From assembly GCA_004321885.1 (NCBI GenBank), contig SCQK01000014.1, positions 32,001 to 96,000 on the forward strand: 64,000 nucleotides of DNA. Reading direction: 5' to 3'. The position numbers were made by a program, and so were the translations under genes. This DNA comes from Patescibacteria group bacterium. Its GTDB lineage: Bacteria > Patescibacteriota > Patescibacteriia > Magasanikbacterales > GWA2-37-8. Positions 1 to 64,000 of this stretch are shown here, one piece after another (position 1 is the first letter of the stretch; every line of letters starts with the position of its first letter). The notes beneath the pieces were generated by a model, which was given only the letters and a program-made list of their open reading frames with translations, had not been told where the DNA came from and made no database searches.

Positions 1-15
1 ACGCCTGAAGCGACA

Positions 16-537
16 ATGGGTGCGTCTCTATATTTGGAGTGCCAAAGAAGAAACAATGAATCACGATTTGTTAAGGTGGGGAGAGATAAATGGGCTTTGT
101 CGGAATGGGGTAAAAAAGCTATCCAAGTTGAAATTGAAAAATACGATAAGGCGACTCAAGAAATTCAATTAAAAATTCGTAAAACAATTGTTGGCGATCC
201 GTTAAATTTTGACGGGCTACAATACGCGCCCATAAATGAACAAGGTGTGGTTTTTCTTTTTGGGAAGTTGCATAAGGAGTTGGGGATAATAGTTGAGGCG
301 ATACAAACAGGATTCCCAGATGCAAAGGGACGTAAGAAAATACGAGCCGGTTGGCAAGAGATAGCAATTGAGTTTGAGTATCGCAGTTCTAATTTTTTGT
401 CTCATAAGCACGAGATTCAACACTGTGATTTGATTGTATGTTGGATGCACGATTGGAAAGAGTGCCCGTTAGAAGTAGTTGAGTTGAAGTCAATTATTGA
501 AAAGAAATTAAAAAATGGAGATGAACAAAATTTTTGA
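16..537 (+). CDS. Hypothetical protein, possible winged-helix (Mrr_N/HARE-HTH-like) N-terminus with nuclease-like C-terminus. AT-rich.
   Basis: ATG at 16; 173 aa. N-terminus RFVKVGRDKWALSEWG looks like a winged helix. C-terminal FPDAKG...IAIEFEYR resembles a degenerate PD-(D/E)xK motif. Overlaps the next ORF by 23 nt (operonic). Local GC is well below the window average. Confidence 0.3.
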   Translation: MGASLYLECQRRNNESRFVKVGRDKWALSEWGKKAIQVEIEKYDKATQEIQLKIRKTIVGDPLNFDGLQYAPINEQGVVFLFGKLHKELGIIVEAIQTGFPDAKGRKKIRAGWQEIAIEFEYRSSNFLSHKHEIQHCDLIVCWMHDWKECPLEVVELKSIIEKKLKNGDEQNF

Positions 538-1156
538 AGAAAAATATAGGAAAAGAATTGAAGGAAATATCAAAAGGTTGCTTAATATTAATTTTAGTAT
601 TCTCAAAATTGAACGACCATGGGCTGTTGGAGATTTTTTTGGAAATGACTTTGAAAAAATTTTTGGCAATTTAGGATTAAATTATTCGTTGTCTTTCGCC
701 CGTCGCGCCATGGCCGATTTGGCGTTTACGGATAAAAACGGATTTTATTATGTCGTTGACGTAAAAACGCACCGGCTTGACACAAAATTCAATATGCCCA
801 ATCTGACTTCGGTAGAACGGCTGGCGCGATTTTACGAGGAAGATGCCAATTATTTTTCTATCCTTAAGGTTGATTACCTTGCCAATGGAACGCGGGCTGA
901 AATTAAAAAAGTCACTTTCGCGCCGATTGAATTTTTTGATTGGAGTTGTCTGACTATCGGCACGTTGGGATGGGGCCAAATTCAAATCGCGAACGCGAAT
1001 GTCGTAAAAATAGCACACAAAAACAGTCGGAAAAAATGGATGCTGGATTTATGCGATACGATGTTGGATTTTTATCCAAAGGAGATAGGAAAAATACATG
1101 AGAGGGTAGAACATTTCAAGAAAGTGAGGAAATTTTGGGAGAAGAAGACGAGTTAA
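515..1156 (+). CDS. Putative PD-(D/E)xK nuclease (restriction-endonuclease-like).
   Basis: 213 aa. Motif LAFTD-x10-FYYVVDVKT fits the hPD...(D/E)xK beta-strand signature. AT-rich. Translationally coupled to the upstream ORF. No methyltransferase within the window. Confidence 0.4.
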   Translation: MEMNKIFEEKYRKRIEGNIKRLLNINFSILKIERPWAVGDFFGNDFEKIFGNLGLNYSLSFARRAMADLAFTDKNGFYYVVDVKTHRLDTKFNMPNLTSVERLARFYEEDANYFSILKVDYLANGTRAEIKKVTFAPIEFFDWSCLTIGTLGWGQIQIANANVVKIAHKNSRKKWMLDLCDTMLDFYPKEIGKIHERVEHFKKVRKFWEKKTS

Positions 1157-1172
1157 AAACGGAAATGCCAGT

Positions 1173-3869
1173 ATGAAAGAACTTCCAAAGGCCTACGAGC
1201 CGCGAAAATACGAGGATAAGATATATGAACGTTGGGAAAAGAGCGGGTTGTTCAACCCCGATGTTTGTGTGGAAAAAGGCGTTGCCGATAAGAAGGCGAA
1301 GCCGTTTTCCATTGTCCTGCCTCCGCCCAACGTGACCGGCACCTTGCATTTGGGCCAGGCCTTGATGCTGTCGGTGCAGGATTTGCTGGTTCGTTATCAC
1401 CGCATGAAGAGCGACAAGACCTTGTGGGTGCCGGGCACTGACCACGCGGCAATTGCCACGCAGACCAAAGTGGAGAAATTGCTGATTCAGCAGGGGGTGA
1501 AAGACCCGCGCGCTGAATTGGGCCGGGAAAAATTTTTGAAAGAAGTAAACAAATTCGCGCAGGAATCGCACGATATCATCGTGAACCAGTGCCGCAAAAT
1601 GGGCGCGTCCTTGGATTGGACGCGTGAGGCCTTTACTTTGGACGAGCAAAGAAATCTGGCCGTGCGCACGATGTTCAAGATGATGTACGACGACGGCCTT
1701 ATTTACCGCGGCCATCGCATTGTAAACTGGTGCCCGCGTTGTCATTCCACTCTGGCCGACGACGAGGTGGAGTACAAAGCCCAGGCCGGCAAACTTTACA
1801 CTTTTAGATACGCCGATGATTTTCCTTTTGCCATTTCCACCACCAGGCCCGAAACCAAGCTGGGCGATACGGCCGTGGCCGTAAACCCGAACGACGAGCG
1901 CTATAAAAAATATATCGGCAAAGTTTTTGAAGTAAAAAAATTCGCGGGCGGACCGGATTTGAAAATAAAAGTGATTGCCAGCGAAGACGTGGACACAGAC
2001 TTTGGCACGGGCGCGCTTGGCGTTACTCCGGCGCACAGCTTTGCTGACTATGAAATGGCGCAAAAAAATAAATTGCTGGTGATTAAAGTGATTGATGAAG
2101 ACGGGAAAATTACCAAAGAGGCCGGCAAGCATTATAAGGGGTTCACGGTTTTGGAAGCGCGGGCGCGGGTGCTGGAAAACCTGCGCGAATTGAATTTGCT
2201 GGAAAAAGAGGAAGATGTTTCCAATAATTTATCTGTTTGCTATCGCTGTGAAAGTCCGGTGGAGCCTATTCCCTCCAAGCAGTGGTTCATAGACGTGAAC
2301 AAGAAATTCAGAATCAAGAATGAAGAATTAAGAATAAAGGGATTGAAAGTGAACAGCGAAGTGACGTTGAAACAATTGATGTCGGTCGCGGTGAAAAATG
2401 GACAGATAGAAATTATTCCGGACCGCTTCAACAAAACTTATTTTCATTGGATAGACAATTTGCGCGACTGGTGTATCAGCCGGCAAATTTGGTACGGCCA
2501 CCAGATTCCGGTGTGGTACAAAGGCGAGGAAATTTTCGTGGACGTAGAGGCGCCAAAGGGCGATGGCTGGGCTCAAGACCCAGATACGCTGGATACCTGG
2601 TTCAGCTCTGGCCTGTGGACTTTTTCCACACTTGGCTGGCCCGACAAGACCGATGACTTGAAAAATTTTCATCCCACCTCGGTGATGGAAACCGGTTATG
2701 ATATTTTATTTTTTTGGGTGGCGCGCATGATTTTGATGACGACTTACGCGTTGGGCGATATTCCTTTTGAAAAGGTTTATCTGCACGGTTTGGTGCGCGA
2801 CGAGCAGGGGCGCAAAATGAGCAAATCGTTGGGTAACGCGATTGACCCGCTGGACATGATAAGAGAGTATGGAGCCGACGCCGTCCGCCTGTCGTTGCTT
2901 ATTGGCACCAGCCCGGGCAATGATATGAAGCTGTCGGTGGAAAAAATCGCTGGTTTTCGCAATTTCACCAACAAGCTGTGGAATATCTGCCGGTTTATGC
3001 TGATGAACATCGGCAAGGATGTCATTCTGACCCCGACTCAGTCGGGGGAAGAATCCCTTTCAAAAACCCTGGCCGACAAGTGGATTTTGAATCGGTTGCG
3101 CGCAGTAATTAATATTGTCACAGAAAATATTGAAAAGTTTAATTTTTCTTACGCCGGAGAGCGTCTGCGCGATTTCACCTGGGGCGATTTGGCGGATTGG
3201 TATTTGGAGGTCGCAAAAATAGAAGGTGATAAGTCGGAAATCTTAAATTACATTTTAAGCGTGATTTTGAGACTTTGGCACCCGTTCATGCCCTTTGTCA
3301 CCGAACAAATTTGGCAGGATATTTATGGGAAAGAAAAAATGTTGATGGTGGAAAAATGGCCGGAAAAAATTAAATCGTTAGTTGATTCTTCACTCATCGG
3401 GATGACTGATTTTGATTATGCGAGAAATATAATTTTTCAACTTCGCTCATTGCGAGCTGAATATAAAATTGAACCGACAAAAAAAATAAATGTCGCAATC
3501 AGCGCGGGCGCTAAAGAACAAATTTTGAAGGATAACAAGGAGATGATCGTTAAAATGGCTAAAATTGATAATTTGATAATTGGAAAAGAGGTAAAAAAAC
3601 CGATAAACGCAGTTACATTTTTTGAACCGCCATGTGTTACTGTTTTTATGGACCTGGCTGGTTCGGTGGATTTGGTCAAGGAAAAAGAACGGCTGAAAAA
3701 AGAAATTGAGCAAACGGAAAAATATGTGGAAATACAAAAGAAAAAATTAGCCAACAAAGAATTCGTGGCAAACGCCCCCGCAGAAATCGTGGAAAAAGAA
3801 CAGCAGAAACTTTCTGAATGTGAAGCGAAGCTGGGGAAATTAAAAAATCAATTGAAGAGTCTAAAATGA
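1173..3869 (+). CDS. valS: Valyl-tRNA synthetase
   Basis: 898 aa. HIGH-type motif PPPNVTGTLHLGQA, KMSKS (GRKMSKSLGN), C-terminal coiled coil typical of ValRS. Confidence 0.95.
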   Translation: MKELPKAYEPRKYEDKIYERWEKSGLFNPDVCVEKGVADKKAKPFSIVLPPPNVTGTLHLGQALMLSVQDLLVRYHRMKSDKTLWVPGTDHAAIATQTKVEKLLIQQGVKDPRAELGREKFLKEVNKFAQESHDIIVNQCRKMGASLDWTREAFTLDEQRNLAVRTMFKMMYDDGLIYRGHRIVNWCPRCHSTLADDEVEYKAQAGKLYTFRYADDFPFAISTTRPETKLGDTAVAVNPNDERYKKYIGKVFEVKKFAGGPDLKIKVIASEDVDTDFGTGALGVTPAHSFADYEMAQKNKLLVIKVIDEDGKITKEAGKHYKGFTVLEARARVLENLRELNLLEKEEDVSNNLSVCYRCESPVEPIPSKQWFIDVNKKFRIKNEELRIKGLKVNSEVTLKQLMSVAVKNGQIEIIPDRFNKTYFHWIDNLRDWCISRQIWYGHQIPVWYKGEEIFVDVEAPKGDGWAQDPDTLDTWFSSGLWTFSTLGWPDKTDDLKNFHPTSVMETGYDILFFWVARMILMTTYALGDIPFEKVYLHGLVRDEQGRKMSKSLGNAIDPLDMIREYGADAVRLSLLIGTSPGNDMKLSVEKIAGFRNFTNKLWNICRFMLMNIGKDVILTPTQSGEESLSKTLADKWILNRLRAVINIVTENIEKFNFSYAGERLRDFTWGDLADWYLEVAKIEGDKSEILNYILSVILRLWHPFMPFVTEQIWQDIYGKEKMLMVEKWPEKIKSLVDSSLIGMTDFDYARNIIFQLRSLRAEYKIEPTKKINVAISAGAKEQILKDNKEMIVKMAKIDNLIIGKEVKKPINAVTFFEPPCVTVFMDLAGSVDLVKEKERLKKEIEQTEKYVEIQKKKLANKEFVANAPAEIVEKEQQKLSECEAKLGKLKNQLKSLK
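3031..3047. repeat. Perfect palindrome CCCCGAC-TCA-GTCGGGG inside valS
   Basis: Read directly: ccccgactcagtcgggg, encoding ...TPTQSGEE.... Same CCCCGAC/GTCGGGG arms as the 38-nt element and the pseudo-tRNA hairpin. Confidence 0.6.
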
Positions 3870-3895
3870 TGGGTTTATAAGTTTGGATATTTTTT

Positions 3896-5086
3896 ATGAA
3901 AATCAACACAGACGCCAAAAAAATAGAAGAATTTTTAACGCGGGGAGTGGAGGCGCTCTATCCCAGCAAAGAGGAGTTTAGGAAAATACTTTCTTCCGGA
4001 AAACGATTGCGCGCTTATCAGGGTTTTGACCCGACCGGTCCATATTTGCATGTTGGCCATGCGATTGGCATCCGGGCGCTGCGTATTTTACAGGAGCTGG
4101 GACATGAAGTGATTTTTTTGGTAGGCGATTTTACGGCAACCATAGGAGACCCCGATAAGGATACGACAAGAGAAATGCTTACTGATGAGCAGATTGAAAA
4201 AAATATGTCCGGGTGGAAAAAGCAAGCTTCACAGTTGATTGATTTTAGAGGAAAGAATCCGGTACAATTCAAACGTAATTCGGAATGGCTCGAAAAATTG
4301 CGTTTGAGAGACGTTCTCCGGATGATGTCAAAAACAACTTTACAAAGAACCATGGAAAGAGATTTGTTTGATAGACGTTTGAAAGCTGCGGATCCGATCC
4401 GCTTGCATGAGGTGGCGTATCCCGCGATGCAAGGTTATGACGGAGTGGCGATGGACGTTGACATAGAGATTGGAGGAGCCGATCAGACTTTTAATATGTT
4501 GACTGGTCGTGTTTTGACCAAGGCATATTTAAATAAGGAAAAATTCGTGCGGGCTAATAGAATGATGAACGCGCCGGATAAAATTACAATGAGTAAAACC
4601 AAGGGTAACGGCATAAATTTATCCGATGAACCGAAGGATATGTACGGCAAGGCCATGTCTTATGCTGATAGTGAAATAATTAATGGTTTGGAATTGTTGA
4701 CTGAATTGCCAATGGCTAAAGTTGAAGAAATTAAACAATCTTTAGAAAGAGGAGAGAACCCCATTAAATACAAAAAACTGATGGCTTTTGAGATAGTAAA
4801 AATTATCAAGGGCGAGCAGACGGCTCTGAAAGCCCAGCAACATTTTGAAAGCGTTTTTCAAAGCAAGGCTAAACCGGAAGGGATGCCGGAAGTGAAGCCG
4901 AGCGTTTATGATATTATCGCGGTGCTCGTTGAATCAAAAATATGTCCGAGTAAAGGAGAAGCTCGGCGCGTCATCGCCCAGGGTGGAGTAAAAATAAACG
5001 ACAAAAAAGTTGAAGGGATTGAGGCGAGAGTGAAAGCGGGGGATGTGGTGCAGAAGGGGAGCCGGTGGTTTGTGAGAGTTCTATGA
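3896..5086 (+). CDS. tyrS: Tyrosyl-tRNA synthetase
   Basis: 396 aa. GFDPTGPYLHVGHAIG (HIGH), KMSKTKGN (KMSKS), C-terminal S4-like domain. Confidence 0.9.
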   Translation: MKINTDAKKIEEFLTRGVEALYPSKEEFRKILSSGKRLRAYQGFDPTGPYLHVGHAIGIRALRILQELGHEVIFLVGDFTATIGDPDKDTTREMLTDEQIEKNMSGWKKQASQLIDFRGKNPVQFKRNSEWLEKLRLRDVLRMMSKTTLQRTMERDLFDRRLKAADPIRLHEVAYPAMQGYDGVAMDVDIEIGGADQTFNMLTGRVLTKAYLNKEKFVRANRMMNAPDKITMSKTKGNGINLSDEPKDMYGKAMSYADSEIINGLELLTELPMAKVEEIKQSLERGENPIKYKKLMAFEIVKIIKGEQTALKAQQHFESVFQSKAKPEGMPEVKPSVYDIIAVLVESKICPSKGEARRVIAQGGVKINDKKVEGIEARVKAGDVVQKGSRWFVRVL

Positions 5087-6822
5087 AGATAATTACAGAC
5101 AAAATTGAGAAGTTTTTAACGGAAGCCGGAATCGTCGGTGAAATTAAATTTAAAAAACCCGATCCAAAAATATTGGATGTTTTTGATTACGATATTGCTA
5201 TTCCTTGTTTTAATTTAAAAACGAGGGTGCAAGATAACGCGGAAGGGGTCATGGTTGCGCAAAGGATTGTTGGTAGTTTGAAAAGCGCAAGGACAGAGCT
5301 GCCGTTTTTAGATGAAGTTAAACAAGTAAGTTCATACGTTAATATTACGTTAAATGCAGGCGAAATAGCTAATTTAGTTTTGCGGCAAGCCACAAAAAAA
5401 GATTTTGGCGCCAGCAAAACGGGCAAAGGAAAGAAAGTAATGGTGGAGTTCGCGCATCCCAACACGCACAAGCAATTTCACATCGGCCATTTGCGCAATA
5501 TCTGCACCGGCGAAAGCGTGGCGCGTATTTTGGAAAACGCCGGCCACAAAGTTATCCGCGCGAACTATCAGGGCGATGTGGGGATGCACATTGCAAAATG
5601 CCTGTGGGGCATTTTGAAATTTCCAATTTCCAATTTTCAATTTCCAAAAGCGATTGACGAGCGGGTGAAATTGCTTGGCGAAGCGTACGCGAAAGGGGCG
5701 CTGGCTTACGAAGAAAGCGAACTGGCCAAAAAAGAAATTGAAGTCATCAATGAAAAAATTTATTCTAAAAAAGATAAAGATATAAATAAACTTTACAAAG
5801 AAACGCGCGAATGGAGCTTGGAATATTTTGGTAAAATTTACAAACGAGTCGGCAGTAAGTTTGACCGGCTGTATTTTGAATCAGAGACATTCGCGCCGGG
5901 CAAGGACATAGTGCTGGTCGGTTTGAACAAAGGGATTTTCAAGGAAAGCCAGGGCGCGGTAATTTTTGAGGGAGAAAAATACGGCTTGCACAATCGCGTG
6001 TTTTTGAACAGCCGCGGCTTGCCGGTTTACGAAGCCAAAGATTTGGCGCTGGCGAGACTGCAATTTCAGGAATACAAACCAGAATATATTTTACACGTCG
6101 TGGCCAAAGAACAGACAGATTATTTCAAGGTTGTTTTCAAAGCCATGGAGTTTACTTTGCCCGAGAGCAAAGGCCGGGAAAAGCATTTGGTCTATGGCTG
6201 GGTGAGTTTGAAAGAAGGCAAGATGAGTTCGCGTTCGGGCAACGTGGTTTTGGGCGAGTGGCTTTTGGATGAAGTAAAAAAGAAAGTGGCTGAAGCAATG
6301 AAAGAGCACAATGTGCGGGATAGGGAAGGGGTGCTGGAAAAAGTGGCTATGGCCGCGGTGAAGTATGCTTTCCTGCGAACAAGCATCAGCAACGATATTG
6401 TTTTTGATATAAACCAGTCGGTGAGTTTAACCGGGGACAGCGGGCCGTATCTGCAATACATTGTCGCGCGCATTAGTAGCATCCTCAAAAAAGCAGGCAG
6501 GGGTTCGTTTGGTCTCCCCTTTAGAAGGGGAGATGCCCCGCAAGGGCAGAGGGGTATTGAACCGGCAGAAAAATCACTCCTTCTTTCTCTTTCCGAATTT
6601 CCCGAGGTCGCCCAAAGCGCGGCCGAAGAAACAGACCCGTCCAAAATCGCGCATTATCTGCTGGGACTGGCGCAATCATTCAATAGTTTTTACGGCCAGT
6701 GTCCGGTATTACCGGCCGATGAAGAAATGAAAAAATTCAGATTAGCGATAATTAGGGCGGTAAAAAATGTAATGGAAAAAGGATTGCGTTTGCTCGGCAT
6801 TGAGAGCGTGGAAGAGATGTGA
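5083..6822 (+). CDS. argS: Arginyl-tRNA synthetase
   Basis: VEFAHPNTHKQFHIGHLRN class-I motif, C-terminal DALR-type anticodon-binding region. ATG at 5083 overlaps the tyrS stop (ATGA). The ORF track start 5065 is a GTG extension. Confidence 0.85.
   Translation: MKIITDKIEKFLTEAGIVGEIKFKKPDPKILDVFDYDIAIPCFNLKTRVQDNAEGVMVAQRIVGSLKSARTELPFLDEVKQVSSYVNITLNAGEIANLVLRQATKKDFGASKTGKGKKVMVEFAHPNTHKQFHIGHLRNICTGESVARILENAGHKVIRANYQGDVGMHIAKCLWGILKFPISNFQFPKAIDERVKLLGEAYAKGALAYEESELAKKEIEVINEKIYSKKDKDINKLYKETREWSLEYFGKIYKRVGSKFDRLYFESETFAPGKDIVLVGLNKGIFKESQGAVIFEGEKYGLHNRVFLNSRGLPVYEAKDLALARLQFQEYKPEYILHVVAKEQTDYFKVVFKAMEFTLPESKGREKHLVYGWVSLKEGKMSSRSGNVVLGEWLLDEVKKKVAEAMKEHNVRDREGVLEKVAMAAVKYAFLRTSISNDIVFDINQSVSLTGDSGPYLQYIVARISSILKKAGRGSFGLPFRRGDAPQGQRGIEPAEKSLLLSLSEFPEVAQSAAEETDPSKIAHYLLGLAQSFNSFYGQCPVLPADEEMKKFRLAIIRAVKNVMEKGLRLLGIESVEEM
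6514..6534. repeat. In-frame palindrome TCTCCCC-TTTAGAA-GGGGAGA inside argS
   Basis: Perfect 7-bp arms. Encodes GLPFRRGDA in an ArgRS insertion region. Confidence 0.6.
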
Positions 6823-6928
6823 CATGCCATATAATATTCCTCTCCCTCTTAGGAGGAGGATAGAATAGGGGGTATTTGGGCAATCCACGCCCTTTTTTAA
6901 TTTATCCGCAACTTATCAACTGTACACC

Positions 6929-6957
6929 TTGACAGTACACCTAACGAGGTGTACTAT
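6929..6957 (+). promoter_or_regulatory. Sigma70-like promoter TTGACA-N17-TACTAT with GTACACC operator repeats upstream of the antitoxin gene
   Basis: TTGACA at 6929-6934, 17-nt spacer, TACTAT at 6952-6957. GTACACC occurs twice direct (6922, 6935) and once inverted (GGTGTAC 6948-6954), typical of TA autoregulatory operators. Confidence 0.4.
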
Positions 6958-6963
6958 TTATCT

Positions 6964-7185
6964 ATGAAAATCACTATCCACGGTATGTCTAAGATAATAA
7001 AAGAAGAAGGCGTTGAGAGAGTGACTCTTAAACTACCAAAAAGCGTGGCAGTGTATTTTCGCAAAGCTTTTCCGCACGGGAAGCGCAGCGATTTTGTGGC
7101 GCGGCAAATTTTGCGATACAAGCACGAACGGGAAGTGGGCGAGATTGAAGAAAAATTGCGCGAGGCCAGCGCTGGAAGGCAATAA
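6964..7185 (+). CDS. Ribbon-helix-helix (CopG/RelB-like) antitoxin
   Basis: 73 aa from ATG 6964 (track start 6949 is GTG). ERVTLKLPKSVAVYFRK followed by a helix GKRSDFVARQILR fits the RHH fold. Immediately upstream of the MazF-like toxin. Confidence 0.5.
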   Translation: MKITIHGMSKIIKEEGVERVTLKLPKSVAVYFRKAFPHGKRSDFVARQILRYKHEREVGEIEEKLREASAGRQ

Positions 7186-7191
7186 TAATTT

Positions 7192-7563
7192 ATGACAAAT
7201 GAATCGGAAAATATGTATTGCGGGGCCATAAAAAGGGGCGAGGTTTTTATCTGCGACCTGGCCGGCAAAAAAGCGTGGGCGCTTGTTCTGCAAGACAATG
7301 TTCTAAACGGCTGTTTGCCCACCGTGGTTTGCGCGCCGATAGAGCCGAGAAAAAAGACAGACAGGTTGTATATCAACGAAGTGGTTTTGCCGGGCGTGGA
7401 GACCGGCTTGGGCAAAGACGGCATTTGCCTGCCTTATAAAATAATTAGTATTGACCGCCGGCGGATTATCGCGAAAAAAGGCGAAGTTTCCAAAGAAAAA
7501 ATGGCAGAGGTTTATCAAGCGCTGGATATTACGTTGGGAAGGTTTAGGGATAAAAAATTTTGA
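7192..7563 (+). CDS. MazF/PemK-family toxin endoribonuclease
   Basis: 123 aa. GEVFICDL...ALVLQDNVLN...TVVCAPI...GLGKDGICLPYKIISIDRRRI matches the PemK/MazF/CcdB-like toxin pattern. Confidence 0.7.
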   Translation: MTNESENMYCGAIKRGEVFICDLAGKKAWALVLQDNVLNGCLPTVVCAPIEPRKKTDRLYINEVVLPGVETGLGKDGICLPYKIISIDRRRIIAKKGEVSKEKMAEVYQALDITLGRFRDKKF

Positions 7564-7675
7564 CGTTCTTTCCAGTCGCTCCTTTGATTTTGAGGCTGAA
7601 ATTCGGCGTCAGAATTGAAGGAGCGATTTTTTCGCTCTTTGACAAGTTACACAAACCATCTGGAAGGATGAATAA

Positions 7676-8857
7676 ATGAACCGGGAAAAAAATCTGAAGA
7701 CCATGCCGCGTGCGATTTTCGTATCGCACGCATTGCTCCCCGACTACAAGTCGAGTGAGCTCATCAGCCGCCGGCTCAAAGAACTCGGCCAGGGGTGGCC
7801 GGAAAAGGGGAAAGAGCCGGGGTTTATCCACTGGCTAACCTTCCCGGTGGTTCCGCCCCAGGAGAGTGGCGGTCGGCCGATTCTCGTGGATTTTCTTATC
7901 ATTCCGCTTTTCGCCGACGCCTACTTCAGGGCTATCGCCAGCGGCAAGGCCTATGTTTGGGCCTGCGAGGCTGTGGAAAGGGCCGTTGAGAACGCGCTCT
8001 TGGACGGCGTGTCGCCTGACGATATCTGGGTTGGTTGGGGGGCGTTCACTAAGATAGCCACTCATCACGGGAAGCTATTTTTGGAGAACAACCCCAAGTT
8101 CTCCTCAAATTCAACCCATGGAGACGCTGGCACTGGCGCGTTGGTGATAGAAGCTATCCTAGAAGCCGGCTTCAAGCCTGGCTTTAAGGTAGCGGTAATC
8201 GGCGCCAATGGGGCCATTGGTGACGCGGTTAGTCGCGTTCTTCCTTCCCTATCCCCGGCGAGTATCATGCTTGTGGGCAGGGAAGACGCGCCCGGGCAGG
8301 ACCGCAATTTTCTGCGTCTGCGGGAATTGGGCGTGTGCGTGGCGCAGAAAGTGAACGGCGGCCAAACCAAAGTCACCACGCACCAGGACAAGCGCACGGC
8401 CTGTCTGGAACAGGGAAGCGACCTGGTCATAGTCGCGACAAGCGGCAGTACGGTCGTTCGTCCCACTGAAGTTCCACATGGCGCGCTGGTGCTGGACATC
8501 ACGACGCCGAGCGCGTGCGGAACAGATCCGCGCGGGTGGGAGGGCAAGATGGTAGTTTTGGCCGGTTGCGGACAGTTTCTTCCGGGTGTTCTCCCGCTGG
8601 TCTTCGGCGAGACTGGCGGCGAGCCCATACTTGACGTCGGCGCCGGCGGCGCACTCTGCTTGTGGGGTTGCACGGGCGAAACAATCTCCCGTGCGGTTTT
8701 TGGGGTTCGCGGTCATCTCGCCGGACCCGAGATCCCCTTGGAAGCGGTTACGCAATGCGCCGAGCACTTTAGGGGGCTCGGCTTTGCGCCCCAGCCTTTC
8801 ACGGCGTTCGGAAAGTCCGTCGCGACCGACGCCGTGCGCCAGTTCGTCGCCGCGTAG
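7676..8857 (+). CDS. NAD(P)-binding oxidoreductase, shikimate/quinate-dehydrogenase-like fold. GC-rich gene.
   Basis: 393 aa. THGDAGTGALV...KVAVIGANGAIGDAVSRVL (GxxGxxG Rossmann after an N-terminal substrate domain). GC visibly higher than flanks (long antisense ORFs are a GC artefact). Followed by a strong terminator. Confidence 0.4.
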   Translation: MNREKNLKTMPRAIFVSHALLPDYKSSELISRRLKELGQGWPEKGKEPGFIHWLTFPVVPPQESGGRPILVDFLIIPLFADAYFRAIASGKAYVWACEAVERAVENALLDGVSPDDIWVGWGAFTKIATHHGKLFLENNPKFSSNSTHGDAGTGALVIEAILEAGFKPGFKVAVIGANGAIGDAVSRVLPSLSPASIMLVGREDAPGQDRNFLRLRELGVCVAQKVNGGQTKVTTHQDKRTACLEQGSDLVIVATSGSTVVRPTEVPHGALVLDITTPSACGTDPRGWEGKMVVLAGCGQFLPGVLPLVFGETGGEPILDVGAGGALCLWGCTGETISRAVFGVRGHLAGPEIPLEAVTQCAEHFRGLGFAPQPFTAFGKSVATDAVRQFVAA

Positions 8858-8896
8858 CGGCAGAAAGGGGGGCATTGTCGTTCATTGTGAGAAATG

Positions 8897-8932
8897 GCCT
8901 TGCGACCGTCGTGTCGCAAGGCATTTTTTTTT
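8897..8932 (+). terminator. Rho-independent terminator
   Basis: GCCTTGCGAC-cgtcgt-GTCGCAAGGC stem (10 bp) followed by A then T9. Confidence 0.6.
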
Positions 8933-8960
8933 CAACAAAATTATGTTATAATATCCATGT

Positions 8961-10619
8961 ATGGTTATAGACTTCTATTCAATCCTGCCCCTCACCTGCG
9001 CTATCTTCGTTGCTTCATTCGGCCTTTTTATTTTAGTAAAAGATTTGCGCTCAAGAATGAACCAGTTGCTGTTTGGTTTTAGCATGAGCATGTTTTTCTG
9101 GATGTTTGGCACGTTTATGATGTTCGCGACAAGAGGCGATCTGGCCGCTTCTGTTTTTTGGGATCGTTTTGTTTACGCTGGGGTGGTTTTCATGCCGCCT
9201 TTCATGCATCACTTTAGCCTGCTTTTCACGAAAAAAATCGGTAAACAAAAATTTCTTTTATTTCTAAATTATTTTTTAGCTTTCGTTTTTCTTTTCGCTA
9301 GCAGGACAGAATATTTTGTTGATGGTCTTTATTATTATTCCTGGGGAGTTCATACGCAGGCCAGGATACTTCACCATTTATTTTTAGCGTGGTTTTTTTG
9401 GGGGACAGGTCTGTTCTTTGTGAACATGATGAATTTTTACCGGAAATCAGCCGATGCTTTGGCAAAATTGCAGACAAAATACGTGTTCGTGGCTTTTGGC
9501 TGTGTGATATTTGTCGGCGGCTCGGCCTATCTTTTTGCCTACGGCATAGATACGAAGTTTCCGTTTTCCTATGTTTCCGGCTTGGTATTTCCGATAATGC
9601 TTTTTTACACGGTGAGCAGGCACCATCTTTTAAACACTAAAGTCATTACGACTGAAGTATTGGTTGGTTTGACGGAATTTTTGCTCGTCATGCAGATATT
9701 TTTTTCCAAATCCGCGTTTGATATTTTTGTCAGGGTTGTTTTCTCCTTGATAGTGGCTTTGATAGGCGTGCTGTTGATACAATCGGTGCGTCGGGAAATA
9801 AAACGCCGCGAAGAAGTGGCCAGCCTGGCCTTCTCTCTGGAAAAAGCCAACATCCGCCTCAAAGAGCTGGACCAGCAAAAGACCGAGTTTCTTTCCATCG
9901 CCTCGCACCAGTTGCGCACCCCGCTCACCGTACTCAAGGGTTACGTTGAGTTGGTGATGGATGGCGCTTACGGCAAACCCACCGCCGGCATTAGAAAAGT
10001 GATGGGTGACATAGACACCAGCAATGAACACCTGGTGAAATTGATAGACGAGTTTTTGGATATTTCGCGCATAGAGCAGGGGCGCGCCAAATACAATTTT
10101 GTCGGCGCCGATATGGTCAAAATCGTGGGCGGCATTGTGAACGAACTGCAGGAAAAAGCCAAAGCCAAAAAATTGCGGCTGACCTGGGACCCGGACGGGG
10201 TGAAAGAAAAAATTTGCGTTGACGAGGAAAAAATCAGGCACGTTATCTTTAATTTTGTGGACAACGCCATCAAGTATTCGGACAAGGGAGCAATACAAGT
10301 ATTGCTGGAGCGCGATGACGGCGGCTTGACGGTGAGGGTGCGAGACAGCGGCATCGGTTTCGGCAAAATAGACGAGGCCAGCTTTTTTCAAAAATTTTAT
10401 CGCGGCGAAAACGTGAAAGCTAAAAACGTTACCGGCACCGGCCTGGGCCTCTATGTTTGTCGCAAGTTCATAGAAGCGCACGGCGGCCGCATTTGGGCCG
10501 CGAGCCAAGGGCTGGGCGCGGGTAGCGAGTTCGGGTTCTGGGTTCCGAACAAACGAAAACCCGAAGCACCCGGTCTTAATCCGCAAAATGTAAATGTCAG
10601 TTGCGGTGTCGGCCGGTAG
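8961..10619 (+). CDS. Sensor histidine kinase with multi-TM N-terminal sensor domain
   Basis: 552 aa. N-terminal polytopic membrane region. HisKA SIASHQLRTPLTVLKGY. HATPase_c DNAIKYS...DSGIGF...GTGLGLYVCRKFIEAHGGRIWA. Confidence 0.85.
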   Translation: MVIDFYSILPLTCAIFVASFGLFILVKDLRSRMNQLLFGFSMSMFFWMFGTFMMFATRGDLAASVFWDRFVYAGVVFMPPFMHHFSLLFTKKIGKQKFLLFLNYFLAFVFLFASRTEYFVDGLYYYSWGVHTQARILHHLFLAWFFWGTGLFFVNMMNFYRKSADALAKLQTKYVFVAFGCVIFVGGSAYLFAYGIDTKFPFSYVSGLVFPIMLFYTVSRHHLLNTKVITTEVLVGLTEFLLVMQIFFSKSAFDIFVRVVFSLIVALIGVLLIQSVRREIKRREEVASLAFSLEKANIRLKELDQQKTEFLSIASHQLRTPLTVLKGYVELVMDGAYGKPTAGIRKVMGDIDTSNEHLVKLIDEFLDISRIEQGRAKYNFVGADMVKIVGGIVNELQEKAKAKKLRLTWDPDGVKEKICVDEEKIRHVIFNFVDNAIKYSDKGAIQVLLERDDGGLTVRVRDSGIGFGKIDEASFFQKFYRGENVKAKNVTGTGLGLYVCRKFIEAHGGRIWAASQGLGAGSEFGFWVPNKRKPEAPGLNPQNVNVSCGVGR

Positions 10620-10684
10620 AGCCCGTCCAGTAGCTTTTTTTCAAAAAATGTTGTAAAATATATTAGATTCCAGCGTTCGCTGGA

Positions 10685-11179
10685 ATGACAAGTAAAAATA
10701 TTATGATTTTTCAAAGAACTCCCAAATATCAGGAAGCCGAGGAAAGTTTTCAAAACGAAGAGGCGGCCGCGGGCGCCGATAACGTGGAAACCGTGGTGGG
10801 GCCATCGGTAAACGTGGAGGGCGATTTTTCATCCGAGGGCAATATCGTGGTGAAAGGCACGGTGGCCGGCAGTGTGCACACCAGCAAGCATTTGTCCGTG
10901 GAAGAGGGCGCCAAGATAATGGCCAACGTCAAAGCCGGCAGCGCGCGCGTTGCGGGCGAGGTAAAGGGCAATATGAAAATAAAAGAAACTTTGGAGCTGA
11001 CCGCCTCGGCCCGGGTGCTGGGCGATATTGAGGTGAAGACCATACAGATAGAATCTGGCGCCTTGCTTTACGGGCGAATAATCATGCCCGGCCTGGAGGG
11101 AATGGAACCGAAAACTTCGCGTCAAAAATACACGACCCGCAAGAACGATTCCTTGCCGGCAGAGAGTTTGCTGAATTAA
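10685..11179 (+). CDS. Bactofilin-family cytoskeletal protein
   Basis: 164 aa. Repetitive beta-helix-like VVGPSVNVEGDFSSEGNIVVKGTVAGSVH...ARVAGEVKGNMKIKETLELTASARVLGDIEV pattern typical of bactofilin (DUF583). Confidence 0.6.
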   Translation: MTSKNIMIFQRTPKYQEAEESFQNEEAAAGADNVETVVGPSVNVEGDFSSEGNIVVKGTVAGSVHTSKHLSVEEGAKIMANVKAGSARVAGEVKGNMKIKETLELTASARVLGDIEVKTIQIESGALLYGRIIMPGLEGMEPKTSRQKYTTRKNDSLPAESLLN

Positions 11180-11225
11180 AAAGTTTTTGGAATTTGGTCA
11201 TTGAATTTTGGGGCTTTTCAGTTTT

Positions 11226-11987
11226 ATGTATGTTTACTTGTACGACAACTTTTTGCGCAAAGATAAATTTTCTTCCACAGTCAAAGCCATGGAAGTGCGG
11301 CTGACGGACTATGGCATTGCTGGCAAAATTTTGCGCCTGAACAATTATATAGACGCCAAGCAGGTGGTGGATGACGAAATCAAAAGAGGCGCCAAGACAG
11401 TGGTGATAGCGGGCAACGACGCCACTTTCGGCCAGATACTTTCGCGCAGCGCCACGTGCGACTGTATTTTCGGTTTTTTGCCGGTTGGCCCGGGCAACAC
11501 CATCGCCGAGGTTTTGGGCATCCCAGCCGGAGTAGAAGCCTGCGCAGTACTTTCGCGCCGCCTGAAAGAACGGCTGGACGTGGGCTGGGTAAACAGCCGT
11601 TATTTTGTCTCGCAATTGCACGTGCCGCCGGCCAAAATAGAAGTGATTTACGATGAAAAATTTAAGGTCTCCAGCGTTGATAAGATGGAAGTGGTAGTTT
11701 GCAATTTACAGCCGTATTTTTGGCAAGACGGCAAAAACGCGCCGCGCCGGGTGGTGCATCCGCAAGACGGCAAGTTAGAAGCCTTTTTGCGGCCGTTGAC
11801 AAAAAAGGGCTGGTGGGGGTATAAGTACGAGGAACCGAGCGTTTTTCCCTTTGAGGAAATGGAAATTGTGGGGCGCGAGGCCTTTGCCGTGCGGGCCGAC
11901 GGCAAGGTTTCCAAAGAAGTAAAGGTAAAAATCAAGCTGGCGCGCAACAAGGTGCGGATGATAGTGGGAAGGGAGAGAAAATTTTGA
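11226..11987 (+). CDS. Diacylglycerol-kinase-catalytic-domain (YegS/NAD-kinase-like) family protein, degenerate motifs
   Basis: VVIAGNDATFGQIL and GFLPVGPGNTIAEVLGIP resemble GGDGT...GxxPxGTGNDFAR of DAGK_cat. Start taken at first ATG (track start is TTG). Confidence 0.45.
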   Translation: MYVYLYDNFLRKDKFSSTVKAMEVRLTDYGIAGKILRLNNYIDAKQVVDDEIKRGAKTVVIAGNDATFGQILSRSATCDCIFGFLPVGPGNTIAEVLGIPAGVEACAVLSRRLKERLDVGWVNSRYFVSQLHVPPAKIEVIYDEKFKVSSVDKMEVVVCNLQPYFWQDGKNAPRRVVHPQDGKLEAFLRPLTKKGWWGYKYEEPSVFPFEEMEIVGREAFAVRADGKVSKEVKVKIKLARNKVRMIVGRERKF

Positions 11988-11996
11988 AATAGAGAA

Positions 11997-12083
11997 GCCC
12001 GGGTGGCGAAACTGGAAGACGCATATCCTTGAGGTGGATACGGCCGCAAGGCCTTGGAGGTTCGAGTCCTCTCCCGGGCACCA
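11997..12083 (+). tRNA. tRNA-Leu(GAG), CCA encoded
   Basis: Acceptor GCCCGGG/CCCGGGC, anticodon stem TATCC/GGATA, loop TTGAGGT (anticodon GAG), long variable arm GGCCGCAAGGCC, T-arm GGAGGTTCGAGTCCTCT, terminal ACCA. Confidence 0.85.
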
Positions 12084-12092
12084 AATAAACTT

Positions 12093-12335
12093 ATGCGCAT
12101 CATTATTGGCATCATCATGGCGCTCGCGGGCGTGCTCGTGATAATAAAATCCGAGTGGTTTATCGCGAACTTCGGCGCCAGCGCCTGGGCCGAAGAAAAG
12201 CTGGGCACGAGCGGCGGCACGCGCCTAATGTACAAGCTGTTGGGGCTATCTTTTATTTTTATCGGCTTCCTTTTGATTACAAATTTAATCGGCGGATTTT
12301 TGATGGCGACAGTGGGCAGATTGTTTATCAGATAG
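12093..12335 (+). CDS. Small two-TM membrane protein
   Basis: 80 aa from ATG 12093 (the track ORF start at 12054 is TTG inside the tRNA). Hydrophobic MRIIIGIIMALAGVLVII... and LLGLSFIFIGFLLITNLIGG. Confidence 0.4.
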   Translation: MRIIIGIIMALAGVLVIIKSEWFIANFGASAWAEEKLGTSGGTRLMYKLLGLSFIFIGFLLITNLIGGFLMATVGRLFIR

Positions 12336-12339
12336 TAAT

Positions 12340-14337
12340 ATGATTCTGATAAAAAAAGACGACGAACTTGACATCGCGATAAGGAAAAGTCACAGTTACG
12401 CATTTTCAACGCCCCATAGCGGGTTGCATTTAATTGAAATCGTCGCGAAAGCCAATAGTTGGTGGCAAAATTTGAAAAGTTTTAAGTCATTTTTAAACGA
12501 CGATGATTTGGTGGTGAAAATAGATGAAACGGAATTTCCAAAATTAAGCGGCCGGAAGGGGTTATTCAATGGAGAGGCGGCGTGGAACGGCGACAACCTG
12601 AAAGGAAATCTAAAGACGGGAATATTTTTGGTTAGTTTGGCATCGGGCGCTCACGTGATAAATTTTTTCGCCGATCAAAAGCCGGTGTTAAAAGGTGTAA
12701 GAATTTATAAAATCGAGCAGGGAGAACCGTATGTGCCGGAAAAAAATAATCCGCCACAAGACGGAGACAGGCGGCAGTGGATGACAATCGCCCTGATTGA
12801 TTTGAGTTTGAAAAGTTTGTTTATCAGCGCTGTCGTTGGCGCTCATCAGAGAGATGACAGCGATATCAAGTTGATTGTTGACGGAAAAATTATACAAAAT
12901 GAGCAAAAAAATTCACACAAGAATTGGTTTTGGTGTGGTAATTTATCAAAAGGAGAACCAAGGGAACTCAACAAAGAGTTGAATCTGCCGAAAGGGTTGC
13001 ATTATGTGGAATTATGGGCGGACAAGACGCCAAAGTTATTGGAATTAAGAATCAATGTCGATAAAGATGATTCCAGAATTAAAGCCAAAATTATTTGGCA
13101 AACCGCCGCGTTAAGGAGAGAGCCAAATCAAAAGGCAGATACTGTAGCTGAGATTTCCGAAGGCAAACAAGTAATAATATTAGAAAAGGCGGTTTTGGGG
13201 AAAAGACCCGCGAACGTAAATGGCGTGTTACTTTCTTCCGACCGTTGGCACAAGGTTGAGTATGAAAACAATGTCGGGTATATTTATTCGGAGGCGGTAG
13301 AGATTGAGGGAGAGGATCCAAAAACGATTGAAAAATTTATTTTGAGCAAAGCCGAAGAAGTGGGAGCAGACGGATGCCTGATGGCGGCGATTGCCAAACG
13401 TGAATCGCATTTTTTCCCCTATGCGGTTTCCGGCGCTGACGCGAAGGGTTTGTTTCAAATGGTAAAAACGTCCCTGACCGATGTAAACGATATTTTTGAC
13501 AAAAAAATTGATAATCTTTTTAATATCGCGCAATCTACAGAAGCGGCAATTTTGTATTTTACAATAATTAGAGAAAGATATAAAAATAAGAACGATTTCC
13601 TTAGAAGATGCTTAGCCGCATGGAATTGGGGCAAAGGAAACGTTGATCCAGGTAATTCATTTTTAATGAAAAAATTGCCTGGCGAAACCCGGATATTTAT
13701 CAACGAGGTTCTAAAAAATTATAATGATTGCAAAAGTAGGTCTGTTTTAAAAGGAAAAATAAATTTATTATTCTTATTGATGAGCGGTTTTTTTATTTCC
13801 GCGATATTATTATCGTTTGCCATTTTTTTTGCTTTCGATGACAAAAATTATAAAGAGCCGCCGTCATATTATGGCGACAATTTTGTTTTAGCCGAGCATG
13901 AAATAGACGTGGATGGCGATGGAACAAAAGAAAAACTGGTCGTCATTAGAGACAAATTAAACTCAACATTTGGCATGACAAGAAACATTTTAGTGAGAAG
14001 TAACGGAAGGTTGCGTGAGTTGTCAAAAGAGGAGGGAAATTTTCTTTGGTGGAAGGTGGGCGATTTCAACGATAACGGCAAAGTTGATATCGCAATTCAT
14101 TATGGATATACCGGTAGCGGTGAGTTTGGAAAGTTTTATTTACAAGAGTGGAACGGAAAAGATTTTACGACTGTATTTATCAGAGAAGATGTTGACAATA
14201 AAGTAAATTTTGTTGATTTGAATCACGATGGAATGGAAGAGATTATTTATACTTATCGGCTGTCAAAGTGGAAGCCAGATAGGTATGATATTTATCAGTG
14301 GAATGCTTTTTCTTCCAAATTAATCCTATATAAGTAA
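12340..14337 (+). CDS. Large multidomain protein: unknown N-domain, SH3b-like, SLT lytic transglycosylase, TM helix, FG-GAP/VCBS-like repeats
   Basis: 665 aa. SLT motif AIAKRESHF...AKGLFQM. SH3b-like KADTVAEISEGKQVIILEKA...SDRWHKVEY. TM LLFLLMSGFFISAILLSFAIFFAF. C-terminal DVDGDGTKE / GDFNDNGKVDIAI / DLNHDGMEEII. Strongly AT-rich. Confidence 0.65.
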   Translation: MILIKKDDELDIAIRKSHSYAFSTPHSGLHLIEIVAKANSWWQNLKSFKSFLNDDDLVVKIDETEFPKLSGRKGLFNGEAAWNGDNLKGNLKTGIFLVSLASGAHVINFFADQKPVLKGVRIYKIEQGEPYVPEKNNPPQDGDRRQWMTIALIDLSLKSLFISAVVGAHQRDDSDIKLIVDGKIIQNEQKNSHKNWFWCGNLSKGEPRELNKELNLPKGLHYVELWADKTPKLLELRINVDKDDSRIKAKIIWQTAALRREPNQKADTVAEISEGKQVIILEKAVLGKRPANVNGVLLSSDRWHKVEYENNVGYIYSEAVEIEGEDPKTIEKFILSKAEEVGADGCLMAAIAKRESHFFPYAVSGADAKGLFQMVKTSLTDVNDIFDKKIDNLFNIAQSTEAAILYFTIIRERYKNKNDFLRRCLAAWNWGKGNVDPGNSFLMKKLPGETRIFINEVLKNYNDCKSRSVLKGKINLLFLLMSGFFISAILLSFAIFFAFDDKNYKEPPSYYGDNFVLAEHEIDVDGDGTKEKLVVIRDKLNSTFGMTRNILVRSNGRLRELSKEEGNFLWWKVGDFNDNGKVDIAIHYGYTGSGEFGKFYLQEWNGKDFTTVFIREDVDNKVNFVDLNHDGMEEIIYTYRLSKWKPDRYDIYQWNAFSSKLILYK

Positions 14338-14338
14338 T

Positions 14339-14887
14339 ATGTCTCACTCCGGCACGGCGCTTCTCAATCCATACAAGATTTTCGCGGACATCAAATTGGC
14401 CAAGGGCATGCGCGTGGCTGATTTGGGTTGCGGCCGCACCGGTCATTTTGTTTTTCCGGCGGCCAAGACCGTGGGCGACACCGGCATTGTTTATGGAGTG
14501 GACGTGATGAAGGATGTCCTGGAAAATATTAAGAGCACGGCGCGCGCCGAGGGTTGCGCCAACGTGCAAACTGTCTGGTCCGACCTGGAGCGCGCGGGCA
14601 AGACGCCTCTGCCTCCGGCCAGCGTGGATGCGTGTTTTTTCGTCAATGTTCTGTTCCAGGTAAAAGACAAACGTTCCGCCATTGCCGAAGCGGCCCGCTT
14701 GCTCAAAAAACAGGGCCATCTGGTGATAATTGACTGGCAAAAAAAATTGGGGATGTTGGGTCCCGCGCCAGGGCAAATGTTAATTATTGACACGCTCGTT
14801 GACTTGGCCGGCCAGAGCATGTTAAAATTGGCCAAACAATTTCAGGCCAGCGATTATCATTTCGGCTTAATTTTCGCAAAGGAATAA
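14339..14887 (+). CDS. Class I SAM-dependent methyltransferase
   Basis: Motif I VADLGCGRTG, downstream acidic/aromatic motifs, 182 aa. Confidence 0.7.
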   Translation: MSHSGTALLNPYKIFADIKLAKGMRVADLGCGRTGHFVFPAAKTVGDTGIVYGVDVMKDVLENIKSTARAEGCANVQTVWSDLERAGKTPLPPASVDACFFVNVLFQVKDKRSAIAEAARLLKKQGHLVIIDWQKKLGMLGPAPGQMLIIDTLVDLAGQSMLKLAKQFQASDYHFGLIFAKE

Positions 14888-14939
14888 AACCTCGCCCCAC
14901 CCCTCTTAATCAAGGGGAGTGAGGGGGAGGAGTAAAAAC

Positions 14940-15338
14940 ATGTCTTGGAAAAATTTATTTGATACTCATTATTGGTTCAGCCAGCCTTATATCGCGCATG
15001 GAAAAGCGCTGTGGTTGCTGGTGGGTTTGTGCCTACTACATATTGTAGTAGGCCTATTTTTACGGGCTTTTTCATACTACCAAAAAGATAAAGTCAACGC
15101 TTCTATTTGCAAACGTTTCAGTTCACTGCTCGCGACAACGGGCGTTTTGGGCGTAATCTGGCTGTTTTTACGTCAGGAGCGCATTCCTTTTTTGGCCTGG
15201 CGTTTTTGGCTGCTGATTTTGGCCGGCATATACGTCTGGTGGCTGTCGTCGGTTGTACGTTTTGCTGTAAAAAGAGCGCCGCAAATACGGCAGGAGCAAG
15301 AGCAGCGGGCGCGGTTGGGGAAGTATTTGCCTAATTAG
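14940..15338 (+). CDS. Hypothetical membrane protein
   Basis: About 4 hydrophobic helices. ATG 14940 chosen (track start 14919 is a GTG extension). Confidence 0.4.
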   Translation: MSWKNLFDTHYWFSQPYIAHGKALWLLVGLCLLHIVVGLFLRAFSYYQKDKVNASICKRFSSLLATTGVLGVIWLFLRQERIPFLAWRFWLLILAGIYVWWLSSVVRFAVKRAPQIRQEQEQRARLGKYLPN

Positions 15339-15340
15339 CT

Positions 15341-15697
15341 ATGCCGTCAAGAAATCAGAAACTGGGTCAGTGGGGAGAAGAGCAGGCCTGCGCTTTCCTG
15401 CGCCGAAACGGATTCAGAATCATTGAAAGAAATTTTCACGCCACGGTCGGAGAAATAGACGTCGTCGCCGCGCAGGGCGGCGATTATTATTTTATAGAAG
15501 TAAAGACGCGCGAGACACCGGAGATGGCCACGGATTTGGCGGTGACGGAGCTGAAAAAGCACAAGCTGGAGAAGACCATGCGCCATTATTGCTATCGCCG
15601 CGACATCAAAAATGTTTCGCTCATCATGGCCGGCTTGCTCGTGGAAATCAGGCGGCCGGAAAAGAAGCTGTTTTTTCGTTTTTGCGTGTATTATTGA
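15341..15697 (+). CDS. YraN/UPF0102-family endonuclease
   Basis: EEQACAFLRRNGFRIIERNF...GEIDVVAAQGGDYYFIEVKTRE matches the UPF0102 GEIDLI...FVEVKTR signature. Confidence 0.75.
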   Translation: MPSRNQKLGQWGEEQACAFLRRNGFRIIERNFHATVGEIDVVAAQGGDYYFIEVKTRETPEMATDLAVTELKKHKLEKTMRHYCYRRDIKNVSLIMAGLLVEIRRPEKKLFFRFCVYY

Positions 15698-15753
15698 CGA
15701 AAAAAGTTTTTTCTGTTATGATGGCGTCAAATAATTAAAATAACTTTTTACGT

Positions 15754-16332
15754 ATGGATTTCAAAAAAGAAAAAACATTCGTGATGATAAAACCAGACGG
15801 CGTGAAGAAAGGTCTGATTGGAGAAATAATCGGACGTTTTGAACAGCGCGATTTGAAGGTAGTGGCTTTGGAGATGTTTCAGCCCACGACCGAGCAAATA
15901 GACGAACACTATCCAAAAGAGGAAGCCTGGATAAGGCGTCTGGGCCAAAAAACCTTGAGCACCTATGAAAAATACGGCCTTGACCCGATGAATGATTTGG
16001 GCACGGCCGATGATTTGGCCATCGGCCAAATGGTGCGCAAGTGGGTGATAGACTATATGACTTCGGCCCCGCTCGTGCGCCTGGTGGTGGAAGGCGTGCA
16101 CGCGGTGGATATGGTGCGCAAAATTTGCGGCGTCACTTTGCCGAACTTGGCTGACGCCGGCACTATCCGCGGCGATTACTCGGTGGATTCTCCGGCCGTG
16201 GCCAACATGGAAAAACGCGCGGTCATGAACCTGGTGCACGCGTCCGAAACCGCGGCCGAGGCCGAGCACGAGATAGGGCATTGGTTTGGGAGCAGGGAAG
16301 TGATATTTGACTACAAGAGATTTACCGACTAA
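15754..16332 (+). CDS. ndk: Nucleoside diphosphate kinase (long form)
   Basis: TFVMIKPDGVKKGLIGEIIGRFE, NLVHASETAAEAEHEIGHWF (NxxHxSDS-like active-site region). Confidence 0.8.
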   Translation: MDFKKEKTFVMIKPDGVKKGLIGEIIGRFEQRDLKVVALEMFQPTTEQIDEHYPKEEAWIRRLGQKTLSTYEKYGLDPMNDLGTADDLAIGQMVRKWVIDYMTSAPLVRLVVEGVHAVDMVRKICGVTLPNLADAGTIRGDYSVDSPAVANMEKRAVMNLVHASETAAEAEHEIGHWFGSREVIFDYKRFTD

Positions 16333-16337
16333 AAAAA

Positions 16338-16362
16338 CGGCGCCCAAAGCGCCGCTTTTTTA
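16338..16362 (+). terminator. Rho-independent terminator after ndk
   Basis: CGGCGC-ccaaa-GCGCCG followed by CTTTTTT. Confidence 0.55.
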
Positions 16363-16417
16363 ATTGAAAATAAATAAAGAAGAGAGTATAATGTTTTCAT
16401 AACAGTAACATACGGGT

Positions 16418-17419
16418 ATGCCAAAAAAAGCAAAAATCGCGGTGTTGGGGGCCGGCAATATGGGCACGGCCATGGCCCAGGTGCTGGCCAAAAATGGCCA
16501 TCAAGTGTATCTGTGGAATCACGAGGGCGACCGGGAGCCGCTGGAGCAGATAAAGCGCTGGCGCGAGAACAAAAAATATTCTCCTGGTATAAAGCTGTCG
16601 CCAAAGATTGTGCCGGAGAAAGATTTGCGCGCCGCGGTCGCGGACGCGGAAATTATTTTTTTCGCGGTGCCCAGCAATTTTATGTCGGCTGTGGTCAGGC
16701 GCTCTGTCGCGTTTTTAAAAAAAGACGCGGTTTGCGTGGATGTTTCCAAGGGCCTGGACGAAAAGACCATGACGATAATTCCCCGGGTCATGCAAGGTTG
16801 TTTGCCAAAAAATTTGAATGCCAAAGTGGTTTCTATTTCCGGCCCGGCCATTGCCAACGAGCTCGCCGCGGGCGGGTTCACGGCCATGAATATCGCGGGC
16901 GCGGACAAAGCGGCCGTGGCCAAAGTCAAGCGCGCCATGGAAAGCAAAAATTTGCGCCTGCGCGCCTGCGCGGATATTCTCGGCGTGGAAATCACCGGCT
17001 CTTTCAAGAATGTTTACGCCATTGCCATGGGCGTCTGCGACGGCCTGAAAATGCCGCTCAACACCAAGGCCGCTCTTTTGGTGCTGGCGCTTAAAGAAAT
17101 CGGCCGGCTGATAAAAAAGATGGGCGGCCGGGCCGAGACGGTTTACGATTTGGCGGGCCTGGGCGACGTGGTGGGCACGGGTTTGTCTTACATCAGCCGC
17201 AACCGCAGATTTGGAGAATATCTGGCGCGCGGCTTAGCGGCCAAAAGCGCCCTCAAAAAAGTGGGCCAGACGGTTGAAGGCCTGGGCGCCAGCCGGGCTT
17301 TGATTTGTTTGGCCGGAAAATACCGGTTGAAAATGCCTTTTGCCGAGACAATTTTTCAAATTACCGAGGGCAAGGCGAAAGCGAAAGCGGCAATGGCAAA
17401 ACTGCTGGCGCATTATTGA
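16418..17419 (+). CDS. gpsA: Glycerol-3-phosphate dehydrogenase [NAD(P)+]
   Basis: KIAVLGAGNMGTAMAQVLAKNGHQVYLW N-terminal Rossmann, GpsA-like middle and C-terminal regions, 333 aa. Confidence 0.85.
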   Translation: MPKKAKIAVLGAGNMGTAMAQVLAKNGHQVYLWNHEGDREPLEQIKRWRENKKYSPGIKLSPKIVPEKDLRAAVADAEIIFFAVPSNFMSAVVRRSVAFLKKDAVCVDVSKGLDEKTMTIIPRVMQGCLPKNLNAKVVSISGPAIANELAAGGFTAMNIAGADKAAVAKVKRAMESKNLRLRACADILGVEITGSFKNVYAIAMGVCDGLKMPLNTKAALLVLALKEIGRLIKKMGGRAETVYDLAGLGDVVGTGLSYISRNRRFGEYLARGLAAKSALKKVGQTVEGLGASRALICLAGKYRLKMPFAETIFQITEGKAKAKAAMAKLLAHY

Positions 17420-17432
17420 AAACGTTAAAGCT

Positions 17433-19151
17433 ATGCTCGCAAGGAAAGAAGACCGCTCGTTAAAAATTATTTCCGGTCTTTTGGTTTTGGCGGCCTTGCT
17501 AATTGTTTGGAAGCTCTTTTTACTGCAGATTTTAAGCAATGATTTTTACGCGGCCTTGGCCCAAAACACGCACGAGATTTACCGCCAGCTCAATCCCAAG
17601 CGCGGCAACATTTATTTTTCCGACGCGCGCGGCCGGGCCGAATATCCGGCCGCCATCAGCCGGCTCTATTATCTGGTTTACGGGGTGCCGCGCGATATTT
17701 CCAGAGCCGACGTCGCTTCCACCGCGGTATATTTAGCCGGCTTGCTCAAATTTGACCCCGACGAAGCCAAAGAGCTGGAGGGTAAATTGAAAAAGGCCGA
17801 CGACCCCTACGAACCGATCGCCTCCAAAGTGGAGATGGATGTGGTAGATAAAATTAAAGACGCGAATTTGAAAGGAATTAATTTTGCCGGCCGCGAGTAT
17901 CGCTATTATCCGGAAAAAAACAGCGCGGCGCATGTGCTTGGGTTTGTGGGCGCAAACGATGTCGGCGATTTGACGGGGCGTTATGGCTTGGAGGGCGCGT
18001 GGGACAGCGAGCTGGCCGGAAGGAGCGGATTTTTGGCCGGTAGCGCCGGAGCCCTGGGCGGCTGGATACCCCTGGCCGGCCGCACCTTAAGAAAGGCGGT
18101 CAACGGCACGGATTTTGTTTTAACGGTTGACCGCGCCCTGCAGTATCGCGCCTGCGATAAATTGCGCGCCGGCTTGGAAGAGTTTAAGGCCAAAAGCGCG
18201 GCTTTGGTACTCATGGAAGCGAAAAGCGGGGCCGTGCTGGCCATGTGCAGTTTGCCGGATTTTGACCCGAACGATTATGGCAGCGTGAAAGATGTTTCTT
18301 ATTTTAACAACACGGCGATTTTCACGGCCTATGAACCGGGTTCGGTTTTCAAGCCCGTTACCATGGCCATTGGATTGGAACTGGGCCTGGTGGAGCCGGA
18401 AACGGTTTTTACGGACCCGGGCGAGCGGGTGATAAATGATTTTAAGATACACAACGCCCTGAACAAGAAATACGGCACGGTAAGCATGACAAAAGTTTTG
18501 GAAAATTCCATCAATACAGGCATGATTTGGGTGGAAGAAAAAATTGGCCCGCTCCGGTTCAAGGAATATGTGGAAAAATTCGGCTTTGGCGCGAAGACCG
18601 GCGTAAACCTGGACACCGAGTCGGCCGGCGATATTTCGTCGTTTGACAAGAAGGCCCCGATTTACAATGCCAACGCCTCGTTTGGCCAGGGATTTACGGC
18701 CACGCCCATTCAGTTGGCCGCGGCTTACGCGGCGCTGGCCACCGGCCGTTTGCCCCGACCCAACGTGCTCAAAGAAACGCGGGCCGAGAACGGCAAGATT
18801 GACCGGCCGGAAAGAGAGAGCGCAGCCGTTATATCGGCGCGCACGCAAAAACTCATTACGGCCATGCTGATTTCCGTGGTGGAAAACGGCAGTGGCTACA
18901 AAAAAGCCAAACTAAACGATTATTTCGCGGCCGGCAAAACCGGCACGGCCCAGATAGCGCGTCAGGGCAAATACGGCGAGGAGAGCAACCATACTTTCGC
19001 CGGTTATTTTCCGGCCACTGACCCCCGTTTTGTGCTGGTGGTAAAATACGAAGCCCCGCAAAGGCAATGGGCCGAATCCACCGCCGCGCCGGTCTTTCGC
19101 GAGGTGGCCAAACTCACGCTTGAATATTTCGGAATCGCGCGCGATAAATAA
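17433..19151 (+). CDS. Penicillin-binding protein transpeptidase (PBP2/FtsI-like)
   Basis: N-terminal TM anchor, SxxK (GSVFKP), SxN (ENSINT), KTGT (AGKTGTAQ). ATG 17433 (the track start 17340 overlaps gpsA). Confidence 0.85.
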   Translation: MLARKEDRSLKIISGLLVLAALLIVWKLFLLQILSNDFYAALAQNTHEIYRQLNPKRGNIYFSDARGRAEYPAAISRLYYLVYGVPRDISRADVASTAVYLAGLLKFDPDEAKELEGKLKKADDPYEPIASKVEMDVVDKIKDANLKGINFAGREYRYYPEKNSAAHVLGFVGANDVGDLTGRYGLEGAWDSELAGRSGFLAGSAGALGGWIPLAGRTLRKAVNGTDFVLTVDRALQYRACDKLRAGLEEFKAKSAALVLMEAKSGAVLAMCSLPDFDPNDYGSVKDVSYFNNTAIFTAYEPGSVFKPVTMAIGLELGLVEPETVFTDPGERVINDFKIHNALNKKYGTVSMTKVLENSINTGMIWVEEKIGPLRFKEYVEKFGFGAKTGVNLDTESAGDISSFDKKAPIYNANASFGQGFTATPIQLAAAYAALATGRLPRPNVLKETRAENGKIDRPERESAAVISARTQKLITAMLISVVENGSGYKKAKLNDYFAAGKTGTAQIARQGKYGEESNHTFAGYFPATDPRFVLVVKYEAPQRQWAESTAAPVFREVAKLTLEYFGIARDK

Positions 19152-19162
19152 TTTTATAACTT

Positions 19163-20458
19163 ATGCTCCGTTCCATTGTTCAATATCTTTTACGTTGGTT
19201 CGCCAAGAAAATCGTAAAAAAATACAAACCCGATATCGTCGGCATTACCGGCTCGGTGGGTAAGACCTCGGCCAAGGAAGCGGCCGCGGCCGTGCTGGCG
19301 CGGCGGTTTTCCGTGCGCCGCACTGTCAAAAATTACAACAATGAGATCGGCGTGCCGCTCACGATTTTAGGTTTTGACAAAACCCCGGGCGCTTCGGTTT
19401 GGGGCTGGTTGAAAGTTTTTAGTCGGGCACTGGCCTTGCTTTTCGCGCGCGACAAAAATTATCCGGATATTTTAGTTTTGGAAATGGGCGCGGACAAGCC
19501 GGGCGACGTGCAGTATCTGGTGGACATGGCCCCGTGCAAAGTGGGCGTGCTGACTTTTATTTCCCACGCGCACACCGAGTTTTTTAAGACCATCAAGAAA
19601 ATCGCCCAGGAAAAGAGGATCATTATTTCGCATTTGAACCGCGACGGTTTCGCCGTGCTGAATTTTGACAGCGAACTCGTCATGCAAAACGCCTCCGCCA
19701 CCAAAGCGGAAATTGTCACCTATGGCTACAAAGAAGGGGCGGATTTGCGCGTGACGGATGTAAATTTGATTAAGGATGAAATTACCGGCTGGCCCACAGG
19801 CATGAATTTCAAGGTCATTTTCAAGGGCAGCGTCATTCCGGTTTTTCTGCCGCGCGCCATTGCCAAAAGTCCGCTCATTTCGGCCGCGGCCTGCGGGCTG
19901 GCCATTGGCACGGTGTTTGGGGTGAATTTGATAGAGGGCTCGCAGGCTTTAAGCGAGCTGGAGCCCCTGGCCGGACACATGTGTCTGCTTCCCGGAATCA
20001 AGGAGACTTTGATTGTTGATGATACGTATAATTCCAGCCCCGAGGCCGTCAAAGCCGCGCTGGAATCCTTGGCCCAGATAAGCATTGGGCTGGAAGGGGC
20101 GCGTTATGCTGTTTTAGGCGATATGCTGGAACTGGGCGCGGAAACCGAAAACGCGCACCGCGAACTGGGCTTTCTGGCGGCCGGGTTGGGGATAGACCAT
20201 TTGTTAACAGTCGGCGTGGCGGCCAAGCATATGGCCGCGGCTGCGCGCGAGGCCGGTCTGAACACGGATAAAATTTTCAGTTTTGACCAATCCGGCGAGG
20301 CTGGCAAATTTTTGCAGGAACGGATGAAAAGAGGAGACGTGATTTTAGTCAAGGGTTCGCAAAGCATGCGCATGGAGCGTATTGTTAAAGAAATCATGGC
20401 CGAGCCGGCCCAGGCCGAGAAGCTTTTGGTGCGCCAGGGCAAAGAATGGCAAAATTGA
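19163..20458 (+). CDS. murF: UDP-N-acetylmuramoyl-tripeptide--D-alanyl-D-alanine ligase
   Basis: VGITGSVGKTSAKE P-loop, NNEIGVPLTILG (MurF signature), DDTYNSSPEA. Confidence 0.75.
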   Translation: MLRSIVQYLLRWFAKKIVKKYKPDIVGITGSVGKTSAKEAAAAVLARRFSVRRTVKNYNNEIGVPLTILGFDKTPGASVWGWLKVFSRALALLFARDKNYPDILVLEMGADKPGDVQYLVDMAPCKVGVLTFISHAHTEFFKTIKKIAQEKRIIISHLNRDGFAVLNFDSELVMQNASATKAEIVTYGYKEGADLRVTDVNLIKDEITGWPTGMNFKVIFKGSVIPVFLPRAIAKSPLISAAACGLAIGTVFGVNLIEGSQALSELEPLAGHMCLLPGIKETLIVDDTYNSSPEAVKAALESLAQISIGLEGARYAVLGDMLELGAETENAHRELGFLAAGLGIDHLLTVGVAAKHMAAAAREAGLNTDKIFSFDQSGEAGKFLQERMKRGDVILVKGSQSMRMERIVKEIMAEPAQAEKLLVRQGKEWQN

Positions 20459-20504
20459 CTTTTGCGCTTCCTTAATATAACATTATCTCCATAACATTTC
20501 CCGT

Positions 20505-22589
20505 ATGCAAAAAACATTAACTGGCGCGGTAAAATTTTTTATTTATCTCACTTTTTTCGTGCCGCTCGTGGTCGTGCCCGGTTCGTTTATCTTTCCCTTT
20601 ATCGTGCCCAAGATTTTGCTCTTGCGCTCGCTCATTATTTTGATGCTGGCGGGCTATATGCTGCTTCTGGCCGTGAATTGGTCAGAATTTCGTCCGCGCC
20701 TCACCGTGCTTAACATCGCCCTGTTGGCTTTTTTCATCAGTTTCGCGATTTCCACTTTCACGGGCGCCGACCCCTACCACAGTTTTTGGGACAATCACGA
20801 GCGCATGCTCGGGTTGTTTACTATTTTTCATTATTTCGCCTACTATTATATTTGCTCCGGCGCGTTAAAGTCGTGGACCGATTGGAAATGGGCCATGAGA
20901 ATTTTCTTACTCGCCGGGTCCATTGTGATGATTGTGGGCCTGGTGCAGACCCAGAATCCCAATTTATTGCTTAACCAGGGTTCGGACCGCGTGGCCAGCA
21001 CCCTGGGTAACCCCATCTATGTCAGCGGCTATGGATTGTTTCTGGCCTTTTTGGCTTTTCTGCTTTTGATGAGGGAAAAAAATAAAATTTGGCAATGGAT
21101 AAATTCCGTTCTGCTGGTTATTTCAATATTGGGCATGTTTTACGGCGGCTCGCGCGGCGCAGTGCTCGGCCTGCTGGTCGGCATTGGGGCCGCGGTGCTG
21201 GGCTATATTATTGTGCTGAAAGAATACAAAAAAACGCGCATTAGTTTGGCGGCCATTGGGCTGGCTGTCGTGCTGGCCGTCGTTGTTTTGTACTTAAACC
21301 GGCAGAGCGCGTTTGTGCAAAAAATTCCAGCCGTGGGTAGAACAGTGAACACGACCTTTACTGTGTTGAAAGACACTCCGCGCTGGCTGGCCTGGGAGCT
21401 GGCCATAGAGAGTTTTTTGGACCGCCCGGTGTTCGGCTGGGGGCCCAATAATTTTTTCTACGCTTTCAACTGGCACTTCCGCGCCCGTTCTTTGGAGTAT
21501 GGCTATGGCGAAACCTGGTTTGACAACGCCCACAATATTATCGTCAACACATTGGCTGTGCAGGGCGCTTTCGGCCTGGCCTCTTACTTGTTTATTTTCG
21601 CTGGCGGCTGGTGGACTTTGTGGCGCGCCTACAAGAAAAATAATCTGAACAAGCACGTGGCGGTCGTGGGCTCGGCCTTTTTGGTGGCGCATCTGGTGCA
21701 AAACATCACGGTGTTTGAAAACCCGACCTCGTATTTGTATTTTATGTTTTGGCTGGCCATGCTCAATAGCCTATCCCTTTCAGCCGCGCCGGCCCTGCAG
21801 TCGGCCAAAGCAGCTGCTGGCAGAACTATCGGCATCGGCGCCCTGTCCGCGGCCGGCGTCGCGGTTTTTATCGTCATTTTTATTTTCAACATCCAGCCGG
21901 CGCGCGCCAACACGAGAACCCTAAACGCGCTGAAAGCGATGAGCATGCTGCAAGACGCCAGGCTTTCGGGGGCGCAGATGACCCAGGTGGCGGAGCGGGT
22001 AATAGAAGCGATGGAGAGCGCGTTGTCCTTTCGTTCGCCGCACATAGACGACATCAGAAGCGACATCGGGCGCACGGCCGGCCAGATACTGGGTTCGCAA
22101 TACCAAAAATTGGACAGGTTATCGGCTACCAGGATTTTTGAACTGGCGTATTCCGAGACCGGAAAAAATTTGAACCTGCACCCGCTGGACATTCGCAATC
22201 ATTTGATTATGTCCCAGCTGGCCCAGACCGGCGCGATGATTTACAATGACGGCTCGTATTTTATCCAGGCTGAAAAGGTTTTGGAAGACGCACTGGCCAA
22301 TTCGCCAAAGCGCCAGCAGATAGCATACAATCTCGCCAACATTAAATTTCAAATTGGGAAAAAAGAAGAAGCGGAGGCATTGTTGCGGCAAACAATAACA
22401 GATGACCCAAAAATCGGGGAGGGTTATTGGCGCCTGGCTTATTTATACAAGCTGTCGGGTGAAATGAAAAAAGCTAAGGCTGTGTTCGCGGAAGCCGAGA
22501 AAAATAACGCCATCGGCGAAGGCGACCGCAACGGCATTTGGTCGCAGATATTGGCCGAAGAGAAAAAACCGGCCGCGATAAAGAAATGA
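20505..22589 (+). CDS. Polytopic membrane protein, O-antigen ligase/polymerase-like (Wzy_C) with C-terminal TPR repeats
   Basis: About 12 TM segments, [16 protein letters not shown] region, C-terminal TPR-like [24 protein letters not shown]...[20 protein letters not shown]. Confidence 0.5.
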
Positions 22590-22593
22590 CCCT

Positions 22594-23619
22594 ATGAAAA
22601 AAGCGCTTATTACCGGCATTACGGGCCAAGACGGCTCGTATCTGGCGGAATTGCTTTTGGAAAAAGGCTATGAGGCGCACGGCATTATCCGCCGTTCCAG
22701 TTCTTTTAATACCGGGCGCCTGGACCATATTTATCAAGACCCGCATGAAAAAGGAGCGCGTCTTTTTTTGCATTACGGCGACCTTACCGACGGCAGCAAC
22801 ATCAGCCGGATATTGGACAAGGTGCGGCCCGATGAAATTTATAATCTGGGCGCGCAAAGCCATGTGCGCGTCAGTTTTGAGACCCCGGTTTCCACGGCCA
22901 ACGCCGACGCCCTGGGCCCCTTGCGCCTGCTGGACGCCATCAAAGAGGAGGGCCTGAACGTAAAATTTTATCAGGCCGGTTCATCGGAAATGTTCGGCAA
23001 GGTTTTGGAAACCCCGCAGAGAGAAACCACGCCGTTTTATCCGCGCAGTCCGTACGGCTGCGCCAAGGTTTTTGCCCACCATGTCGCCGTGAATTATCGC
23101 GAGTCGTATGGTATGTTTGTGTGCAACGGCATTTTGTTCAACCACGAAAGTCCCCGCCGCGGCGGCACTTTTGTGACCAAAAAAATCACCAACGGTTTGG
23201 CGAATATAAAAGCGGGCCAACAGGAAAAGCTGTATGTCGGTAACCTGGAAGCCCGGCGCGACTGGGGTTTTGCCAAGGAATACGTGGAGGCGATGTGGCT
23301 GATGCTGCAGCAGGAAAAACCGGATGATTTTGTGATTGCCACCGGCGAATCCCACAGCGTGCGCGAGTTTGCCGAAGAGGCGGCGCGTTATTTTGGCATG
23401 GAATTGGAATGGAGCGGCTCGGGTTTGGCCGAAAAAGGCGTGGACAAAAAAACGGGCCAGACCATAATTGAAATTGACCCGCGTTATTTCCGTCCGGCCG
23501 AGGTGGATTTTCTTCTGGGCGATGCCGCCAAGGCCAAAAGAATTTTGGGCTGGGAGCCGAAAGTCAGGTTCAAGGATTTGGTGAAATTGATGTGCGAAGC
23601 CGAGGTTAGCTCACACTAA
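22594..23619 (+). CDS. gmd: GDP-mannose 4,6-dehydratase
   Basis: [46 protein letters not shown]...LHYGDLTD, a classic Gmd N-terminus. 341 aa. Confidence 0.9.
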
Positions 23620-23631
23620 GCATGTTCGCCA

Positions 23632-23907
23632 TTAGGCGACAATACTAACGTATTTCGCCATCTTTAAGTTGCCGTCAAAACGGCGCCTTTTATGAGCGCT
23701 GAATTTTACTTTGCCGGCGGACAAAGCAAAGAGCGTATCGTCTTTGCCTTGGCCCACGTTTTTGCCTGCGTGAAAGCGCGTGCCGCGCTGGCGTACGATA
23801 ATCATGCCCGGTTTGATAGCCTGGCCGTCGTGCATTTTCACGCCCAGCCGCTGGGCGTTTGAGTCGCGGCCCAGCCGCGTGGAGCCGCCCGCTTTTTTAT
23901 GAGACAT
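23632..23907 (-). CDS. rpmA: 50S ribosomal protein L27
   Basis: [29 protein letters not shown]...[26 protein letters not shown]. Confidence 0.9.
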
Positions 23908-23935
23908 ACAAAGTTATTAAAGTTAATTTTGACTT

Positions 23936-23964
23936 ATTGTAGATAAAAAAAGTGATATTGTCAA
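23936..23964 (-). promoter_or_regulatory. Sigma70-like promoter for rpmA (TTGACA-N17-TACAAT on minus strand)
   Basis: Minus-strand TTGACA (plus 23959-23964), 17-nt spacer, TACAAT (plus 23936-23941), about 29 nt upstream of the rpmA start. Confidence 0.4.
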
Positions 23965-24062
23965 GGGGTCTAAAATTTGATAACATTAATAAATCCCCAA
24001 GTCTCAATGCCTAATGCCAATTCGTTTTGGTCATTGGGGTTTGGTCATTGTAATTTTAAGTT

Positions 24063-24416
24063 ATGTTTTACTCGCTCAAGCTTTACAGCCGCGACCCATG
24101 GATTTTTGTCCCGGCTGTTTTGCTCTTGGCCGCGCAGGCGCTGATTTGGTTTTTCCTGCTGACGAGCATCAAGCCCGATTCCGAGCAGATTTTTTTGCAT
24201 TATAATATAATTTTCGGCATTGACCTGGTGGGGGATTGGTGGAAAATATTTTATTTGCCGCTCGCGGGATTGGGGGCACTGGTGTTGAATTACTGCCTGT
24301 CGTTCGCGTTTTACGGCAAGGATAAATTCGTGGCGCGCCTGCTCGTTGGCTGGGCTGTTTTCATACACGTTTTTCTGCTGCTCGCGGCGATATTGCTGTC
24401 GCGGCTAAACGGCTAA
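24063..24416 (+). CDS. Hypothetical small membrane protein
   Basis: 117 aa, 3-4 hydrophobic helices, immediately upstream of SEDS gene. Confidence 0.35.
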   Translation: MFYSLKLYSRDPWIFVPAVLLLAAQALIWFFLLTSIKPDSEQIFLHYNIIFGIDLVGDWWKIFYLPLAGLGALVLNYCLSFAFYGKDKFVARLLVGWAVFIHVFLLLAAILLSRLNG

Positions 24417-24417
24417 T

Positions 24418-25506
24418 ATGCGTCAACGCACGGACCGTTTTTTTCTGGCTTCGGTATTTGTTTTGGTGATTTTCGGCTTGATGGCGCTTACCTCGGCCTC
24501 GGCGCCTTTGGGTTTTGCCAAATTCAACGACAGCTATTTTTTCATCAAAAAACAACTGTTGTTCGGCCTGGCTCCGGGCGTGTTGCTCTTTTTTTTATTG
24601 GCGCACGCGCGCTATGAGATTTGGAAAAAATTGGCCTGGCTCGTGTACGCGTTCTCTATTATATTATTGCTCTTGGTTTTTATTCCGGGCGTTGGTCTGG
24701 TAATCAATGGCGCGCACAGCTGGCTCGGAATTTTTGGTTATACTTTTCAGCCGGCCGAATTCGCCAAGCTGGCGATGATAATAATGCTGGCCGGTCTGCT
24801 GGCCGAGCCGCGTAAAGACTATGCGGATTTCAAAACCGGACTCCTGCCGATTTTAGCGGTTATCGCGCCCATTCCGCTGCTCATTTTGCTTCAGCCCGAC
24901 GTGGGCACCCTCTCCATTGTGGCGGTGATTATTTTTGGCATGCTGTTTGCGGGCGGCATCAGGCGGGCGCATCTCTTTGTTTTGGGCGTTGTGGCTGTTT
25001 TGGGTCTGGTGGCATTGCTGGTCGCGGCGCCCTACCGTGCCACGCGTCTCACCACCTTTTTGCATCCGGAGCTGGACCCAAAAGGCGTGGGCTACCAAAC
25101 AAACCAGGCGCACCTGGCCATCGGCTCCGGCGGCTGGTGGGGTTTGGGGCTGGGGCATTCGCGGCAAAAGTTCCAATATCTGCCTGAGGTGCACGCTGAT
25201 TCCATTTTCGCCATTATCGGCGAAGAGATGGGTTTTATCGCCACCACGATTTTTGTGGTGTTGCTGGCGGTTATCGGTCTAAAAGGTCTTAAAATCGCCC
25301 AAAGGGCGCCCGACCCATTCGGCCGTTTACTTGTCTCGGGCATTATGGTATGGTTTATGTGGCAGTCTTTTTTGAATATTGGCGGCATGGTGGGGCTCTT
25401 GCCTATCACGGGCGTGCCCCTGCCTTTTGTCAGCAGTGGCGGTTCGGCGCTGGTCGTGGCCCTTGCGGCCATGGGCATTGTGGCGAGCGTCAGCAGAAAT
25501 TCGTAA
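24418..25506 (+). CDS. ftsW: SEDS-family peptidoglycan glycosyltransferase (FtsW/RodA)
   Basis: FQPAEFAKLAMII, PDVGT, GSGGWWGLGLGHSRQKFQYLPEVHADSIFAIIGEEMGFI. Confidence 0.75.
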   Translation: MRQRTDRFFLASVFVLVIFGLMALTSASAPLGFAKFNDSYFFIKKQLLFGLAPGVLLFFLLAHARYEIWKKLAWLVYAFSIILLLLVFIPGVGLVINGAHSWLGIFGYTFQPAEFAKLAMIIMLAGLLAEPRKDYADFKTGLLPILAVIAPIPLLILLQPDVGTLSIVAVIIFGMLFAGGIRRAHLFVLGVVAVLGLVALLVAAPYRATRLTTFLHPELDPKGVGYQTNQAHLAIGSGGWWGLGLGHSRQKFQYLPEVHADSIFAIIGEEMGFIATTIFVVLLAVIGLKGLKIAQRAPDPFGRLLVSGIMVWFMWQSFLNIGGMVGLLPITGVPLPFVSSGGSALVVALAAMGIVASVSRNS

Positions 25507-25508
25507 AT

Positions 25509-26513
25509 ATGCGCGTCTTAGTCACCGGCGGGGCAGGATTCATGGGTTCTCATTTCGTAAAATATTTGTTAAAAAATTACCCGGATTACAAGGTGGTGAA
25601 TTTTGATAAGCTGACCTACGCCGGCAACCCGGACAACTTAAAGGAAGTTGAAAAAAATCCCAATTACGTTTTTGTCAAAGGCGATATCTGCGACGCGGGC
25701 GTTTTGGAAAAGGCGATTAAGGACAATAAGATTGAAGCGATTGTAAATTACGCGGCCGAGACCCACGTGGATCGTTCCATCATGGACCCGACGGTTTTTT
25801 TACGCACCGACATCTTTGGCGTTTACAATTTGCTGGAAGCGGTCAGAAAATTCGGTTTGAAAAAAATGGTGCAGATTTCAACGGACGAAGTGTTTGGCAG
25901 CGCGCGCGAGGGGAGCTTCACCGAGGATTCGCCCTTCGCGCCCAACAGCCCCTACGCTTCTTCCAAGGCCGGCGGCGACCATCTGTGCCGCTCTTATTGG
26001 GTTACTTATCAAACGCCGGCGGTGGTCACCCACAGTTGTAATTTTTACGGTTCCAATCAATTCCCTGAAAAAGTGATTCCCTTGTTTATTACTAATCTTT
26101 TGGAGGGTAAAAAAGCGCCGCTTTACGGCGACGGCCAGAATGTGCGCGAATGGATACACACGAGCGATCATTGCGCGGCCGTGGACGCGGTTTTGCACCA
26201 GGCCGAAGCGGGCGCGGTGTACAACATCGGTTCAGGCGACGAAATCAAGAACATTGAATTGGTGGAAAAGATATTGAAAATAATGGGATTGGGAAAAACG
26301 ATGATTGAATACGTGAAAGATCGGCCGGGTCATGACAGACGCTATTCCATCAATCACAAAAAAATCAGCCAAGAGCTGGGCTGGAAGCCGAAGATGTCTT
26401 TTGATGAAGGGCTTAAAGCCACGATTGACTGGTATCGCGCCAATGAGTGGTGGTGGAAGAAATTGAAGAGCGGGGAGTATCTGGAATATTACAAGAAGCA
26501 ATATAGCGTATGA
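25509..26513 (+). CDS. rfbB: dTDP-glucose 4,6-dehydratase
   Basis: MRVLVTGGAGFMGSHFVKYLL, YAAETHVDRSI, YASSKAGGDHL (YxxxK). ATG 25509; the track ORF 25350 is an upstream extension overlapping ftsW. Confidence 0.85.
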   Translation: MRVLVTGGAGFMGSHFVKYLLKNYPDYKVVNFDKLTYAGNPDNLKEVEKNPNYVFVKGDICDAGVLEKAIKDNKIEAIVNYAAETHVDRSIMDPTVFLRTDIFGVYNLLEAVRKFGLKKMVQISTDEVFGSAREGSFTEDSPFAPNSPYASSKAGGDHLCRSYWVTYQTPAVVTHSCNFYGSNQFPEKVIPLFITNLLEGKKAPLYGDGQNVREWIHTSDHCAAVDAVLHQAEAGAVYNIGSGDEIKNIELVEKILKIMGLGKTMIEYVKDRPGHDRRYSINHKKISQELGWKPKMSFDEGLKATIDWYRANEWWWKKLKSGEYLEYYKKQYSV

Positions 26514-27340
26514 AGATTTTAATCATCGGAAATGGATTTTTAGGAAAGCGATGCGCGCAGGAATGGCCCGACGCTTTTTTGTCCGACAAGTTTATAAAGA
26601 CCACGGAAGATGTTTTGACTTTGCTTGACGAGCACCAGCCCGACTCCGTGCTCAACGCGGCCGGAGTAGTAGGCAAGCCCAACGTGGATTGGTGCGAGAC
26701 GCATCAAACTGAGACCATCGCCGGAAACACTATTTTACCTTTGCTTATCGCCGAGGCCTGCCAGAAAAAAGTCGTGTATTTTTTGCATATGGGTACTGGT
26801 TGCGTGTTTTACGGTAAGTCGCCGAAAAGAGGCGGCTGGCGCGAAAATGACTATGCCAATCCAGTGGCTGTCTACACCCGCACCAAATACGCGGCTGATT
26901 TGGCGCTTTCCACTTTGCCCAACATCGGCATCGCGCGTATACGCATGCCCATAGACAGCGTTCCTTCACCGGCCAATCTCGTCACCAAATTGGCGTCGTT
27001 TGAGCAAGTGGTTGACGTGGAAAACAGCGTGACGGTGGTGGATGACATGATAAAAGCATTTCGCGCGTTGTTGGAAAAAAAAGCGGTCGGGATTTTTCAC
27101 GTTACCAATCCGGGCAGTATTAAACACAAAGAAATAATGGCGATGTATAAAGAATTTGTTGATTCGCGGCATACCAACGGGTGGATAAGCGAGCGTGATT
27201 TGGTAAAAACCGGCATCGCGAAAAAAATGCGTTCCAACAACATAATGGCGTCGGAGAATTTGGAGAAACTGGGGATAAAGATGAGGCCGATAAAAGAGGC
27301 GCTAAGGGATACGTTGAAAAAATATGCAAAAAATTTATAG
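26510..27340 (+). CDS. dTDP-4-dehydrorhamnose-reductase-like NAD-dependent sugar reductase/epimerase
   Basis: ILIIGNGFLG...NAAG...VDWCE...YTRTKYAADLAL pattern similar to RfbD. ATGA overlap with rfbB. Confidence 0.55.
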   Translation: MKILIIGNGFLGKRCAQEWPDAFLSDKFIKTTEDVLTLLDEHQPDSVLNAAGVVGKPNVDWCETHQTETIAGNTILPLLIAEACQKKVVYFLHMGTGCVFYGKSPKRGGWRENDYANPVAVYTRTKYAADLALSTLPNIGIARIRMPIDSVPSPANLVTKLASFEQVVDVENSVTVVDDMIKAFRALLEKKAVGIFHVTNPGSIKHKEIMAMYKEFVDSRHTNGWISERDLVKTGIAKKMRSNNIMASENLEKLGIKMRPIKEALRDTLKKYAKNL

Positions 27341-27352
27341 ATTAATTTTTTT

Positions 27353-28426
27353 ATGCAAAATATTTTAGATAATCTGGAAGAAATAAAAAAAATAGACAGC
27401 CAGAATATGCTGGGGAGTTTGGAATTGTTGGGGAAACAGGTGGCGCAGATAGATGGACACGCCAAAGAGGTAAAGATGCCCAAAGCATACGGAGCAGTCA
27501 AAAATATTGTTATTTTGGGTATGGGTGGTTCGGCTTTGGGTGCTGACATAATAAAAAGCGTTTTTAATGATGAATTGAAAGTCCCACTGGAAGCCGCGCG
27601 CGATTATCATTTGCCGGGTTATGTTGACGCGAATTCGTTTGTAGTTGTTTCCAGCTATTCGGGGACAACGGAAGAATGTTTGGCGGGGCTATCCGAAGCA
27701 AAAAAGAAAAAAGCCAAGCTGGCGATAATTTGTTCCGGAGGGGTATTGGCGCAAGAAGCGAAGAAAAACAAAATACCGGCCCTGGTTTTTTCCACGGAAA
27801 ATAATCCCTGTGGCTCGCCGCGCATGGGTTTGGGCTATTCCATCGTCGGCTTGTTGGTTGTTCTTCATAAAGCCGGTCTGGTTGATCTGAAAAATAGCGA
27901 CATAAAAATGATGAAAGATGTGGTGGATAAATATCAAAAAAAATTCAGCGCCAGTTCGCCGGGTTCGTCCAATTTGGCCAAACAATTCGCCGAGAAAACC
28001 CAACGTAAAAGCGTCTGGTTCGTGGCTTCCGAGCATCTGGCCGGCAATGCCCATGTGGCAGCCAATCAGACCAATGAAAACACCAAACGTTTTGGCGGAT
28101 ACTTTCTTATTCCGGAGTTGAACCACCATCTGATGGAAGGAATGATGAACCCGGAAAGCAACAAAGACAATTTGCTGTTCGTATTTTTTGAATCGCTTTT
28201 GTATGACAAGCGCGTGCAAAAGCGCTACGAGGTGAGCAAAGAGGTATTGAACAAAAATAGTGTTCAATGGGTTTCATACGTTTGCGAGGAGAAAGACAGG
28301 TTGTCGCAGGCATGTGAACTTTTAGTATTCAGCGGTTATTTGAGTTTTTATAGCGCGATGCTGGCGGGCATAGACCCGACCGCCATACCGTTCGTGGATT
28401 ATTTTAAGGAGCAGTTGAAAAAGTAG
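27353..28426 (+). CDS. Bifunctional phosphoglucose/phosphomannose isomerase (SIS domain)
   Basis: NIVILGMGGSALGADIIKSVF...VVVSSYSGTTEECLAGL... two SIS-like halves, 357 aa. Confidence 0.65.
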   Translation: MQNILDNLEEIKKIDSQNMLGSLELLGKQVAQIDGHAKEVKMPKAYGAVKNIVILGMGGSALGADIIKSVFNDELKVPLEAARDYHLPGYVDANSFVVVSSYSGTTEECLAGLSEAKKKKAKLAIICSGGVLAQEAKKNKIPALVFSTENNPCGSPRMGLGYSIVGLLVVLHKAGLVDLKNSDIKMMKDVVDKYQKKFSASSPGSSNLAKQFAEKTQRKSVWFVASEHLAGNAHVAANQTNENTKRFGGYFLIPELNHHLMEGMMNPESNKDNLLFVFFESLLYDKRVQKRYEVSKEVLNKNSVQWVSYVCEEKDRLSQACELLVFSGYLSFYSAMLAGIDPTAIPFVDYFKEQLKK

Positions 28427-28427
28427 T

Positions 28428-29273
28428 ATGGATTTATCGGTAATTACCGTTACCTGGAACGCGGAAAAAGAAATCGCCGAGCAAATTCGCTCGGTGTTTT
28501 CCGGCTGTGAGAAGAGCAGCGTGGAAGAAATTATCGCTGATAATGGTTCGGCCGACCAGACCATACGGCTTATTAAAGAAAATTTTCCGCAAGTAAAACT
28601 GATTGAGAATGGCGCCAATCTGGGTTTTGGCGCGGCCAACAACGCGGGCCTGCGCCTGGCTAACGGCGAGTTCGTGCTTTTTCTCAATCCGGATATGAAG
28701 GTTTTTCCGGGCTCGTTGGATAAAATGGTTGAATGGATGAAGGCGCGTCCGGAAGTCGGGCTGGCTGGATGCAGGTTGGTTGATGAAAACGGCGATTTGA
28801 ATCAAGAGGCCAAGCCGCGACGTTTTCCCGGATTGTGGGACCAACTGGCCTTGGTGTTAAAGATTCCTCATTTATTTCCTTCAATTTTGAACCGCTATCT
28901 GTGGAAAGATTTTAACGGCGACAAAGAACAAGAGGTTGATTCAGTGCGCGGGGCTTTTATGCTGGTGCGGCGCGAGGTCTGCCAGAAACTCGGCTGGGGT
29001 TTTGATCCGCGTTATTTTTTTTGGTTTGAAGATGTTGATTTGTGCCGCGAAGTGAAACGGCTGGGATATAAAGTGATATATACGCCGATCGTTTCTTGCC
29101 TTGACCGCGTGGGGCAGAGTTTCAAAAAACGCGCTTCTCTCTGGAAACAAAAACAATTCACCAAAAGCATGATTCAATATTTTCGCAAGTGGGAACCGTG
29201 GTATAAGTGGATTATAATTGCCGCGTTTAGACCGATTGGTATTGCTTTGGCGTGGTTAGCAAGTCTTGTATGA
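28428..29273 (+). CDS. Family 2 glycosyltransferase
   Basis: LSVITVTWNAEKEI...IIADNGSADQT...ENGANLGFGAANNAGL...FLNPDMKV. Confidence 0.8.
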   Translation: MDLSVITVTWNAEKEIAEQIRSVFSGCEKSSVEEIIADNGSADQTIRLIKENFPQVKLIENGANLGFGAANNAGLRLANGEFVLFLNPDMKVFPGSLDKMVEWMKARPEVGLAGCRLVDENGDLNQEAKPRRFPGLWDQLALVLKIPHLFPSILNRYLWKDFNGDKEQEVDSVRGAFMLVRREVCQKLGWGFDPRYFFWFEDVDLCREVKRLGYKVIYTPIVSCLDRVGQSFKKRASLWKQKQFTKSMIQYFRKWEPWYKWIIIAAFRPIGIALAWLASLV

Positions 29274-30316
29274 CGAAACTCTCCGTGCACCTGGTCGCCT
29301 GGAACGGCGCGAAATATATCCCGCATTTGTTTGAGTCCTTGAGAAAACAGACCTTCAAGGATTGGTTTTTGCTGGTTATAGACAACGGTTCGGAGGACAA
29401 CGCGGTTGAGTTAATTGAAAAAGAGTTGGCGAATTTTGCGCAACCGCACCGTTTGATAAAAAACAAAGAAAACATCGGCTTCGCGGCCGGTCATAATCAG
29501 GCGTTTCGCGAAACCGAGAGCGAATATTTTTTGCCTCTTAACGAAGATATGTATTTGGCGCCCGACTGTTTGGAAAAAATGGTGTTGTTTATGGAACAAA
29601 ACTCCGACGCCGCGGCCGTGGCCCCTCGTTTGATGAGATGGAATTTCCCCACGGCTTTTTCCACCCAAGTGGACGCTTTGGGCATGAAAATTTTGCGCAA
29701 TCACCGGGTGGTGGAGCAATACACACGTCGCGAATGGAGCGAAGCGTATGAATTGGTGAAAAATAAAATTATTAGCCGCGGCAACGAGCGCGTTTTGGAG
29801 GTCTTTGGCGTTTCCGGAGCGTTTCCGCTTTTGCGACGTAGCGCCATAAAAGAAATTTTGCTGGAAGGCCAGATTTTTGACGAAAGTTATCATTCTTATA
29901 AAGAAGACGTGGATTTTGCCTTGCGTTTGGCGTCGGCCGGGCACAAGTCGTTTGTTTTGCCCGATGCCGTGGCCTATCACGACCGTACCGGCGCCGGCCC
30001 GGCCGAGCTAAGCGACGCCGCGGCGCTGGCTAACAAGAAAAAACAGCCCCCCCACGTCCGTTATCACAGCTACAAGAACCATTTGATGTCCTTGTACAAA
30101 AATGAGTACTGGCAGAATTTCACCCTTGATTTTCCTTTCATTTTGTGGTATGAAATCAAGAAGTTCGTTTATTATCTTTTCGCTGAACCAAAGGTTTTAA
30201 CCGGTTTGGCCGAAATCTGGCGCGCCCGGCGCGGTTTGCGGCAGAAAAGGAAAATTATAAAGAGTTTAAGGAAAATTGACTGGCGCGAAATGAGGCGCTG
30301 GTGGACCAAAATGTAG
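29270..30316 (+). CDS. Family 2 glycosyltransferase
   Basis: LSVHLVAWNGAKYIPHL...LVIDNGSEDN...NKENIGFAAGHNQAF. ATGA overlap with the previous gene. Confidence 0.75.
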   Translation: MTKLSVHLVAWNGAKYIPHLFESLRKQTFKDWFLLVIDNGSEDNAVELIEKELANFAQPHRLIKNKENIGFAAGHNQAFRETESEYFLPLNEDMYLAPDCLEKMVLFMEQNSDAAAVAPRLMRWNFPTAFSTQVDALGMKILRNHRVVEQYTRREWSEAYELVKNKIISRGNERVLEVFGVSGAFPLLRRSAIKEILLEGQIFDESYHSYKEDVDFALRLASAGHKSFVLPDAVAYHDRTGAGPAELSDAAALANKKKQPPHVRYHSYKNHLMSLYKNEYWQNFTLDFPFILWYEIKKFVYYLFAEPKVLTGLAEIWRARRGLRQKRKIIKSLRKIDWREMRRWWTKM

Positions 30317-30323
30317 GATAAAT

Positions 30324-30352
30324 GTCATTCCAGTCCGGGAACTGGAATCCAG
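30324..30352. repeat. Intergenic palindromic element GTCATTCC-AGTCCGGGAACT-GGAATCCAG
   Basis: Shares the GTCATTCC...GGAATCCAG ends with elements at 31209 and 34464 (ATTCC-N-GGAAT arms, dRS3-like shape). Confidence 0.55.
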
Positions 30353-30359
30353 TCGCATT

Positions 30360-31202
30360 ATGAAGGACATCAACATTGTTTTCGTGAATTATCTGATGAA
30401 AGACGACATCTTGAATGCCGTTTCCAGTATCTTGAAAGATATCGCGGGCGCTTCTTGTGATGTCCAAATTACGGTTGCTGACAATTCGGAAAATAAAGAC
30501 GGAATCAAGGAAGAGTTGGCGACAAAATTTCCACAAATAAAATACGTGAATAGCGGTGGTAATGTCGGGTTTGGTAAGGGCAATGTCGTGGGATTTAAAG
30601 ATACTCCGGCCCGCTATTATTTCGCTCTTAATCCGGACACGGTTATTCCGGAAAATTCCCAAACAATAGAGCGGATAATTAAATTTATGGATGCCAACCC
30701 AAAAGTAGGTTGTATAGGCCCGAAGATGGTAAATGTCGAGGATAATTCCCTGCAACATTCGTGCTATCGTTTTGATTTGCCGTCCATACTGATAAAACCG
30801 CTCAAGCAGATGAATTTTGACAGAAAATATGAGTGGGTGAAAAAACACGCGGACCGTTTGCTGATGAAAGATTTTGACCACAACGAAACAATGCCCGTGG
30901 ATTGGGTGCTCGGCGCGGCCATGGTGGTGAGAAAAGAAGTGACCGACGCCATTGGCTGGTTTGACGAAAGATATTTCATGTACATGGAGGACTGCGACTG
31001 GTGCCGCGTCATGTGGGAAAATGGCTGGCCGGTTTATTATGTGCACGACATAGTAATCACCCATAAACACGAAAGGGCTTCGGCCAAAGTGCCCGGCGTT
31101 TTCAAGGCCTTTATAAAAAACAAGCTGGCCAGAATACATTTTTACAGCTGGCTCAAGTACATGTGGAAATGGCGCGGCAATCATAAATATTACGCCTATT
31201 AG
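30360..31202 (+). CDS. Family 2 glycosyltransferase
   Basis: NIVFVNYLMKDDI...VADNSENKDG...NVGFGKGNVVGF...ALNPDTVIP. Confidence 0.75.
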   Translation: MKDINIVFVNYLMKDDILNAVSSILKDIAGASCDVQITVADNSENKDGIKEELATKFPQIKYVNSGGNVGFGKGNVVGFKDTPARYYFALNPDTVIPENSQTIERIIKFMDANPKVGCIGPKMVNVEDNSLQHSCYRFDLPSILIKPLKQMNFDRKYEWVKKHADRLLMKDFDHNETMPVDWVLGAAMVVRKEVTDAIGWFDERYFMYMEDCDWCRVMWENGWPVYYVHDIVITHKHERASAKVPGVFKAFIKNKLARIHFYSWLKYMWKWRGNHKYYAY

Positions 31203-31208
31203 TCAACC

Positions 31209-31235
31209 GTCATTCCCGCGAAGGCGGGAATCCAG
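31209..31235. repeat. Intergenic palindromic element GTCATTCCCGCGAAGGCGGGAATCCAG
   Basis: ATTCCCGC-gaag-GCGGGAAT perfect hairpin with the same flanks as the 30324 copy. Confidence 0.55.
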
Positions 31236-31239
31236 GTTT

Positions 31240-32328
31240 ATGCCCAAAGTCGCTATAATATATTTGTCATTCCACTCCGAGCAGTATTTGGATGACGCGG
31301 TCTCGGCCTTGAAAAAAATGACATATCCCAGGGACCGGGCGGCCTTTGTGGTGGTTGACAACCCGCACCCGGAGTATGGTTCGTCCGTGCGCGCAGCGGA
31401 AGAGACCCTGTTGCCTTTGTCCGAGAAAGAAATCCCGCGTGTGGTGATTTTGCCGCAGGAAAAAAATCTTGGGTTCGCCGGGGGCAATAACGTTGGCATG
31501 CAGTGGGCGCTTGACAATGGTTTTGATTTTGTCTTTTTGCACAACGACGACGGTTTTATGGCTTCTGACTGTTTGGAGCGGTTGGTGGAAGTCATGGAAA
31601 AAGACAAAACAATCGGGGCGGCGCAGTCCTTGCTGTTGATGCATCCGGAAACCGAATTGATAAACAGCGACGGCAACTCTTTTCATTATTTGGGTTTTGG
31701 TTTTTGCAATCATTTGCGGGTTCCCAAAAGCGAGATTAAAATTGACTCAATCAAAGATATTGGTTACGCCAGCGGGGCCGCGGTTTTGATGAGGGCGGAT
31801 TTATTAAAACAACATGGCCTGTGGGATGATGATTTTTTCTTGTATCACGAGGACTTGGAATATTCCTTGCGCTTGAAACAACGGGGGTACCGCGTGGTTC
31901 TGGCGCCCGCGTCGGTTTTTTATCACAAATATAACTTCGGGCGAAACACCAGCAAGTATTATTACATGGAGCGCAATCGTTATGGCGTGATGCTGATGTA
32001 CATGAAAATCGCCACTTTGGTCTTGCTTCTGCCAATCGCCCTGGCCGTGGAATTGGGAATACTTTTGCTGGCCGCCAAAAATGGCTGGCTGAAAGAAAAA
32101 ATCAGCGCTTACGGATATTGGCTCAAAGCAACCAGTTGGAAATTATGGCTGAAAAAACGCGTGGCTCGGCAGGGCGCGCGCAAGGTCAAAGACAAAGATA
32201 TTCTGCGCTCGGCCGAGAGTCGTCTGATTTTCGCGGAAAGAAGTTTCCAAAGTCCGCTCCTAAAATATTTTGGCAATCCGATTATGGCCGCCTGCTGGTT
32301 TGTGGCGAAGAAGATAATTTTTTGGTAA
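31240..32328 (+). CDS. Family 2 glycosyltransferase with C-terminal TM region
   Basis: VAIIYLSFHSEQYL...VVVDNPHPEYG...KNLGFAGGNNVGM...HNDDGF. C-terminal hydrophobic helices. Confidence 0.7.
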   Translation: MPKVAIIYLSFHSEQYLDDAVSALKKMTYPRDRAAFVVVDNPHPEYGSSVRAAEETLLPLSEKEIPRVVILPQEKNLGFAGGNNVGMQWALDNGFDFVFLHNDDGFMASDCLERLVEVMEKDKTIGAAQSLLLMHPETELINSDGNSFHYLGFGFCNHLRVPKSEIKIDSIKDIGYASGAAVLMRADLLKQHGLWDDDFFLYHEDLEYSLRLKQRGYRVVLAPASVFYHKYNFGRNTSKYYYMERNRYGVMLMYMKIATLVLLLPIALAVELGILLLAAKNGWLKEKISAYGYWLKATSWKLWLKKRVARQGARKVKDKDILRSAESRLIFAERSFQSPLLKYFGNPIMAACWFVAKKIIFW

Positions 32329-32329
32329 T

Positions 32330-33418
32330 ATGCGCAAGCTCAAAAAAGCGATACTGACCGGCGGCGGACGGGCGACCCGCTTGCGCCCTCTGACCCATAC
32401 CATCAACAAGCATCTTTTGCCTTTGGCCAACAAGCCGATGATTTTTTACGCCATAGAAAAAGCGGTTGAGGCCGGGGTGGAGGAAATTTTTATTAATACC
32501 AATCCGGGGGAAGACCAAATTAAAAAAGTGGTCGGCGACGGCGGGCATTGGGGCGTGAGTATAACCTACTTTGAACAAGAGGGCGGGCCCCAGGGCATAG
32601 CGCACGTGGTAAAGTGCGCCCAGAAGTTCATCGGCGATGAGCCGTTCATGTTTTATTTGTCGGATAATATCGTGCTGGGCAGTTTGCGCCCGCTGTTCGC
32701 GAATTTTGAAAAAAATAACGTTGACTGCCAACTGGCTTTCGCCAAAGTGCCGGACCCGCAAAGATTCGGCGTGCCGGTTTTCGGTCCGGCCGGACAACTG
32801 ATTGACGTGGTGGAAAAACCGGCCGCGCCGGCTTCTGATTTCGCCGTGACCGGCATTTATTTGTTCGGGCCGAAAGTATTTTTTGACGCCTTTACGCGCA
32901 TCAAAAAGAGCGCCCGCGGCGAGTACGAAATAGCGTCTATTTTTTCTTACTTTTTGAAAAACAATTATAAAGTCGGCTACAGCGAAGTCACTGGCTGGTG
33001 GAAAGACACAGGCAAACCCGAAGATCTGATCATGGCCAATCGTTTGCTTTTAGACGAAATGTCTGTTGAAGAATTTAAAATTGAAGGTCAAGCGGATCAG
33101 GGGTCGTTTATCACCGGCAAAGTGCAGGTTGGCATGGGCACCACGATAGACAAGAGCTGTCGTATTGAAGGACCGGTTATAATCGGAGAGAATTGCACGC
33201 TGGAGTCGTGCCAAATTTTACCCTACACCACCATCGGCGCCGGTTCAATCATAAAAAGGGCGCGTATTAGCAACTCCATATTCTTGAACAGCGGTCAGAT
33301 AGATTGCGATTTGACGATAGACGCCAGCATGGTAGGCGCGAACGTGAGTATAATAAAAAACGGTGGAGAGGGTATCCACCGCGTCATTCTGGGAGACAAT
33401 ACGCTGATACAGATTTAG
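32330..33418 (+). CDS. Sugar-1-phosphate nucleotidyltransferase (RmlA-like, long form with C-terminal left-handed beta-helix)
   Basis: KAILTGGGRATRLRPLTHTINKHLLPLANKPMIFYAIE N-terminal NTP-transferase motif. C-terminal hexapeptide-like repeats. Confidence 0.7.
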   Translation: MRKLKKAILTGGGRATRLRPLTHTINKHLLPLANKPMIFYAIEKAVEAGVEEIFINTNPGEDQIKKVVGDGGHWGVSITYFEQEGGPQGIAHVVKCAQKFIGDEPFMFYLSDNIVLGSLRPLFANFEKNNVDCQLAFAKVPDPQRFGVPVFGPAGQLIDVVEKPAAPASDFAVTGIYLFGPKVFFDAFTRIKKSARGEYEIASIFSYFLKNNYKVGYSEVTGWWKDTGKPEDLIMANRLLLDEMSVEEFKIEGQADQGSFITGKVQVGMGTTIDKSCRIEGPVIIGENCTLESCQILPYTTIGAGSIIKRARISNSIFLNSGQIDCDLTIDASMVGANVSIIKNGGEGIHRVILGDNTLIQI

Positions 33419-34017
33419 TCCGCGTGCGCGCCGCGCACGATAACTTCGGCTTTTTTGTCGCGAGCCAGGTAGCCCACCAGGCGCAGAATTTCTTCCTGCG
33501 CTTTTTTGTTGGCAGCCTCCAGCGCCGCGGTGGTGGCCGATGCCAGCTCGGCTTGTTTGGTTAGTTCGGCGATGGCTTTGTTGTAGCCGTCGTCTTTTTC
33601 CAGCAAACGTTTCAAAATTCCCTGTTTGTTTTCCACGTTCACGTCGCCGGCCACGCGCGAGTTAAAAATCTCGGCTTGAGGCATGTATATTGTTATTTTG
33701 TTCGCGGCAACTCGCACATCGTTGGCCGTCATTTTTTTCAAATCCACGCCCACGTTCACTTCCACCACGGCCTGCGCGCGCACTACCTGGCCCCACAAAA
33801 GTTTTTGCCAAAATGTCTGCTCGCCGCTGTCTATTTTCACGCTTTGGTTGATGATATTTGTTTGGGTCACCAAAAACCCGCGCTCGCGCAGGGCTTCCAA
33901 AATTGTTTGGCTGGTGATAGCCGCCGGTTGGCTTTTTTTATTTATTTTCCAACCCAAAAATATACCCAGGCCGAAGATGGCGAGAAAGAGTATTAAAATT
34001 GTGACGAATTTTTTCAT
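33415..34017 (-). CDS. Membrane-anchored hypothetical protein (DUF4230-like)
   Basis: ATG at 34017 (MKKFVTILILFLAIFGLGIFLGW TM anchor). The track start 34068 would run into tRNA-Pro. Confidence 0.4.
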   Translation of the reverse strand: MKKFVTILILFLAIFGLGIFLGWKINKKSQPAAITSQTILEALRERGFLVTQTNIINQSVKIDSGEQTFWQKLLWGQVVRAQAVVEVNVGVDLKKMTANDVRVAANKITIYMPQAEIFNSRVAGDVNVENKQGILKRLLEKDDGYNKAIAELTKQAELASATTAALEAANKKAQEEILRLVGYLARDKKAEVIVRGAHAD

Positions 34018-34035
34018 GTCAATATTTGTTACGAG

Positions 34036-34108
34036 TCGGGCTGGCGGGACTTGAACCCGCGGCCTCATGGTCCCGAACCATGCGCGCTACCAACTGCGCT
34101 ACAGCCCG
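34036..34108 (-). tRNA. tRNA-Pro(CGG)
   Basis: Minus-strand CGGGCTG-TA-GCGC-AGTTGGTA-GCGC-G-CATGG-TTCGGGA-CCATG-AGGCC-GCGGG-TTCAAGT-CCCGC-CAGCCCG-A. Anticodon CGG. Confidence 0.85.
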
Positions 34109-34117
34109 AATTATTAC

Positions 34118-34384
34118 TTATTTCGTTTTGATTAGTTTATCATTAATAATTTTTTCAATATAGTCTCTTCTTTTTAATCTTTTAAGTTTGAGTTCAATTC
34201 GTCTCGCTTCCGTCGTTGTTTCGTAGTGCTGTTTAAATTTTATTATCCATGGGCCTTTATTTTTTGTTGAAGGTGTCTCCCCATTATTGTGTTCAATCAG
34301 CCGGTTTTCCGGATTGTTTGAAGACCCTATATAATACATTCCTGATTTAAGACTTTGCAAGATATAAACGTAAAAACCCTCCAT
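34118..34384 (-). CDS. Small free-standing GIY-YIG nuclease-domain protein
   Basis: 88 aa from MEGFYVYILQSLKSGMYYIGSSNNPENRLIEHN (GIY...YIG...R...E.N). Extremely AT-rich. Sits between tRNA-Pro and a partial tRNA-Pro copy. Confidence 0.7.
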   Translation of the reverse strand: MEGFYVYILQSLKSGMYYIGSSNNPENRLIEHNNGETPSTKNKGPWIIKFKQHYETTTEARRIELKLKRLKRRDYIEKIINDKLIKTK

Positions 34385-34400
34385 AATTGACTTTTTAATA

Positions 34401-34459
34401 GAACCCGCGGCCTCCCCGACGTACCGTCGGGGCGCGCTACCAACTGCGCTACAGCCCGA
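34401..34459 (-). pseudogene. Partial tRNA-Pro copy (acceptor 5' strand + D-arm + T-arm start) with anticodon arm replaced by CCCCGAC-GTACC-GTCGGGG hairpin
   Basis: 28 nt (34432-34459) identical to the 5' portion of tRNA-Pro (34082-34109) and gaacccgcggcc (34401-34412) identical to 34055-34066. No 3' acceptor strand. Confidence 0.6.
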
Positions 34460-34463
34460 TTGT

Positions 34464-34509
34464 ATGGATTCCCGCTTTCCCGCCAAAGGCGGGCAGGCGC
34501 GGGAATGAT
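34464..34509. repeat. Third GTCATTCCCGC...GCGGGAATCCA palindromic element (inverted orientation) with nested CCCGCC-AAAG-GCGGG hairpin
   Basis: Reverse complement reads ATCATTCCCGCgcctgCCCGCCTTTGGCGGGaaaGCGGGAATCCA. Confidence 0.5.
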
Positions 34510-34620
34510 ACCGACAGTAGGGTATCACGTTTTTTTGCGCTTTTCAAGGGGTAAAATTTGTGATAGAATATGCCCTGTCCGCTGGATTACCAGCGACAGA
34601 TAATTTTTACCCCCACCCAA

Positions 34621-34643
34621 CCTCCCCCTTTTAAGGGGGGAGG
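34621..34643. repeat. GC-rich palindrome CCTCCCCC-TTTTAA-GGGGGGAGG upstream of pilT start
   Basis: Member of the CTCCCC-TTAxAAA-GGGGAG family. Lies in the N-terminal extension of the track ORF before MNIESY. Confidence 0.55.
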
Positions 34644-34656
34644 GGAGGAGAAACCT

Positions 34657-35688
34657 ATGAACATAGAATCATATTTCAAGGAAGCCATAAAACAGGACGC
34701 GTCGGATTTGCATTTGGTGGGCGGGGAACTGCCGCGCCTGCGCGTGGAAGGCGAGCTCAAAGAGCTTTCCGACAAGCCGCTGAATAATAAAGAACTGGAG
34801 ACCGCGATTTACACTCTCATCTCCAAAGCCCAGCAAGATAGGTATGAGGAAGACAAGGAACTGGACTTTAGCTATTCCGTGGACCAGACCCGCTTCCGCG
34901 TGAACTTGCACCAGCAGGAAGAAAACATCGGCCTGGCCGCCCGCCTGATTCCCAAAACCATTCCCAAACCAGAAGACTTGCACTTTGAACCAACGCTCTC
35001 CGAACTCACCAAACTGATGGACGGTTTGATACTGGTCACCGGTCCCACGGGTTGCGGCAAATCCACCACCATTGCCAGCCTGATTGAAGAGATAAACAAA
35101 AGCCGCCAGGCGCACATTGTGACCGTGGAAGACCCGATAGAATTTTTGTTTGAAGATAAAAAAAGTTTGATAGAACAGCGCGAGGTGGGCACGGACACGA
35201 AATCGTTTGCCAACGCCCTGAAGTATGTGCTGCGCCAGGACCCGAACGTGATATTCGTGGGCGAAATGCGCGACCCCGAGACAATTTCCACGGTGCTGAC
35301 CGCGGCCGAAACCGGCCACCTGGTTTTTTCTACCCTGCACACGCCCAGCGCGGCCGAGGCCGTGGAGCGCATTGTGGACGTGTTTGAGGGCGGCCGGCAA
35401 AAACAGGTTTTGATTCAGCTGTCGTCGGTACTGCGGGCCGTGGTGGCCCAGCAATTACTGCCGGCCAAAGACGGCGGCCGCGTGCCGGCGCGCGAGATTT
35501 TGATAAACAATTCGGCCGTTTCCAACCTCATCCGCGAAAACAATATCAACCAGATAAAATCTTCCATCCAAACCGGCGCCAAAGACGGCATGGTGACCAT
35601 GGAAAATTCCATCAAGCAATTGCTGAAAGAGGGCTGGATTACCGAGGATACAGCCGAGAAAAGAGCGGGCAAGGCGCGGAGGGTGTAA
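34657..35688 (+). CDS. pilT: Type IV pilus retraction ATPase PilT
   Basis: LILVTGPTGCGKSTT (Walker A), PilT-type Asp box, His box, 343 aa from MNIESYFKEAIKQDASDLHL. Confidence 0.8.
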   Translation: MNIESYFKEAIKQDASDLHLVGGELPRLRVEGELKELSDKPLNNKELETAIYTLISKAQQDRYEEDKELDFSYSVDQTRFRVNLHQQEENIGLAARLIPKTIPKPEDLHFEPTLSELTKLMDGLILVTGPTGCGKSTTIASLIEEINKSRQAHIVTVEDPIEFLFEDKKSLIEQREVGTDTKSFANALKYVLRQDPNVIFVGEMRDPETISTVLTAAETGHLVFSTLHTPSAAEAVERIVDVFEGGRQKQVLIQLSSVLRAVVAQQLLPAKDGGRVPAREILINNSAVSNLIRENNINQIKSSIQTGAKDGMVTMENSIKQLLKEGWITEDTAEKRAGKARRV

Positions 35689-35802
35689 ATGGATATGGAG
35701 ATGGAAATAAGTTACTCGTGAAAATTGTATTTGGGTTTGTATTTTGGTATAATGAAAGCAGAGGGGAGTTTTAATTTACCGCCAGTGGCGGGTAAAAAAT
35801 AT

Positions 35803-36312
35803 ATGCGCTTGAGAGTCATAATTTTGGCGTTGGTTTTGTTGGTCGCGGGGTTGCTGGCGGTTTTCGCTGGTTATGGATGGTTTTGGGAAAAGCAAAAACG
35901 GGTGGCGGCCGGCACGGCGCGGCCCACGTTTCCATACGGCGATTATTCGCTGGAAGAATTGGCGAAATTGTACCCGCAGACCGTGAACGAGAACGTGCCC
36001 ACCAAACAGGCGCCCGAGGAAACGCACGCGAAGTTTGTGTCTGCGTTGAAAGCGGGAAAAATTGATGAGGCAGTGGAGTGTTGTTTTAGGAAAGGGGATT
36101 GGGGGAAGATGAAAGAAGGATTGAAGAGGGTGAGGGATAAAGGCGAAATGGGCCAGATGATTAAGGATTTGGATGCGGCGATTAAACCTGATTTTGTAGG
36201 AGATACAAAGGCGAGTTATACCTATATCGTTTTAGAGAACGGAAAAAAGATTGGTAATGTTATGACTTTTATAAAAAACATTCAGGGTATCTGGTTGATA
36301 GAGTCATTGTAA
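35803..36312 (+). CDS. Hypothetical membrane-anchored protein
   Basis: MRLRVIILALVLLVAGLLAVFAGYGWFW N-terminal TM. No recognisable domain. Confidence 0.35.
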   Translation: MRLRVIILALVLLVAGLLAVFAGYGWFWEKQKRVAAGTARPTFPYGDYSLEELAKLYPQTVNENVPTKQAPEETHAKFVSALKAGKIDEAVECCFRKGDWGKMKEGLKRVRDKGEMGQMIKDLDAAIKPDFVGDTKASYTYIVLENGKKIGNVMTFIKNIQGIWLIESL

Positions 36313-36361
36313 TTACCCATTCTTAATCCTCCCCTTGTAAAGAGGAGGGTAATACAGCAAT

Positions 36362-39300
36362 ATGCGAAGAGCGAAAATAATATTTTTCATTATTATCTTC
36401 GCCGCGTTCAGCTCGGCCGCCTTTGGCGGTCGTGTTTTGTCTTTTGACACCAATATCGCTCATCCAAACATCGCGACATTGGCCGTAAAGCTTTACAATG
36501 AGAATTTTGACCCGGATTTAACCGAGGAACAGACGCGTTGGATAGAGCAGGGAGCTGTTGCCGAGGACACGCCCAACCGGTGGTACAACCATTTTTACGA
36601 CCCGGTCTACAATCGTGGCATCTGGTTTGGCAAACAACATTTATCAGCCAAAAATTGGGCTGTTAATCCCCGAGCTCAAACTGGTTTTGCCTTGGGCGAC
36701 AAGAGCTGGCAAAGAGCGCTTGATGATTTTAGAAATAGTGATGAGGAAAAGGCATACAGGGCCCTGGGGCATATTATTCACCTTATTTCAGATATGGCTG
36801 TGCCGGCGCATACCCGAGACGACATTCATCCGCTCGGCGATTCGTTTGAGCAATTTGTGAAAAAGAATTGGGCCAGCGCGACAAAGAATTTGCGCTATGG
36901 AATGATATCTGTATCTGATTTAGATTCAGCTTTTGATTCTGTGGCCAATTATTCAAACAATAATTTTTATAGTGATGATACGATTGAAAATAAAAAATAT
37001 CAGAATCCAGATTTGAATCACATTATACTAAAATATGTGGAAGTTGGAAATGGCATTTCTTATAAATTTTTAGTCAATTCAGTTGGTGGTCAAGAAAGTT
37101 TGCTTTGTAGAACTAATAGCAATAAGAATTGGTTAGACACTCTTGGGGATGACATTCTAAAAGAGTGCAAAGTTGGTGATGATCTCGTTCTCACCGACTA
37201 CTCCCGCCACCTGCTCCCAAAAGCCATCGGTTACAGCGCCGGAATTATTAAACTATTTTTTGACCAAGCCAAGAGTGATAAGGAAGTGGGTAATTTGCCC
37301 GGCAAAAGAACTAGTTTTTCCGGATACCTTGATCAATTTCTTGGTTTCGCTGTCTCGGGAGCGGAAAAATTATACAGCGTGATTAAGATAGCGTTAGGAA
37401 TAGAGCCGGCTTATTCCGAGGGAAGCGCGGAGATTGAGGAACAAGCGCCCTCCCTCCCGCCAGAGGCAGGCAAGCATCAAGGGGAGGGAACGACCACAAC
37501 CACACCAACCACGCCAACCACGACCAACGTCGCGCAGACCACGACCAAACCCAAACCCCCCGCCACCATAAAAAAAGCGGTCGGGAGAAAGACCGGGGCG
37601 TCTGGCGCGCCGGTCGCTGGCTCCATAGTCCCCGACTTAGTCGGGGCTGTGGAGCCCAATGCCAGCACCCTGGCTCCACAGCCTCCTGCGGGGGACAATG
37701 GAGCCAGCCAAGAAGGAACGACGACCACGCCTGTGTATTTTCCTCCATCGTCAAGAGACGGGGGAGCGTATCCGCCAAATACCCCTCCCCTAATAGGGGA
37801 GGGAGATGTTGTGCCTACCACCACCCCGACACCCACCACCACCCCGTCTTCTACAACTACCCCTTCGTCCACCACCACCCCAACCCCCTCCCCCACCACC
37901 ACTCCCACCAGCACTCCGGCTCTGCCACCGCCACCGCTCGTCATCAGCGAAATCGCCTGGGCCGGCACCTCGGCCGCCAGGTCCAACAACGAATGGCTGG
38001 AGCTTTACAACAACTCCACCTCGTCAATAGATTTCACCTCGGGCTGGAAAATTTTTGTTTCCGGCGCCCAGCTCAACATCTCCAATTTTGTTAATCCAGT
38101 CATTTTACCAAAAACATATTACCTGTTGGAACGCACCGACGATTTTACGGTCAAAGAAATTTCCGCGGACGCGATTTACACCGGCGCCCTAAACAATAAT
38201 GGCGCGAAAGTGGAACTCGTCAATCCAAGCGGAGAAACCATAGACACCGTGGACGGCTCCTCGGGCTGGTTCGCGGGTCAGGCCAGTCCCAGTTACGCTA
38301 GTATGGAAAGAAAAGACCTCACCGCCAGCGGTACGAGTCCCGGCAACTGGCAATCCAGCATTGGCGGGCGCGCCACTGGCACGAGCGATGAAATGCCGCC
38401 CAAGCCCATCATGGGCTCGCCCAAACGCCCCAATTTCGGCTACATTGTGCTTACTGGTACCCAAGCCCAAACCACCCGCACACTCACCACAGACAACAGT
38501 CCCTATCTTTTGTGGAGTTACACTATTCCAGCCGGCTTTACATTAAACATCAATCCCGGCGTGGTGATAAAAAGTTACACCCAAAGCGCGGTGATGATTG
38601 TAGATGGGACGCTGAATGTTGGCGGGGGAGACAATAAAGTCATCTTCACCTCGGGCAAAGACCAGTCTTTCACCAGTCCCGACCTCAACCTGATAGACAT
38701 CAATTATCTTTGGACAACTCCCGGGCCGGCTGAAAAAGATTGGCAGGGGCTGTGGTTCAAGCCCGGCTCCCAGGGCAACATCGCCAATACAGAAATCAGA
38801 TACGCGGGCAAAGAGTTTTACCCCACCGGAGGCCCGGCCATGTCCCAGGGCATTCGCGCCGAATCCGGGCTTTCCCTATCAAACTCCACCATCGCCAACT
38901 CCGGCTCCGCGCTTATCTTTCTCCAAAATGCTTCTTCCACCATTACTAACACCAACTTCACCGGCTCCGATCTGGCCATAGAAGCCAACAATTCCCGGCT
39001 CACAATCAACGGCGCGCACTTCACGGGCTTTGGCTCACAGGGCCCTTTGCAAATCAAAGACGCCTGGCCCGAATTTTCCAATCTCACCTACACCACCGGC
39101 ACTGTGCCTTATGCCCGTTTGTACATGGTAAAAACCAGCGCCCCGCAGACCACGGCCAAAAAAGAAATCAATTACCTCTTTGACAACATTGAAGTGGCGT
39201 CTTCCACCACCTTAAACATTGAACCCGGCGCCAACGTCAAAATGACCAACAGCTCCATACTCACGGTCAATGGCGTTCTCAATGCCAATGGCACGCCCAC

Positions 39301-39805
39301 CGACCCCGTCAGTATCGGTCAATTTACCCCGGCCATTCCCAATACTTTATGGGGTTCACTCTACTTCACGGGCAATACTTCCACCATCAAATACACCAAC
39401 ATCTCTGGCGGCGGGCACATACCATCGGGCAGTGGCGTATTCGGCGCCATCACGGCGCAAAATGCCGAAGTCATCATTGAAAACAGCGCCATAAAAAACA
39501 CGGAACAGCCGGGCAATGCCATACAATCCGCCAACGCAGTCATTAGAATAAAGAACAGCGAGATTTCCAATGACACCAAGACGCGCGAAGACCCGCCCGC
39601 GGGCCCGTCGCCTTACAATATCGGGGTCAGCATCGGCGGCGGCAGTCTTCACCTGGACAACACCCTGTTCAAAAATCTCAACATCGGCTTGCAGGGAACA
39701 TACATATCTGGTAGTTTGCCACAGGTGGAGCTGGTCAACATGAATACATCCACTGCGTATTTTCAGAATGTGGGGCGGGTGATGAATCCGTTGGTATGGT
39801 TTTAG
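36362..39805 (+). CDS. Giant secreted surface protein: N-terminal Zn-phospholipase-C/S1-P1-like domain, P/T-rich linkers, lamin-tail domain, parallel beta-helix repeats
   Basis: Signal peptide MRRAKIIFFIIIFAAFSSAAFG. TTTTPTTPTTT and TPTPTTTPSSTTTPSSTTTPTPSPTTTPTSTP linkers. LTD motif EWLELYNNSTSSIDF...NNNGAKVELVNPSGETIDTVD. NxTIxNSGS beta-helix repeats. Confidence 0.6.
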   Translation: MRRAKIIFFIIIFAAFSSAAFGGRVLSFDTNIAHPNIATLAVKLYNENFDPDLTEEQTRWIEQGAVAEDTPNRWYNHFYDPVYNRGIWFGKQHLSAKNWAVNPRAQTGFALGDKSWQRALDDFRNSDEEKAYRALGHIIHLISDMAVPAHTRDDIHPLGDSFEQFVKKNWASATKNLRYGMISVSDLDSAFDSVANYSNNNFYSDDTIENKKYQNPDLNHIILKYVEVGNGISYKFLVNSVGGQESLLCRTNSNKNWLDTLGDDILKECKVGDDLVLTDYSRHLLPKAIGYSAGIIKLFFDQAKSDKEVGNLPGKRTSFSGYLDQFLGFAVSGAEKLYSVIKIALGIEPAYSEGSAEIEEQAPSLPPEAGKHQGEGTTTTTPTTPTTTNVAQTTTKPKPPATIKKAVGRKTGASGAPVAGSIVPDLVGAVEPNASTLAPQPPAGDNGASQEGTTTTPVYFPPSSRDGGAYPPNTPPLIGEGDVVPTTTPTPTTTPSSTTTPSSTTTPTPSPTTTPTSTPALPPPPLVISEIAWAGTSAARSNNEWLELYNNSTSSIDFTSGWKIFVSGAQLNISNFVNPVILPKTYYLLERTDDFTVKEISADAIYTGALNNNGAKVELVNPSGETIDTVDGSSGWFAGQASPSYASMERKDLTASGTSPGNWQSSIGGRATGTSDEMPPKPIMGSPKRPNFGYIVLTGTQAQTTRTLTTDNSPYLLWSYTIPAGFTLNINPGVVIKSYTQSAVMIVDGTLNVGGGDNKVIFTSGKDQSFTSPDLNLIDINYLWTTPGPAEKDWQGLWFKPGSQGNIANTEIRYAGKEFYPTGGPAMSQGIRAESGLSLSNSTIANSGSALIFLQNASSTITNTNFTGSDLAIEANNSRLTINGAHFTGFGSQGPLQIKDAWPEFSNLTYTTGTVPYARLYMVKTSAPQTTAKKEINYLFDNIEVASSTTLNIEPGANVKMTNSSILTVNGVLNANGTPTDPVSIGQFTPAIPNTLWGSLYFTGNTSTIKYTNISGGGHIPSGSGVFGAITAQNAEVIIENSAIKNTEQPGNAIQSANAVIRIKNSEISNDTKTREDPPAGPSPYNIGVSIGGGSLHLDNTLFKNLNIGLQGTYISGSLPQVELVNMNTSTAYFQNVGRVMNPLVWF
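37619..37656. mobile_element. 38-nt palindromic element GGCTCCATAGTCCCCGACTTAGTCGGGGCTGTGGAGCC inserted in frame (encodes [13 protein letters not shown])
   Basis: 100% identical, in inverse orientation, to 62514-62551 inside guaA. Both are read in the same frame by the host genes. Confidence 0.7.
37783..37803. repeat. In-frame palindrome CCCTCCCC-TAATA-GGGGAGGG
   Basis: Perfect 8-bp arms. Encodes PPLIGEG in the surface protein. Confidence 0.55.
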
Positions 39806-41298
39806 ATAAAATTTTCAAAAAAATTCAGGCAGTGGCCCAAAAAAATAAGACCCCGTGCTATGTGGTGGGCGGTTTTGTGCGCGATATGCTGATGGACAAG
39901 GCGCGGGAAAAAGACGTGGATTTTGTGATTTTGGGAAGCGGGCTGGGGTTTGCCAAAAAATTTGACCAGGCCATGAAGCAAGAGGGGAGTTTAATTGAGT
40001 TTCCGGATTTTGACACGGCGCGGTATATTTTGACCCCTTCTAAATCCTCCCCTTATCAAGGGGAGGATAACGAGCAAATCGTGCTGGAGTTCGCGGGCGC
40101 GCGAGGGGAAGAATATGACGAGAAAAGCCGCAAGCCCAGGGTAAAGCCGGCCACGTTAAAACAAGATTTAGAGCGCCGCGATTTTACCATCAACGCGATG
40201 GCCATGAGTATTGACGACTACCCCTCCGGCCGTCCGCCACAGGGCGGACGGCCGCCTCCCCTTATAAAGGGGAGGCTGATAGACCCGTTCGGCGGGCAGG
40301 AAGATTTGAAAAATAAAATTCTGCGCACGCCGCTTGACCCGGACAAAATATTTTCCGAGGACCCTTTGCGCATGATGCGCGCCGCGCGCTTCGCGGGCCA
40401 GCTTGGTTTTGCCATAGACACTTTTGCTTTGCAGGCCATTTACCGCAACCGCGAGCGCCTGAAAATCGTTTCGGCCGAGCGCGTGCAAGAGGAGCTGTTA
40501 AAAATGCTTTCCACGCCCGAGCCATCTATTTGTCTGGCTCTGCTTTTTCAAACCCACCTGTTGGATTTGGTGTTGCCAGAGGTGGCCAAGCTGGACGGGG
40601 TGGAAGAAATTTACGGCCACCAGCACAAAAACAATTTATCACACACCTTTAAAGTGGTGGACAATATCGCCGAGCGCTCGCCCAAAGTCATGTTGCGCTT
40701 TGCCGGCCTGCTGCACGACATCGGCAAGGCGTCCACTAAAAAATTTATTCCGCGTCAGGGCTGGACTTTTTACCAGCACGAGCACATGGGCAAAAAAATG
40801 GTTTATCAAATCGGCAAGCGCCTGCGCTTGTCCACGGACCACACGGATTATTTGGCCAAAATGGTGCGCTGGCACCAGCAGCCGATAAGCCTGATGGACA
40901 AGGGCATCACGGATTCGGCGGTGCGTCGCCTGATTGTGAATTTGGGTGATGAGTTGGAAGATTTGTTGATACTTGGCCGGAGCGACATTACCACGGGCAA
41001 TCCGTTGAAAAAAGAAAAACGCCTGGGCAATTACGACCGACTGGAAAAGCGCATTGCCGAGGTTTTGGAAAAAGATAAATTGCGCGCCTTTCAGTCGCCG
41101 GTGCGCGGGGAAGAAATCATGAAAGAGTGCGGCTTGAAAGCCGGGCCGACAGTGGGAAAAATAAAAGACGCGATAGAGGAGGCCATTCTTGACGGAATCA
41201 TACCAAATGAGTATGATAAAGCGAGGGAGTACTTGTTTGAAATTAAGAATAAGTATCTGGAAAAAGCCCAGGATTGGGAAAGAGTGAAAAATATATGA
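39796..41298 (+). CDS. cca: CCA-adding tRNA nucleotidyltransferase with HD domain
   Basis: VVGGFVRDMLM...DVDFV (PolyA_pol head), C-terminal HD motif FAGLLHDIGK. Contains two adjacent palindromic inserts. Confidence 0.8.
   Translation: MVLDKIFKKIQAVAQKNKTPCYVVGGFVRDMLMDKAREKDVDFVILGSGLGFAKKFDQAMKQEGSLIEFPDFDTARYILTPSKSSPYQGEDNEQIVLEFAGARGEEYDEKSRKPRVKPATLKQDLERRDFTINAMAMSIDDYPSGRPPQGGRPPPLIKGRLIDPFGGQEDLKNKILRTPLDPDKIFSEDPLRMMRAARFAGQLGFAIDTFALQAIYRNRERLKIVSAERVQEELLKMLSTPEPSICLALLFQTHLLDLVLPEVAKLDGVEEIYGHQHKNNLSHTFKVVDNIAERSPKVMLRFAGLLHDIGKASTKKFIPRQGWTFYQHEHMGKKMVYQIGKRLRLSTDHTDYLAKMVRWHQQPISLMDKGITDSAVRRLIVNLGDELEDLLILGRSDITTGNPLKKEKRLGNYDRLEKRIAEVLEKDKLRAFQSPVRGEEIMKECGLKAGPTVGKIKDAIEEAILDGIIPNEYDKAREYLFEIKNKYLEKAQDWERVKNI
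40046..40068. repeat. In-frame palindrome TCCTCCCC-TTATCAA-GGGGAGGA in cca
   Basis: Perfect 8-bp arms, encodes SSPYQGED. Confidence 0.6.
40227..40276. repeat. Tandem in-frame palindromes CGGCCGTCCGCC-acag-GGCGGACGGCCG + GCCTCCCC-TTATAAA-GGGGAGGC in cca
   Basis: 12-bp and 8-bp perfect stems sharing one G. Encode SGRPPQGGRPPPLIKGRL between conserved Cca blocks. Confidence 0.6.
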
Positions 41299-43022
41299 AA
41301 AGAAAATATTGGATTATCGGGGGAATAGTCGTGTTGGCCATCGGCGGCCTGGTTTATCGCGGCTACAAAAAAAGCCATCCGCCGGCGCAATACGAAACAG
41401 TGAAAATTCAGCGCGGGGATTTGAAACAGACCGTGGAGGTAACCGGCAAGGTGGAGGCAAACGATGATTTGTCTTTGCGTTTTGAGGTGCCTGGCACAGT
41501 GGGCAATGTGGCGGTAAAAGAAGGGCAGAAGGTTAAAAAAGGGCAGACACTGGCGTCTTTGCGTCTGGCCGACCTCAACGCGGCCGTGGCCCAGGCCGCG
41601 GCCAATTTGAACCAAAAATTAGCCGGCGCCACGCAGTCGGAACGGGATTATTACAAGGCCGTGATGGAACAGGCCCAGGCCGACTGGGATAAGGCCAAAG
41701 TGGACACGGCCGCCAGTATTGCCACAGCCGAGTCCGCGTACATCACCGCCAAAAATAATCTTAAGCTGGCCGAGGGCGGGGAAAACAGCCTCATTGTAAA
41801 TAACGCCTACGACAACGCCATCATCACGGCTCAAACTTCCCTTTCGGTTTTAGACGACGGCCTCACCCAGGCCGACAATATCTTGGGCATAGACAACACT
41901 CTGGCCAACGACAGTTTTGAAAGTTATTTATCTTTGCTTGACCTAAACAAATTAAATTTAGCAAAATCCTCTTATGCCACTGCCAAAGAAGCCAAGGCCG
42001 CGGCGCGCGCCGCGATTTCGGCTCTGGCCGTAAAAGTTTCCAGTCATAGCGATGTGGACAGCGCGCTCGTCAAAGCCGCCGATGCCGCGACCAGGATGAA
42101 TACCTTGCTTTCGCAGGTCTCGGAAGTTTTATACAACACCGCGCCCATGGGTTCGCTGACACAAGCCTCTTTGGACGCCAAAAAAACTACTATTGAAACC
42201 ACGCGCGCCAGCGTCAATGCCCAGTATAAAAAAATAGTGGAGGCCCAGCAGGCTATCGTGGACGCCAAGAGCAGTTATTCAAACTACCAGGTGGCCTATG
42301 ATAAAGCGGCCAAAGATTTAGCTGATGCCAAAGCCGCCGCCGAGAGCGCCCTTAAAATAAAAGAAGCGCTGTACAACCAGGCGTACGCGAATTGGCAGAA
42401 TAAAACTAGCCCCACCCGCGCCGTGGACGTGGCCGCCTATCGCGCCGCTCTGGCCCAGGCCGCGGCCAACAGAAACAAGGCTATCATCGCCGCGCCCATA
42501 GACGGCCAGGTGGCCAAGATAAACAAAAAAGTCGGCGAGCTGGTAACCTCGGCCGACGTGATGATAAATTTGATATCCCCGCATTTTGTGATAAAGGTGG
42601 ATGTGCCCGAGACCGATGTTTCCAAGCTGACCGTGGGCGACCAGGCGGCGATAACCTTGGACGCCTGGGGCAGTGACACAAAATTTTCCGGCGGGGTAAC
42701 GGCAATAGAATCCAATTCCACCGAGATTCAGGATGTGGTTTATTACAAGGTTAAAATTCGCATCATGCCGGCCAGCGCGCCGGTTAAAGCCGGCATGACC
42801 GCGAATATTACCGTGGACACGGATGCGCGCGCCGGAGTTTTGTTTGTGCCCCTACGCTCGGTGCGCACCGATGTGGAAGACAAGCGCTTTGTGAAGGTGT
42901 TAGAGAACGGCGAAGAGAAAGACGTGTACGTGAGATTGGGTTTGAAAGCGAATGAGGGGAAGGTGGAAATTTTAGAGGGGCTGACCGAGGGGCAGGAAGT
43001 GATTCTCTCCATAAAAAAATAA
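41295..43022 (+). CDS. HlyD/MacA-family periplasmic adaptor (membrane fusion protein) with long coiled coil
   Basis: N-terminal TM, biotinyl/lipoyl-like VKIQRGDL...GKVEA...GQKVKKGQTLASL, extended Ala/Gln-rich coiled coil, C-terminal beta-barrel. ATG 41295 overlaps the cca stop. Confidence 0.75.
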   Translation: MKRKYWIIGGIVVLAIGGLVYRGYKKSHPPAQYETVKIQRGDLKQTVEVTGKVEANDDLSLRFEVPGTVGNVAVKEGQKVKKGQTLASLRLADLNAAVAQAAANLNQKLAGATQSERDYYKAVMEQAQADWDKAKVDTAASIATAESAYITAKNNLKLAEGGENSLIVNNAYDNAIITAQTSLSVLDDGLTQADNILGIDNTLANDSFESYLSLLDLNKLNLAKSSYATAKEAKAAARAAISALAVKVSSHSDVDSALVKAADAATRMNTLLSQVSEVLYNTAPMGSLTQASLDAKKTTIETTRASVNAQYKKIVEAQQAIVDAKSSYSNYQVAYDKAAKDLADAKAAAESALKIKEALYNQAYANWQNKTSPTRAVDVAAYRAALAQAAANRNKAIIAAPIDGQVAKINKKVGELVTSADVMINLISPHFVIKVDVPETDVSKLTVGDQAAITLDAWGSDTKFSGGVTAIESNSTEIQDVVYYKVKIRIMPASAPVKAGMTANITVDTDARAGVLFVPLRSVRTDVEDKRFVKVLENGEEKDVYVRLGLKANEGKVEILEGLTEGQEVILSIKK

Positions 43023-43028
43023 ACCCCA

Positions 43029-43067
43029 CCCTGCCACCACACCAAAGATTTTGGTGTGGTGGCAGGG
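43029..43067. repeat. Strong intergenic hairpin CCCTGCCACCACACCAAA-gat-TTTGGTGTGGTGGCAGGG
   Basis: 18-bp perfect stem between the adaptor and ABC ATPase genes. Shares the CACACCAA/TTGGTGTG core with the inverted repeats bounding the tRNA-Gly intervening sequence. Confidence 0.55.
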
Positions 43068-43081
43068 GGAGGGGTATTTTT

Positions 43082-43804
43082 ATGTCGCTCATAGATGTTA
43101 AGAATTTGAGCAAAGAATACAGAAACGGAGAAGTGGTAACGCCGGTCTTGCGCGGGCTTAATTTTGCCATCCAAAAAGGCGAGTTCGCGGCCATTATGGG
43201 GCCGAGCGGTTCGGGCAAATCCACCCTAATGCATATCTTGGGGTTTTTGGACACGCTTTCCTCCGGCCAATATATTTTTGACGGCCGCGACGTTAGCACG
43301 CTTTCCGAAGACGAGCTGGCGGAGATGCGCAGCTGCTCGGTTGGTTTTGTTTTTCAATCCTTTAATTTACTGCCGCGCACCACTGTGCTTGATAACGCCA
43401 TTCTGCCTTTGATGTATACCAAAGACAAGCGCCCGGAGTGGTCGGCCAAAGCCAAAGCGGCGCTTGAAAGCGTGGGCCTGGGCCACCGCCTGCACCACAT
43501 GTCCGACCAGCTCTCGGGCGGGGAAAAACAGCGCGTGGCCATCGCGCGGGCGCTGATAAACAAGCCCGAGCTCATTTTTGCCGACGAGCCCACAGGCAAT
43601 CTTGATTCCAAATCCGGCTTGCAGGTCATGAAAATTTTTCAGGACTTGAACGCGCAAGGCCATACTGTAATTCTGGTAACGCACGAAAAATACACGGCCG
43701 AGCACGCCCAGCGCATTTTGCGCCTCAAGGACGGTGCGTTGGTGGGCGATGAGAAGGTGAGAGACCGCCAGCTCGCGGACGGAAACGGCGAATTGAGGAA
43801 ATGA
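43082..43804 (+). CDS. ABC transporter ATP-binding protein (MacB/LolD-like)
   Basis: [10 protein letters not shown] Walker [16 protein letters not shown] signature, [10 protein letters not shown] Walker B. Confidence 0.9.
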
Positions 43805-43823
43805 ATAGTGAAGGGAATACCTT

Positions 43824-45062
43824 ATGCACTACGGCAACAGCATGCATTGTTCGTGGAAAACGCTCGCGGCTAATAAGGCGCGTTCTTTTTTGTCTATGCT
43901 CGGCGTGATTATCGGCGTGATGGTCGTCATTATCATTATTTCCGTGGGCGCGGGCGCGCAAAGCTTGATTTTGAATCAGATCAAGAGTTTGGGCTCAAAT
44001 TTAGTCGGGGTTTTGCCCGGCCAGTCCGAGGAAAAAGGCCCGCCCGTGGCCGCCCTGGGCGTGGTTATCACCACTTTGAAATATGAAGACGGCAAAGCCA
44101 TTGCCCAGTCTGGCAATCCGCATATCATTGGCGTGGCCTCTTATGTGCGCGGCATTGATACGGTTGTTGTTGGAGATAAAAAAACAGATACGAATTTTTT
44201 GGGCACTACGGCCAGCTATATCAATGTGGAAGACGCGAACGTGGAAACCGGCAGATTTTTTACCGAGGAAGAAGAGCGGGCCATGGGCCGGGTGGCGGCG
44301 CTGGGCAGCCAAGTGGCGCAGGATTTGTTTGGCAATGATGACCCGCTCGGCAAACAAATAAAAATTAAGCGCACGCCGTTTACGATTATCGGCGTGATGA
44401 AAGCGCGCGGGGTGAGCGGTTTTCAAAACCAGGATAATCAGATTTTTGTGCCCCTGCCCGCGGCGCAAAAATTACTGCTCGGCATCAATCATGTCAGTTT
44501 TATGCGCGTAAAAGTTGACAGCGGCGAGTATGTGGACAGCGCCATGGATTTCGTGAAACAGATTTTGCGCGCAGAGCACGGCATTACGAACGCGGCTGAC
44601 GATGACTTTACCGTGCGCTCGGCCACCGATGGTTTGGCCGCGCTCACTCAAATTACCAATGCCCTGCGTTTTTTCCTGGCCGCGGTGGCCAGCATCGCGC
44701 TGGTGGTGGGCGGATTTGGCATAATGAATATCATGCTGGCGGCTGTTACCGAGCGCACCCGCGAAATCGGTTTGCGCAAAGCAGTCGGGGCGCGTCACAG
44801 CGATATCACGCGTCAGTTTTTGGTGGAGACCGTTACCATTACTTTGTCCGGCGGCATTATCGGGGCGCTGTTTGGCATTTTGCTCTCGGTAATCGCGGCC
44901 ACGGTGGCGCAAAATTTGGGCTATAAATGGGATTTGGTCGTCACGTTTTCCTCGGTGCTCTTTGCCGGCGCGGTGTCTGTCGCCATCGGACTTATTTTTG
45001 GCATTGTGCCGGCCCGCCGCGCCAGCCGCCTCAATCCGATAGAAGCCTTGCGGTACGAGTAA
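43824..45062 (+). CDS. ABC transporter permease, MacB_PCD + FtsX domains
   Basis: N-terminal TM, periplasmic domain, C-terminal FtsX-type 3-TM bundle with conserved AAVTERTREIGLRKAVGA. Confidence 0.8.
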   Translation: MHYGNSMHCSWKTLAANKARSFLSMLGVIIGVMVVIIIISVGAGAQSLILNQIKSLGSNLVGVLPGQSEEKGPPVAALGVVITTLKYEDGKAIAQSGNPHIIGVASYVRGIDTVVVGDKKTDTNFLGTTASYINVEDANVETGRFFTEEEERAMGRVAALGSQVAQDLFGNDDPLGKQIKIKRTPFTIIGVMKARGVSGFQNQDNQIFVPLPAAQKLLLGINHVSFMRVKVDSGEYVDSAMDFVKQILRAEHGITNAADDDFTVRSATDGLAALTQITNALRFFLAAVASIALVVGGFGIMNIMLAAVTERTREIGLRKAVGARHSDITRQFLVETVTITLSGGIIGALFGILLSVIAATVAQNLGYKWDLVVTFSSVLFAGAVSVAIGLIFGIVPARRASRLNPIEALRYE

Positions 45063-45065
45063 CTT

Positions 45066-46310
45066 ATGAATAAAACCATTTTTCAATTAGCCATTACTGC
45101 TTTGCGGCGCCAGAAAACGCGCGCCATTTTAACCATGGTCGCCATCAGCATTGGCATCGCGGCTGTCGTGGTAATGTCTGCGGCCGGCAAGGGGCTGGAA
45201 AAAATGGTCATTAGCGAGCTTGATGTTTTTGGGCCCAATACGATTGAAATAGAAGTAAAGGTGCCGAGCGTGAAAAAAACTTCTAGCGAAAACGCCATGG
45301 GTCTTTCCACGGGCATTACCATTACCACGCTTAAGGACCGCGACATTGATTCGGTGCGCCAGCATCCCAACATTGAATACGCCAACGGCTCGGTGATGGG
45401 GCAGGAATCGGTGAGCTACGGCGGGCAAATAAAAAAAGTGGTGCTGATGGGGCACGGCTGGGAGCAGGCACTGATAGACGACGTGAAATTTGCCAGCGGC
45501 CGTTTTTTTACCAAAGAAGAAGAAGAGTCGCTGAATTCGGTGGCGGTGCTGGGCAACGCGGTCAAGCAAAAAATGTTTGGCGATGACGAGGCAATCGGCA
45601 AAACCATTTACGTGAAAGGCAAGCCTTTCAAGGTGGTGGGCGTGATGGCCAAGCGCGGGGCCGCTTTTTTCTTTGACATAGACAACATGGTTACCCTGCC
45701 CACCAAAACAATGCAAAAAAAACTTTTAGGCATCAATTATGTCATGTACATCATGGCCAAGATGAAAGACCGTACGCAAGCCAAGCAGACCGCGGTCGAG
45801 CTCACGGAAATAATTCGCGCCAATCACGGCATCACGGACCCGGACAAAGATGATTTCGCTGTCAATACCATGGAAGAGGCCAAAGCCATTTTGAAAACCA
45901 TTATCGGCGCGCTGACCCTGCTTCTCATCGCGCTGGTGTGCATTTCGCTGGTGGTGGGCGGGGTGGGTATTATGAATATAATGTATGTGTCCGTGGCCGA
46001 GCGTAAATTTGAAATCGGCCTGCGCAAATCCGTGGGCGCCAGGCGTCAGGATATTTTATGGCAATTTTTGGACGAAGCTGTCATTCTCACCACCGGCGGA
46101 GGAGTGCTGGGAATTGTTTTGGGCGCCCTGCTCGCGTTTGTCATCTACATTGTGGCAATATCCTACGGCTTCAAATGGTCGTATATTTTGCCGTTCTCTT
46201 CCATTTTATTATCCCTCGGCTTCTCGGCCTTTATCGGCATTCTTTTTGGTGTTTACCCGGCCAAAAAAGCCGCCTCACTAAACCCCATTGAGGCCTTGCG
46301 CCGGGAGTAA
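45066..46310 (+). CDS. Second ABC transporter permease, MacB_PCD + FtsX domains
   Basis: Paralogous architecture. VSVAERKFEIGLRKSVGA. Confidence 0.8.
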   Translation: MNKTIFQLAITALRRQKTRAILTMVAISIGIAAVVVMSAAGKGLEKMVISELDVFGPNTIEIEVKVPSVKKTSSENAMGLSTGITITTLKDRDIDSVRQHPNIEYANGSVMGQESVSYGGQIKKVVLMGHGWEQALIDDVKFASGRFFTKEEEESLNSVAVLGNAVKQKMFGDDEAIGKTIYVKGKPFKVVGVMAKRGAAFFFDIDNMVTLPTKTMQKKLLGINYVMYIMAKMKDRTQAKQTAVELTEIIRANHGITDPDKDDFAVNTMEEAKAILKTIIGALTLLLIALVCISLVVGGVGIMNIMYVSVAERKFEIGLRKSVGARRQDILWQFLDEAVILTTGGGVLGIVLGALLAFVIYIVAISYGFKWSYILPFSSILLSLGFSAFIGILFGVYPAKKAASLNPIEALRRE

Positions 46311-46332
46311 GAGCTTGGTATGCTATGCCCGT

Positions 46333-48147
46333 ATGACCGACACTCAAGCCATCAAAGACCGGCTGGATATTGTGCAAATCATCGGCGAATATCTGCAGTT
46401 GAAAAAAGCCGGGGCCAACTGGAAGGCCAACTGCCCATTTCATCAGGAGAAAACCCCGTCTTTTATGGTGCACCCGGAAAAGCAGATATTTCATTGCTTT
46501 GGCTGCGGCAAAGGCGGGGATGTTTTTACCTTTGTGCAGGAAATGGAAGGGTTTGATTTTCCCGAAGCCCTGAAATTTTTGGCTGACCGCGCCGGGGTGA
46601 AGATAGACACGTATCGCAGTGAAATAGACAAAAGCCAGCGCAACCGGATTTTGGAAATCAACAACAAGGCCGCGTATTTTTTTCATCATTTTTTACTGGA
46701 AATGCCCGGGGCGCAAAAGGCCCGCGATTATTTAACGGAAAGAAAATTAAAACCCGAAACAATAGAAGAATGGCAGGTGGGCTTTGTGCCTGACCAGTGG
46801 GACTTGCTTACGCAATATTTATTAAAAAAAGGATTTGGCATAGATGATTTGGTTTTAGCGGGGTTGACCATAAAAAGAGAAGGGGCCAGCTTGTACTCGG
46901 GCAAGGGTTTTTACGACCGTTTTCGCGGTCGCATCATGTTTCCCATTTGGGACGCGCACGATAATGTCGTCGGTTTTACGGGCAGGATTTTGGTGGAAAC
47001 CGAACATTCCGGCGGCAAGTACGTCAATACTCCCCAAACCCTGGTTTATGATAAGTCACGCGTGCTTTACGGCATAAACAAGGCCAAACAAGAAATAAAA
47101 GCCAAAGATTTGGCTGTGCTAGTGGAAGGACAAATGGACGTCATCGCTTGCCATCAGGCCGGCATGAAAAATGTCTTCGCGGTTTCGGGCACGGCCCTGA
47201 CTGCGGAGCAGATAAAATTAATAAAGCGATACACCAACAACGCGGCCTTTGCTTTTGACGTGGACGCGGCCGGGCAAAACGCGGCCAAGCGAGGGATAGA
47301 CGCGGCCATAGAACAAGGCTTGAACACAAAAATTGTTCAACTACCCGAAGGCGCCGGCAAAGACGCGGATGAGTGTATAAAAGCAAATTCACAAATTTGG
47401 TTCAAGGCTGTGGAACAAGCCAAGGATGTGATGCAATGGCTGTTTGAAAAAAATTTGGCCGGGGTGGATATAGTCGACCCCAAGCAAAAACAGAGAGCCG
47501 GGCACAATTTACTCATAGAAATCAGCCGTTTGCCTTATGCTTTGGAACGCGACCATTGGCTAAAAGTATTGGCTGAGCGCCTGCGTGTGGACGAGGAAGT
47601 ATTGAGAGAAGAAATGAAGAGCGCGGCCAAAGACGCGGCCAAAGAAGACAGGCGCGGCGGTTCCCCTCCCATTGATAAGAAGAGGGATGGGGAGGGGTCT
47701 GTGAACACATTAGTTGTTCAAACCCGCTATGACCTGCTCCTGCAGAATCTGTGGGCTTTGCTTCTTAAATACCCCTCGCTCATTAGCGCGTTTTGGAGCT
47801 CGCTGAAAGAGGACTATTTTTCCGGCACAGGGTTTGGATTGCTTTACGATTTGGCGAAAAAGAGGTATAATACCGGCAGTGTGTCGCCCGAGGATTTGAG
47901 GGCTGATTTTGGCAACCAAGAGCAAAATTTTATTGATGTTTTATTGCTCAAGGCAGACACCATTTATGGCGATTACAAAGAGAGTGAGAGCGCGAAAGAA
48001 ATTGAATTGATTTTGGCCGAGTTAAATAAAAGCTGGGTGAAAAACAAGCGTGAACAGCTGATGGAAAAATTGAAAGAAGCGCAAAAAAACGGGGATTTGG
48101 GCGAGGTTAAAGATATTTTGTATAAAATTATTGAGTTAAACGAATAA
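46333..48147 (+). CDS. dnaG: DNA primase
   Basis: Zn-finger CPFHQEKTPSFMVHPEKQIFHCFGCGKGGD, TOPRIM EGQMDV...SGTALT. ATG 46333 (the track start 46288 overlaps the upstream gene). Confidence 0.85.
   Translation: MTDTQAIKDRLDIVQIIGEYLQLKKAGANWKANCPFHQEKTPSFMVHPEKQIFHCFGCGKGGDVFTFVQEMEGFDFPEALKFLADRAGVKIDTYRSEIDKSQRNRILEINNKAAYFFHHFLLEMPGAQKARDYLTERKLKPETIEEWQVGFVPDQWDLLTQYLLKKGFGIDDLVLAGLTIKREGASLYSGKGFYDRFRGRIMFPIWDAHDNVVGFTGRILVETEHSGGKYVNTPQTLVYDKSRVLYGINKAKQEIKAKDLAVLVEGQMDVIACHQAGMKNVFAVSGTALTAEQIKLIKRYTNNAAFAFDVDAAGQNAAKRGIDAAIEQGLNTKIVQLPEGAGKDADECIKANSQIWFKAVEQAKDVMQWLFEKNLAGVDIVDPKQKQRAGHNLLIEISRLPYALERDHWLKVLAERLRVDEEVLREEMKSAAKDAAKEDRRGGSPPIDKKRDGEGSVNTLVVQTRYDLLLQNLWALLLKYPSLISAFWSSLKEDYFSGTGFGLLYDLAKKRYNTGSVSPEDLRADFGNQEQNFIDVLLLKADTIYGDYKESESAKEIELILAELNKSWVKNKREQLMEKLKEAQKNGDLGEVKDILYKIIELNE
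47663..47697. repeat. In-frame imperfect palindrome CCCCTCCC...GGGGAGGGG in dnaG
   Basis: Encodes GGSPPIDKKRDGEGS in the DnaG C-terminal linker. Confidence 0.45.
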
Positions 48148-48153
48148 CGCGTT

Positions 48154-49482
48154 ATGTCTAGAAAAAGAGGGAAAAAGGTTTTGGCGCGAAAAAAATTGAA
48201 GGTTACGAAGCGCCAAGCGCCAAAGCGCGCCGTAAAAAAAATCAAGCGGGTCAAGAAAAAAGCGCGCGCCTCCAAAGGCCGCAAAATAAAAAAGACGTTT
48301 AGGTCCGCGAAAAAGCCTGCCCATGCGGCAGGCAGGCCTGTTTTTGTTAAAGGTAAAAAATCCATACCGCCGCTGGAAGTTATCGCCGAGCCGACCGGCG
48401 AGCAAATTTGGGCGCTCATTGCCAAGGGGCGCAACCGCGGTTTTATCACCCAGATGGAATTGGAGCAGTTATTCTCTCGTCCCGAGCGCTATTTAGATTT
48501 GTACGAGGGTTTTATAGAAACGTTGGATAAAAACGGGGTCTCGCTGGTAGAGCACGTCGGCGGTCTTTTGGCCGACAAAAAAGACAAGCAGATAGTTTTG
48601 AAACAATTTCAGGGAGAACAACCGGACATGGATTCACCTTTTGATTTAGGGCAAATTTCTTCGGATTCAATTCAGATGTACTTGCGCGAAATCGGCAAGA
48701 TTCCGTTGCTTACCGGCGAGGAAGAAGTGTCTTTAGCCAAGCGTAAAGAGCGCGGCGATAAAGAGGCCGAGCAGAAATTAATTTCGGCCAATTTGCGCCT
48801 GGTGGTTTCTATTGCTAAAAAATTTATCGGCAAATCCCTGTCTTTGCTGGATTTGATTCAGGAAGGCAACATCGGCCTGTTTCGCGCCGTCAAAAAATTT
48901 GACTACCGCAAGGGCTATAAATTTTCCACCTACGCCACCTGGTGGATTCGTCAGGCCATTACCCGCGCCTTGGCGGACCAGAGTCGCACTATCCGCATTC
49001 CGGTGCACATGGTGGAAACCATCAACCGCTTCCAGCAGGTGCAGAGGCGGCTGTTGCAGGATTTGGGGCGCGACCCCACGCCCGAAGAATTGGCCGCCGA
49101 GATGGGCGAAGAGGTGGGCAAGATAAATCACATCATCAAAATTTCGCAGGAGACCGTGTCTTTGGAAATGTCCGTGGGCGACGACGATGACGATGATTCG
49201 TCTTTGCAGGATTTTGTGGAGGACGTGAAAAACTTGTCGCCGGACCGCGTGGCCGGCATGGAGATTTTGCGCGATTATGTCAAAGACGCCATCAAAGACC
49301 TGTCCCCGCGCGAGCAGAAAATTTTGGAAATGCGCTTTGGCCTCACCGACGGCGTAACCCACACCCTGGAAGAAGTGGGCAAGGAATTTGACGTGACCCG
49401 CGAGCGCATCCGCCAGATAGAAGCCAAGGCCCTGGAAAAAATCAAAGCCATGGGCATTATCAGCAAGTTGAGGGATTATTAA
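48154..49482 (+). CDS. rpoD: RNA polymerase sigma factor RpoD (sigma-70) with K/R-rich N-terminus
   Basis: Region 2 [39 protein letters not shown]. Region 4 [15 protein letters not shown]...[24 protein letters not shown]. Confidence 0.9.
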
Positions 49483-49498
49483 TCACAAACCTGTCAAT

Positions 49499-51106
49499 AT
49501 GGCAGAGAAACCGTCGCCCTTGTATTTACACAAGGAAAGCAGGGCTCTTGAACAACTGAGAGACGCTTCTTTGAGTAAGGAAAAATTAACATCCGAAGAT
49601 GTTAAGGAATATGTTGACGGGGTTTTGGATGAAATAAAAACCGCCACCAGTAAAAGAAAAAAAGAAAGTATTTTGGCGAAGGCTTTGGATAAAGAAATCG
49701 TCTTGCGATATTTAAGTACGGAAGAAAGTATTTTTGATGAACAATCTAAGGATGAAATTGAGGCCAAGGCCGATGTCGACGTCAGGACAATGGTTGCCGA
49801 GCGTCTTTTGAAGGCGATAATGGAAGAATTCCAGAAGAGGGGCGAGCACGATATTAATCTTTATACTCTATTGCATGGCAGAGGGATGATTAGCAGACTG
49901 GAAAGAACAGGGGGCGTTAATAGGATATACAAAGAGCATTTAACCAAGAGAGAAGGCATGCAGGAAGCAGACAAGCAGGCAAAGTATGGCGAAGGCCTGG
50001 AGGCGGCTAAAAAGACCATGCAAAAGTATATGCGCATGCCGAAAAGCGAGCATTTATTGCATGTATTCAAATTTGATCCTGACACCATGGCAGTGATAGT
50101 TCCGGAAATTCCGAATTATACCACTTTGGCGGATGTTGCTGATTTTCCAGAAAGAAATAAGTTAGCGGAGGCGTTGAAGATTTTGCTTGGAGGGATTGAA
50201 GGCGTGGAAGAATTAAGGAGGGCGGGCTTTATCATGCAGGATATCAAGGGGCTCAATATCGTAAAAATAGAGATTGTTAGAGAAGTAGAGGATACAGAGG
50301 GCAAAAAGACAATCATAAAAGAAACAAGCGGCGCGCTTCCCGATCTTGACGGTCTCACCCGAGAAAAAGATATTAAGAAAAATACGCGGTTATTTTTTGG
50401 AACACCGGGGCACGTGCCGCCGGAACTGGGAGAGGAAAAACAAACGCGAACAGCCGAAACCGGGCAGACCGTTTCTTTGGAGAGTCCGCCGATGGCTATA
50501 GCTGATGATGAAAGTGGTCGGGTCGATTCAGGGGATACCGAAATCAATGCCGCGCCGTCGACTACAGCAGAAGACGTCGCTCCCGGCGGTATTGATAAAG
50601 GGCAGGAAAATAAAGATATTTCTCGCGACCGCACGGTATTGGCTCCGACAGCGGCCATTTCTCCGGAAGATAGCAGTCATTTAAGGCCTAAGGTTATTTC
50701 CGAATTTAACCAAGGCGGTTACAAAGAAGAGGTTTTTCAATTAGGGAGATGTCTTGAGGATATCGTGGTTGCTTTACCGCATGAAATGGAAGACAAAAAC
50801 GCGGCTTCTCGCTTAAAGGATAATTATGCGGATCTAAAGGGTTTGCCTGGGAAAGACAGGAGGTCATTTATGGCGGAACTTTCTTCTTTATATCTAAAAA
50901 TGAAACAGAGGGACCCAAAAAAAAGGCCGAATTTAGAAGAGGTTAGCGCGATTTTAAGCGGTCTCATCAGGCGGTTGGAAAGTCGAGGCGCTGATACGCA
51001 GGCAATTGCCGAAATCTCAAGAAGAATTGAAGAGATGACGCCAACTGTTTCTGATACGACGAAGACGGCGATTGTTGACACAAAAATAGTAAAAAAAGCC
51101 GCATGA
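49499..51106 (+). CDS. Divergent Hanks-type Ser/Thr protein-kinase-like protein
   Basis: Gly-loop-like HGRGMISRL...RIYK, catalytic loop QDIKGLN (DxKxxN), DLDG (DFG-like), GTPGHVPPE (GTPxYxAPE), YKEEVFQLGRCLEDIV (subdomain IX), DPKKRPNLEEV (subdomain XI), with a long acidic insert. Confidence 0.5.
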   Translation: MAEKPSPLYLHKESRALEQLRDASLSKEKLTSEDVKEYVDGVLDEIKTATSKRKKESILAKALDKEIVLRYLSTEESIFDEQSKDEIEAKADVDVRTMVAERLLKAIMEEFQKRGEHDINLYTLLHGRGMISRLERTGGVNRIYKEHLTKREGMQEADKQAKYGEGLEAAKKTMQKYMRMPKSEHLLHVFKFDPDTMAVIVPEIPNYTTLADVADFPERNKLAEALKILLGGIEGVEELRRAGFIMQDIKGLNIVKIEIVREVEDTEGKKTIIKETSGALPDLDGLTREKDIKKNTRLFFGTPGHVPPELGEEKQTRTAETGQTVSLESPPMAIADDESGRVDSGDTEINAAPSTTAEDVAPGGIDKGQENKDISRDRTVLAPTAAISPEDSSHLRPKVISEFNQGGYKEEVFQLGRCLEDIVVALPHEMEDKNAASRLKDNYADLKGLPGKDRRSFMAELSSLYLKMKQRDPKKRPNLEEVSAILSGLIRRLESRGADTQAIAEISRRIEEMTPTVSDTTKTAIVDTKIVKKAA

Positions 51107-51137
51107 AAATATCCAAAGATATTTTCATGATTCGTTC

Positions 51138-51166
51138 GGAAATAGCCGCTTACAGCGGCTATTTCC
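51138..51166. repeat. 12-bp perfect hairpin GGAAATAGCCGC-ttaca-GCGGCTATTTCC
   Basis: Intergenic before murG. Preceded by a second hairpin at 51105-51126. No U-tract. Confidence 0.5.
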
Positions 51167-51176
51167 CTCACTCATT

Positions 51177-52256
51177 ATGAAAATAATGTTTTCCGGCGGG
51201 GGGACTTTGGGGCCGGTGACGCCGCTTTTGGCGGTGCACGAGATTTATCGCCGCCGCAATCCGGGGGCGAAATTTGTGTGGGTGGGCACAAAGCGCGGCC
51301 CAGAGAAAAAAATTTTGGAAAAATATAACATAGTTTTTTACGCGGTCACATCGTGCAAGTGGCGCCGCTATTTTTCTTTGCGCAACATCATAGACGCGAT
51401 TAAATTCGGCGTTGCTTTTTTCCAGTGTTTGATTTTGCTGTGGATAGAAACGCCCGACCTGCTTGTTTCCGCCGGCGGGTTCGTGAGCGTGCCTTTGCAT
51501 TGGGCCGGCGCCCTGCTGGGCATACCGGCCTGGGTTCATCAGCAAGACCCGAGCGTGGGATTGGCCAACAAATTGAACGCGCGTTTTGCCAAGAAAATTA
51601 CCACGGCCCTGCGCGACACCGCGCGATTTTTTCCCGAGAAAAAAACCGAATGGCTGGGCAACCCGGTGCGCGACCTGACAGTGGGCGATGCGCAAGCGGC
51701 GCGCGGGCGTTTGGGTTTGCCGCTGACCGGCCCGGTTATTTTTGCCTTGGGCGGCGGCACCGGGGCCTCAAAATTAAACGAGCTGGTGTTGCAATCCTTG
51801 GCTTCTCTGCCCAAGGATTGGCAGGTCATTCATCTGCTCGGCGACAGACCCATGGAAATGGCCGAGCGGGCCGCGCAGACATTTACCAATTACCATCCGC
51901 GCCAATTTTTTACTCACGAGATGAAAGACGCCTACGCGGCGGCTGATGTGGTTATCGCGCGCGCCGGTTTTGGCACCATCAGCGAGCTGGCGGCCCTGGG
52001 CAAGGCCGCGGTCATAATTCCTATGCCCGGCTCGCATCAGGAAGAAAACGCGAAATTGCTTTCAGCCAACAAAGCGGCCATCGTGCTCCGCGAAGAAACA
52101 GCTAACGGAATGAAGCTGGCGCATATCGTGGATGAGATTGCGCGCTATCCGGAATTCAAAGATTATCTCGGCAACCGCTTGCGCTCTATTTTACCGCCGG
52201 CTAGGCCCGAGAGGGTCGTGGAAATTATTGAAGAACTTACAGAATCAAAGAAATAA
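51177..52256 (+). CDS. murG: UDP-GlcNAc:undecaprenyl-PP-MurNAc-pentapeptide GlcNAc transferase
   Basis: MKIMFSGGGTLGPVTPLLAV N-terminal G-loop, C-terminal GT-B domain, 359 aa. Confidence 0.85.
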   Translation: MKIMFSGGGTLGPVTPLLAVHEIYRRRNPGAKFVWVGTKRGPEKKILEKYNIVFYAVTSCKWRRYFSLRNIIDAIKFGVAFFQCLILLWIETPDLLVSAGGFVSVPLHWAGALLGIPAWVHQQDPSVGLANKLNARFAKKITTALRDTARFFPEKKTEWLGNPVRDLTVGDAQAARGRLGLPLTGPVIFALGGGTGASKLNELVLQSLASLPKDWQVIHLLGDRPMEMAERAAQTFTNYHPRQFFTHEMKDAYAAADVVIARAGFGTISELAALGKAAVIIPMPGSHQEENAKLLSANKAAIVLREETANGMKLAHIVDEIARYPEFKDYLGNRLRSILPPARPERVVEIIEELTESKK

Positions 52257-52299
52257 AAATTTGAACGGTGAATCGCTCGGAGAATTTGGGATTCAATGT

Positions 52300-53631
52300 T
52301 CAAATTTTTATTTCTTTGATTTTATTTTGTAAAGTTTGTTTTGATTTTACTCGCACCCGCACAAATTCCGGCGTATATCCCGCGAAGTAGCCGGATTTTT
52401 TTTGTTCAAACAGTACTGGGCGGGTTTTGCCGGTGAATTTGGCCGCGAATTTTTTGGCCTCGGCTTTGGAAATTTTGAGCAGTTTTTTTACGCGTTCGGT
52501 TTTGATTTTGTCCTGCACTTGGTTTGGCATTTTGGCCGCGGCAGTGCCAGGGCGCGGAGAAAAAGGGAAAACGTGTATTTTGGCAAAGCCCCCGCCAAAG
52601 GCGGGTCCGTCTTGGGCGGACATTTTTTTTACAAACGCGCAGGTCTCGGTGAATTCTTTTTCGGTCTCGCCCGGGAAGCCGACGATAATGTCGGTGGTAA
52701 AAGAAAACAGGGGATTGGCCTGGCGCAGTTTTTGAACAATTCCAAGATATTGTTTCGCGTTATATCCGCGCCGCATCCGTTTGAGCATTGTGTCCGAGCC
52801 CGATTGCAAGGACAAATGCCAATGCGGCATCAATCTGTTTTGTCCCCCCTTTTTAAGGGGGGAATAAAAGGGGGGTAAGAATAATTTTATTAATTTTTCC
52901 GAAATCAGCCGCGGGTCCAGCGAACCGAGCCGGATGCGCTCTATTTTTGTTTCTCGTAAAATTTTTTTCAGCAGTTCGGCCAAGTCTCCCCCACTGCCAG
53001 AGGGGGGGACGAAGGGGGGGTGGGAGCTGTCTTTGTATTGGCAAATATTTACTCCGGTCAGTACCGCTTCTTTATAGCCGTCTTTTTCCGCTTCTTTGAT
53101 TTTTTTTATCACCGCCTCGGATGGCACACTTCGCGTTCGGCCGCGGAAAGATGGAATAATACAATAGGCGCAGTTAAAATTACAGCCGGTTTGGATTTTG
53201 ATGAGAGTGCGTGTTCTATCATTGCGTAGCCGAGCGGTCGGATGTGTTCGTAGCGCCTTATGCCGCCGCAGCGGCATGGCCGAGGCCTCGCGGCCGAGGG
53301 AAGCGAGAACACATCCGACCGCTCCTCTGCGAGCTTCGCAATGGCTCACAACTTCCTCATTCCCTCTCGCCACAAAATCAATCTCGGGCAAATCCTTGTT
53401 TTCCAGACAGCCAACCGCGATTACGTACGCCCCGCGCCGTTTGGCCCGCCGAATCATCTCGCGCGTGGTCTGACTGGCGTCCACGGTCACTCCGCAGGCG
53501 CGCACCACGGCTACGTCTTCGTGCGCGCCAAAAAGCACGACAGAAAAACCTCGCTGTACGAGGTCTTTTTTCAGTTCTTCTGTCTCGGCTTGATTCAATT
53601 TGCACCCCAGGGTGTGGAATGAAATTTTCAC
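52300..53631 (-). CDS. Radical-SAM methylthiotransferase, MiaB/RimO/MtaB family (MtaB-like) carrying palindromic inserts
   Basis: N-terminal MTTase ISFHTLGCKLNQAETE, radical SAM IQTGCNFNCAYCIIP, C-terminal TRAM. 443 aa, inflated by inserts. Confidence 0.75.
   Translation of the reverse strand: MKISFHTLGCKLNQAETEELKKDLVQRGFSVVLFGAHEDVAVVRACGVTVDASQTTREMIRRAKRRGAYVIAVGCLENKDLPEIDFVARGNEEVVSHCEARRGAVGCVLASLGREASAMPLRRHKALRTHPTARLRNDRTRTLIKIQTGCNFNCAYCIIPSFRGRTRSVPSEAVIKKIKEAEKDGYKEAVLTGVNICQYKDSSHPPFVPPSGSGGDLAELLKKILRETKIERIRLGSLDPRLISEKLIKLFLPPFYSPLKKGGQNRLMPHWHLSLQSGSDTMLKRMRRGYNAKQYLGIVQKLRQANPLFSFTTDIIVGFPGETEKEFTETCAFVKKMSAQDGPAFGGGFAKIHVFPFSPRPGTAAAKMPNQVQDKIKTERVKKLLKISKAEAKKFAAKFTGKTRPVLFEQKKSGYFAGYTPEFVRVRVKSKQTLQNKIKEIKI
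52843..52863. repeat. In-frame palindrome TCCCCCC-TTTTTAA-GGGGGGA in the MtaB-like gene
   Basis: Encodes (minus strand) FYSPLKKGG. A second imperfect one at about 52985-53010 encodes HPPFVPPSGSGG. Confidence 0.5.
53220..53344. mobile_element. About 125-bp highly structured palindromic insertion with 18-bp perfect terminal inverted repeats inside the MtaB-like coding sequence
   Basis: GAGCGGTCGGATGTGTTC (53232-53249) and its exact reverse complement (53307-53324). Outer CATTGCG/CGCAATG. Internal ATGCCGC-cgca-GCGGCAT. GC-rich. Translated as a 40-aa insert between the MTTase and radical-SAM domains. Confidence 0.55.
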
Positions 53632-53632
53632 G

Positions 53633-54277
53633 CTATTCCATTAAAATGTAAGACCGAAAGCCGCCTCCATAACTCGATTCCGCGAATTGTTTTACAAAGT
53701 CATTCATCACCCTTCTGGTTGGTTCGTCTTTGATGTTTTCGTGCTGTTTGATCAGGTTGTTCAGCACGAATTTGTCCCTAAAGTCGCCTTTGCTGTTTAG
53801 GTTGGTATTGCCTATGTTGTAATGTTCAAAGAAAAATTGGTGGTCCATCTGGTCTATTATTCTTGCCACTTTCGTCTCGTCCGAATCCCCGTGTTCAAAT
53901 TCGTTGAACAGTTCCTTGAGTTCGCGTCCATCCGGTTCTTCCAGGTAGCCGGCCAAAAGCTCCATCGCTTTTTCTCCAATTTTGTTTTTATATTCGGTAA
54001 GTTCTGGGTAGCGGCGGTGCAAGGGCGCAGAGATATCACCTCCGAAAAGTTCACCCAAATCATGCACCAAGAGCATGGACATTATTTTTTCGCCGTCAAT
54101 TTTTCCGCCCTCCCTCTTTATTTTTTTCAGTAAAAAATAGGCGATAATGCAGGCGCCATAATGATGCTCGGCCAGGGTTTCAACCTCGTGCAGGCGGATG
54201 CCGCCCAAAAGATAGCCGGTGAGCGGCTGTTCTTTGGTGAGTTGTAAGATGGAAAAAAGTTTGACGAGATTTTGCAT
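53633..54277 (-). CDS. HD-domain phosphohydrolase
   Basis: 214 aa from MQNLVKLF... H...HD...D pattern (EHHYGACIIAY...LLVHDLGELFGGD). Confidence 0.6.
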   Translation of the reverse strand: MQNLVKLFSILQLTKEQPLTGYLLGGIRLHEVETLAEHHYGACIIAYFLLKKIKREGGKIDGEKIMSMLLVHDLGELFGGDISAPLHRRYPELTEYKNKIGEKAMELLAGYLEEPDGRELKELFNEFEHGDSDETKVARIIDQMDHQFFFEHYNIGNTNLNSKGDFRDKFVLNNLIKQHENIKDEPTRRVMNDFVKQFAESSYGGGFRSYILME

Positions 54278-54278
54278 A

Positions 54279-54298
54279 TTTGTGACCCGGCTGGGATT
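54279..54298 (-). repeat. 20-nt direct duplicate of tRNA-Lys 3' end (T-loop to trailer)
   Basis: tttgtgacccggctgggatt identical to 54470-54489 at the 3' end of tRNA-Lys, 191 bp away. Degenerate similarity continues a few nt beyond. Confidence 0.6.
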
Positions 54299-54473
54299 TG
54301 GCCTCGCCTCTCGCTCGCTTCCGCTCGCTCGGGCTGGCCACCGCCTCGCGGTTTGGCTCGCCCATAAGCTCGCCAAACATCGCTCCGGCGTTCGAATCCC
54401 ACCGCGAGCAAAACTATTTGCTCGCTGCCGGTTCCCAAAATTCAAATCCGCCTAATTGCGGATTTTAATTTTG

Positions 54474-54546
54474 TGACCCGGCTGGGATTCGAACCCAGGA
54501 CCTCTTCCTTAAAAGGGAATTGCTCTACCAACTGAGCTACCGGGCC
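54474..54546 (-). tRNA. tRNA-Lys(UUU)
   Basis: Minus-strand GGCCCGG-TA-GCTC-AGTTGGTA-GAGC-A-ATTCC-CTTTTAA-GGAAG-AGGTC-CTGGG-TTCGAAT-CCCAG-CCGGGTC-A. Anticodon TTT. Confidence 0.85.
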
Positions 54547-54634
54547 GTCACTTCACTTTTAACTTATTAAATGATATACTAAATTCACAAGAAAATCAAG
54601 AGTCTGGCGTCGTTAAGACGCTATATTACGTATT

Positions 54635-55207
54635 ATGCTCAATAAAAAGTATTTTCAAAAAGTCCGGGGAGATTTGTTAAATTATGCCGGCGTGCACCGT
54701 GAGGTGATAAAAATTTGCGGTGATGCCCAGCATTTAGCCAAAAAAGCCATTTTTGCCATGCAAAGAGACGGGGGCAAAGACGCGGACAAGCTTTTGGAGC
54801 AGGCGCGCGCGCTTTTGGCCGGTCTGCAAAAAAAGCACGCCAAAGACAGCCGCGTGTTTGACGAGGGCGCCTACAAAGCGGCTATGGAGGAGTTCGCGGA
54901 AGCGGCGCTGTTTTCGGAATATTTGCGGGGCGAAGAAATGGGTGAAATAAAAAATTTAAACGTCAGTTCGGAAAGTTTCGTCGGCGGTTTGTGTGATGTG
55001 CCGGGCGAACTCTTGCGTTATGCCATCAAGTCGGCCACGGAAAAGGATTTCAAAAAAGTAAAAAAATGTTTTGACGCGGCCGATGCTGTTTTGCGTGAAT
55101 TAATGGACATGGACTTGACCGGATACAACCGCCAGAAATTTGACCAGGCCAAACAGGCCTGGTACAAGCTGGAGCAGGTGGCGTATGAGGTGAGCATGAA
55201 GGGGTGA
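54635..55207 (+). CDS. Hypothetical all-helical protein, possible translin-family
   Basis: 190 aa. C-terminus YKLEQVAYEVSMKG and GAYKAAMEEFAEAALFSEYLRGEE resemble translin C-terminal motifs. Weak. Confidence 0.35.
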   Translation: MLNKKYFQKVRGDLLNYAGVHREVIKICGDAQHLAKKAIFAMQRDGGKDADKLLEQARALLAGLQKKHAKDSRVFDEGAYKAAMEEFAEAALFSEYLRGEEMGEIKNLNVSSESFVGGLCDVPGELLRYAIKSATEKDFKKVKKCFDAADAVLRELMDMDLTGYNRQKFDQAKQAWYKLEQVAYEVSMKG

Positions 55208-55209
55208 GT

Positions 55210-56499
55210 ATGAAGAGAATGTTTCATTTGTTAATCGCGTGGCTGGCCTATTGGTTTTACGGCCGGCCGGCGAGAAAATTGATTGTGGTGGGCGTTACCG
55301 GCACCAAGGGTAAATCCACCGCCTGCCGGCTCATCGCTTCGGTGATGGAAGCCGGCGGGCACAAAGTCGGTCTGCTTACCACGGTGGAGTTTCAAATAGC
55401 GGACAAGCGCTGGGCCAATGACAAAAAAATGACCATGCTCGGGCGCGGGCAGATTCAAAAAATGCTGGCGGAAATGGTGAAAGCTGGTTGCCGCTATGCC
55501 GTGGTAGAGACATCGTCAGAGGGAATTTTGCAATTTCGGCATTATGGTTTGAATTACGACATCGCCGTGTTCATGAATTTGGGCGAAGAGCACAGCGAAC
55601 GTCACGGCGGATTTGCCAATTTGAAACGTGATAAGGGAAAAATGTTCGCCGGTCTGAACCGGGCGCGCCGCAAAATTATCGGCGGCAAATCAGTGCCTAA
55701 AGTTATCGTGGCAAACGTTGACGATGAAAACGCGAAATACTACATGTCTTTCGCGGCTGATGAAAAATACGAATTTGGAATGCGCGACGCGAACATTACA
55801 AAGAGCGATGAAAGCGGCGTGGAGTTCGCGGCGCAAAATGTAAAATACAAAATAAATTTAGTGGGTGAGTTCAATGTTTATAACGCCTTGGCCGCGATAG
55901 CCGTGGGCAAGTCGCAAGGAATAAGCGAAGCGCAAATCGCGGCCGGATTGGCGAGCGTGAAACTGGTGCCGGGCAGGATGGAGTTTATAAACGAAGGGCA
56001 GGATTTCAAAGTGGTGGTTGACTACGCTCATGAGCCGATGAGTTTGACCGAACTATTCAAAACTTTGCGCCGGCTGATTGGGCCGCAGAACAAAATTATC
56101 GCCGTGGTCGGCTCGGACGGCGGCGGCCGCGACAAAGGCAAGCGCGCTAAAATGGGCGAGATAGCGGGCCGGCTCACCGACCGCGTGGTTATCACTGATG
56201 TAAATTGTTTTGATGAAGATCCCAAGTCCATTGCCGAGATGCTCGCGGCCGGGGCGCGCGCGGCCGGCAAAACAGAGAGCATTGATTTGTTTATAGAGCT
56301 GGACCGTGCCAAGGCGATGGAAAAAGCAATGTCGCTGGCCGGCGCTGGCGACGCCGTGGTTATCACGGCCAAAGGCACCGAGCAGTGGATTGCCGTGGCC
56401 AAGGGCAAGAAAATTCCGTGGGACGACAGAGAAGTGGCGCGAAAAATTTTGAATCAAATACCCAGCCCAAGCAAGTGTATTAGTGTGATTAGTGAATAA
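55210..56499 (+). CDS. murE: UDP-N-acetylmuramoyl-L-alanyl-D-glutamate--2,6-diaminopimelate (or L-Lys) ligase
   Basis: VGVTGTKGKSTACRLI P-loop, DYAHEPMSL, GSDGGGRDKGKR. Confidence 0.7.
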   Translation: MKRMFHLLIAWLAYWFYGRPARKLIVVGVTGTKGKSTACRLIASVMEAGGHKVGLLTTVEFQIADKRWANDKKMTMLGRGQIQKMLAEMVKAGCRYAVVETSSEGILQFRHYGLNYDIAVFMNLGEEHSERHGGFANLKRDKGKMFAGLNRARRKIIGGKSVPKVIVANVDDENAKYYMSFAADEKYEFGMRDANITKSDESGVEFAAQNVKYKINLVGEFNVYNALAAIAVGKSQGISEAQIAAGLASVKLVPGRMEFINEGQDFKVVVDYAHEPMSLTELFKTLRRLIGPQNKIIAVVGSDGGGRDKGKRAKMGEIAGRLTDRVVITDVNCFDEDPKSIAEMLAAGARAAGKTESIDLFIELDRAKAMEKAMSLAGAGDAVVITAKGTEQWIAVAKGKKIPWDDREVARKILNQIPSPSKCISVISE

Positions 56500-56512
56500 G
56501 ATTAGTGGTTCT

Positions 56513-57151
56513 ATGTCTCTCATTAAAAAAATCCAGCCGCGCGAGGGCGAGCTCGTGGTGCGCGCGGTCTATCGCTACCAGCTGACAAACTGGTGGAAGT
56601 ACATGCTGGGTTTCGCGCTCTTGTTCGCGGCCTCGTTTTTCATGTTTCGGTTTTTTTCCTGGGGGCTTTTCGGTTACGGGCTTTTCGGCGTTTGTGTTCT
56701 TGTCGGTGCCATGTTCATTTTAAGAACATACATATTCAATCGCACGAATTGCCTTGTTATCACCGACCAGAGGGTCGTTGACATCAATCGCGTCAGCATG
56801 TTTGACGAGGTGATTTCTTCGGTCGGGCATCATGATATTTTGGACGTTTCAGCCAGGCGCAACGGCATTTTGGAAAATATTTTCAATTACGGCGGCATCA
56901 GCATTCATACCAAAAACAGCCAGTTCGCGCTGGATATCGTGAAAGTGCGCCGTCCGATTGACGTGCAGGCTGTCATTTTGGAGCTGGGCGACCGCCACTT
57001 GCGCGCCCGCGCCGCGAGCGATTCGGCCGCCGTTTGCCGCGGCTTTATCAAAATAATTCCCGAACTCTCGCAGAAAGACCTTATAGCTATCGGCAATTTG
57101 ATAAATGAACAGATAGATAAGGTTTCGCCTTTCGGAGAGCGTCAAATATGA
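56513..57151 (+). CDS. Membrane protein with bacterial PH-like domain (DUF304/YdbS-like)
   Basis: Two TM helices followed by LVITDQRVVDINRV...GGISIHTKNSQFALDIV. ATG 56513 (the track start is GTG inside the murE stop region). Confidence 0.45.
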   Translation: MSLIKKIQPREGELVVRAVYRYQLTNWWKYMLGFALLFAASFFMFRFFSWGLFGYGLFGVCVLVGAMFILRTYIFNRTNCLVITDQRVVDINRVSMFDEVISSVGHHDILDVSARRNGILENIFNYGGISIHTKNSQFALDIVKVRRPIDVQAVILELGDRHLRARAASDSAAVCRGFIKIIPELSQKDLIAIGNLINEQIDKVSPFGERQI

Positions 57152-57570
57152 CGAGACAAGATCGGGGCTGGAAAAAAATTTTTAATTCGCGCTTGTTTTT
57201 GTTCGCTTTGACAGGCGCGGCCGTGTTTGTAATTTTTGTTTACGTCAAAACTTATTATCAGGACTTCTTGGTGCGCCAGGAAATAGCGCGCCTGCAGGAA
57301 AGCGCCGCTGTTTTGCAGGCCAGAAAATTGGAATTGGCCCAGGCCTTGCAATACGCCAAATCCAGCTCTTTTGTGGAGGAAAAAGCGCGCACCGAGCTGA
57401 ATATGGCCAAGCCGGGCGAGCGCGTTTTGATTATCCCGGATGCCGCGGCCGGTCCGGCCGGCGTTAACGGGGAAAGCGGACAAAAAATTTATGGACAAGC
57501 CGGGAAAACTGTGGTACAATCGTCAAACGAATCAAATTTTTACAAGTGGTGGAAATTTTTTACAAGATAA
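57148..57570 (+). CDS. Septum-formation-initiator-like protein (FtsB/DivIC/FtsL family)
   Basis: N-terminal TM, coiled coil EIARLQESAAVLQARKLELAQ..., ...EEKARTELNMAKPGERVLIIPD. Confidence 0.5.
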   Translation: MTRQDRGWKKIFNSRLFLFALTGAAVFVIFVYVKTYYQDFLVRQEIARLQESAAVLQARKLELAQALQYAKSSSFVEEKARTELNMAKPGERVLIIPDAAAGPAGVNGESGQKIYGQAGKTVVQSSNESNFYKWWKFFTR

Positions 57571-57580
57571 AAATTAAATT

Positions 57581-58594
57581 ATGCAAGAGCAAAACATGTC
57601 AGGAGGAGCGGAAAATTTTAATCAGGAGAAAAAATTTAACGGCAAAATGTTTTTGCTGGGTCTCTTGGGATTTTTGGCTTTGGCTTTGGCCGCGGCGCTG
57701 GCCGTGGGCATTTACCGCGTTTACGCCAAGGCGGCCACAGACGGCTTTACCCTGACCGTGGCCAGGGTTTTACGTTTGCCCGCGTTTAAGGCGGATGACA
57801 AGGCCGTGCTGTACGTGGATTATGCCGATGACCTGCGCGCCATTCGCGCGATGAGAGACTTTGACAAGAAAAATAACGGCGAAAACGCCGAGCTCACGGA
57901 CCAGCAGATGTCGGACCAGGTTTTGTGGCGACTGCTGAATAATGTTTTGCTGGACAAAGCCGCCAAAACATATAATTTGAAAGTGCAGGAAAGCGATTTG
58001 CGCGATTTGAAGCGCCAGGTGATGCAGAATTTCAAGAATGAAGACGAAGCGAATAAGGAAATTAAAGAAAGATACGGCTGGGATTTTGCCACCTATCAAA
58101 AAAAGGTGATGAGCCAGTATGTCTTGCAAAGCAAGCTTGACCAGGAGGTGCAGGGGGATAAAAAATTGCTTGACGAACAGTTTGTTTTGGCGAATAAAGT
58201 ACTGACCGAGGTAAAGGGCGGGGCGGATTTTGCCGAGCTGGCGAAAAAATACGGGCAGGACGGCACGGCCGCGGCCGGGGGCGATTTGGGCTGGTTTGCC
58301 AAAGGCGAAATGGTGCCGGCGTTTGAAACCGCCGCGTTCGCGCTAAAGAAAGGCGAGCTGGCCAAAGACCCGGTAGAAACCGAATTTGGTTTTCATGTTT
58401 TGAAAGTGACTGACAAGAAAACCGAGAAGAAAAAAGACGCCAAGGGCAAGACAACCTCGGTGGCGCAAGTGCGAGCCAGTCATATTCTTTTCCGTCGGCC
58501 CAACGCGTCGCAATATCTGGACAAGCTGGCGCGGCAGGCCAATTTACATTTATATATAGCCGTGCACGACCCGTTTGCCGGGTTGAAGAAATAA
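57581..58594 (+). CDS. Parvulin-type peptidyl-prolyl isomerase (PrsA/SurA-like)
   Basis: N-terminal TM, rotamase domain GGDLGWFAKGEMVPAFETAAFALKKGEL...TEFGFHVLKV. Confidence 0.75.
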   Translation: MQEQNMSGGAENFNQEKKFNGKMFLLGLLGFLALALAAALAVGIYRVYAKAATDGFTLTVARVLRLPAFKADDKAVLYVDYADDLRAIRAMRDFDKKNNGENAELTDQQMSDQVLWRLLNNVLLDKAAKTYNLKVQESDLRDLKRQVMQNFKNEDEANKEIKERYGWDFATYQKKVMSQYVLQSKLDQEVQGDKKLLDEQFVLANKVLTEVKGGADFAELAKKYGQDGTAAAGGDLGWFAKGEMVPAFETAAFALKKGELAKDPVETEFGFHVLKVTDKKTEKKKDAKGKTTSVAQVRASHILFRRPNASQYLDKLARQANLHLYIAVHDPFAGLKK

Positions 58595-58595
58595 T

Positions 58596-58787
58596 TGGAG
58601 CGGGATACGAGAATCGAACTCGCATCTCTTGCTTGCCCCCACACCAATAATATTGAGCGGACGATGGGAATCGAACCCACGCCTCAACCTTGGGAAGGTC
58701 GCATACTACCATTATACTACGCCCGCGTATCGCACTATTGGTGTGGGGGCTTGGGAAGCAAGCATACTGCCACTGTACTAATCCCGC
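58596..58787 (-). tRNA. Split tRNA-Gly(CCC) gene: 5' half 58787-58751 and 3' half 58632-58596 (CCA encoded), interrupted at position 37/38 by a 118-nt intervening sequence
   Basis: Halves join to GCGGGAT-TA-GTAC-AGTGGCA-GTAT-G-CTTGC-TTCCCAA-GCAAG-AGAT-GCGAG-TTCGATT-CTCGT-ATCCCGC-T-CCA with perfect acceptor and anticodon stems. Intervening sequence is bounded by 15-bp inverted repeats GCCCCCACACCAATA/TATTGGTGTGGGGGC. Confidence 0.55.
58656..58726 (-). tRNA. tRNA-Gly(CCC), intact, nested inside the split tRNA-Gly intervening sequence
   Basis: GCGGGCG-TA-GTAT-AATGGTA-GTAT-G-CGACC-TTCCCAA-GGTTG-AGGC-GTGGG-TTCGATT-CCCAT-CGTCCGC-T. Confidence 0.8.
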
Positions 58788-58792
58788 GATTG

Positions 58793-58865
58793 AGCCGACC
58801 ATGGGACTCGGACCCATAACCTACGGTTTACGATACCGTTGCTCTACCAGTTGAGCTAGGTCGGC
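58793..58865 (-). tRNA. tRNA-Thr(CGU)
   Basis: GCCGACC-TA-GCTC-AACTGGTA-GAGC-A-ACGGT-ATCGTAA-ACCGT-AGGTT-ATGGG-TCCGAGT-CCCAT-GGTCGGC-T. Confidence 0.85.
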
Positions 58866-58913
58866 GTTACTGCATACATTTTGCCAGAAAAACTGGCGCG
58901 GGTCAATGACCTG

Positions 58914-58922
58914 TGGTATAAT
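58914..58922 (+). promoter_or_regulatory. Extended -10 promoter element TGgTATAAT upstream of ftsE
   Basis: TATAAT at 58917-58922 preceded by TGG. About 17 nt upstream of the ftsE ATG. Confidence 0.3.
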
Positions 58923-58938
58923 ATCGTCATCCCGTCGT

Positions 58939-59619
58939 ATGATTACCATCAGCGGAGTGACAAAAATTTATCCCACCGGCACGCCCGCTTTGCGCAACGT
59001 GAACCTGCATATCAATGCGGGCGATTTTGTTTCTATCGTGGGCCAGAGCGGCACCGGCAAATCCACGCTGGTGAAATTGATGATTGCCGAAGAAAAGCCG
59101 TCCAAGGGCACGATAGACATCGGCGGCTGGGATATCACGCGCATCAGGCGCGGCGACGTGCCGTTTTTCCGCCGGCAAATCGGCGTGGTCTTTCAGGATT
59201 ACAAGCTTCTGCCGAAAAAGACCGCCTACGAAAACATTGCCTTTGCTTTGGAAGTGGCCGGCGAAACTTATCGCCGCATTCACAAAATCATTCCGCAGGT
59301 GCTTGACATCGTTGGTCTCTCGCACAAGCACAACAGCTATCCTTTTCAGCTTTCCGGCGGTGAACAACAGCGCATCGCCATCGCGCGTTCTTTGGTGCAC
59401 CGGCCTAAAATCATCGTGGCCGACGAGCCCACGGGAAATTTAGACGCCATCAACGCGGCCGAGATTGTTTCTATCCTCAAAAAAATAAACGAATTCGGCA
59501 CCACGGTTTTACTGGTCACGCACAACCGCGAAATCGTCAATCATTTGCGCCGCCGCGTCATCACCCTGCACGGCGGAGAAATCGTCAACGACGAACAGGA
59601 AGGAAAATACCGTTTATAG
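58939..59619 (+). CDS. ftsE: Cell-division ABC ATPase FtsE
   Basis: [35 protein letters not shown]. 226 aa from MITISGV. Confidence 0.85.
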   Translation: MITISGVTKIYPTGTPALRNVNLHINAGDFVSIVGQSGTGKSTLVKLMIAEEKPSKGTIDIGGWDITRIRRGDVPFFRRQIGVVFQDYKLLPKKTAYENIAFALEVAGETYRRIHKIIPQVLDIVGLSHKHNSYPFQLSGGEQQRIAIARSLVHRPKIIVADEPTGNLDAINAAEIVSILKKINEFGTTVLLVTHNREIVNHLRRRVITLHGGEIVNDEQEGKYRL

Positions 59620-59620
59620 T

Positions 59621-60529
59621 ATGCTCGCTCTACTGCGCATCATCAAATACGCCCTGCAAGACATTTGGCGCAACATCAGTCTGTCGTTCATGACGGTTTT
59701 TATTTTGGTGCTGATGCTACTTTCGGTAAACACCCTGTGGTCACTGGATGTTTTAACCAAAGAAGCCGTGGGCCTGGTGAAAAAACAGGTTGACGTCAGC
59801 TTTTATTTTTACGCCGGCGCCAATCCCAAAGACGTGGCCGAGATAAAAAAATATCTGGGCTCGTTTCCCGAAGTGGTTTCAGTGGCGGTGCAGTCGCCCG
59901 AGGACGTGCTGAAATCTTTTAAGGAGCGGCACAAAGACGAAAGCGACGTGGAAAACGCTCTGACCGAATTGGGCGAAAATCCGTTCGGTCCCACGCTCAC
60001 CGTGAAAACCAAAGAGCCGAAGGATTACCAGAAAATAATGACGGCGATGAACGTGCCTGAGTACAAAAATTTGATAGAAAAGCGCAGTTTTGAGAATCAC
60101 GAGGCGGCCATAGAACGTTTGCAAAACATTATCAACCGCATAGAAAAAATCGTGCTGGGCCTCACCGCCATGTTCGCCATTATTTCTTTCTTGATTATTT
60201 TCAACACCATCCGCGTGGCCATCAACACCCAGCGCGTGGAAATCAGCATCAAGCGCCTGGTGGGAGCCAGCAATTGGTTTATCCGCGGGCCGTATATAGT
60301 GGAGTCGTTTTTATTTACCTGCCTAAGCGTGGCGGCCACCGTCTTTTTGGTTTTTTTCGCTTTGCAATACCTGGACCCTTATTTGGCCGCTGTTTTGCCC
60401 GCGGGTTCATCCTTGACAAATTACTACAATTCGCATATATTCGTCCTGTTCGGCGTGCAAACAACGGCCGTGCTCCTGCTTACTATCGCTTCCAGCGTTT
60501 TGGCGATGAGGAAGCAGTTGAAGGTGTAA
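59621..60529 (+). CDS. ftsX: Cell-division permease FtsX
   Basis: 4 TM, FtsX C-terminal bundle, follows ftsE by 1 nt. Confidence 0.8.
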   Translation: MLALLRIIKYALQDIWRNISLSFMTVFILVLMLLSVNTLWSLDVLTKEAVGLVKKQVDVSFYFYAGANPKDVAEIKKYLGSFPEVVSVAVQSPEDVLKSFKERHKDESDVENALTELGENPFGPTLTVKTKEPKDYQKIMTAMNVPEYKNLIEKRSFENHEAAIERLQNIINRIEKIVLGLTAMFAIISFLIIFNTIRVAINTQRVEISIKRLVGASNWFIRGPYIVESFLFTCLSVAATVFLVFFALQYLDPYLAAVLPAGSSLTNYYNSHIFVLFGVQTTAVLLLTIASSVLAMRKQLKV

Positions 60530-60530
60530 T

Positions 60531-60601
60531 TCCGGGGTCGTCCAATGGCAAGACAGAGGCCTTTGAAGCCTCTTATCCAGGTCCGAATCCTGGCCCCGGA
60601 A
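60531..60601 (+). tRNA. tRNA-Gln(UUG)
   Basis: TCCGGGG-TC-GTC-CAATGGCAA-GAC-A-GAGGC-CTTTGAA-GCCTC-TTAT-CCAGG-TCCGAAT-CCTGG-CCCCGGA-A. U1-A72 pair typical of tRNA-Gln. Confidence 0.8.
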
Positions 60602-60658
60602 CACAGTTAATTGTGCAGTCGCTTTTAAGGCGGCTTTTTGGTATAATGCCAGAATCGT

Positions 60659-61111
60659 ATGGAAATTAATTATTCAAGAGCCAACAGGCGCGATAAGCAA
60701 GATGTTTATGAGCTTAGCTTGTTGTTGAACAAAGGGGACGATACCAAAACAACCAAAGACATAGAAGAATCTGTTAATAGGGCGCTGAAAAATAATTTGG
60801 TGTGGTCGGCGAAAGACGAAGACAGAATCATCGGTTATGTTCTTTGTGAATTGTTTGATGAGACCCAATTGAATTTTCCGAACTCAATTTTTATTTCCGA
60901 ACTTTATGTAGTTGACGCGTTTCGCAAGCAAGGAGTTGGTAAAGAGCTCGTTAAAATGGTGCTATCCAATAAATTTCCAAAAAAGTATTACTATTTTTCC
61001 GTAACACACGATCCTAAGGCGTTTTATTTAACTGATTTTTATAAATCCTGCGGGTTTGAAGAAAAGGGCATAACGAATGCGGGAAATATAAAATTAACGA
61101 GAAAAATATAA
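60659..61111 (+). CDS. GNAT-family N-acetyltransferase
   Basis: Motif A FRKQGVGKELVKMV, 150 aa, AT-rich. Confidence 0.7.
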   Translation: MEINYSRANRRDKQDVYELSLLLNKGDDTKTTKDIEESVNRALKNNLVWSAKDEDRIIGYVLCELFDETQLNFPNSIFISELYVVDAFRKQGVGKELVKMVLSNKFPKKYYYFSVTHDPKAFYLTDFYKSCGFEEKGITNAGNIKLTRKI

Positions 61112-61128
61112 TTAACATCAAAAATAAT

Positions 61129-61968
61129 ATGGAGAAAACAAAAATCGCAATTTTTAAGGGCAAAAAAGTTCGCAAGATTCTATTTCAAAAAGAGTGGTGG
61201 TTTGTCATAAATGATGTCATTGAAATGTTGACGGATTCAGGTGATCCAGCCCAATACTTTAAGAGATTAAAAGAAAGAGACGAGGAGCTGGCAAAAATCG
61301 TAGACAAAGGGGGGGTACAATTTGTACCACCCCTCATGCTTGTTGTAGAAACTGCCGGTGGCAAGCAAAAAATGTATTGCTGGAATACTGAGGGTATTTT
61401 TCGTCTTGTACAATCAATCCCGTCGCCAAAAGCCGAGCCATTTAAGCGCTGGCTGGCCAGGGTGGGCTATGAGCGTGTGCAGGAAATTGAGAACCCGGAA
61501 TTGGCCACTAAACGAACGCGGATGTTATACAAGTTAAAAGGCTATCCTGATAGTTGGATAGAAAAACGAATGCGCGGCATTGAAGTGCGCGAAACCCTGA
61601 CTGACCAGTGGCAAAAACACGAAGTGAAACTGCAAAAAGAGTACGAAATACTAACCGCCGAAATCGCCCGTGCCACTTTCGGCCTTACTCCAAGCCAGCA
61701 TAAAAAAGTTAAAGGTTTAAAAAGAGAAAATCTGCGCGACCACATGAACGACTTGGAGTTGATTTTTTCCATGCTTGGCGAAGCCGCCACCACGGAAATC
61801 GTCCGCAACGAACATCCGCTTGGATTTGTGAAAAATAAAAAAGTTGCCAAACGCGGCGGCGGCGTGGCCGGTTTGGCCAGAAAGAAGATGGAAATAGAAA
61901 CCGGTAAAAAAGTAGTGAGCAAAGAAAATTATCTGCCGCTGATAAAAAGAAAAAAGCGGTTAAAATAA
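61129..61968 (+). CDS. Bro-N-domain / DNA-damage-inducible-protein-D (DinD)-like protein
   Basis: IFKGKKVRKILFQKEWWFVINDVIEML resembles the Bro-N F.G..VR.I...G..WFVA.DV..LG motif. Length matches DinD. Basic C-terminus. Confidence 0.45.
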   Translation: MEKTKIAIFKGKKVRKILFQKEWWFVINDVIEMLTDSGDPAQYFKRLKERDEELAKIVDKGGVQFVPPLMLVVETAGGKQKMYCWNTEGIFRLVQSIPSPKAEPFKRWLARVGYERVQEIENPELATKRTRMLYKLKGYPDSWIEKRMRGIEVRETLTDQWQKHEVKLQKEYEILTAEIARATFGLTPSQHKKVKGLKRENLRDHMNDLELIFSMLGEAATTEIVRNEHPLGFVKNKKVAKRGGGVAGLARKKMEIETGKKVVSKENYLPLIKRKKRLK

Positions 61969-61972
61969 TTTT

Positions 61973-63802
61973 TTACTCCCACTCAATAGTTCCGGGTGGT
62001 TTGTTGGTGAGGTCGTAGAAGATGAAGTCCACGGCGTTTAGAGCGTGGATTTTTTTGATGATTTTTTTCAGAGTGGGCGAGGGTATGACGCCAAACGAGA
62101 CGGTCATCGCTTCTTCTGATTCCACGGGTCGCAGGACAATTGATTCGCCGTGCTTGTGCCCAAACGGCACGAGCACCGTGGGCATTTGCCAGATTTTTTG
62201 GCATTGCTTGTCGGTCAAAATGGCGCTGTCGGCGATGTCATCTATTTTTCGCAAAAGGTCCAGCCGTTTTTTGGTAAGATACGCTTTTTTCAGCGTGGCT
62301 TTTGGCAATGATTTTTTGTCGCCGGAAACAAGCAGTAGAACGCGGTTGATGTCTTTGTGGGCGTTGGTGATTTTAGGAGAAAGGGATTGATAATACCCCC
62401 ACCCGGCCTCCCCCTTATAAAGGGGGAGGGGACCTGTGATAACGGCGGGGTGGGCGTAGGAGCGCTCGTCGCCTTGCACGCCCACGGATTTGATGGGGAG
62501 ACGCCAAATTGTTGGCTCCACAGCCCCGACTAAGTCGGGGACTATGGAGCCAGCGTCGTTTGATCCTTCCGAGCACAGACAGCGAATGGCCAGGCCCGGG
62601 CCCGGAAAGGGATGGCGGTTTATCAATTTTTGCGGCAGACCGAGCTTAAGGCCGATGGCGCGCACTTCGTCTTTGTACAAATCCTTAATCGGCTCTATGA
62701 TTTTTCCTTCGGCGATCATTTGTTTTATCCGCGGTACGCGATTGTGATGCGTTTTTATGACGTCGGCGTTTTTGGTGCCGCCCGATTCAATAGTGTCGGG
62801 ATAAATGGTGCCTTGGCCGACCAACCATTTGTCTCCGGTCAATTTTTTTCTACCAGACCCGCCTTTGGCGGGTTCGGCCATTACTTTGTCCACAATATCC
62901 AAAAACAAATCGCCGATGATTTTTCTTTTTTGTTCCGGATCAGACACGCCTTTGAGCGCGGATAAAAATTCTTTTTCGGCGTTATACACCCGCAAGTTGT
63001 CTCCCAGTCGCTTCAGAGCCGCTATGATTTTTTTTGTCTCATCCAACCGCATCAGGCCGCTGTCAATGTGCAAGCCGAAAACCCTTTTTTCGCCAAGCAC
63101 TTTTCGCAATAGGGCGAAACAAACCGTGGAATCAACGCCGCCGGAGACGAGCAAGAAAACATTTTTACCGCCCGCTTCCTTTTTTATATTTTTTTCAATT
63201 TGATCCAGCATTGTCTCTGTCGTCCAGTTTTTTTCCGCCCCGCAAATATTTAAAATAAAATTGGCCAGAATTTTTTTTCCTTCTTTCGTGTGATTTACTT
63301 CCGGATGAAACTGAAAGCCGAAGAACTTTTTTGATAAATTTTGCATGGCCGCCACCGAACGGTTGCCGGTTGAAGCGATTGGCGTAAAACCGAACGGCAG
63401 TTTGTCCACGTGATCGCCGTGGCTCATCCAGACAACGGTATTTTTACTTACGCCCGAAAAAATCGGCGAGGCGCTGACGGATAATTTCGCCAAACCGTAT
63501 TCACGCGCCTTGCCCGATTCAACGCGCCCGCCAAAAAAATCTGCCATCAACTGATGCCCGTAGCACAGACCCAAAATCGGCGCGCTGAGCGTAAAAATTT
63601 TTTTATCAAAAGGCAAACGCGCGTCGCGCACCAGCGAACGCGGACCGCCGGAAAGGATGATTCCACACGCGTTTTTCAATCGTTCGGCTTTGACGTTATT
63701 CGGGTAAATACGTGAAATAACGCCCAGTTCGCGCACGCGACGGGCGATGAGATGGGTGTACTGGGAACCGAAATCAAGGATGGCGATTTCACTTTTTGGC
63801 AT
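61973..63802 (-). CDS. guaA: GMP synthase (glutamine-hydrolysing), with in-frame palindromic inserts
   Basis: GATase [22 protein letters not shown]...GLCYGHQLM...HGDHV. ATP-PPase [14 protein letters not shown]-terminal dimerisation domain. ATG 63802. Confidence 0.85.
62407..62429. repeat. In-frame palindrome CCTCCCCC-TTATAAA-GGGGGAGG in guaA
   Basis: Encodes (minus strand) [11 protein letters not shown]. Confidence 0.55.
62514..62551. mobile_element. Second copy of the 38-nt palindromic element (encodes [13 protein letters not shown] in guaA)
   Basis: Reverse complement is identical (38/38) to 37619-37656. The flanking CGCTGG is also shared. Confidence 0.7.
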
Positions 63803-63857
63803 ACTTGCAATAAAATCGGCTATACTATACCATACAACCAATTTACAGCCAATATTT

Positions 63858-64000
63858 ATGCGTGAAACACTTACATTTGATGATGTTTTGCTGGTGCCGC
63901 AGAAGTCCGACGTTCTGCCCAAAGACGCCCATCTGACCAGTTTTTTAACACACGAAATCAAATTGAATTTGCCGTTTTTGAGCGCGCCCATGGACACGGT
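63858..64000 (+). CDS. guaB: IMP dehydrogenase, 5' end (partial, runs off window)
   Basis: [48 protein letters not shown] matches the GuaB N-terminus. Divergent from guaA. Confidence 0.75.

Follow-up and report, generated by a model that had tools for sequence, protein, structure and literature searches.

What is the GC-rich palindrome that lies inside a methylthiotransferase gene in a 64,000-nucleotide stretch of a Patescibacteria contig (the whole of which is called the window below), and how did it come to stand there in frame? The original prediction described it as a MITE-like element. The evidence supports the view that the segment is palindromic DNA of extraneous origin, in frame in the interdomain linker of the gene, and we consider it probable that a palindromic repeat inserted here, took the place of the native mtaB linker and has since decayed while being translated. 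It is a new example of the known occurrence of palindromic repeats inside protein genes, as in Rickettsia, and not a new kind of system.

The palindrome and its host gene

The product of the host gene, MtaB, the tRNA t6A37 methylthiotransferase, contains the Pfam domains UPF0004 (PF00919, residues 2-83) and Radical_SAM (PF04055, residues 144-333), and its homologues carry the name MtaB at NCBI and JGI. It retains all the cysteines of both clusters (C10/C46/C75 and C150/C154/C157), which are invariant in the orthologue alignment. The palindromic element (Table 1) begins GCCATTGCGA and finishes ACGCAATGAT in the coding orientation, and its codons for H97-D138 (window 53218-53343) encode 42 residues of the protein, in frame and without stop codon. 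We thus recovered the predicted location between the N-terminal domain and the CxxxCxxC motif, the element sitting in frame between the UPF0004 and radical-SAM domains. The proposed minus-strand insert of about 40 residues was also found, except that its trailing RTRT is conserved native sequence.

Table 1. Features of mtaB and of its palindromic element, in window coordinates.
Feature	Position	Strand	Remarks
Host gene mtaB	52300..53631	-	443 aa; UPF0004 and radical-SAM domains
Whole palindromic element	53218..53345	-	128 nt; encodes H97-D138 of MtaB
Left terminus, GCCATTGCG in coding orientation	53337..53345	-	
Right terminus, CGCAATGAT in coding orientation	53218..53226	-	0 nt from conserved RTR codons
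Arm 1, 18-bp perfect inverted repeat	53232..53249		GAGCGGTCGGATGTGTTC on + strand
Arm 2, 18-bp perfect inverted repeat	53307..53324		exact reverse complement of arm 1
Interior between the 18-bp arms, 57 nt	53250..53306		two further small hairpins
Interior hairpin	53260-53277		ATGCCGC-cgca-GCGGCAT
Interior hairpin	53284-53295		GGCC-tcgc-GGCC
Outer stem	53220-53226 and 53337-53343		CATTGCG paired with CGCAATG
Second lineage-specific hairpin insert, SSHPPFVPPSGSGG	52987..53028	-	aa 202-215; C-run/G-run hairpin
Third lineage-specific hairpin insert, LPPFYSPLKKGGQN	52837..52878	-	aa 252-265; CCCCCCTT...AAGGGGGG type
Fourth lineage-specific hairpin insert, SAQDGPAFGG	52591..52620	-	aa 338-347

The outermost pairing of the element covers 7 bp, or about 10 bp if two transitions are allowed, and the inner palindrome is a GC-rich, perfectly self-complementary segment of 93 nt. 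The mini-hairpin core sequence GCGAAGC adjoins the left terminus (53333-53339, GCTTCGC on the + strand), and GTAG occurs on the + strand at 53226 and 53250, adjoining arm 1. Both strands fold equally well, with predicted energies of -78.7 kcal/mol for the minus strand (z = -5.7) and -79.4 kcal/mol for the plus strand (z = -5.2), and none of 200 shuffles of the element gave an equally stable fold. Among all 125-nt segments of the 64 kb, the one at the mtaB element is the most stable (-75.2 versus a mean of -32.2, sd 9.3). The GC content of 53220-53344 (0.664 versus 0.49 for the window) falls in the top 0.7% of such segments; that of the remaining mtaB is 0.49, and the stretch of mtaB next to the element on the 5' side already reaches 0.55. 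Most of what had been predicted about structure and composition was thus confirmed, namely the exact 18-bp inverted repeats, the two further palindromes inside them, the strong folding and the high GC content relative to the flanks. The predicted outer stem CATTGCG/CGCAATG is present as well, although its right arm starts at 53337 and not at 53338.

In the AlphaFold model of MtaB (mean pLDDT 84.8, pTM 0.83), the only stretches of low confidence are residues 118-135, 207-213, 257-261 and roughly 341-350, corresponding to the four inserts, and the modelled fold compares with those of MtaB, MiaB and RimO at TM 0.75-0.81 (0.81 for MtaB 9a6d_A). The four hairpin inserts are thus modelled as loops on an otherwise intact MtaB fold. 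Judging from its open frame, the element is apparently translated as a floppy, largely disordered surface loop of 42 residues, and the insert would be neutral for MtaB. The two short extra hairpins that had been noticed in the gene were found together with a fourth hairpin segment, all of them lineage-specific, and the orthologues have inserts of their own, unlike these, at the same three or four positions; the description of the gene as a hotspot was therefore appropriate. No promoter or terminator was found at the element.

The linker in orthologous genes

Between EIDF and RTR, element-free homologues have a linker of 28-35 aa and element-bearing ones a linker of 38-67 aa; that of the present MtaB measures 52 aa. 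A hairpin is missing from the linker in about half of the close orthologues, and the native linker of the element-free Magasanikbacteria orthologues is unrelated in sequence to the element. The insert is thus absent from many orthologues, as predicted. The further expectation that homologues would lack an equivalent linker held only in part: the element is missing and the linker is non-homologous, but a linker of 28-35 aa is present. Because homologues already have such a linker here, we favour replacement over the clean insertion of 40 residues initially proposed. The 42-residue loop would then stand in place of a variable part of the native linker of about 20 residues, leaving the protein about 20 aa longer. 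Since the closest homologue of this MtaB is only 60-65% identical, this lineage offers no empty site or duplication for comparison. In a narrow clade with flanks about 90% identical, the native linker (orthologue L170) has been replaced by a family arm (L171), and L171 displays no target-site duplication relative to L170.

The linker of many Magasanikbacteria orthologues is likewise occupied by palindromes of their own, ending TGTCATTGCGA...TCGCAATGACA or in variants that covary. Six orthologue loci each contain a different linker palindrome, with ends GTCATTGCGA/TCGCAATGAC or GTCATYCTGA/TCAGGATGAC, and their left ends lie 40, 40, 48, 51, 51 and 54 nt after the EIDF codons. The same mtaB linker has thus been colonised repeatedly by hairpin repeats. 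The window element and the canonical copy in orthologue L001 have in common both the offset of 40 nt and the frame (SH followed by CEARRG versus CH followed by CEERRK), and arm complementarity has been lost in the positional counterpart in L001. This common site need not stem from common descent, as a permissive zone of 15 nt could have received insertions more than once.

The same comparisons bear on the suspicion of an artefact of assembly or amplification, in which the palindrome would come from an inverted chimera or from the joining of contigs, the latter having been named beforehand as a possible source of the GC anomaly. Amplification chimeras are known to yield palindromes, and the contig of one orthologue (L169) stops right within its own linker element, suggesting that assemblers struggle at this site. 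However, the frame is kept without stop codon across 126 nt, the catalytic cysteines are conserved, both flanks belong to the same MtaB orthologue, the gene order murG-mtaB-tRNA-Lys-translin-mur ligase is conserved on either side, and analogous elements stand at the same place in independent assemblies from other samples. We thus rejected a chimeric join and attach next to no probability to an artefact of either sort. We also rejected P0108 as a candidate gene split by a frame-breaking copy, this sequence merely starting at a contig end.

A family of small hairpin repeats with TGTCAT ends

The linker palindromes of several orthologues belong to a wider group of repeats, the TGTCAT-ended hairpin repeat family, which is defined in this analysis by its inverted outer boxes GTCATYSYGA ... 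TCRSRATGAC. We searched for it with a structure-aware pattern scan with shuffles, and its taxonomic census is based on IMG/VR and plasmids. The family unit is a hairpin of about 25 nt, TGTC-ATTSY-GA-[GCGNAGC or longer hairpin]-GA(A)-RSAAT-C, with subtypes of 25 nt and 26 nt, and it occurs singly or in inverted pairs ending GTCATTGCGA...TCGCAATGAC. Members were found within and between genes in several phyla. The core of the modal unit is exactly GCGAAGC, GCGCAGC, GCGTAGC or GCGGAGC, and GCGNAGC is the sequence of a very stable DNA mini-hairpin that is much less stable as RNA (PMC13037366). No paper printing the DNA or the peptide words of the family was found in the literature searched.

The structure of the unit is supported by covariation of the box pairs: the matched pairs ATTGC/GCAAT, ATTCT/AGAAT and ATCCT/AGGAT are each present at 120 or more IMG/VR loci, as compared with 28 and 18 loci for mismatched combinations. 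Bystander copies of the family possess further complementary stems. The distal stems covary as well, and the lack of asymmetry between G.T and A.C (10 versus 10 among 340 Watson-Crick pairs) points to a palindrome at the DNA level. In IMG/VR contigs, the units are same-strand coherent over kilobases (30 versus 8, 48 versus 23). The family is present in intergenic DNA of relatives, and the same families recur in unrelated genes and spacers, insertion hosts including mtaB, valS and guaA. In this genome, it occurs in frame in loops of ValRS (3021-3055 and 3384-3406), where the unit holds a CCCCGACTNAGTCGGGG hairpin; 3021-3055 was the sole match of the structure-aware scan in the 64-kb window.

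The ends of the mtaB element, GcCATTGCGA...aCGCAATGAt, match the family ends GTCATTGCGA and TCGCAATGAC at 9/10 and 8/10 positions, respectively, and these matches stand at the outer limits of the palindrome, in inverted orientation. Neither the inner boxes GAAGCAATC / GATTGCTTC nor complementary variants of them were found within the element. Chance alone would produce the 8-mer CATTGCGA about two times in a window, and it has one other occurrence, in a conserved part of valS. Family membership is thus argued from the two outer boxes and their position, the inner boxes being missing, and the mtaB element probably descends from the TGTCAT-ended family.

A palindrome formed de novo, by template switching or snap-back synthesis in a fast-evolving linker, would make the family-like ends a coincidence. 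Such an origin would agree with the unique interior, the perfect arms and the smaller palindromes nested inside; in addition, no other part of MtaB is under less constraint than the linker, and the 8-mer end match alone is statistically not compelling. We nevertheless regard it as unlikely, as the ends agree with those of the family and are likewise inverted, the left end falls on the exact nucleotide and in the frame of the canonical unit in L001, bona fide family members occupy the same linker in at least five other orthologues, and a GC content of 0.66 in a 0.49 background suggests a foreign or repeat-type composition.

The hairpin could also be a functional nucleic-acid structure under selection, either in the mRNA (pausing ribosomes between the Fe-S domains or stabilising the message) or in single-stranded DNA, as a priming or protein-binding signal. 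The element forms the most stable local fold of the window, the perfection of its stem suggests that base pairing was either preserved or restored, many orthologues also have hairpins at this position between the domains, and certain phages and plasmids use GCGNAGC mini-hairpins as primase or promoter signals (PMC13037366); the same-strand coherence of the family units in IMG/VR is also in line with a signal. This explanation seems very unlikely to us, however, given that about half of the close orthologues are hairpin-free at this place, that the linker inserts differ between orthologues in sequence, size, position (offsets of 40-54 nt) and subfamily, that the two strands fold equally well with no G.T bias in the distal stems, that Rfam returned no match and that the same families are found in unrelated genes and spacers. 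An RNA gene or ribozyme was considered separately and rejected: Rfam was empty at the gathering threshold for the window and for 10 loci rich in family units, nothing was found at E<=1 on 53120-53440, and the hammerhead core could not be fitted by eye.

In the reading that we prefer, that of a decayed and translated repeat insertion, a small hairpin-forming repeat would have lodged in the variable linker region of mtaB, where it may have been tolerated because the linker is structurally permissive. The copy in the window would retain only the outer ends of an inverted family pair, and its DNA would contain no gene or signal of its own. The perfect 18-bp stem is not predicted by simple neutral decay of an old insertion; an additional process therefore has to be assumed, either concerted evolution or a recent secondary event. 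The inner 93-nt palindrome presumably arose secondarily, possibly from a hairpin nested into the loop of an older one, or through growth and homogenisation in situ by template switching or hairpin-templated repair.

A broader proposal, which we put forward as possible but doubtful, is that the TGTCAT-ended unit of about 25 nt represents a class of minute mobile DNA that crosses phylum borders and has so far not been described. Such DNA would be based on GCGNAGC, take up further hairpins as cargo within the distal loop and spread by targeting hairpin loops of single-stranded DNA. In the gene-dense genomes of Patescibacteria, it would routinely rewrite surface loops and interdomain linkers of essential proteins, mtaB being a snapshot of a hairpin growing within a hairpin and giving rise to new protein sequence. 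The CCCCGACTNAGTCGGGG hairpin in the ValRS unit, the 93-nt palindrome in the mtaB copy and a tRNA-Gly element nested in an anticodon arm may be listed in support of this proposal.

Mobility and comparison with known elements

The original prediction would make the segment an active or recently active non-autonomous transposon, a MITE- or REPIN-like doublet whose repeats of 18-25 bp would be recognised by a transposase encoded elsewhere in the genome. The geometry is indeed suggestive, with two inverted arms of about 18-25 nt situated 57 nt apart and an overall length of about 125 nt, as in REPIN doublets (PMC3116915) and MITEs. Moreover, the arms are perfect, as after recent copying, a genuine mini-element with terminal inverted repeats and a target-site duplication is present in the same window (58636-58749), and our view of the genome is limited to 64 kb. 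However, with up to 3 mismatches allowed, the 18-mer has only two matches in the window, i.e., the pair itself (0 of 100 shuffles gave two). No second copy of the pair was found in 185,579 species-representative genomes (17 single matches, about 17 being expected by chance) or in JGI metagenomes (25 single matches, with no common flanks), so that these collections yielded only single, chance-level matches with unrelated flanks. The inner 93-nt palindrome is unique.

Other observations argue in the same direction. There is no target-site duplication at the outer boundary (flanks GTGA and AGAA) or at the inner one (AGAG and GGCT), and neither a transposase nor a RAYT was found in the 10 ORFs scanned out of about 56 other ORFs of at least 90 aa. 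The 18-bp repeats had been interpreted as terminal inverted repeats; they instead form an internal stem within the older family ends, the recognisable ends being the outer GcCATTGCGA...aCGCAATGAt. A word search of protein databases yielded no relatives of the encoded peptide. Its best match in the representative library, and the only significant one, is P0121, which consists of eight tandem repeats that keep the VGCV...RTHP spacing; this protein reached significance only by summing eight weak repeats, a single unit scoring 25.8 bits, and relatives of this repeat unit were absent in a word search. P0122 and P0124 were rejected as relatives of the peptide, being TPR-like low-complexity matches. 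Because no sibling copy was found in these searches and the peptide is without relatives, the data give no support to the term MITE-like where it denotes a mobile unit present in many copies, and we consider an active or recently active transposon highly improbable. The element is not demonstrably an active MITE and, by analogy, resembles the palindromic elements of Rickettsia.

These Rickettsia elements (RPEs) are palindromic elements located in frame in genes, as summarised in PMC10969869 from Ogata et al. (2000, 2002). Similarities with the mtaB element include a palindrome of about 100-150 bp in frame in housekeeping genes (here 128 nt, -79 kcal/mol, no stop), an extra peptide read through at sites compatible with the protein fold, a small gene-dense host genome and recurrent insertion in unrelated genes (here mtaB, valS, guaA and others). 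The two are likened by description, without an apparent relation in sequence, and the host belongs to another phylum. RPE families are also multicopy with a conserved peptide, whereas the mtaB copy has a unique interior and only its ends are of family type, and the underlying unit here is far smaller (about 25 nt), also occurs singly and is present in several phyla.

The REP, BIME and REPIN elements associated with RAYT (PMC3116915, PMC3733652) are likewise short imperfect palindromes, single or in inverted doublets forming a long hairpin. The doublet geometry of REPINs is similar to that of our family, and further likenesses are the frequent location behind genes, the structure at the DNA level and the same-strand coherence of units. 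REPs are by definition extragenic, have a high copy number and a GTAG or CGTC tag, and are accompanied by a RAYT gene (PMC3733652, PMC3116915). In contrast to such extragenic, high-copy palindromes of 20-40 nt, the mtaB copy is intragenic and single, the conserved family end is TGTCAT, which is not a REP tag, GTAG being present next to arm 1, and the scanned ORFs revealed no RAYT. The d(GCGNAGC) mini-hairpin DNA (Hirao and co-workers; PMC13037366) is identical to the modal unit core, and GCGAAGC stands at the left end of the window element. Unlike the family, the mini-hairpin is a physico-chemical motif of phage and plasmid origins and promoters and not a repeat family.

Small dispersed repeats of heterocyst-forming cyanobacteria have reportedly been described by Elhai et al. 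in 2008 (Genome Res 18:1484). Compared by description only, these dispersed units of about 21-27 nt inside other repeats and genes are similar to ours, and the canonical family palindrome is found on plasmids of Aulosira, Trichormus and Calothrix. In genes of yeast mitochondria, Lang et al. (2014) reportedly described mobile GC clusters and "byp" elements. Both these and the present elements are GC-rich hairpin inserts in protein-coding genes of an AT-richer compact genome. The byps differ in being frame-breaking and skipped by the ribosome; bypassing is unnecessary here because every insert examined keeps the frame without stop codon.

For annotation, these results mean that the words VIARSEATKQS, ...APRNDK, CHCEER... 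and ILRFAQDDK in CPR proteins are translated repeat DNA and not conserved motifs. Such translated repeats inflate the apparent novelty of proteins and break assemblies, one orthologue contig ending inside its own element. With respect to evolution, the linker and loops of one essential enzyme have been colonised repeatedly and independently by hairpin repeats, and the native linker has been replaced by a repeat in at least one clade. The lesson of the Rickettsia elements, namely that a reduced genome can draw raw material for its proteins from selfish palindromes, would thus extend to the Candidate Phyla Radiation. As for mobile DNA, a minimal covarying hairpin of about 25 nt with a GCGNAGC core, together with nesting and strand coherence, offers handles for finding the enzyme that moves it.

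Bacterial MITEs (reviewed in PMC10969869) resemble the mtaB element in being small, non-coding, inverted-repeat DNA able to fuse in frame with host ORFs. The mtaB element differs from them in that its 18-bp inverted repeat is internal, the outermost pairing covering 7 to about 10 bp, and in that neither a target-site duplication nor sibling copies nor, in the ORFs scanned, a parent IS were found. The mini-element mentioned above, in the same window, does have terminal inverted repeats and a target-site duplication. It is 114 nt long, carries a tRNA-Gly(CCC) gene and interrupts the native tRNA-Gly(CCC) gene, being nested in the anticodon arm.

A palindromic segment inside mtaB

The highly structured segment of the original prediction was confirmed at 53218-53345, inside mtaB (see table). 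The 18-bp inverted repeats were present as described and are exact reverse complements, and the CATTGCG/CGCAATG stem surrounding them was also recovered, although its right half starts at 53337 and not at 53338. Even with up to three mismatches allowed, GAGCGGTCGGATGTGTTC and its inverted partner were the only two matches in the 64-kb window, and none of 100 shuffles gave two. The 57-nt interior forms two smaller hairpins. The element folds at about -79 kcal/mol on each strand (z = -5.7 and -5.2), and in a sliding scan no other 125-nt stretch of the 64 kb reached its stability (-75.2; mean -32.2, sd 9.3). The predicted GC anomaly was confirmed as well, with 0.664 versus 0.49 overall, which is in the top 0.7% of 125-nt windows in the scan.

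Coordinates of the features discussed in the text
Feature	Position	Strand	Description	Basis
mtaB ORF	52300-53631	-	443 aa; UPF0004 residues 2-83, Radical_SAM 144-333	
mtaB element	53218-53345		128-nt palindromic segment inside mtaB	
18-bp inverted repeat	53232-53249 and 53307-53324		GAGCGGTCGGATGTGTTC and exact reverse complement, inside mtaB element	pattern search
Outer 7-bp stem	53220-53226 and 53337-53343		CATTGCG with CGCAATG, surrounding the 18-bp inverted repeat	
Intact solitary unit	3021-3055		in frame in ValRS; GTCATTCTGA[CCCCGACTCAGTCGGGG]GAAGAATC	
Solitary right arm	3384-3406		in frame in ValRS; GATTCTTCACTCATCGGGATGAC	
Second hairpin family	3031-3047, 37630-37646, 62524-62540		CCCCGACTNAGTCGGGG, exact copies in valS, 1147-aa ORF and guaA	
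Third hairpin family	6513, 36328, 40046, 40255 (also 37783, 52843, 62407)		CCTCCCCTT-nnn-AAGGGGAGG and close variants	
guaA	61973-63997	-	GMP synthase, 674 aa	
Native tRNA-Gly(CCC) gene	58597-58790	-	interrupted	near-identity of rejoined halves to relatives
Inserted element	58636-58749		114 nt; splits 3' strand of native anticodon stem	

The closest database relatives of the window protein are MtaB of Patescibacteria/Candidatus Magasanikbacteria, with just 60-65% identity, and the modal length of the best relatives is about 398 aa versus 443 aa in the window. The six cluster cysteines are invariant in the alignment, and residues H97-D138 are element-coded. The alignment-based AlphaFold model, confident as a whole (pLDDT 84.8, pTM 0.83), aligns with structures of MtaB, MiaB and RimO at TM 0.75-0.81. 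Its sole low-confidence stretches (118-135, 207-213, 257-261 and the 341-350 block) are the four segments in excess over the shortest relatives, all four being hairpin-forming as DNA. Orthologues carry C-run/G-run inserts resembling the third hairpin family (see table) at their second and third hotspots.

Between the convergent murG and mtaB lies an AT-rich inverted repeat (52243-52321; 24 bp perfect, 32 nt at 94%), whose right arm overlaps the final mtaB codons and which resembles a bidirectional terminator common to both genes. A GC-rich stretch at ~54300-54440 (+), adjoining tRNA-Lys (54473-54546, -) and called by neither ARAGORN nor Rfam, contains a tRNA-like 3' fragment (GGCGTTCGAATCCCACC) that faces this gene and is followed by a small terminator-like hairpin.

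Linker palindromes of MtaB orthologues and their repeat family

Counted from EIDF to RTRxxIKIQ, both conserved, the linker between the two domains is unconserved and 28-35 aa long (mode 31-32) in element-free homologues; some thirty others have 38-67 aa here, and the window has 52 aa. The long linkers share recurring peptide words (VIARSGATKQS, CHCEERR, ...APRNDK, ILRFAQDDK and VILSAAKDL), which are a single DNA palindrome read in different frames. All six long-linker orthologues inspected at the DNA level (loci L001-L006) had a palindrome of their own in the linker. Its ends are GTCATTGCGA...TCGC(A/G)ATGAC in L001, L002 and L005 and GTCATYCTGA...TCAGGATGAC in L003 and L006, and L004 has two right arms; the window element ends in GcCATTGCGA...aCGCAATGAt, with one and two mismatches to the family ends. 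The left end lies 40 nt after the EIDF codons in both the window and L001, at the same nucleotide and in the same frame (..SH|CEARRG vs ..CH|CEERRK), and 48, 51, 51 and 54 nt after them in the others, reflecting separate events or shifted boundaries.

Within a narrow clade with flanks about 90% identical, the native linker is present at orthologue locus L170 and a family arm stands in its place at L171, with no duplication visible at the junctions; the element therefore replaces the linker and is not a simple addition. In the window it directly abuts the conserved RTR codons and now encodes all of the linker's variable part, with about 20 aa gained on balance. The expectation that homologues would lack the roughly 40-aa insert thus held insofar as element-free homologues exist, but these carry the native linker in its stead.

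Two observations concern the orthologous loci. The contig of L169 (1-971, protein P0108) starts exactly inside the linker element (..DSRFRSNDE..), which suggests that linker repeats break metagenome assemblies. L003 encodes at 13665-16355 a DnaG primase of 896 aa (its L002 and L006 counterparts have about 600 aa), which has faint Pfam matches to intein and LAGLIDADG and may contain an intein.

The linker palindromes of these orthologues belong to what we call the TGTCAT-ended family, hairpin repeats of about 25 nt with inverted outer boxes (GTCATYSYGA...TCRSRATGAC). Intergenic DNA of the relatives also contains family ends, as full palindromes and solitary arms, and an IMG/VR scan with GTCATTGCGA-N6-36-GAAGCAATC returned at least 120 loci. 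The matches listed comprise 183 arms of modal length 26 nt (GTCATTGCGAGCGAAGCGAAGCAATC), of which 39 have a partner in inverted orientation at a distance of 8-58 nt and all others are solitary. The canonical palindrome is also present, unannotated, on plasmids of cyanobacteria (Aulosira, Trichormus, Calothrix), Methylosinus/Methylocystis and Halomonas. Rfam has no family that covers the unit, and our literature search found no publication printing its sequence or peptide words.

Each arm is a hairpin by itself, GTC-ATTGC-GA-[hairpin]-GAA-GCAAT-C. The complementary box pairs ATTCT/AGAAT and ATCCT/AGGAT gave at least 120 IMG/VR loci each, compared with 28 and 18 for two combinations that are not complementary, and copies outside the search targets showed more complementary stems (ATTCC, ATCCC, ATGTT, ATGCT). 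The distal part, most often GCGNAGC, may grow to tens of nucleotides and covaries (ACGAAGT, GTGAAAC, GCCGAAGGC, GGGCTTGCCC). In sequence, GCGNAGC matches the 'mini-hairpin DNA' of Hirao and co-workers, a motif exceptionally stable as DNA and far less so as RNA (PMC13037366). Nothing in the distal stems pointed to selection acting on a single transcribed strand, G.T and A.C mispairs being equal (10 and 10 among 340 Watson-Crick pairs), and the units had no sense/antisense preference relative to naively called ORFs (121 vs 114). Among the IMG/VR matches listed (L049-L381), units less than 150 nt apart were mostly inverted (56 vs 19) and those farther apart mostly on the same strand (30 vs 8 and 48 vs 23). 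On contigs such as L064, L085 and L095 they are strand-coherent over kilobases, L095 having four tandem 33-nt copies at 2695-2818.

Two family elements lie in frame in the window's valS (1173-3869, +), where they correspond to loop expansions of +8 (the intact unit) and +4 residues (the right arm) compared with T. thermophilus ValRS (1GAX). This unit is the only intact one in the 64 kb, versus 5-6 per 20 kb in L002 and L003.

Departure of the window copy from the family

A structure-aware scan found no inner family boxes in the mtaB element, and its 93-nt core palindrome is unique, with no partner in the 64-kb window. Searches with the repeat arm for further copies gave only chance-level single matches: 17 for the 18-mer in 596 Gb of species-representative genomes (about 17 expected by chance) and 25 in metagenomes, none with flanks common to the mtaB element. 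No protein had three 5-mers in common with the element peptide, and an exhaustive HMMER search returned one formally significant match, P0121, whose score is a sum over eight weak repeats (a single unit reaching just 25.8 bits). This 684-aa 'protein' of the representative library consists of eight tandem repeats of about 85 aa, each ..VVGCVRDAP..(19 aa)..SRTHPT..; the VGCV-to-RTHP spacing equals that of the element peptide, in a match significant by summation only.

The interpretation first proposed, a MITE-like element inserted in frame, was partly supported. Tests of the mtaB copy showed neither the multicopy nor the target-duplication features that define MITEs, REPs and Rickettsia palindromic elements (RPEs), and we thus file it under none of them.

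Without its core, the element folds as a 35-nt hairpin, CATTGCG-A-AGC-[9-nt loop]-GCT-A-CGCAATG, with the core lying in the loop. Such nesting has parallels in the window: in the ValRS unit the distal stem is CCCCGACTNAGTCGGGG, a hairpin that is also repeated independently, and the 36362-39805 ORF contains palindromes within palindromes. The best-supported reading is a palindromic insertion of the TGTCAT-ended family in a structurally permissive linker. A family repeat would have entered the MtaB linker and been kept because it preserved the frame and brought no stop codon. It would then have decayed at the boxes, the interior being remodelled by a nested hairpin or by palindrome growth or homogenisation in situ, and its translation would yield a disordered loop that acts as the present linker. 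Rickettsia palindromic elements behave in this way (PMC10969869), a likeness of behaviour and not of family membership.

One feature, the perfect 18-bp stem, is predicted by such a relic only with an extra assumption, and it keeps three alternatives alive: formation of the palindrome de novo, which we consider unlikely, a selected nucleic-acid structure, somewhat less likely again, and an element that is still mobile, the least probable of the three. That the palindrome is an artefact is very improbable, since reading frame and synteny are kept and independent assemblies have analogous elements there.

Other hairpins and an interrupted tRNA-Gly gene

What makes the finding of interest is mainly the repeat family and the genome-wide pattern, less the single degenerate mtaB copy. 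The window contains 48 perfect hairpins of at least 9 bp versus 8-17 in shuffles (three to six times commoner), 34 of them inside ORFs; beyond mtaB, translated hairpins occur in valS, guaA, a CCA-adding-type enzyme gene and the 1147-aa ORF. Two short families are multicopy and wholly or nearly wholly intragenic. The second hairpin family has three exact copies, all inside genes (0 in shuffles), two of which lie in a longer common palindrome, GGCTCCAyAGyCCCCGACTnAGTCGGGGrCTrTGGAGCC (37618-37657 and 62515-62553). Nearly all copies of the third are intragenic, with peptides of the ..SPYQGE.. / ..PPLIKGR.. type. The guaA product, about 150 aa above the usual length of a GMP synthase, has at least two nested palindromes in its gene (62407-62429 and 62515-62553). 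Two other regions, 37560-37730 (-91 kcal/mol over 171 nt; ORF 36362-39805, +) and 40030-40290 (-109 kcal/mol over 261 nt; ORF 39796-41298, +), rank second and third in the window for structure and consist of nested or adjacent palindromes with in-frame read-through.

A different element interrupts the native tRNA-Gly(CCC) gene, whose rejoined halves are near-identical to the single copy in L002 and L003. Perfect terminal inverted repeats of 14 nt (CCCCCACACCAATA / TATTGGTGTGGGGG) bound it, and a target duplication of 4 nt (CTTG, 58632-58635 and 58750-58753) flanks it, formal marks of transposition that the mtaB element lacks; neither the rest of the window nor the relatives' loci compared nor IMG/VR gave a further match to these terminal repeats. 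The element contains a tRNA-Gly(CCC) gene of its own (58655-58726), complete and different from the native one, and appears to replace the gene that its insertion destroys. The tRNA-Gly and tRNA-Thr genes (58597-58865) point in the opposite direction to the surA-like and ftsE genes that flank them, whereas the same pair is co-oriented with its flanking genes in L170 (4747-4942), L171 (5362-5557) and L006 (2535-2693); its left-to-right order is unchanged compared with these relatives, so a simple block inversion does not account for the difference.

Follow-up and report, generated by a model that had tools for sequence, protein, structure and literature searches.

A tRNA-Gly(CCC) gene nested within a second tRNA-Gly(CCC) gene in an uncultured Magasanikbacteria-like bacterium

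We examined a tRNA cluster on a 64-kb stretch of DNA (hereafter the window) from a metagenome-assembled genome (MAG) of a Patescibacteria/Magasanikbacteria-like (CPR) bacterium. The genes surrounding the cluster encode a translin-family protein, a Mur ligase, DivIC, a parvulin-type PPIase, FtsE, FtsX and GMP synthase. The PPIase is 100% identical to an NCBI protein from a Patescibacteria group bacterium MAG and its nearest relatives, at 60% identity or less, are from Candidatus Magasanikbacteria, so this is a CPR bacterium with no close relative in the collections, and the assumption of the first-pass annotation that the host is bacterial was right. Read on the minus strand, the region is organised as follows.

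58878..58906 (minus), promoter-like site TTGACC-17 nt-CAAAAT, with TG before the second hexamer, ending 12 nt upstream of tRNA-Thr; a consensus match only, from which a promoter for the Thr-Gly transcription unit is inferred
58793..58865 (minus), intact tRNA-Thr(CGU) (Rfam 63.7 bits), 5 nt upstream of the outer tRNA-Gly
58751..58787 (minus), 5' half of the outer tRNA-Gly(CCC), 37 nt: acceptor 5' strand, D arm, anticodon stem 5' strand and loop TTCCCAA, ending ...GCTTGCTTCCCAA
58749..58753 (minus), left copy of a 5-nt direct repeat, CAAGC, which could be a target-site duplication or a microhomology
58736..58750 (minus), 5' arm of the inverted repeat, GCCCCCACACCAATA
58727..58735 (minus), 9-nt leader, GTGCGATAC
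58656..58726 (minus), inner tRNA-Gly(CCC), 71 nt, intact, without an encoded CCA, presumed to be the working gene
58650..58655 (minus), 6-nt trailer, CAATAT
58635..58649 (minus), 3' arm of the inverted repeat, TATTGGTGTGGGGGC, followed by AA
58631..58635 (minus), right copy of the direct repeat CAAGC
58596..58632 (minus), 3' half of the outer tRNA-Gly(CCC), 37 nt (GCAAG...CCCGCTCCA): anticodon stem 3' strand, variable loop, T arm, acceptor 3' strand, U73 and an encoded CCA

The first-pass annotation had described one tRNA-Gly(CCC) gene split by a 118-nt interruption containing a second, intact tRNA-Gly(CCC) between inverted-repeat arms, and this observation was confirmed, as the sequence reads exactly as described. 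ARAGORN and Rfam reported only the inner gene (Rfam tRNA, 63 bits, E 2.7e-11). A run of ARAGORN in intron mode, one of the checks proposed beforehand, also failed to report the outer gene because it overlaps the better-scoring inner one, and explicit deletion constructs were therefore used. Deletion of 58633-58750 gave a sequence, reading ...GCTTGCTTCCCAAGCAAGAG... across the joined halves, which was called by ARAGORN as a 74-nt tRNA-Gly(CCC) with a perfect 7-bp acceptor stem, a perfect 5-bp anticodon stem and one G.U in the T stem. The inverted repeat was 15/15 complementary and was the only exact copy pair in the window. The whole 198-nt stretch folded as two nested cloverleaves joined by an 18-bp stem which stacks on the outer anticodon stem to give 25 bp (-82.6 kcal/mol, z = -5.7), and 0 of 200 shuffled sequences folded as well.

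One detail of the first-pass annotation has to be amended. The split had been placed at the canonical position 37/38, but since CAAGC (outer tRNA positions 35-39) occurs at both junctions there are six registers which give the same product, of which 37/38 is only one. The insert can equally be described as a 113-bp element with 13-bp perfect terminal inverted repeats and a 5-bp duplication.

Because the sequence derives from a MAG, we considered whether the assembler had joined reads from two strains or species carrying different tRNA-Gly(CCC) genes. Logan contigs from the same run (SRR8426592) did not give independent confirmation of the junction, as they break inside the tRNA cluster at 58624 and 58820, where k-mers are shared with other tRNAs, and several related genomes share tRNA k-mers. 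However, the inner and outer genes share only about 8 nt (TTCCCAAG), which is too little for a graph mis-join, and a chimera would not create a perfect 15-bp inverted repeat or leave both outer halves exactly complementary to one gene. The same architecture was also found in other assemblies (see below), and we regard an assembly artefact as very unlikely.

To determine the origin of the outer gene we examined 17 distinct Magasanikbacteria-like loci (designated by L numbers) which share the PPIase-tRNA-ftsE neighbourhood. In the others, a single uninterrupted tRNA-Gly(CCC) follows the PPIase gene. In locus L002 the uninterrupted gene lies between the same PPIase and ftsE genes and is 71/72 identical to the joined outer halves; the 5' half is identical to L002:4995-5031 except for one D-loop base and the 3' half is identical to the 3' part of the L002 gene. 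The copy in L029 is 71/74 identical. This sequence, which we term type A (GCGGGATTAGTACA...), is the widespread allele on a PPIase tree and is also found in outgroups, while a type B allele (GCGGGTATAGTATAGTGGTAATATG...) is scattered patchily over that tree. The inner gene is neither of these, its closest sampled relatives being L028 (61/72) and the type B gene of L018 (60/72). The window therefore shows the resident type A gene interrupted by a foreign allele.

The order of the two tRNA genes remains unexplained. In the window tRNA-Thr and tRNA-Gly lie on the strand opposite to their neighbours, in the transcription order Thr then Gly, while in nearly all relatives the order is Gly then Thr on the same strand as the neighbours. 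Three loci (L035, L052, L097) show a simple block inversion, but a single inversion does not convert the common arrangement into that of the window.

Nesting with the same anticodon was also observed at the adjacent tRNA-Thr(CGU) gene in two deeply diverged relatives. In L018 (PPIase 58% identical to that of the window) the tRNA-Thr(CGU) is split in its D stem at 23/24 by an insert consisting of CCTGTCCGCCATCGCC-TAA, a different intact tRNA-Thr(CGU), then CA-GGCGTTGGCAGGCGGG, and removal of this insert restored a perfect tRNA-Thr. The identical sequence was present in an independent ENA assembly of that genome, L019. In L029 the nesting is two layers deep. A 5' relic of one tRNA-Thr (GCCCTCTTAGTTCAGTGGCAGA) is followed by a cassette homologous to that of L018 at the same 23/24 site, and the tRNA-Thr of this cassette is itself split at 35/36 by a 189-nt insert holding a third, intact tRNA-Thr(CGU) between long complementary flanks. 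Removal of the 189 nt restored a perfect middle tRNA, while the outermost gene has no recognisable 3' part. A brute-force scan, in which every interval of up to 200 nt on each side of every tRNA detected in all fetched loci was deleted and ARAGORN re-run, found same-anticodon nesting in these three loci only (the window, L018 = L019 and L029) and no nesting of different anticodons. Additional syntenic loci (L113-L116, L123-L124) showed no further nesting. All four events share one design, old 5' part, arm, new tRNA, complementary arm and old 3' part, and the arms pair in the predicted folds.

The L018 and L029 cassettes are homologous, with inner tRNAs 65/72 identical (the differences being largely compensatory) and arms about 12/16 identical, and they occupy the same site. 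The genes which they interrupt differ, however. The outer gene of L018 is of the ACGGT/ACCGT anticodon-stem kind seen in the window and L002, while the relic in L029 is 21/22 identical to the functional gene of L024, which is of the GTGGT/ACCAC kind. The two genomes share only 46% PPIase identity. A single ancient insertion cannot explain outer genes that differ by coordinated stem changes and match functional genes elsewhere, and the simplest reading is independent, site-specific arrival of one cassette family.

The insert was next compared with known types of interruption. No group I or group II intron signature was found with Rfam (no Intron_gpI, RF00028, hit at E <= 10 over 54-61 kb or at E <= 5 over the whole window), and the insert is too short, since group I introns are typically 200 nt or more and only 47 of the 118 nt lie outside the inner tRNA. 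Group I introns in tRNA anticodon loops are common in Patescibacteria and are missed by standard tRNA finders (PMC13011429), as is the outer gene here, but no ribozyme core is present, two of the related events are in the D stem and the insert contains a tRNA. A bulge-helix-bulge (BHB) motif, two 3-nt bulges separated by a 4-bp helix, was also not found. The minimum-energy fold has a 5-nt bulge (CCCAA) on the 5' strand opposite a continuous 25-bp 3' strand, and a manual attempt to build a BHB left an 8-nt bulge. As in archaeal BHB introns and Nanoarchaeum split tRNAs, GC-rich complementary sequences flank the two halves and bring them together and the split lies at or near 37/38, and some archaeal tRNA introns contain a functional RNA, such as the box C/D RNA in the tRNA-Trp intron. 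Here, however, the host is a bacterium in which no splicing endonuclease is known, and the enclosed RNA is a tRNA with the same anticodon. The genes examined near the locus are cell-envelope and housekeeping genes.

Of the first-pass annotation's two readings, that of a processed, non-canonical intron is not excluded, but it has no positive support and we consider it unlikely. In this view the whole unit would be transcribed, the inner tRNA cut out by RNase P and RNase Z, and the outer halves, held together by the arm helix, trimmed and ligated by an unknown endonuclease and ligase (for example an RtcB-type ligase), or they would work as a two-piece tRNA, so that both tRNAs would be functional. 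The reading is kept alive by the flawless outer cloverleaves in three of four events, by insertions exact to the base (two with no duplication), by arms which pair as RNA on the sense strand with six G.U against two A.C mismatches, by the stacking of the anticodon stem on the arm helix and by an arm-plus-half layout which resembles Nanoarchaeum split tRNAs. It is weakened by the lack of a BHB or any common junction motif across the four events (anticodon loop, 35/36 and D stem 23/24), by the lost 3' half in L029, by the same cassette sitting in different host alleles, which indicates DNA mobility, and by the shared anticodon, since nothing is gained by keeping both genes. A stub left in the anticodon loop would also block decoding. 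If this unlikely reading were true, one transcript would yield two (in L029 up to three) tRNAs, and this would be the first protein-dependent, non-self-splicing tRNA intron in Bacteria.

The other reading offered, that a miniature element bounded by inverted repeats and carrying its own tRNA-Gly disrupted the host gene and compensates for it, is favoured by the comparative evidence, so that the first-pass interpretation is partly supported. The insert resembles miniature inverted-repeat transposable elements (MITEs) in being short, non-coding, bounded by terminal inverted repeats (perfect over 15 bp, or 13 bp if the duplication is excluded) and flanked by a 5-nt direct repeat. MITEs are, however, multi-copy and carry no functional cargo, whereas no other copy of the arms was found in the 64-kb window, no transposase was identified, only one instance of the Gly cassette was found and the target is always the gene of the same isoacceptor. 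The label 'TIR-like' used in the first-pass annotation also does not generalise. The arms in the relatives are imperfect helices with G.U pairs, which fits selection on an RNA helix better than protein-recognised terminal repeats, and junctions carry no duplication in L018 and at most 1 nt in L029. A single classical transposition mechanism is therefore not established for all events.

Other mobile elements were considered. Genomic islands and prophages which integrate into tRNA genes and restore them (Islander-type; PMC4383910) likewise land inside a tRNA gene, compensate the disruption with tRNA sequence carried by the insert and leave a displaced fragment of the old gene. Such islands are kilobases long, encode an integrase, carry only a partial tRNA copy identical to the target and leave one displaced fragment, while here the 118-bp insert has no ORF, carries a complete tRNA of different sequence, repeats only 5 nt at its ends, and both halves of the old gene remain. 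Serine-integrase integration was rejected as it would leave the same crossover dinucleotide at both junctions and L018 has none, and an integron cassette was rejected since there is no GTTRRRY-type core. With regard to IS200/IS605-like ends, only the innermost L029 cassette has a separate hairpin at each end and no common target tetranucleotide was found. A hairpin at 43015-43081 shares CCACACCAA with the arms, but about 0.4 such matches are expected by chance and it looks like an ordinary terminator. Scans of viral contigs for the Gly arms, the Thr arms and the GIY-YIG hairpin (see below) found nothing. Intervening sequences of bacterial rRNA genes also have ends which form a long helix inside a structured RNA gene and are excised by RNase III without religation. 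Comparable stems form in L018 and L029, and the stem here would likewise be a likely RNase III substrate, but fragmented rRNA still works whereas a tRNA broken in its anticodon loop should not, and here the insert itself supplies the function.

A second kind of tRNA-associated insert was found at 34458-34035 on the minus strand of the window. A copy of the first 27 nt of tRNA-Pro(CGG) is followed by a hairpin (CCCGACGGTACGTCGGGG) in place of the anticodon arm, 14 nt of variable loop and T stem, an 88-aa GIY-YIG ORF (34384-34118; Pfam E 1.9e-15; UPF0213/SLX1-like) and the full tRNA-Pro. Homologues of this protein in other CPR contigs sit in the same layout beside tRNA-Pro, tRNA-His and tRNA-Val, sometimes in tandem. 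Free-standing GIY-YIG homing endonucleases such as T4 SegB (PMC2330249) also spread by targeting tRNA gene regions, but the protein in the window is a catalytic domain with no DNA-binding domain. The Gly cassette has neither an ORF nor the YCCGAC...GTCGGR hairpin of these elements, and a tblastn search with the GIY-YIG protein found nothing near the nested loci. The only link is a motif 23 nt upstream of the element (34497-34482) which matches the L029 cassette arm at 15 of 16 positions, and a mechanistic connection to the Gly cassette is conjecture. These elements do show that tRNA genes in these genomes are frequent targets of small inserts that carry tRNA sequence.

This background also bears on the possibility of a one-off capture, in which a double-strand break (made, for example, by a tRNA-gene-directed nuclease) or a replication accident in the resident gene was repaired by microhomology-mediated capture of foreign tRNA-bearing DNA taken up from relatives. 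Homology between tRNA genes would steer the fragment to its own isoacceptor and the arms would have come from the donor context. The 5-nt microhomology in the window (0-1 nt in the other events), the patchy distribution of tRNA alleles on the PPIase tree and the role of tRNA genes here as hotspots for foreign DNA, including the GIY-YIG elements, serine-recombinase elements next to tRNA-Gly and a repeated tRNA-Lys 3' end, are in agreement with this. However, illegitimate repair usually deletes or duplicates bases, yet three outer genes are preserved exactly, and homologous Thr cassettes, arms included, at an identical site in two distant genomes are hard to obtain by independent accidents. All four events also share the arm-tRNA-arm design. 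We consider this rival doubtful, although less so than RNA-level splicing.

The explanation which we favour, with confidence only a little better than even, is gene replacement by a small, non-coding DNA cassette, made of a foreign tRNA-Gly(CCC) allele and helix-forming arms, which inserted into the anticodon loop of the resident gene. The analysis itself establishes that the outer gene is the ancestral allele at this locus, that the insertion is exact, that the same architecture recurs in relatives, always with the same anticodon, and that the related Thr cassettes occupy one site in different host alleles, so they move between genomes. The remainder is inferred from sequence. In this model Thr and the nested Gly unit are probably one transcript from the promoter-like site upstream of tRNA-Thr, and the arms zip into an 18-25 bp RNA stem which isolates the inner pre-tRNA from its look-alike flanks, probably guides processing and is a plausible RNase III substrate. 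RNase P and 3' processing plus CCA addition would release the inner tRNA, which would now supply tRNA-Gly(CCC). The outer halves would be a recently inactivated gene that will be lost by deletion, as has already begun in L029, and only insertions bringing the same anticodon would survive, because these reduced genomes are presumed to carry one gene per tRNA. We have to admit that flawless outer cloverleaves in three of four events need either very recent insertions or selection on the outer copy. Candidates for the activity which moves the cassette are a trans-acting transposase, homologous recombination through the conserved tRNA halves after DNA uptake, or a nuclease such as the UPF0213/SLX1-like GIY-YIG proteins found beside other disrupted tRNA copies in this genome. 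That these are a new class of recombinase-less 'tRNA-in-tRNA' homing cassettes, targeting the gene of the isoacceptor which they carry, is possible but somewhat less likely than not.

Literature searches for nested tRNAs, for GIY-YIG genes next to tRNA genes and for CPR tRNA introns returned only group I intron work, and no description of a tRNA nested in a tRNA was found in the literature that could be searched. With two relatives showing the same nesting in the neighbouring tRNA-Thr gene, this looks like an undescribed way of replacing tRNA genes. Standard tRNA finders report only the inner gene and, if this is general, intron-aware pipelines could mis-call such loci and the tRNA counts used in completeness scores would not notice the relic. 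Should the outer tRNA be re-joined at the RNA level, the minority reading, this would be a new type of splicing in Bacteria.

tRNA genes are usually treated as the most static genes in a genome and as passive landing pads for large islands. These data point to something different, in that in genome-reduced CPR bacteria, presumed to carry one gene per tRNA, the tRNA genes themselves appear to turn over, with tiny cassettes inserting into the resident gene and bringing the replacement with them, and repeated rounds leaving nested 'Russian-doll' genes. If this is general, it defines a new, minimal kind of mobile or replaceable unit and would explain the patchy distribution of tRNA alleles among related lineages. 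It also raises the question of what drives the replacement, one possibility being escape from nucleases that target particular tRNA sequences.

Nested tRNA-Thr(CGU) genes were observed at two loci from relatives, L018:4200-4383 (= L019) and L029:2874-3193. L018 contained one layer, in the D stem at 23/24, while L029 contained two layers, at 23/24 and 35/36, and its outermost copy lacked the 3' part. The innermost tRNA of L029 was flanked by a 39-nt GC-rich hairpin unit which was repeated on both sides. For the window, we found that Logan contigs from the sequencing run of the MAG itself ended at 58624 and 58820, both inside the tRNA cluster, which fits k-mers shared with tRNA genes of other genomes in the sample, and the nested junctions therefore lack independent assembly support.

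To compare the arrangement of the tRNA genes, window 58596-58865 was examined alongside the loci of relatives L001-L003, L018, L021 and L024-L031. In the window tRNA-Thr and tRNA-Gly lie on the strand opposite to their neighbours, in the transcription order Thr then Gly, while the relatives have Gly then Thr on the same strand as the neighbours. A single inversion cannot convert one arrangement into the other. In three of these loci which are not each other's closest relatives (L001:5011-5040, L003:4985-5015 and L027:2466-2495), a hairpin built from the acceptor-stem sequence of the type B allele of tRNA-Gly (GCGGGYATRC-loop-GYRTRCCCGC) was found between the PPIase gene and tRNA-Gly. The stem of this hairpin shows compensatory changes, and it could be a relic of an internally deleted tRNA, or a functional minihelix or terminator. 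A long terminator-like hairpin within the window at 43015-43081 (…CCCTGCCACCACACCAAAGATTTTGGTGTGGTGGCAGGG…) shares CCACACCAA with the arms of the Gly cassette, although we judged this match to be compatible with chance.

In the window, the last 17 nt of tRNA-Lys(UUU) are repeated 175 nt downstream (54282-54298 and 54473-54489), which resembles an attachment-site scar left by a small or decayed integrated element. A translin-family gene (54635-55207, Pfam E 8e-17) sits next to tRNA-Lys and is conserved at this position in related Magasanikbacteria loci (L018, L021 and L115). Translin/TRAX proteins act as RNases in eukaryotic pre-tRNA processing. A tRNA-Leu(GAG) at 11997-12083 was called by ARAGORN but was not reported by the Rfam tRNA model, even at E <= 5.

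In other loci, large serine-recombinase genes are inserted immediately after tRNA-Gly(CCC) (L123/L124:2860-4522 and L115:3630-5252). In L124 the gene is flanked by a perfect 92-bp inverted repeat which starts 4 nt inside the 3' end of the tRNA, while in L115 the recombinase is followed by a primase-polymerase gene.

A further feature was found on the minus strand of the window at 34035-34497, where a partial copy of tRNA-Pro(CGG) precedes an ORF of the GIY-YIG type which is in turn followed by the full tRNA-Pro. The parts of this region, in order on the minus strand, are as follows.

34497-34482, minus strand, the motif CCTGCCCGCCTTTGGC
34458-34432, minus strand, tRNA positions 1-27 of the partial tRNA-Pro(CGG) copy
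between tRNA positions 1-27 and 43-56 of the partial copy, minus strand, a hairpin CCCGACGGTACGTCGGGG replacing the anticodon arm
34414-34401, minus strand, tRNA positions 43-56 of the partial copy
34384-34118, minus strand, an 88-aa GIY-YIG (UPF0213/SLX1-like) ORF
34108-34035, minus strand, the full tRNA-Pro

The motif at 34497-34482 matches the 5' arm of the L029 Thr cassette at 15 of 16 positions. Homologues of the window's GIY-YIG protein in other CPR contigs (L104-L112 and L117-L122) have the same layout, in which a partial tRNA 5' copy carrying YCCGAC...GTCGGR hairpins is followed by the GIY-YIG ORF and then by a full tRNA (Pro-CGG, Pro-GGG, His-GTG or Val-GAC). The layout is sometimes present in tandem (L108, L111), and several of these are next to PIN or toxin-antitoxin genes. 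This looks like an undescribed family of small elements associated with tRNA genes.

Follow-up and report, generated by a model that had tools for sequence, protein, structure and literature searches.

A probable REP-type hairpin of a RAYT-associated Patescibacteria family inside the GMP synthase gene guaA

What kind of element is the short palindrome that occurs twice in a stretch of Patescibacteria DNA, and how does an essential gene such as guaA carry it and still remain open? The stretch that we analysed, 64 kb in length and called the window below, encodes a glutamine-hydrolysing GMP synthase (GuaA) near its right end (Table 1). A sequence-only reading of the window had described the palindrome as a 38-nt, in-frame element of selfish character that adds 12 residues to GuaA, and had placed a second palindrome in the same gene. 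In our analysis the 38-nt feature is real and non-random, and is explained as a REP hairpin that belongs to a RAYT-associated family found across the Patescibacteria and was caught in an essential gene. That reading had rightly taken the gene to be intact, as guaA is open over its full 609 codons and its product is 100% identical to TAN32702.1. It had also rightly treated the palindrome as a repeat, and the selfish character that it proposed agrees with the position of the 38-nt element in a mobile-type repeat family. It did not recognise the element as a REP hairpin of a RAYT-associated family, and it missed the partner hairpin at 37672-37705.

Table 1. Positions of the palindromic elements and of guaA in the 64-kb window; T-form and C-form are the two complementary forms of the hairpin, as defined in the text.
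Feature	Position	Strand	Remarks
guaA, glutamine-hydrolysing GMP synthase	61973..63802	-	609 aa from MPKSEIA, intact; TAN32702.1 (100% identity)
REP-type hairpin in guaA	62514..62551	-	Sense-strand T-form GGCTCCATAGTCCCCGACTTAGTCGGGGCTGTGGAGCC; 13-aa peptide, GuaA residues 418-430
Full 42-nt unit (14 codons) in guaA	62514..62555	-	Identical to 37615-37656; includes conserved 5' flank (C)GCT
First 42-nt copy	37615..37656	+	T-form on plus strand; inside 1147-aa ORF 36362..39805
Partner hairpin, opposite orientation (C-form), GGCTCCACAGCCTCCTGCGGGGGACAATGGAGCC	37672..37705	+	15 nt after first copy
Second-family palindrome CCTCCCCC-TTTTAA-GGGGGGAGG with tag ACCCCCACCC	34621..34643		Near/upstream of likely start of PilT-like ORF
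Second-family palindrome	37784..37802		Inside 1147-aa ORF; peptide PPLIGEG
Second-family palindrome	40046..40066		In CCA-adding/poly(A) polymerase-like ORF 39796..41298; peptide SPYQGED
Second-family palindrome	40255..40275		In CCA-adding/poly(A) polymerase-like ORF, right after 12-bp-stem palindrome 40227-40254
Second-family palindrome in guaA	62407..62429		10-bp stem; left tag ACCCCCACCC at 62395-62404
Third guaA palindrome ACCCGCC-TTT-GGCGGGT	62857..62873		Single copy in window

The guaA copy at 62514-62551 (plus strand GGCTCCACAGCCCCGACTAAGTCGGGGACTATGGAGCC) is, as had been noted, the exact reverse complement of 37619-37656 without any mismatch, and a search allowing up to 3 mismatches returned two matches in the window, versus none expected from 100 shuffles. 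The element does keep the guaA frame, but 38 nt is not a multiple of three, and the shared unit is 42 nt long, since the exact identity (100%) of the two copies extends 4 nt beyond the 38-nt element. Relative to the coding strand, the two copies agree in orientation and frame, so that one identical 14-aa peptide is present in both proteins. In silico removal of the 42-nt unit from guaA likewise keeps the frame and leaves GAA-ACA-ATT-TGG. The partner hairpin that follows the first copy shares its outer arms and has a different core; with the flanks GCT...AGC, the segment 37616-37708 forms an in-frame, REPIN-like inverted doublet of 93 nt, or 31 codons. The three window hairpins with the shared outer stem are all intragenic, and the 7-mers GGCTCCA and TGGAGCC pair in the window only within them. 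Copy number of the family in the window is low, at 3 per 64 kb.

The alignment of GuaA homologues that had been suggested as a check was made from the window protein and 27 homologues of 55-74% identity. Its invariant columns, whose residues the window GuaA has by definition, include the catalytic motifs GLCYGH, FHPE and SGGVDS. The 42-nt unit encodes residues 417-430, in a hypervariable linker after CLCSxGS. The neighbouring residues had been misassigned in the sequence-only reading: the 38-nt element follows CLCSEGSND, and one of the stretches named there borders the second palindrome. None of the 27 aligned homologues contains the element-encoded residues. This linker spans 11-25 aa in the homologues and 17 aa in both the window GuaA and its closest homologue, P0002, which leaves no net gain relative to P0002 and about 6-7 aa relative to the shortest homologue. 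With a length equal to that in P0002 and residues that are unique, the linker sequence is thus element-derived but no net addition, and the claim that 12 residues are added, while correct about their uniqueness, was overstated.

Without the 42-nt unit the GuaA linker would be shorter than that of any homologue, and a part of the ancestral linker was probably lost or overwritten, judging from these sequences. The linker DNA of P0002, GGTTCCATTAACGGTTCC, is no hairpin and hence gives no evidence of an ancestral copy at that site. We found no empty-site allele of guaA among the aligned homologues, and the linker is not longer than in P0002; the unit may therefore have come by insertion or by replacement in place. 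Structural modelling, also among the checks that had been suggested, gave the element residues lower confidence and a mostly coil conformation in the AlphaFold model: the mean pLDDT was 81.9 for GuaA and 61 for residues 421-430, and values below 50 were found at 313-317 (third palindrome) and 461-463 (second palindrome).

The gene had been said to hold at least two palindromes; both are present, and a third, at 62857-62873, had been overlooked. The second, at 62407-62429, has the 10-bp stem and the 11-aa peptide that had been described (GuaA residues 457-467), and lies in a loop of variable length among the homologues. It is also repeated, as a member of a family CCTCCCC-N3-9-GGGGAGG with 5 window copies (34621, 37784, 40046, 40255, 62407) versus 0 expected, and 5 further loci from Patescibacteria contain the family. 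In 6 of 10 copies the palindrome is preceded by a left tag ACCCC(C)ACCY and 2-3 nt; we identified no enzyme associated with the family. When the CCA-adding-like ORF is aligned to its PDB homologue 3wfo, the copy at 40046-40066 falls on a gap of 9 aa, and the region of 40255-40275 has about 9 aa more than 3wfo. The third guaA palindrome falls in an insertion of 8 aa (EPAKGGSG region, residues 310-317) that none of the 27 homologues has, and of the three guaA palindromes only this one is cleanly inserted when compared with all homologues. The window as a whole contains 19 GC-rich perfect hairpins with stems of at least 8 bp, many of them unique, versus 1-3 in shuffled sequence.

Scanning contigs of one genome per species with the pattern GGCTCCAYAG-N10-30-CTRTGGAGCC matched at least 116 stretches, which among the matches listed come mostly from Patescibacteria MAGs and include Magasanik-, Falkow-, Kuenen-, Doudna-, Morani-, Peregrini-, Pacei- and Saccharibacteria. 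The consensus from 151 matches listed is GTT/GCT-GGCTCCATAG-(variable inner stem-loop)-CTGTGGAGCC-N4-TGCA, in which the constancy of the 10-bp outer stem (GGCTCCAYAG/CTRTGGAGCC) is built into the search pattern, whereas the flanks were not required by it. The inner stem-loop varies in length among these 151 matches, giving hairpins of 30-49 nt in total, and the inner stems show compensatory changes (CCC/GGG, GGC/GCC, CTC/GAG, CCCCGAC/GTCGGGG); this covariation is a direct reading of the sequences, with the outer stem fixed by the pattern and inner stems that differ in register.

Two stem positions show an asymmetry in 107 copies: one strand has G·T wobbles there and its complement has A·C mismatches. 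We call the strand ...CCATAGT...GCTGTGG..., with the G·T pairs, the T-form and its complement the C-form. The 5' flank of these asymmetric copies is GTT in 48 and GCT in 25 (73/107), and the 3' positions 5-8 carry T in 80, G in 74, C in 62 and A in 54, which gives N4-TGCA. For the window element, the folding energies of T-form versus C-form are -16.9 versus -15.7 kcal/mol as DNA and -32.2 versus -27.9 kcal/mol as RNA; the T-form folds into a near-continuous helix with the fixed outer-stem T in a G·T wobble and T11 unpaired.

Inverted doublets of a T-form followed by a C-form, with spacers of 15-50 nt, are present in at least 10 loci, and the layout of the window doublet recurs in L008, L030, L048, L062, L072, L086, L097 and L058. 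Relatives carry up to 9 hairpin copies in 6.3 kb (L058). That same locus has a hairpin doublet/triplet inside a 422-aa glycosyltransferase-like ORF, which is still open. When copies that lie 30 nt or more in from the edge of an ORF of at least 150 aa are counted as intragenic, 27 of 99 asymmetric copies (~27%) lie inside ORFs and 72 (~73%) do not; the sense strand of the 27 carries the C-form in 18 and the T-form in 9 cases, in several frames. A groundwater contig from Hainich holds an extragenic copy of the window subfamily that differs only in the loop, sits 10 nt past a stop codon and has the canonical GCT and TGC flanks. IMG/VR viral contigs scanned for the hairpin gave no match, and thus no evidence for a phage vector. 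Matches of 46-47 nt in the Pseudomonas putida group, 32-nt perfect palindromes of Brachybacterium and other isolated matches all had the outer 10-mers but neither the flanks nor the asymmetry, and were treated as unrelated.

Inverted hairpins bracket an ORF of ~180 aa in seven loci (L057, L097, L040, L010, L117, L119/L120 and L121), of which L117, L119/L120 and L121 were found from the protein side as an independent test, starting from RAYT proteins and going from there to the contigs. The ORF of ~180 aa that lies between a T-form and a C-form in L057 and L040 has an NHIHL motif. The L057 ORF matches the NCBIfam model NF047646, 'REP-associated tyrosine transposase', with 103.8 bits (E 7e-30; cut-off 80) and also Pfam Y1_Tnp, and five proteins (the L057 ORF, P0230, P0183, P0151 and P0177) score 94-105 bits with NF047646 at the same cut-off of 80. 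By tblastn, the RAYT directly adjoins hairpins in L057, L097, L040 and L010. Along the sense strand of the RAYT, a T-form always lies upstream of the gene and a C-form downstream. In L117 the T-form lies 110 nt before the RAYT and the C-form 68 nt after it, and the 20.5 kb hold no other canonical copy; in L119/L120 the RAYT is preceded by a T + C doublet and followed by a C-form; and L121 has shortened variants, GGCTCCATAC-TCT-GTATGGAGCC, on either side. L119 and L120, which stem from different samples, share one sequence that runs over the RAYT and the downstream hairpin as far as AAC; right beyond it they are unrelated. This end of identity at the outer AAC of the hairpin indicates a rearrangement junction at the outer boundary of the element.

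A protein search returned 961 RAYT homologues at E <=1e-10, and the named sources were mostly Patescibacteria 'transposase' or 'RayT' entries. One of them, P0230 (TAN32770.1), is a 63% identical homologue of 181 aa that scores 97.1 bits with NF047646 and has NHLHL and YIYNNPVKKG, in keeping with the HUH motif and the YIxxNP motif with its catalytic Tyr that mark a RAYT; its best match among solved structures is 4er8, the E. coli TnpA-REP, and spans the YIYxNPVKxG...DW region. A tblastn search of the 64-kb window with the RAYT gave no match. TAN32770.1 and the GuaA protein TAN32702.1 are each recorded on a 159,463-bp contig, and their accession numbers are 68 apart, from which we infer that the RAYT is encoded on the source contig, just outside the window. 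By extension from the loci of relatives, this RAYT would be the one that goes with the 38-nt subfamily.

The inverted hairpins that bracket a gene passing the RAYT model point to a REP/REPIN-RAYT system, and we consider it very probable that the 38-nt palindrome is a REP hairpin of such a system. By analogy with E. coli TnpA-REP and the IS200/IS605 transposases, the RAYT would bind the folded, single-stranded hairpin, cut at the conserved flanks and join the unit into single-stranded DNA elsewhere. In this way the 42-nt unit may recently have been copied between the gene of the 1147-aa protein and guaA. Selection would then keep only frame-preserving copies in tolerant, length-variable surface linkers, as the alignment and the structure model suggest. 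As 4 of 6 reading frames through the hairpin are open and selection would favour tolerant linkers, the encoded peptide appears to be a passenger and not a functional motif. We know of no organism in which RAYT-driven REP transposition has been demonstrated in vivo. A wider proposal, which we put forward tentatively and rate at somewhat below an even chance, is that one REP-RAYT lineage with a near-invariant 10-bp stem persists across the Patescibacteria radiation and, in host genomes that are reduced and dense in genes, routinely settles inside essential genes and places short peptides in surface loops. Given vertical inheritance, this REPIN-RAYT association would be unusual both in its depth and in the extent to which it invades proteins; if the proposal is true, the ACCCCACC-tagged CCTCCCC...GGGGAGG family would represent a further repeat class without a known mobilising enzyme.

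The hairpin could also act primarily as RNA, for example by stabilising the mRNA, by being an RNase processing site or by making translation pause, with an incidental link to the RAYT. The two fixed asymmetric positions allow G·U pairs on one strand only, the T-form is very stable as RNA (-23.8 to -32.2 kcal/mol) and more so than the C-form, the sense strand of both window genes carries the T-form of the 42-nt unit, and G·T pairing has been read as a hint that REPs act as RNA (PMC3733652). However, a strand-specific transposase of single-stranded DNA would need the fixed mismatches equally, every doublet has one hairpin of each form, and the intragenic copies of the family occur in both orientations, with the C-form outnumbering the T-form, and in several frames. 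The inverted arrangement around the RAYT is, moreover, as expected of a DNA substrate, and no Rfam family was matched: at the gathering threshold, the window matches were tRNAs only, and the hairpins in 8 loci gave sub-threshold chance matches. We therefore regard a primary RNA function as improbable. A tRNA minihelix was considered because GGCTCCA-TA-G resembles a tRNA 5' end, and was rejected, as none of the 6 window tRNAs lies at a GGCTCCA/TGGAGCC site. An attC site of an integron, prompted by GTT...AAC flanks, was set aside on inspection, since a single hairpin has GTT on just one side and we saw no integrase. A CRISPR array was likewise discarded: the copies are single or in inverted pairs, and the tandem copies of L058 (5124-5230) are parted by identical 15-nt stretches.

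Two further readings place the origin or the maintenance of the palindromes in the host genes themselves. The palindromes might have originated within the fast-evolving linkers themselves, through template-switch ('quasi-palindrome') mutation or through local gene conversion; the unchanged linker length relative to P0002, the single-copy third palindrome and the excess of GC-rich, often unique hairpins would all fit such an origin. But exact identity over 42 nt between two unrelated genes cannot arise independently, and the recurrence of one outer stem with its flanks on more than 100 contigs of many lineages, also next to RAYT genes, makes this very unlikely for the 38-nt element; an in-place origin is plausible only for the unique third palindrome. 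Even less credible is the idea that the repeat was kept for its peptide, a 13-aa motif selected at the protein level in both proteins. It is true that the two window genes share peptide, orientation and frame, but with 4 of 6 frames open, one shared frame is about a 1-in-4 event, and the copies are identical in DNA, synonymous positions included. Other family members are ~73% intergenic or lie in other frames or orientations and would encode unrelated peptides, while the peptide itself is missing from all 27 GuaA homologues and sits in a lower-confidence, mostly coil part of the model. We regard this possibility as effectively refuted already.

The preferred reading, a REP hairpin of a REP/REPIN-RAYT system, can be compared with systems in other bacteria, which are reportedly the subject of work by Nunvar (2010), Bertels & Rainey (2011), Ton-Hoang (2012) and Messing (2012). 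The Patescibacteria hairpins resemble the REP and BIME repeats that go with E. coli TnpA-REP/YafM and the REPINs of Pseudomonas fluorescens in being imperfect palindromes of 30-49 nt that form inverted doublets and surround an HUH/Y1 transposase gene passing a curated RAYT model, in their G·T stem pairs, and in the dispersal of their copies, which appear to be mostly extragenic in relatives. They differ by the lack of a GTAG (or CGTC) end tag, in place of which we found the flanks GTT/GCT and N4-TGCA, with ATAG/CTAT inside the stem and not at its end. Further differences are a 10-bp outer stem that is common to many class-level lineages instead of being specific to a species or genus, the Patescibacteria hosts, and the intragenic location of 3/3 window copies. 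Of the RAYT groups that have been described, only some go with abundant repeats (Bertels et al. 2017, PMC5581495). Among the papers that we searched, none dealt with REP or RAYT in Patescibacteria.

The palindromic elements of Rickettsia, said to have been described by Ogata in 2000, offer a second comparison. Like these elements (RPE-1, RPE-4/6) and other intragenic REPs, the window hairpins are in-frame palindromic repeats in protein-coding genes, occur as single units or dimers (~10-30 aa) that are thought to be tolerated in loops or linkers, and can be present several times per gene; guaA, the 1147-aa ORF and the glycosyltransferase gene of L058 all stay open despite their hairpins. The analogy is functional only: the sequence family and the host differ, there is no match to RPEs in Rfam or elsewhere, and RPE-1 is much longer (about 100-150 bp). 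Intragenic REPs are known as single units and dimers encoding ~10-30 aa (Di Nocera et al. 2013, PMC3733652), with cases in Opitutus terrae and in Rickettsia (RPE-4/6), G·T stem pairs, and inserts tolerated in linkers (PMC3733652). The CGTC-type Rickettsia repeats have no dedicated transposase (PMC3733652), whereas a RAYT is clearly associated with the Patescibacteria hairpins. IS200/IS605 elements and their non-autonomous derivatives, PATEs, share the Y1 HUH superfamily with the system described here, as weak matches to NF033573 and PF01797 reflect, as well as a hairpin-recognising enzyme, for which a strand-specific mechanism on single-stranded DNA would be expected by analogy. Their end hairpins are, however, in direct orientation and the whole element multiplies, while the Patescibacteria hairpins are inverted, and the Patescibacteria RAYTs do not pass the IS200 model NF033573 (20-30 bits versus a cut-off of 55).

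Since Rickettsia and other REP families already provide examples of in-frame intragenic palindromes, our results do not overturn the current understanding. What they add is modestly new: the host group, the non-GTAG signature, the outer stem that is kept across lineages, and the many palindromes inside genes of this genome. The hairpin family accounts for odd, short, GC-rich palindromic inserts in Patescibacteria proteins, which may confuse alignments, domain boundaries and structure models, and its signature GTT-GGCTCCATAG...CTGTGGAGCC-N4-TGCA could serve in searches for such elements and in the checking of bins. Essential enzymes such as GMP synthase and the CCA-adding-like protein provide natural cases of proteins that bear 8-31 aa of transposon-derived loop sequence. 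REP/REPIN-RAYT systems, which have been studied almost only in Proteobacteria, are thereby extended to the candidate phyla radiation.

We found a second palindrome family, CCTCCCC-loop-GGGGAGG, which lies mostly within ORFs in the window and mostly in intergenic regions at the other loci. Its members frequently have the tag ACCCC(C)ACCY and a further 2-3 nt in front of them. No associated transposase was identified for this family in the window or at L012, L030, L048, L049 and L123. In the EPAKGGSG region, a third guaA palindrome is held by a clean 8-aa insertion missing in 27 of 27 aligned homologues. Instead of a mobile repeat, this palindrome may represent a quasi-palindrome of template-switch origin. 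GuaA of the source lineage (61973-63802) is the long form; among solved structures it best matches human GMP synthase 2vxo, with the C-terminal domain included, and not the bacterial short enzymes.

Further hairpins occur in the window. The perfect palindrome of the CCA-adding-like ORF encodes the peptide SGRPPQGGRP and is immediately adjoined by the CCTCCCC-type hairpin at 40255. Two hairpins, at 3031-3047 and 34414-34432, have cores similar to the inner stem of the 38-nt REP-type element, without its outer stem. The long palindrome flanked by A/T runs, which contains a ACCCCACCC motif and is placed at the end of ORF 41274..43022, looks like a terminator.

Palindromic features in the window and at other loci
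Feature	Location	Setting
CCTCCCC-loop-GGGGAGG	window 34621, 37784, 40046, 40255, 62407	
CCTCCCC-loop-GGGGAGG	L012, L030, L048, L049, L123	
ACCCGCC-TTT-GGCGGGT	window 62857-62873	guaA; one copy in window
CGGCCGTCCGCC-ACAG-GGCGGACGGCCG, perfect, 12-bp stem	window 40227-40254	CCA-adding-like ORF
CCCCGACT-C-AGTCGGGG	window 3031-3047	899-aa ORF
CCCCGACG-TAC-CGTCGGGG	window 34414-34432	
CCCTGCCACCACACC...GGTGTGGTGGCAGGG, 15-bp perfect core	window 43015-43081	A/T runs on flanks
Tandem C-form hairpin arrays	L058 5124-5230; L056 2480-2806	
Different palindromic repeat, ~110 nt, two copies	L058 900-1015, 2115-2220	intergenic, Patescibacteria MAG138
44-47-nt palindrome	L005, L023, L024, L031, L035, L036, L045, L046, L050, L053, L070, L084, L093, L104, L106	Pseudomonas putida group
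Canonical hairpins	L006, L009, L027, L061, L069	Nitrospinia MAG OFTM173
Other non-Patescibacteria-labelled MAG cases	L043, L063, L067; L030; proteins P0210, P0222	

At other loci, each C-form hairpin (one strand orientation of the element) in the L058 and L056 arrays has the same 15-nt stretch, AACGATAAACATTAA, directly behind it, and these arrays look like local amplification of REP units. The ~110-nt repeat of L058 (...TTCCCCTCT-AGAG-AGGGG...GGGGTGTGT...) resembles a miniature transposon. Between L119 (1872-1884) and L120 (1902 onward), synteny ends exactly past the AAC 3' of the hairpin downstream of the RAYT, the REP-associated tyrosine transposase, and the L120 sequence beyond the break, GAGATTGCAAAAGGTTCCACA, has the look of a further decayed REP unit. 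The L119 and L120 genomes are nearly identical.

Outside Patescibacteria, a palindrome with identical GGCTCCAYAG/CTRTGGAGCC ends is present in Pseudomonas putida-group genomes, where an open frame of ~350 aa spans it in most of its 15 loci. Its flanks differ from those of the Patescibacteria hairpin family, to which it appears to be unrelated. Canonical hairpins and RAYT homologues were also found in MAGs labelled Nitrospinia, Pseudomonadota, Gammaproteobacteria, Promethearchaeota and Methylomirabilis, the RAYT homologues of such MAGs showing 66-71% identity. Their presence under these labels could reflect either horizontal transfer or bin contamination.
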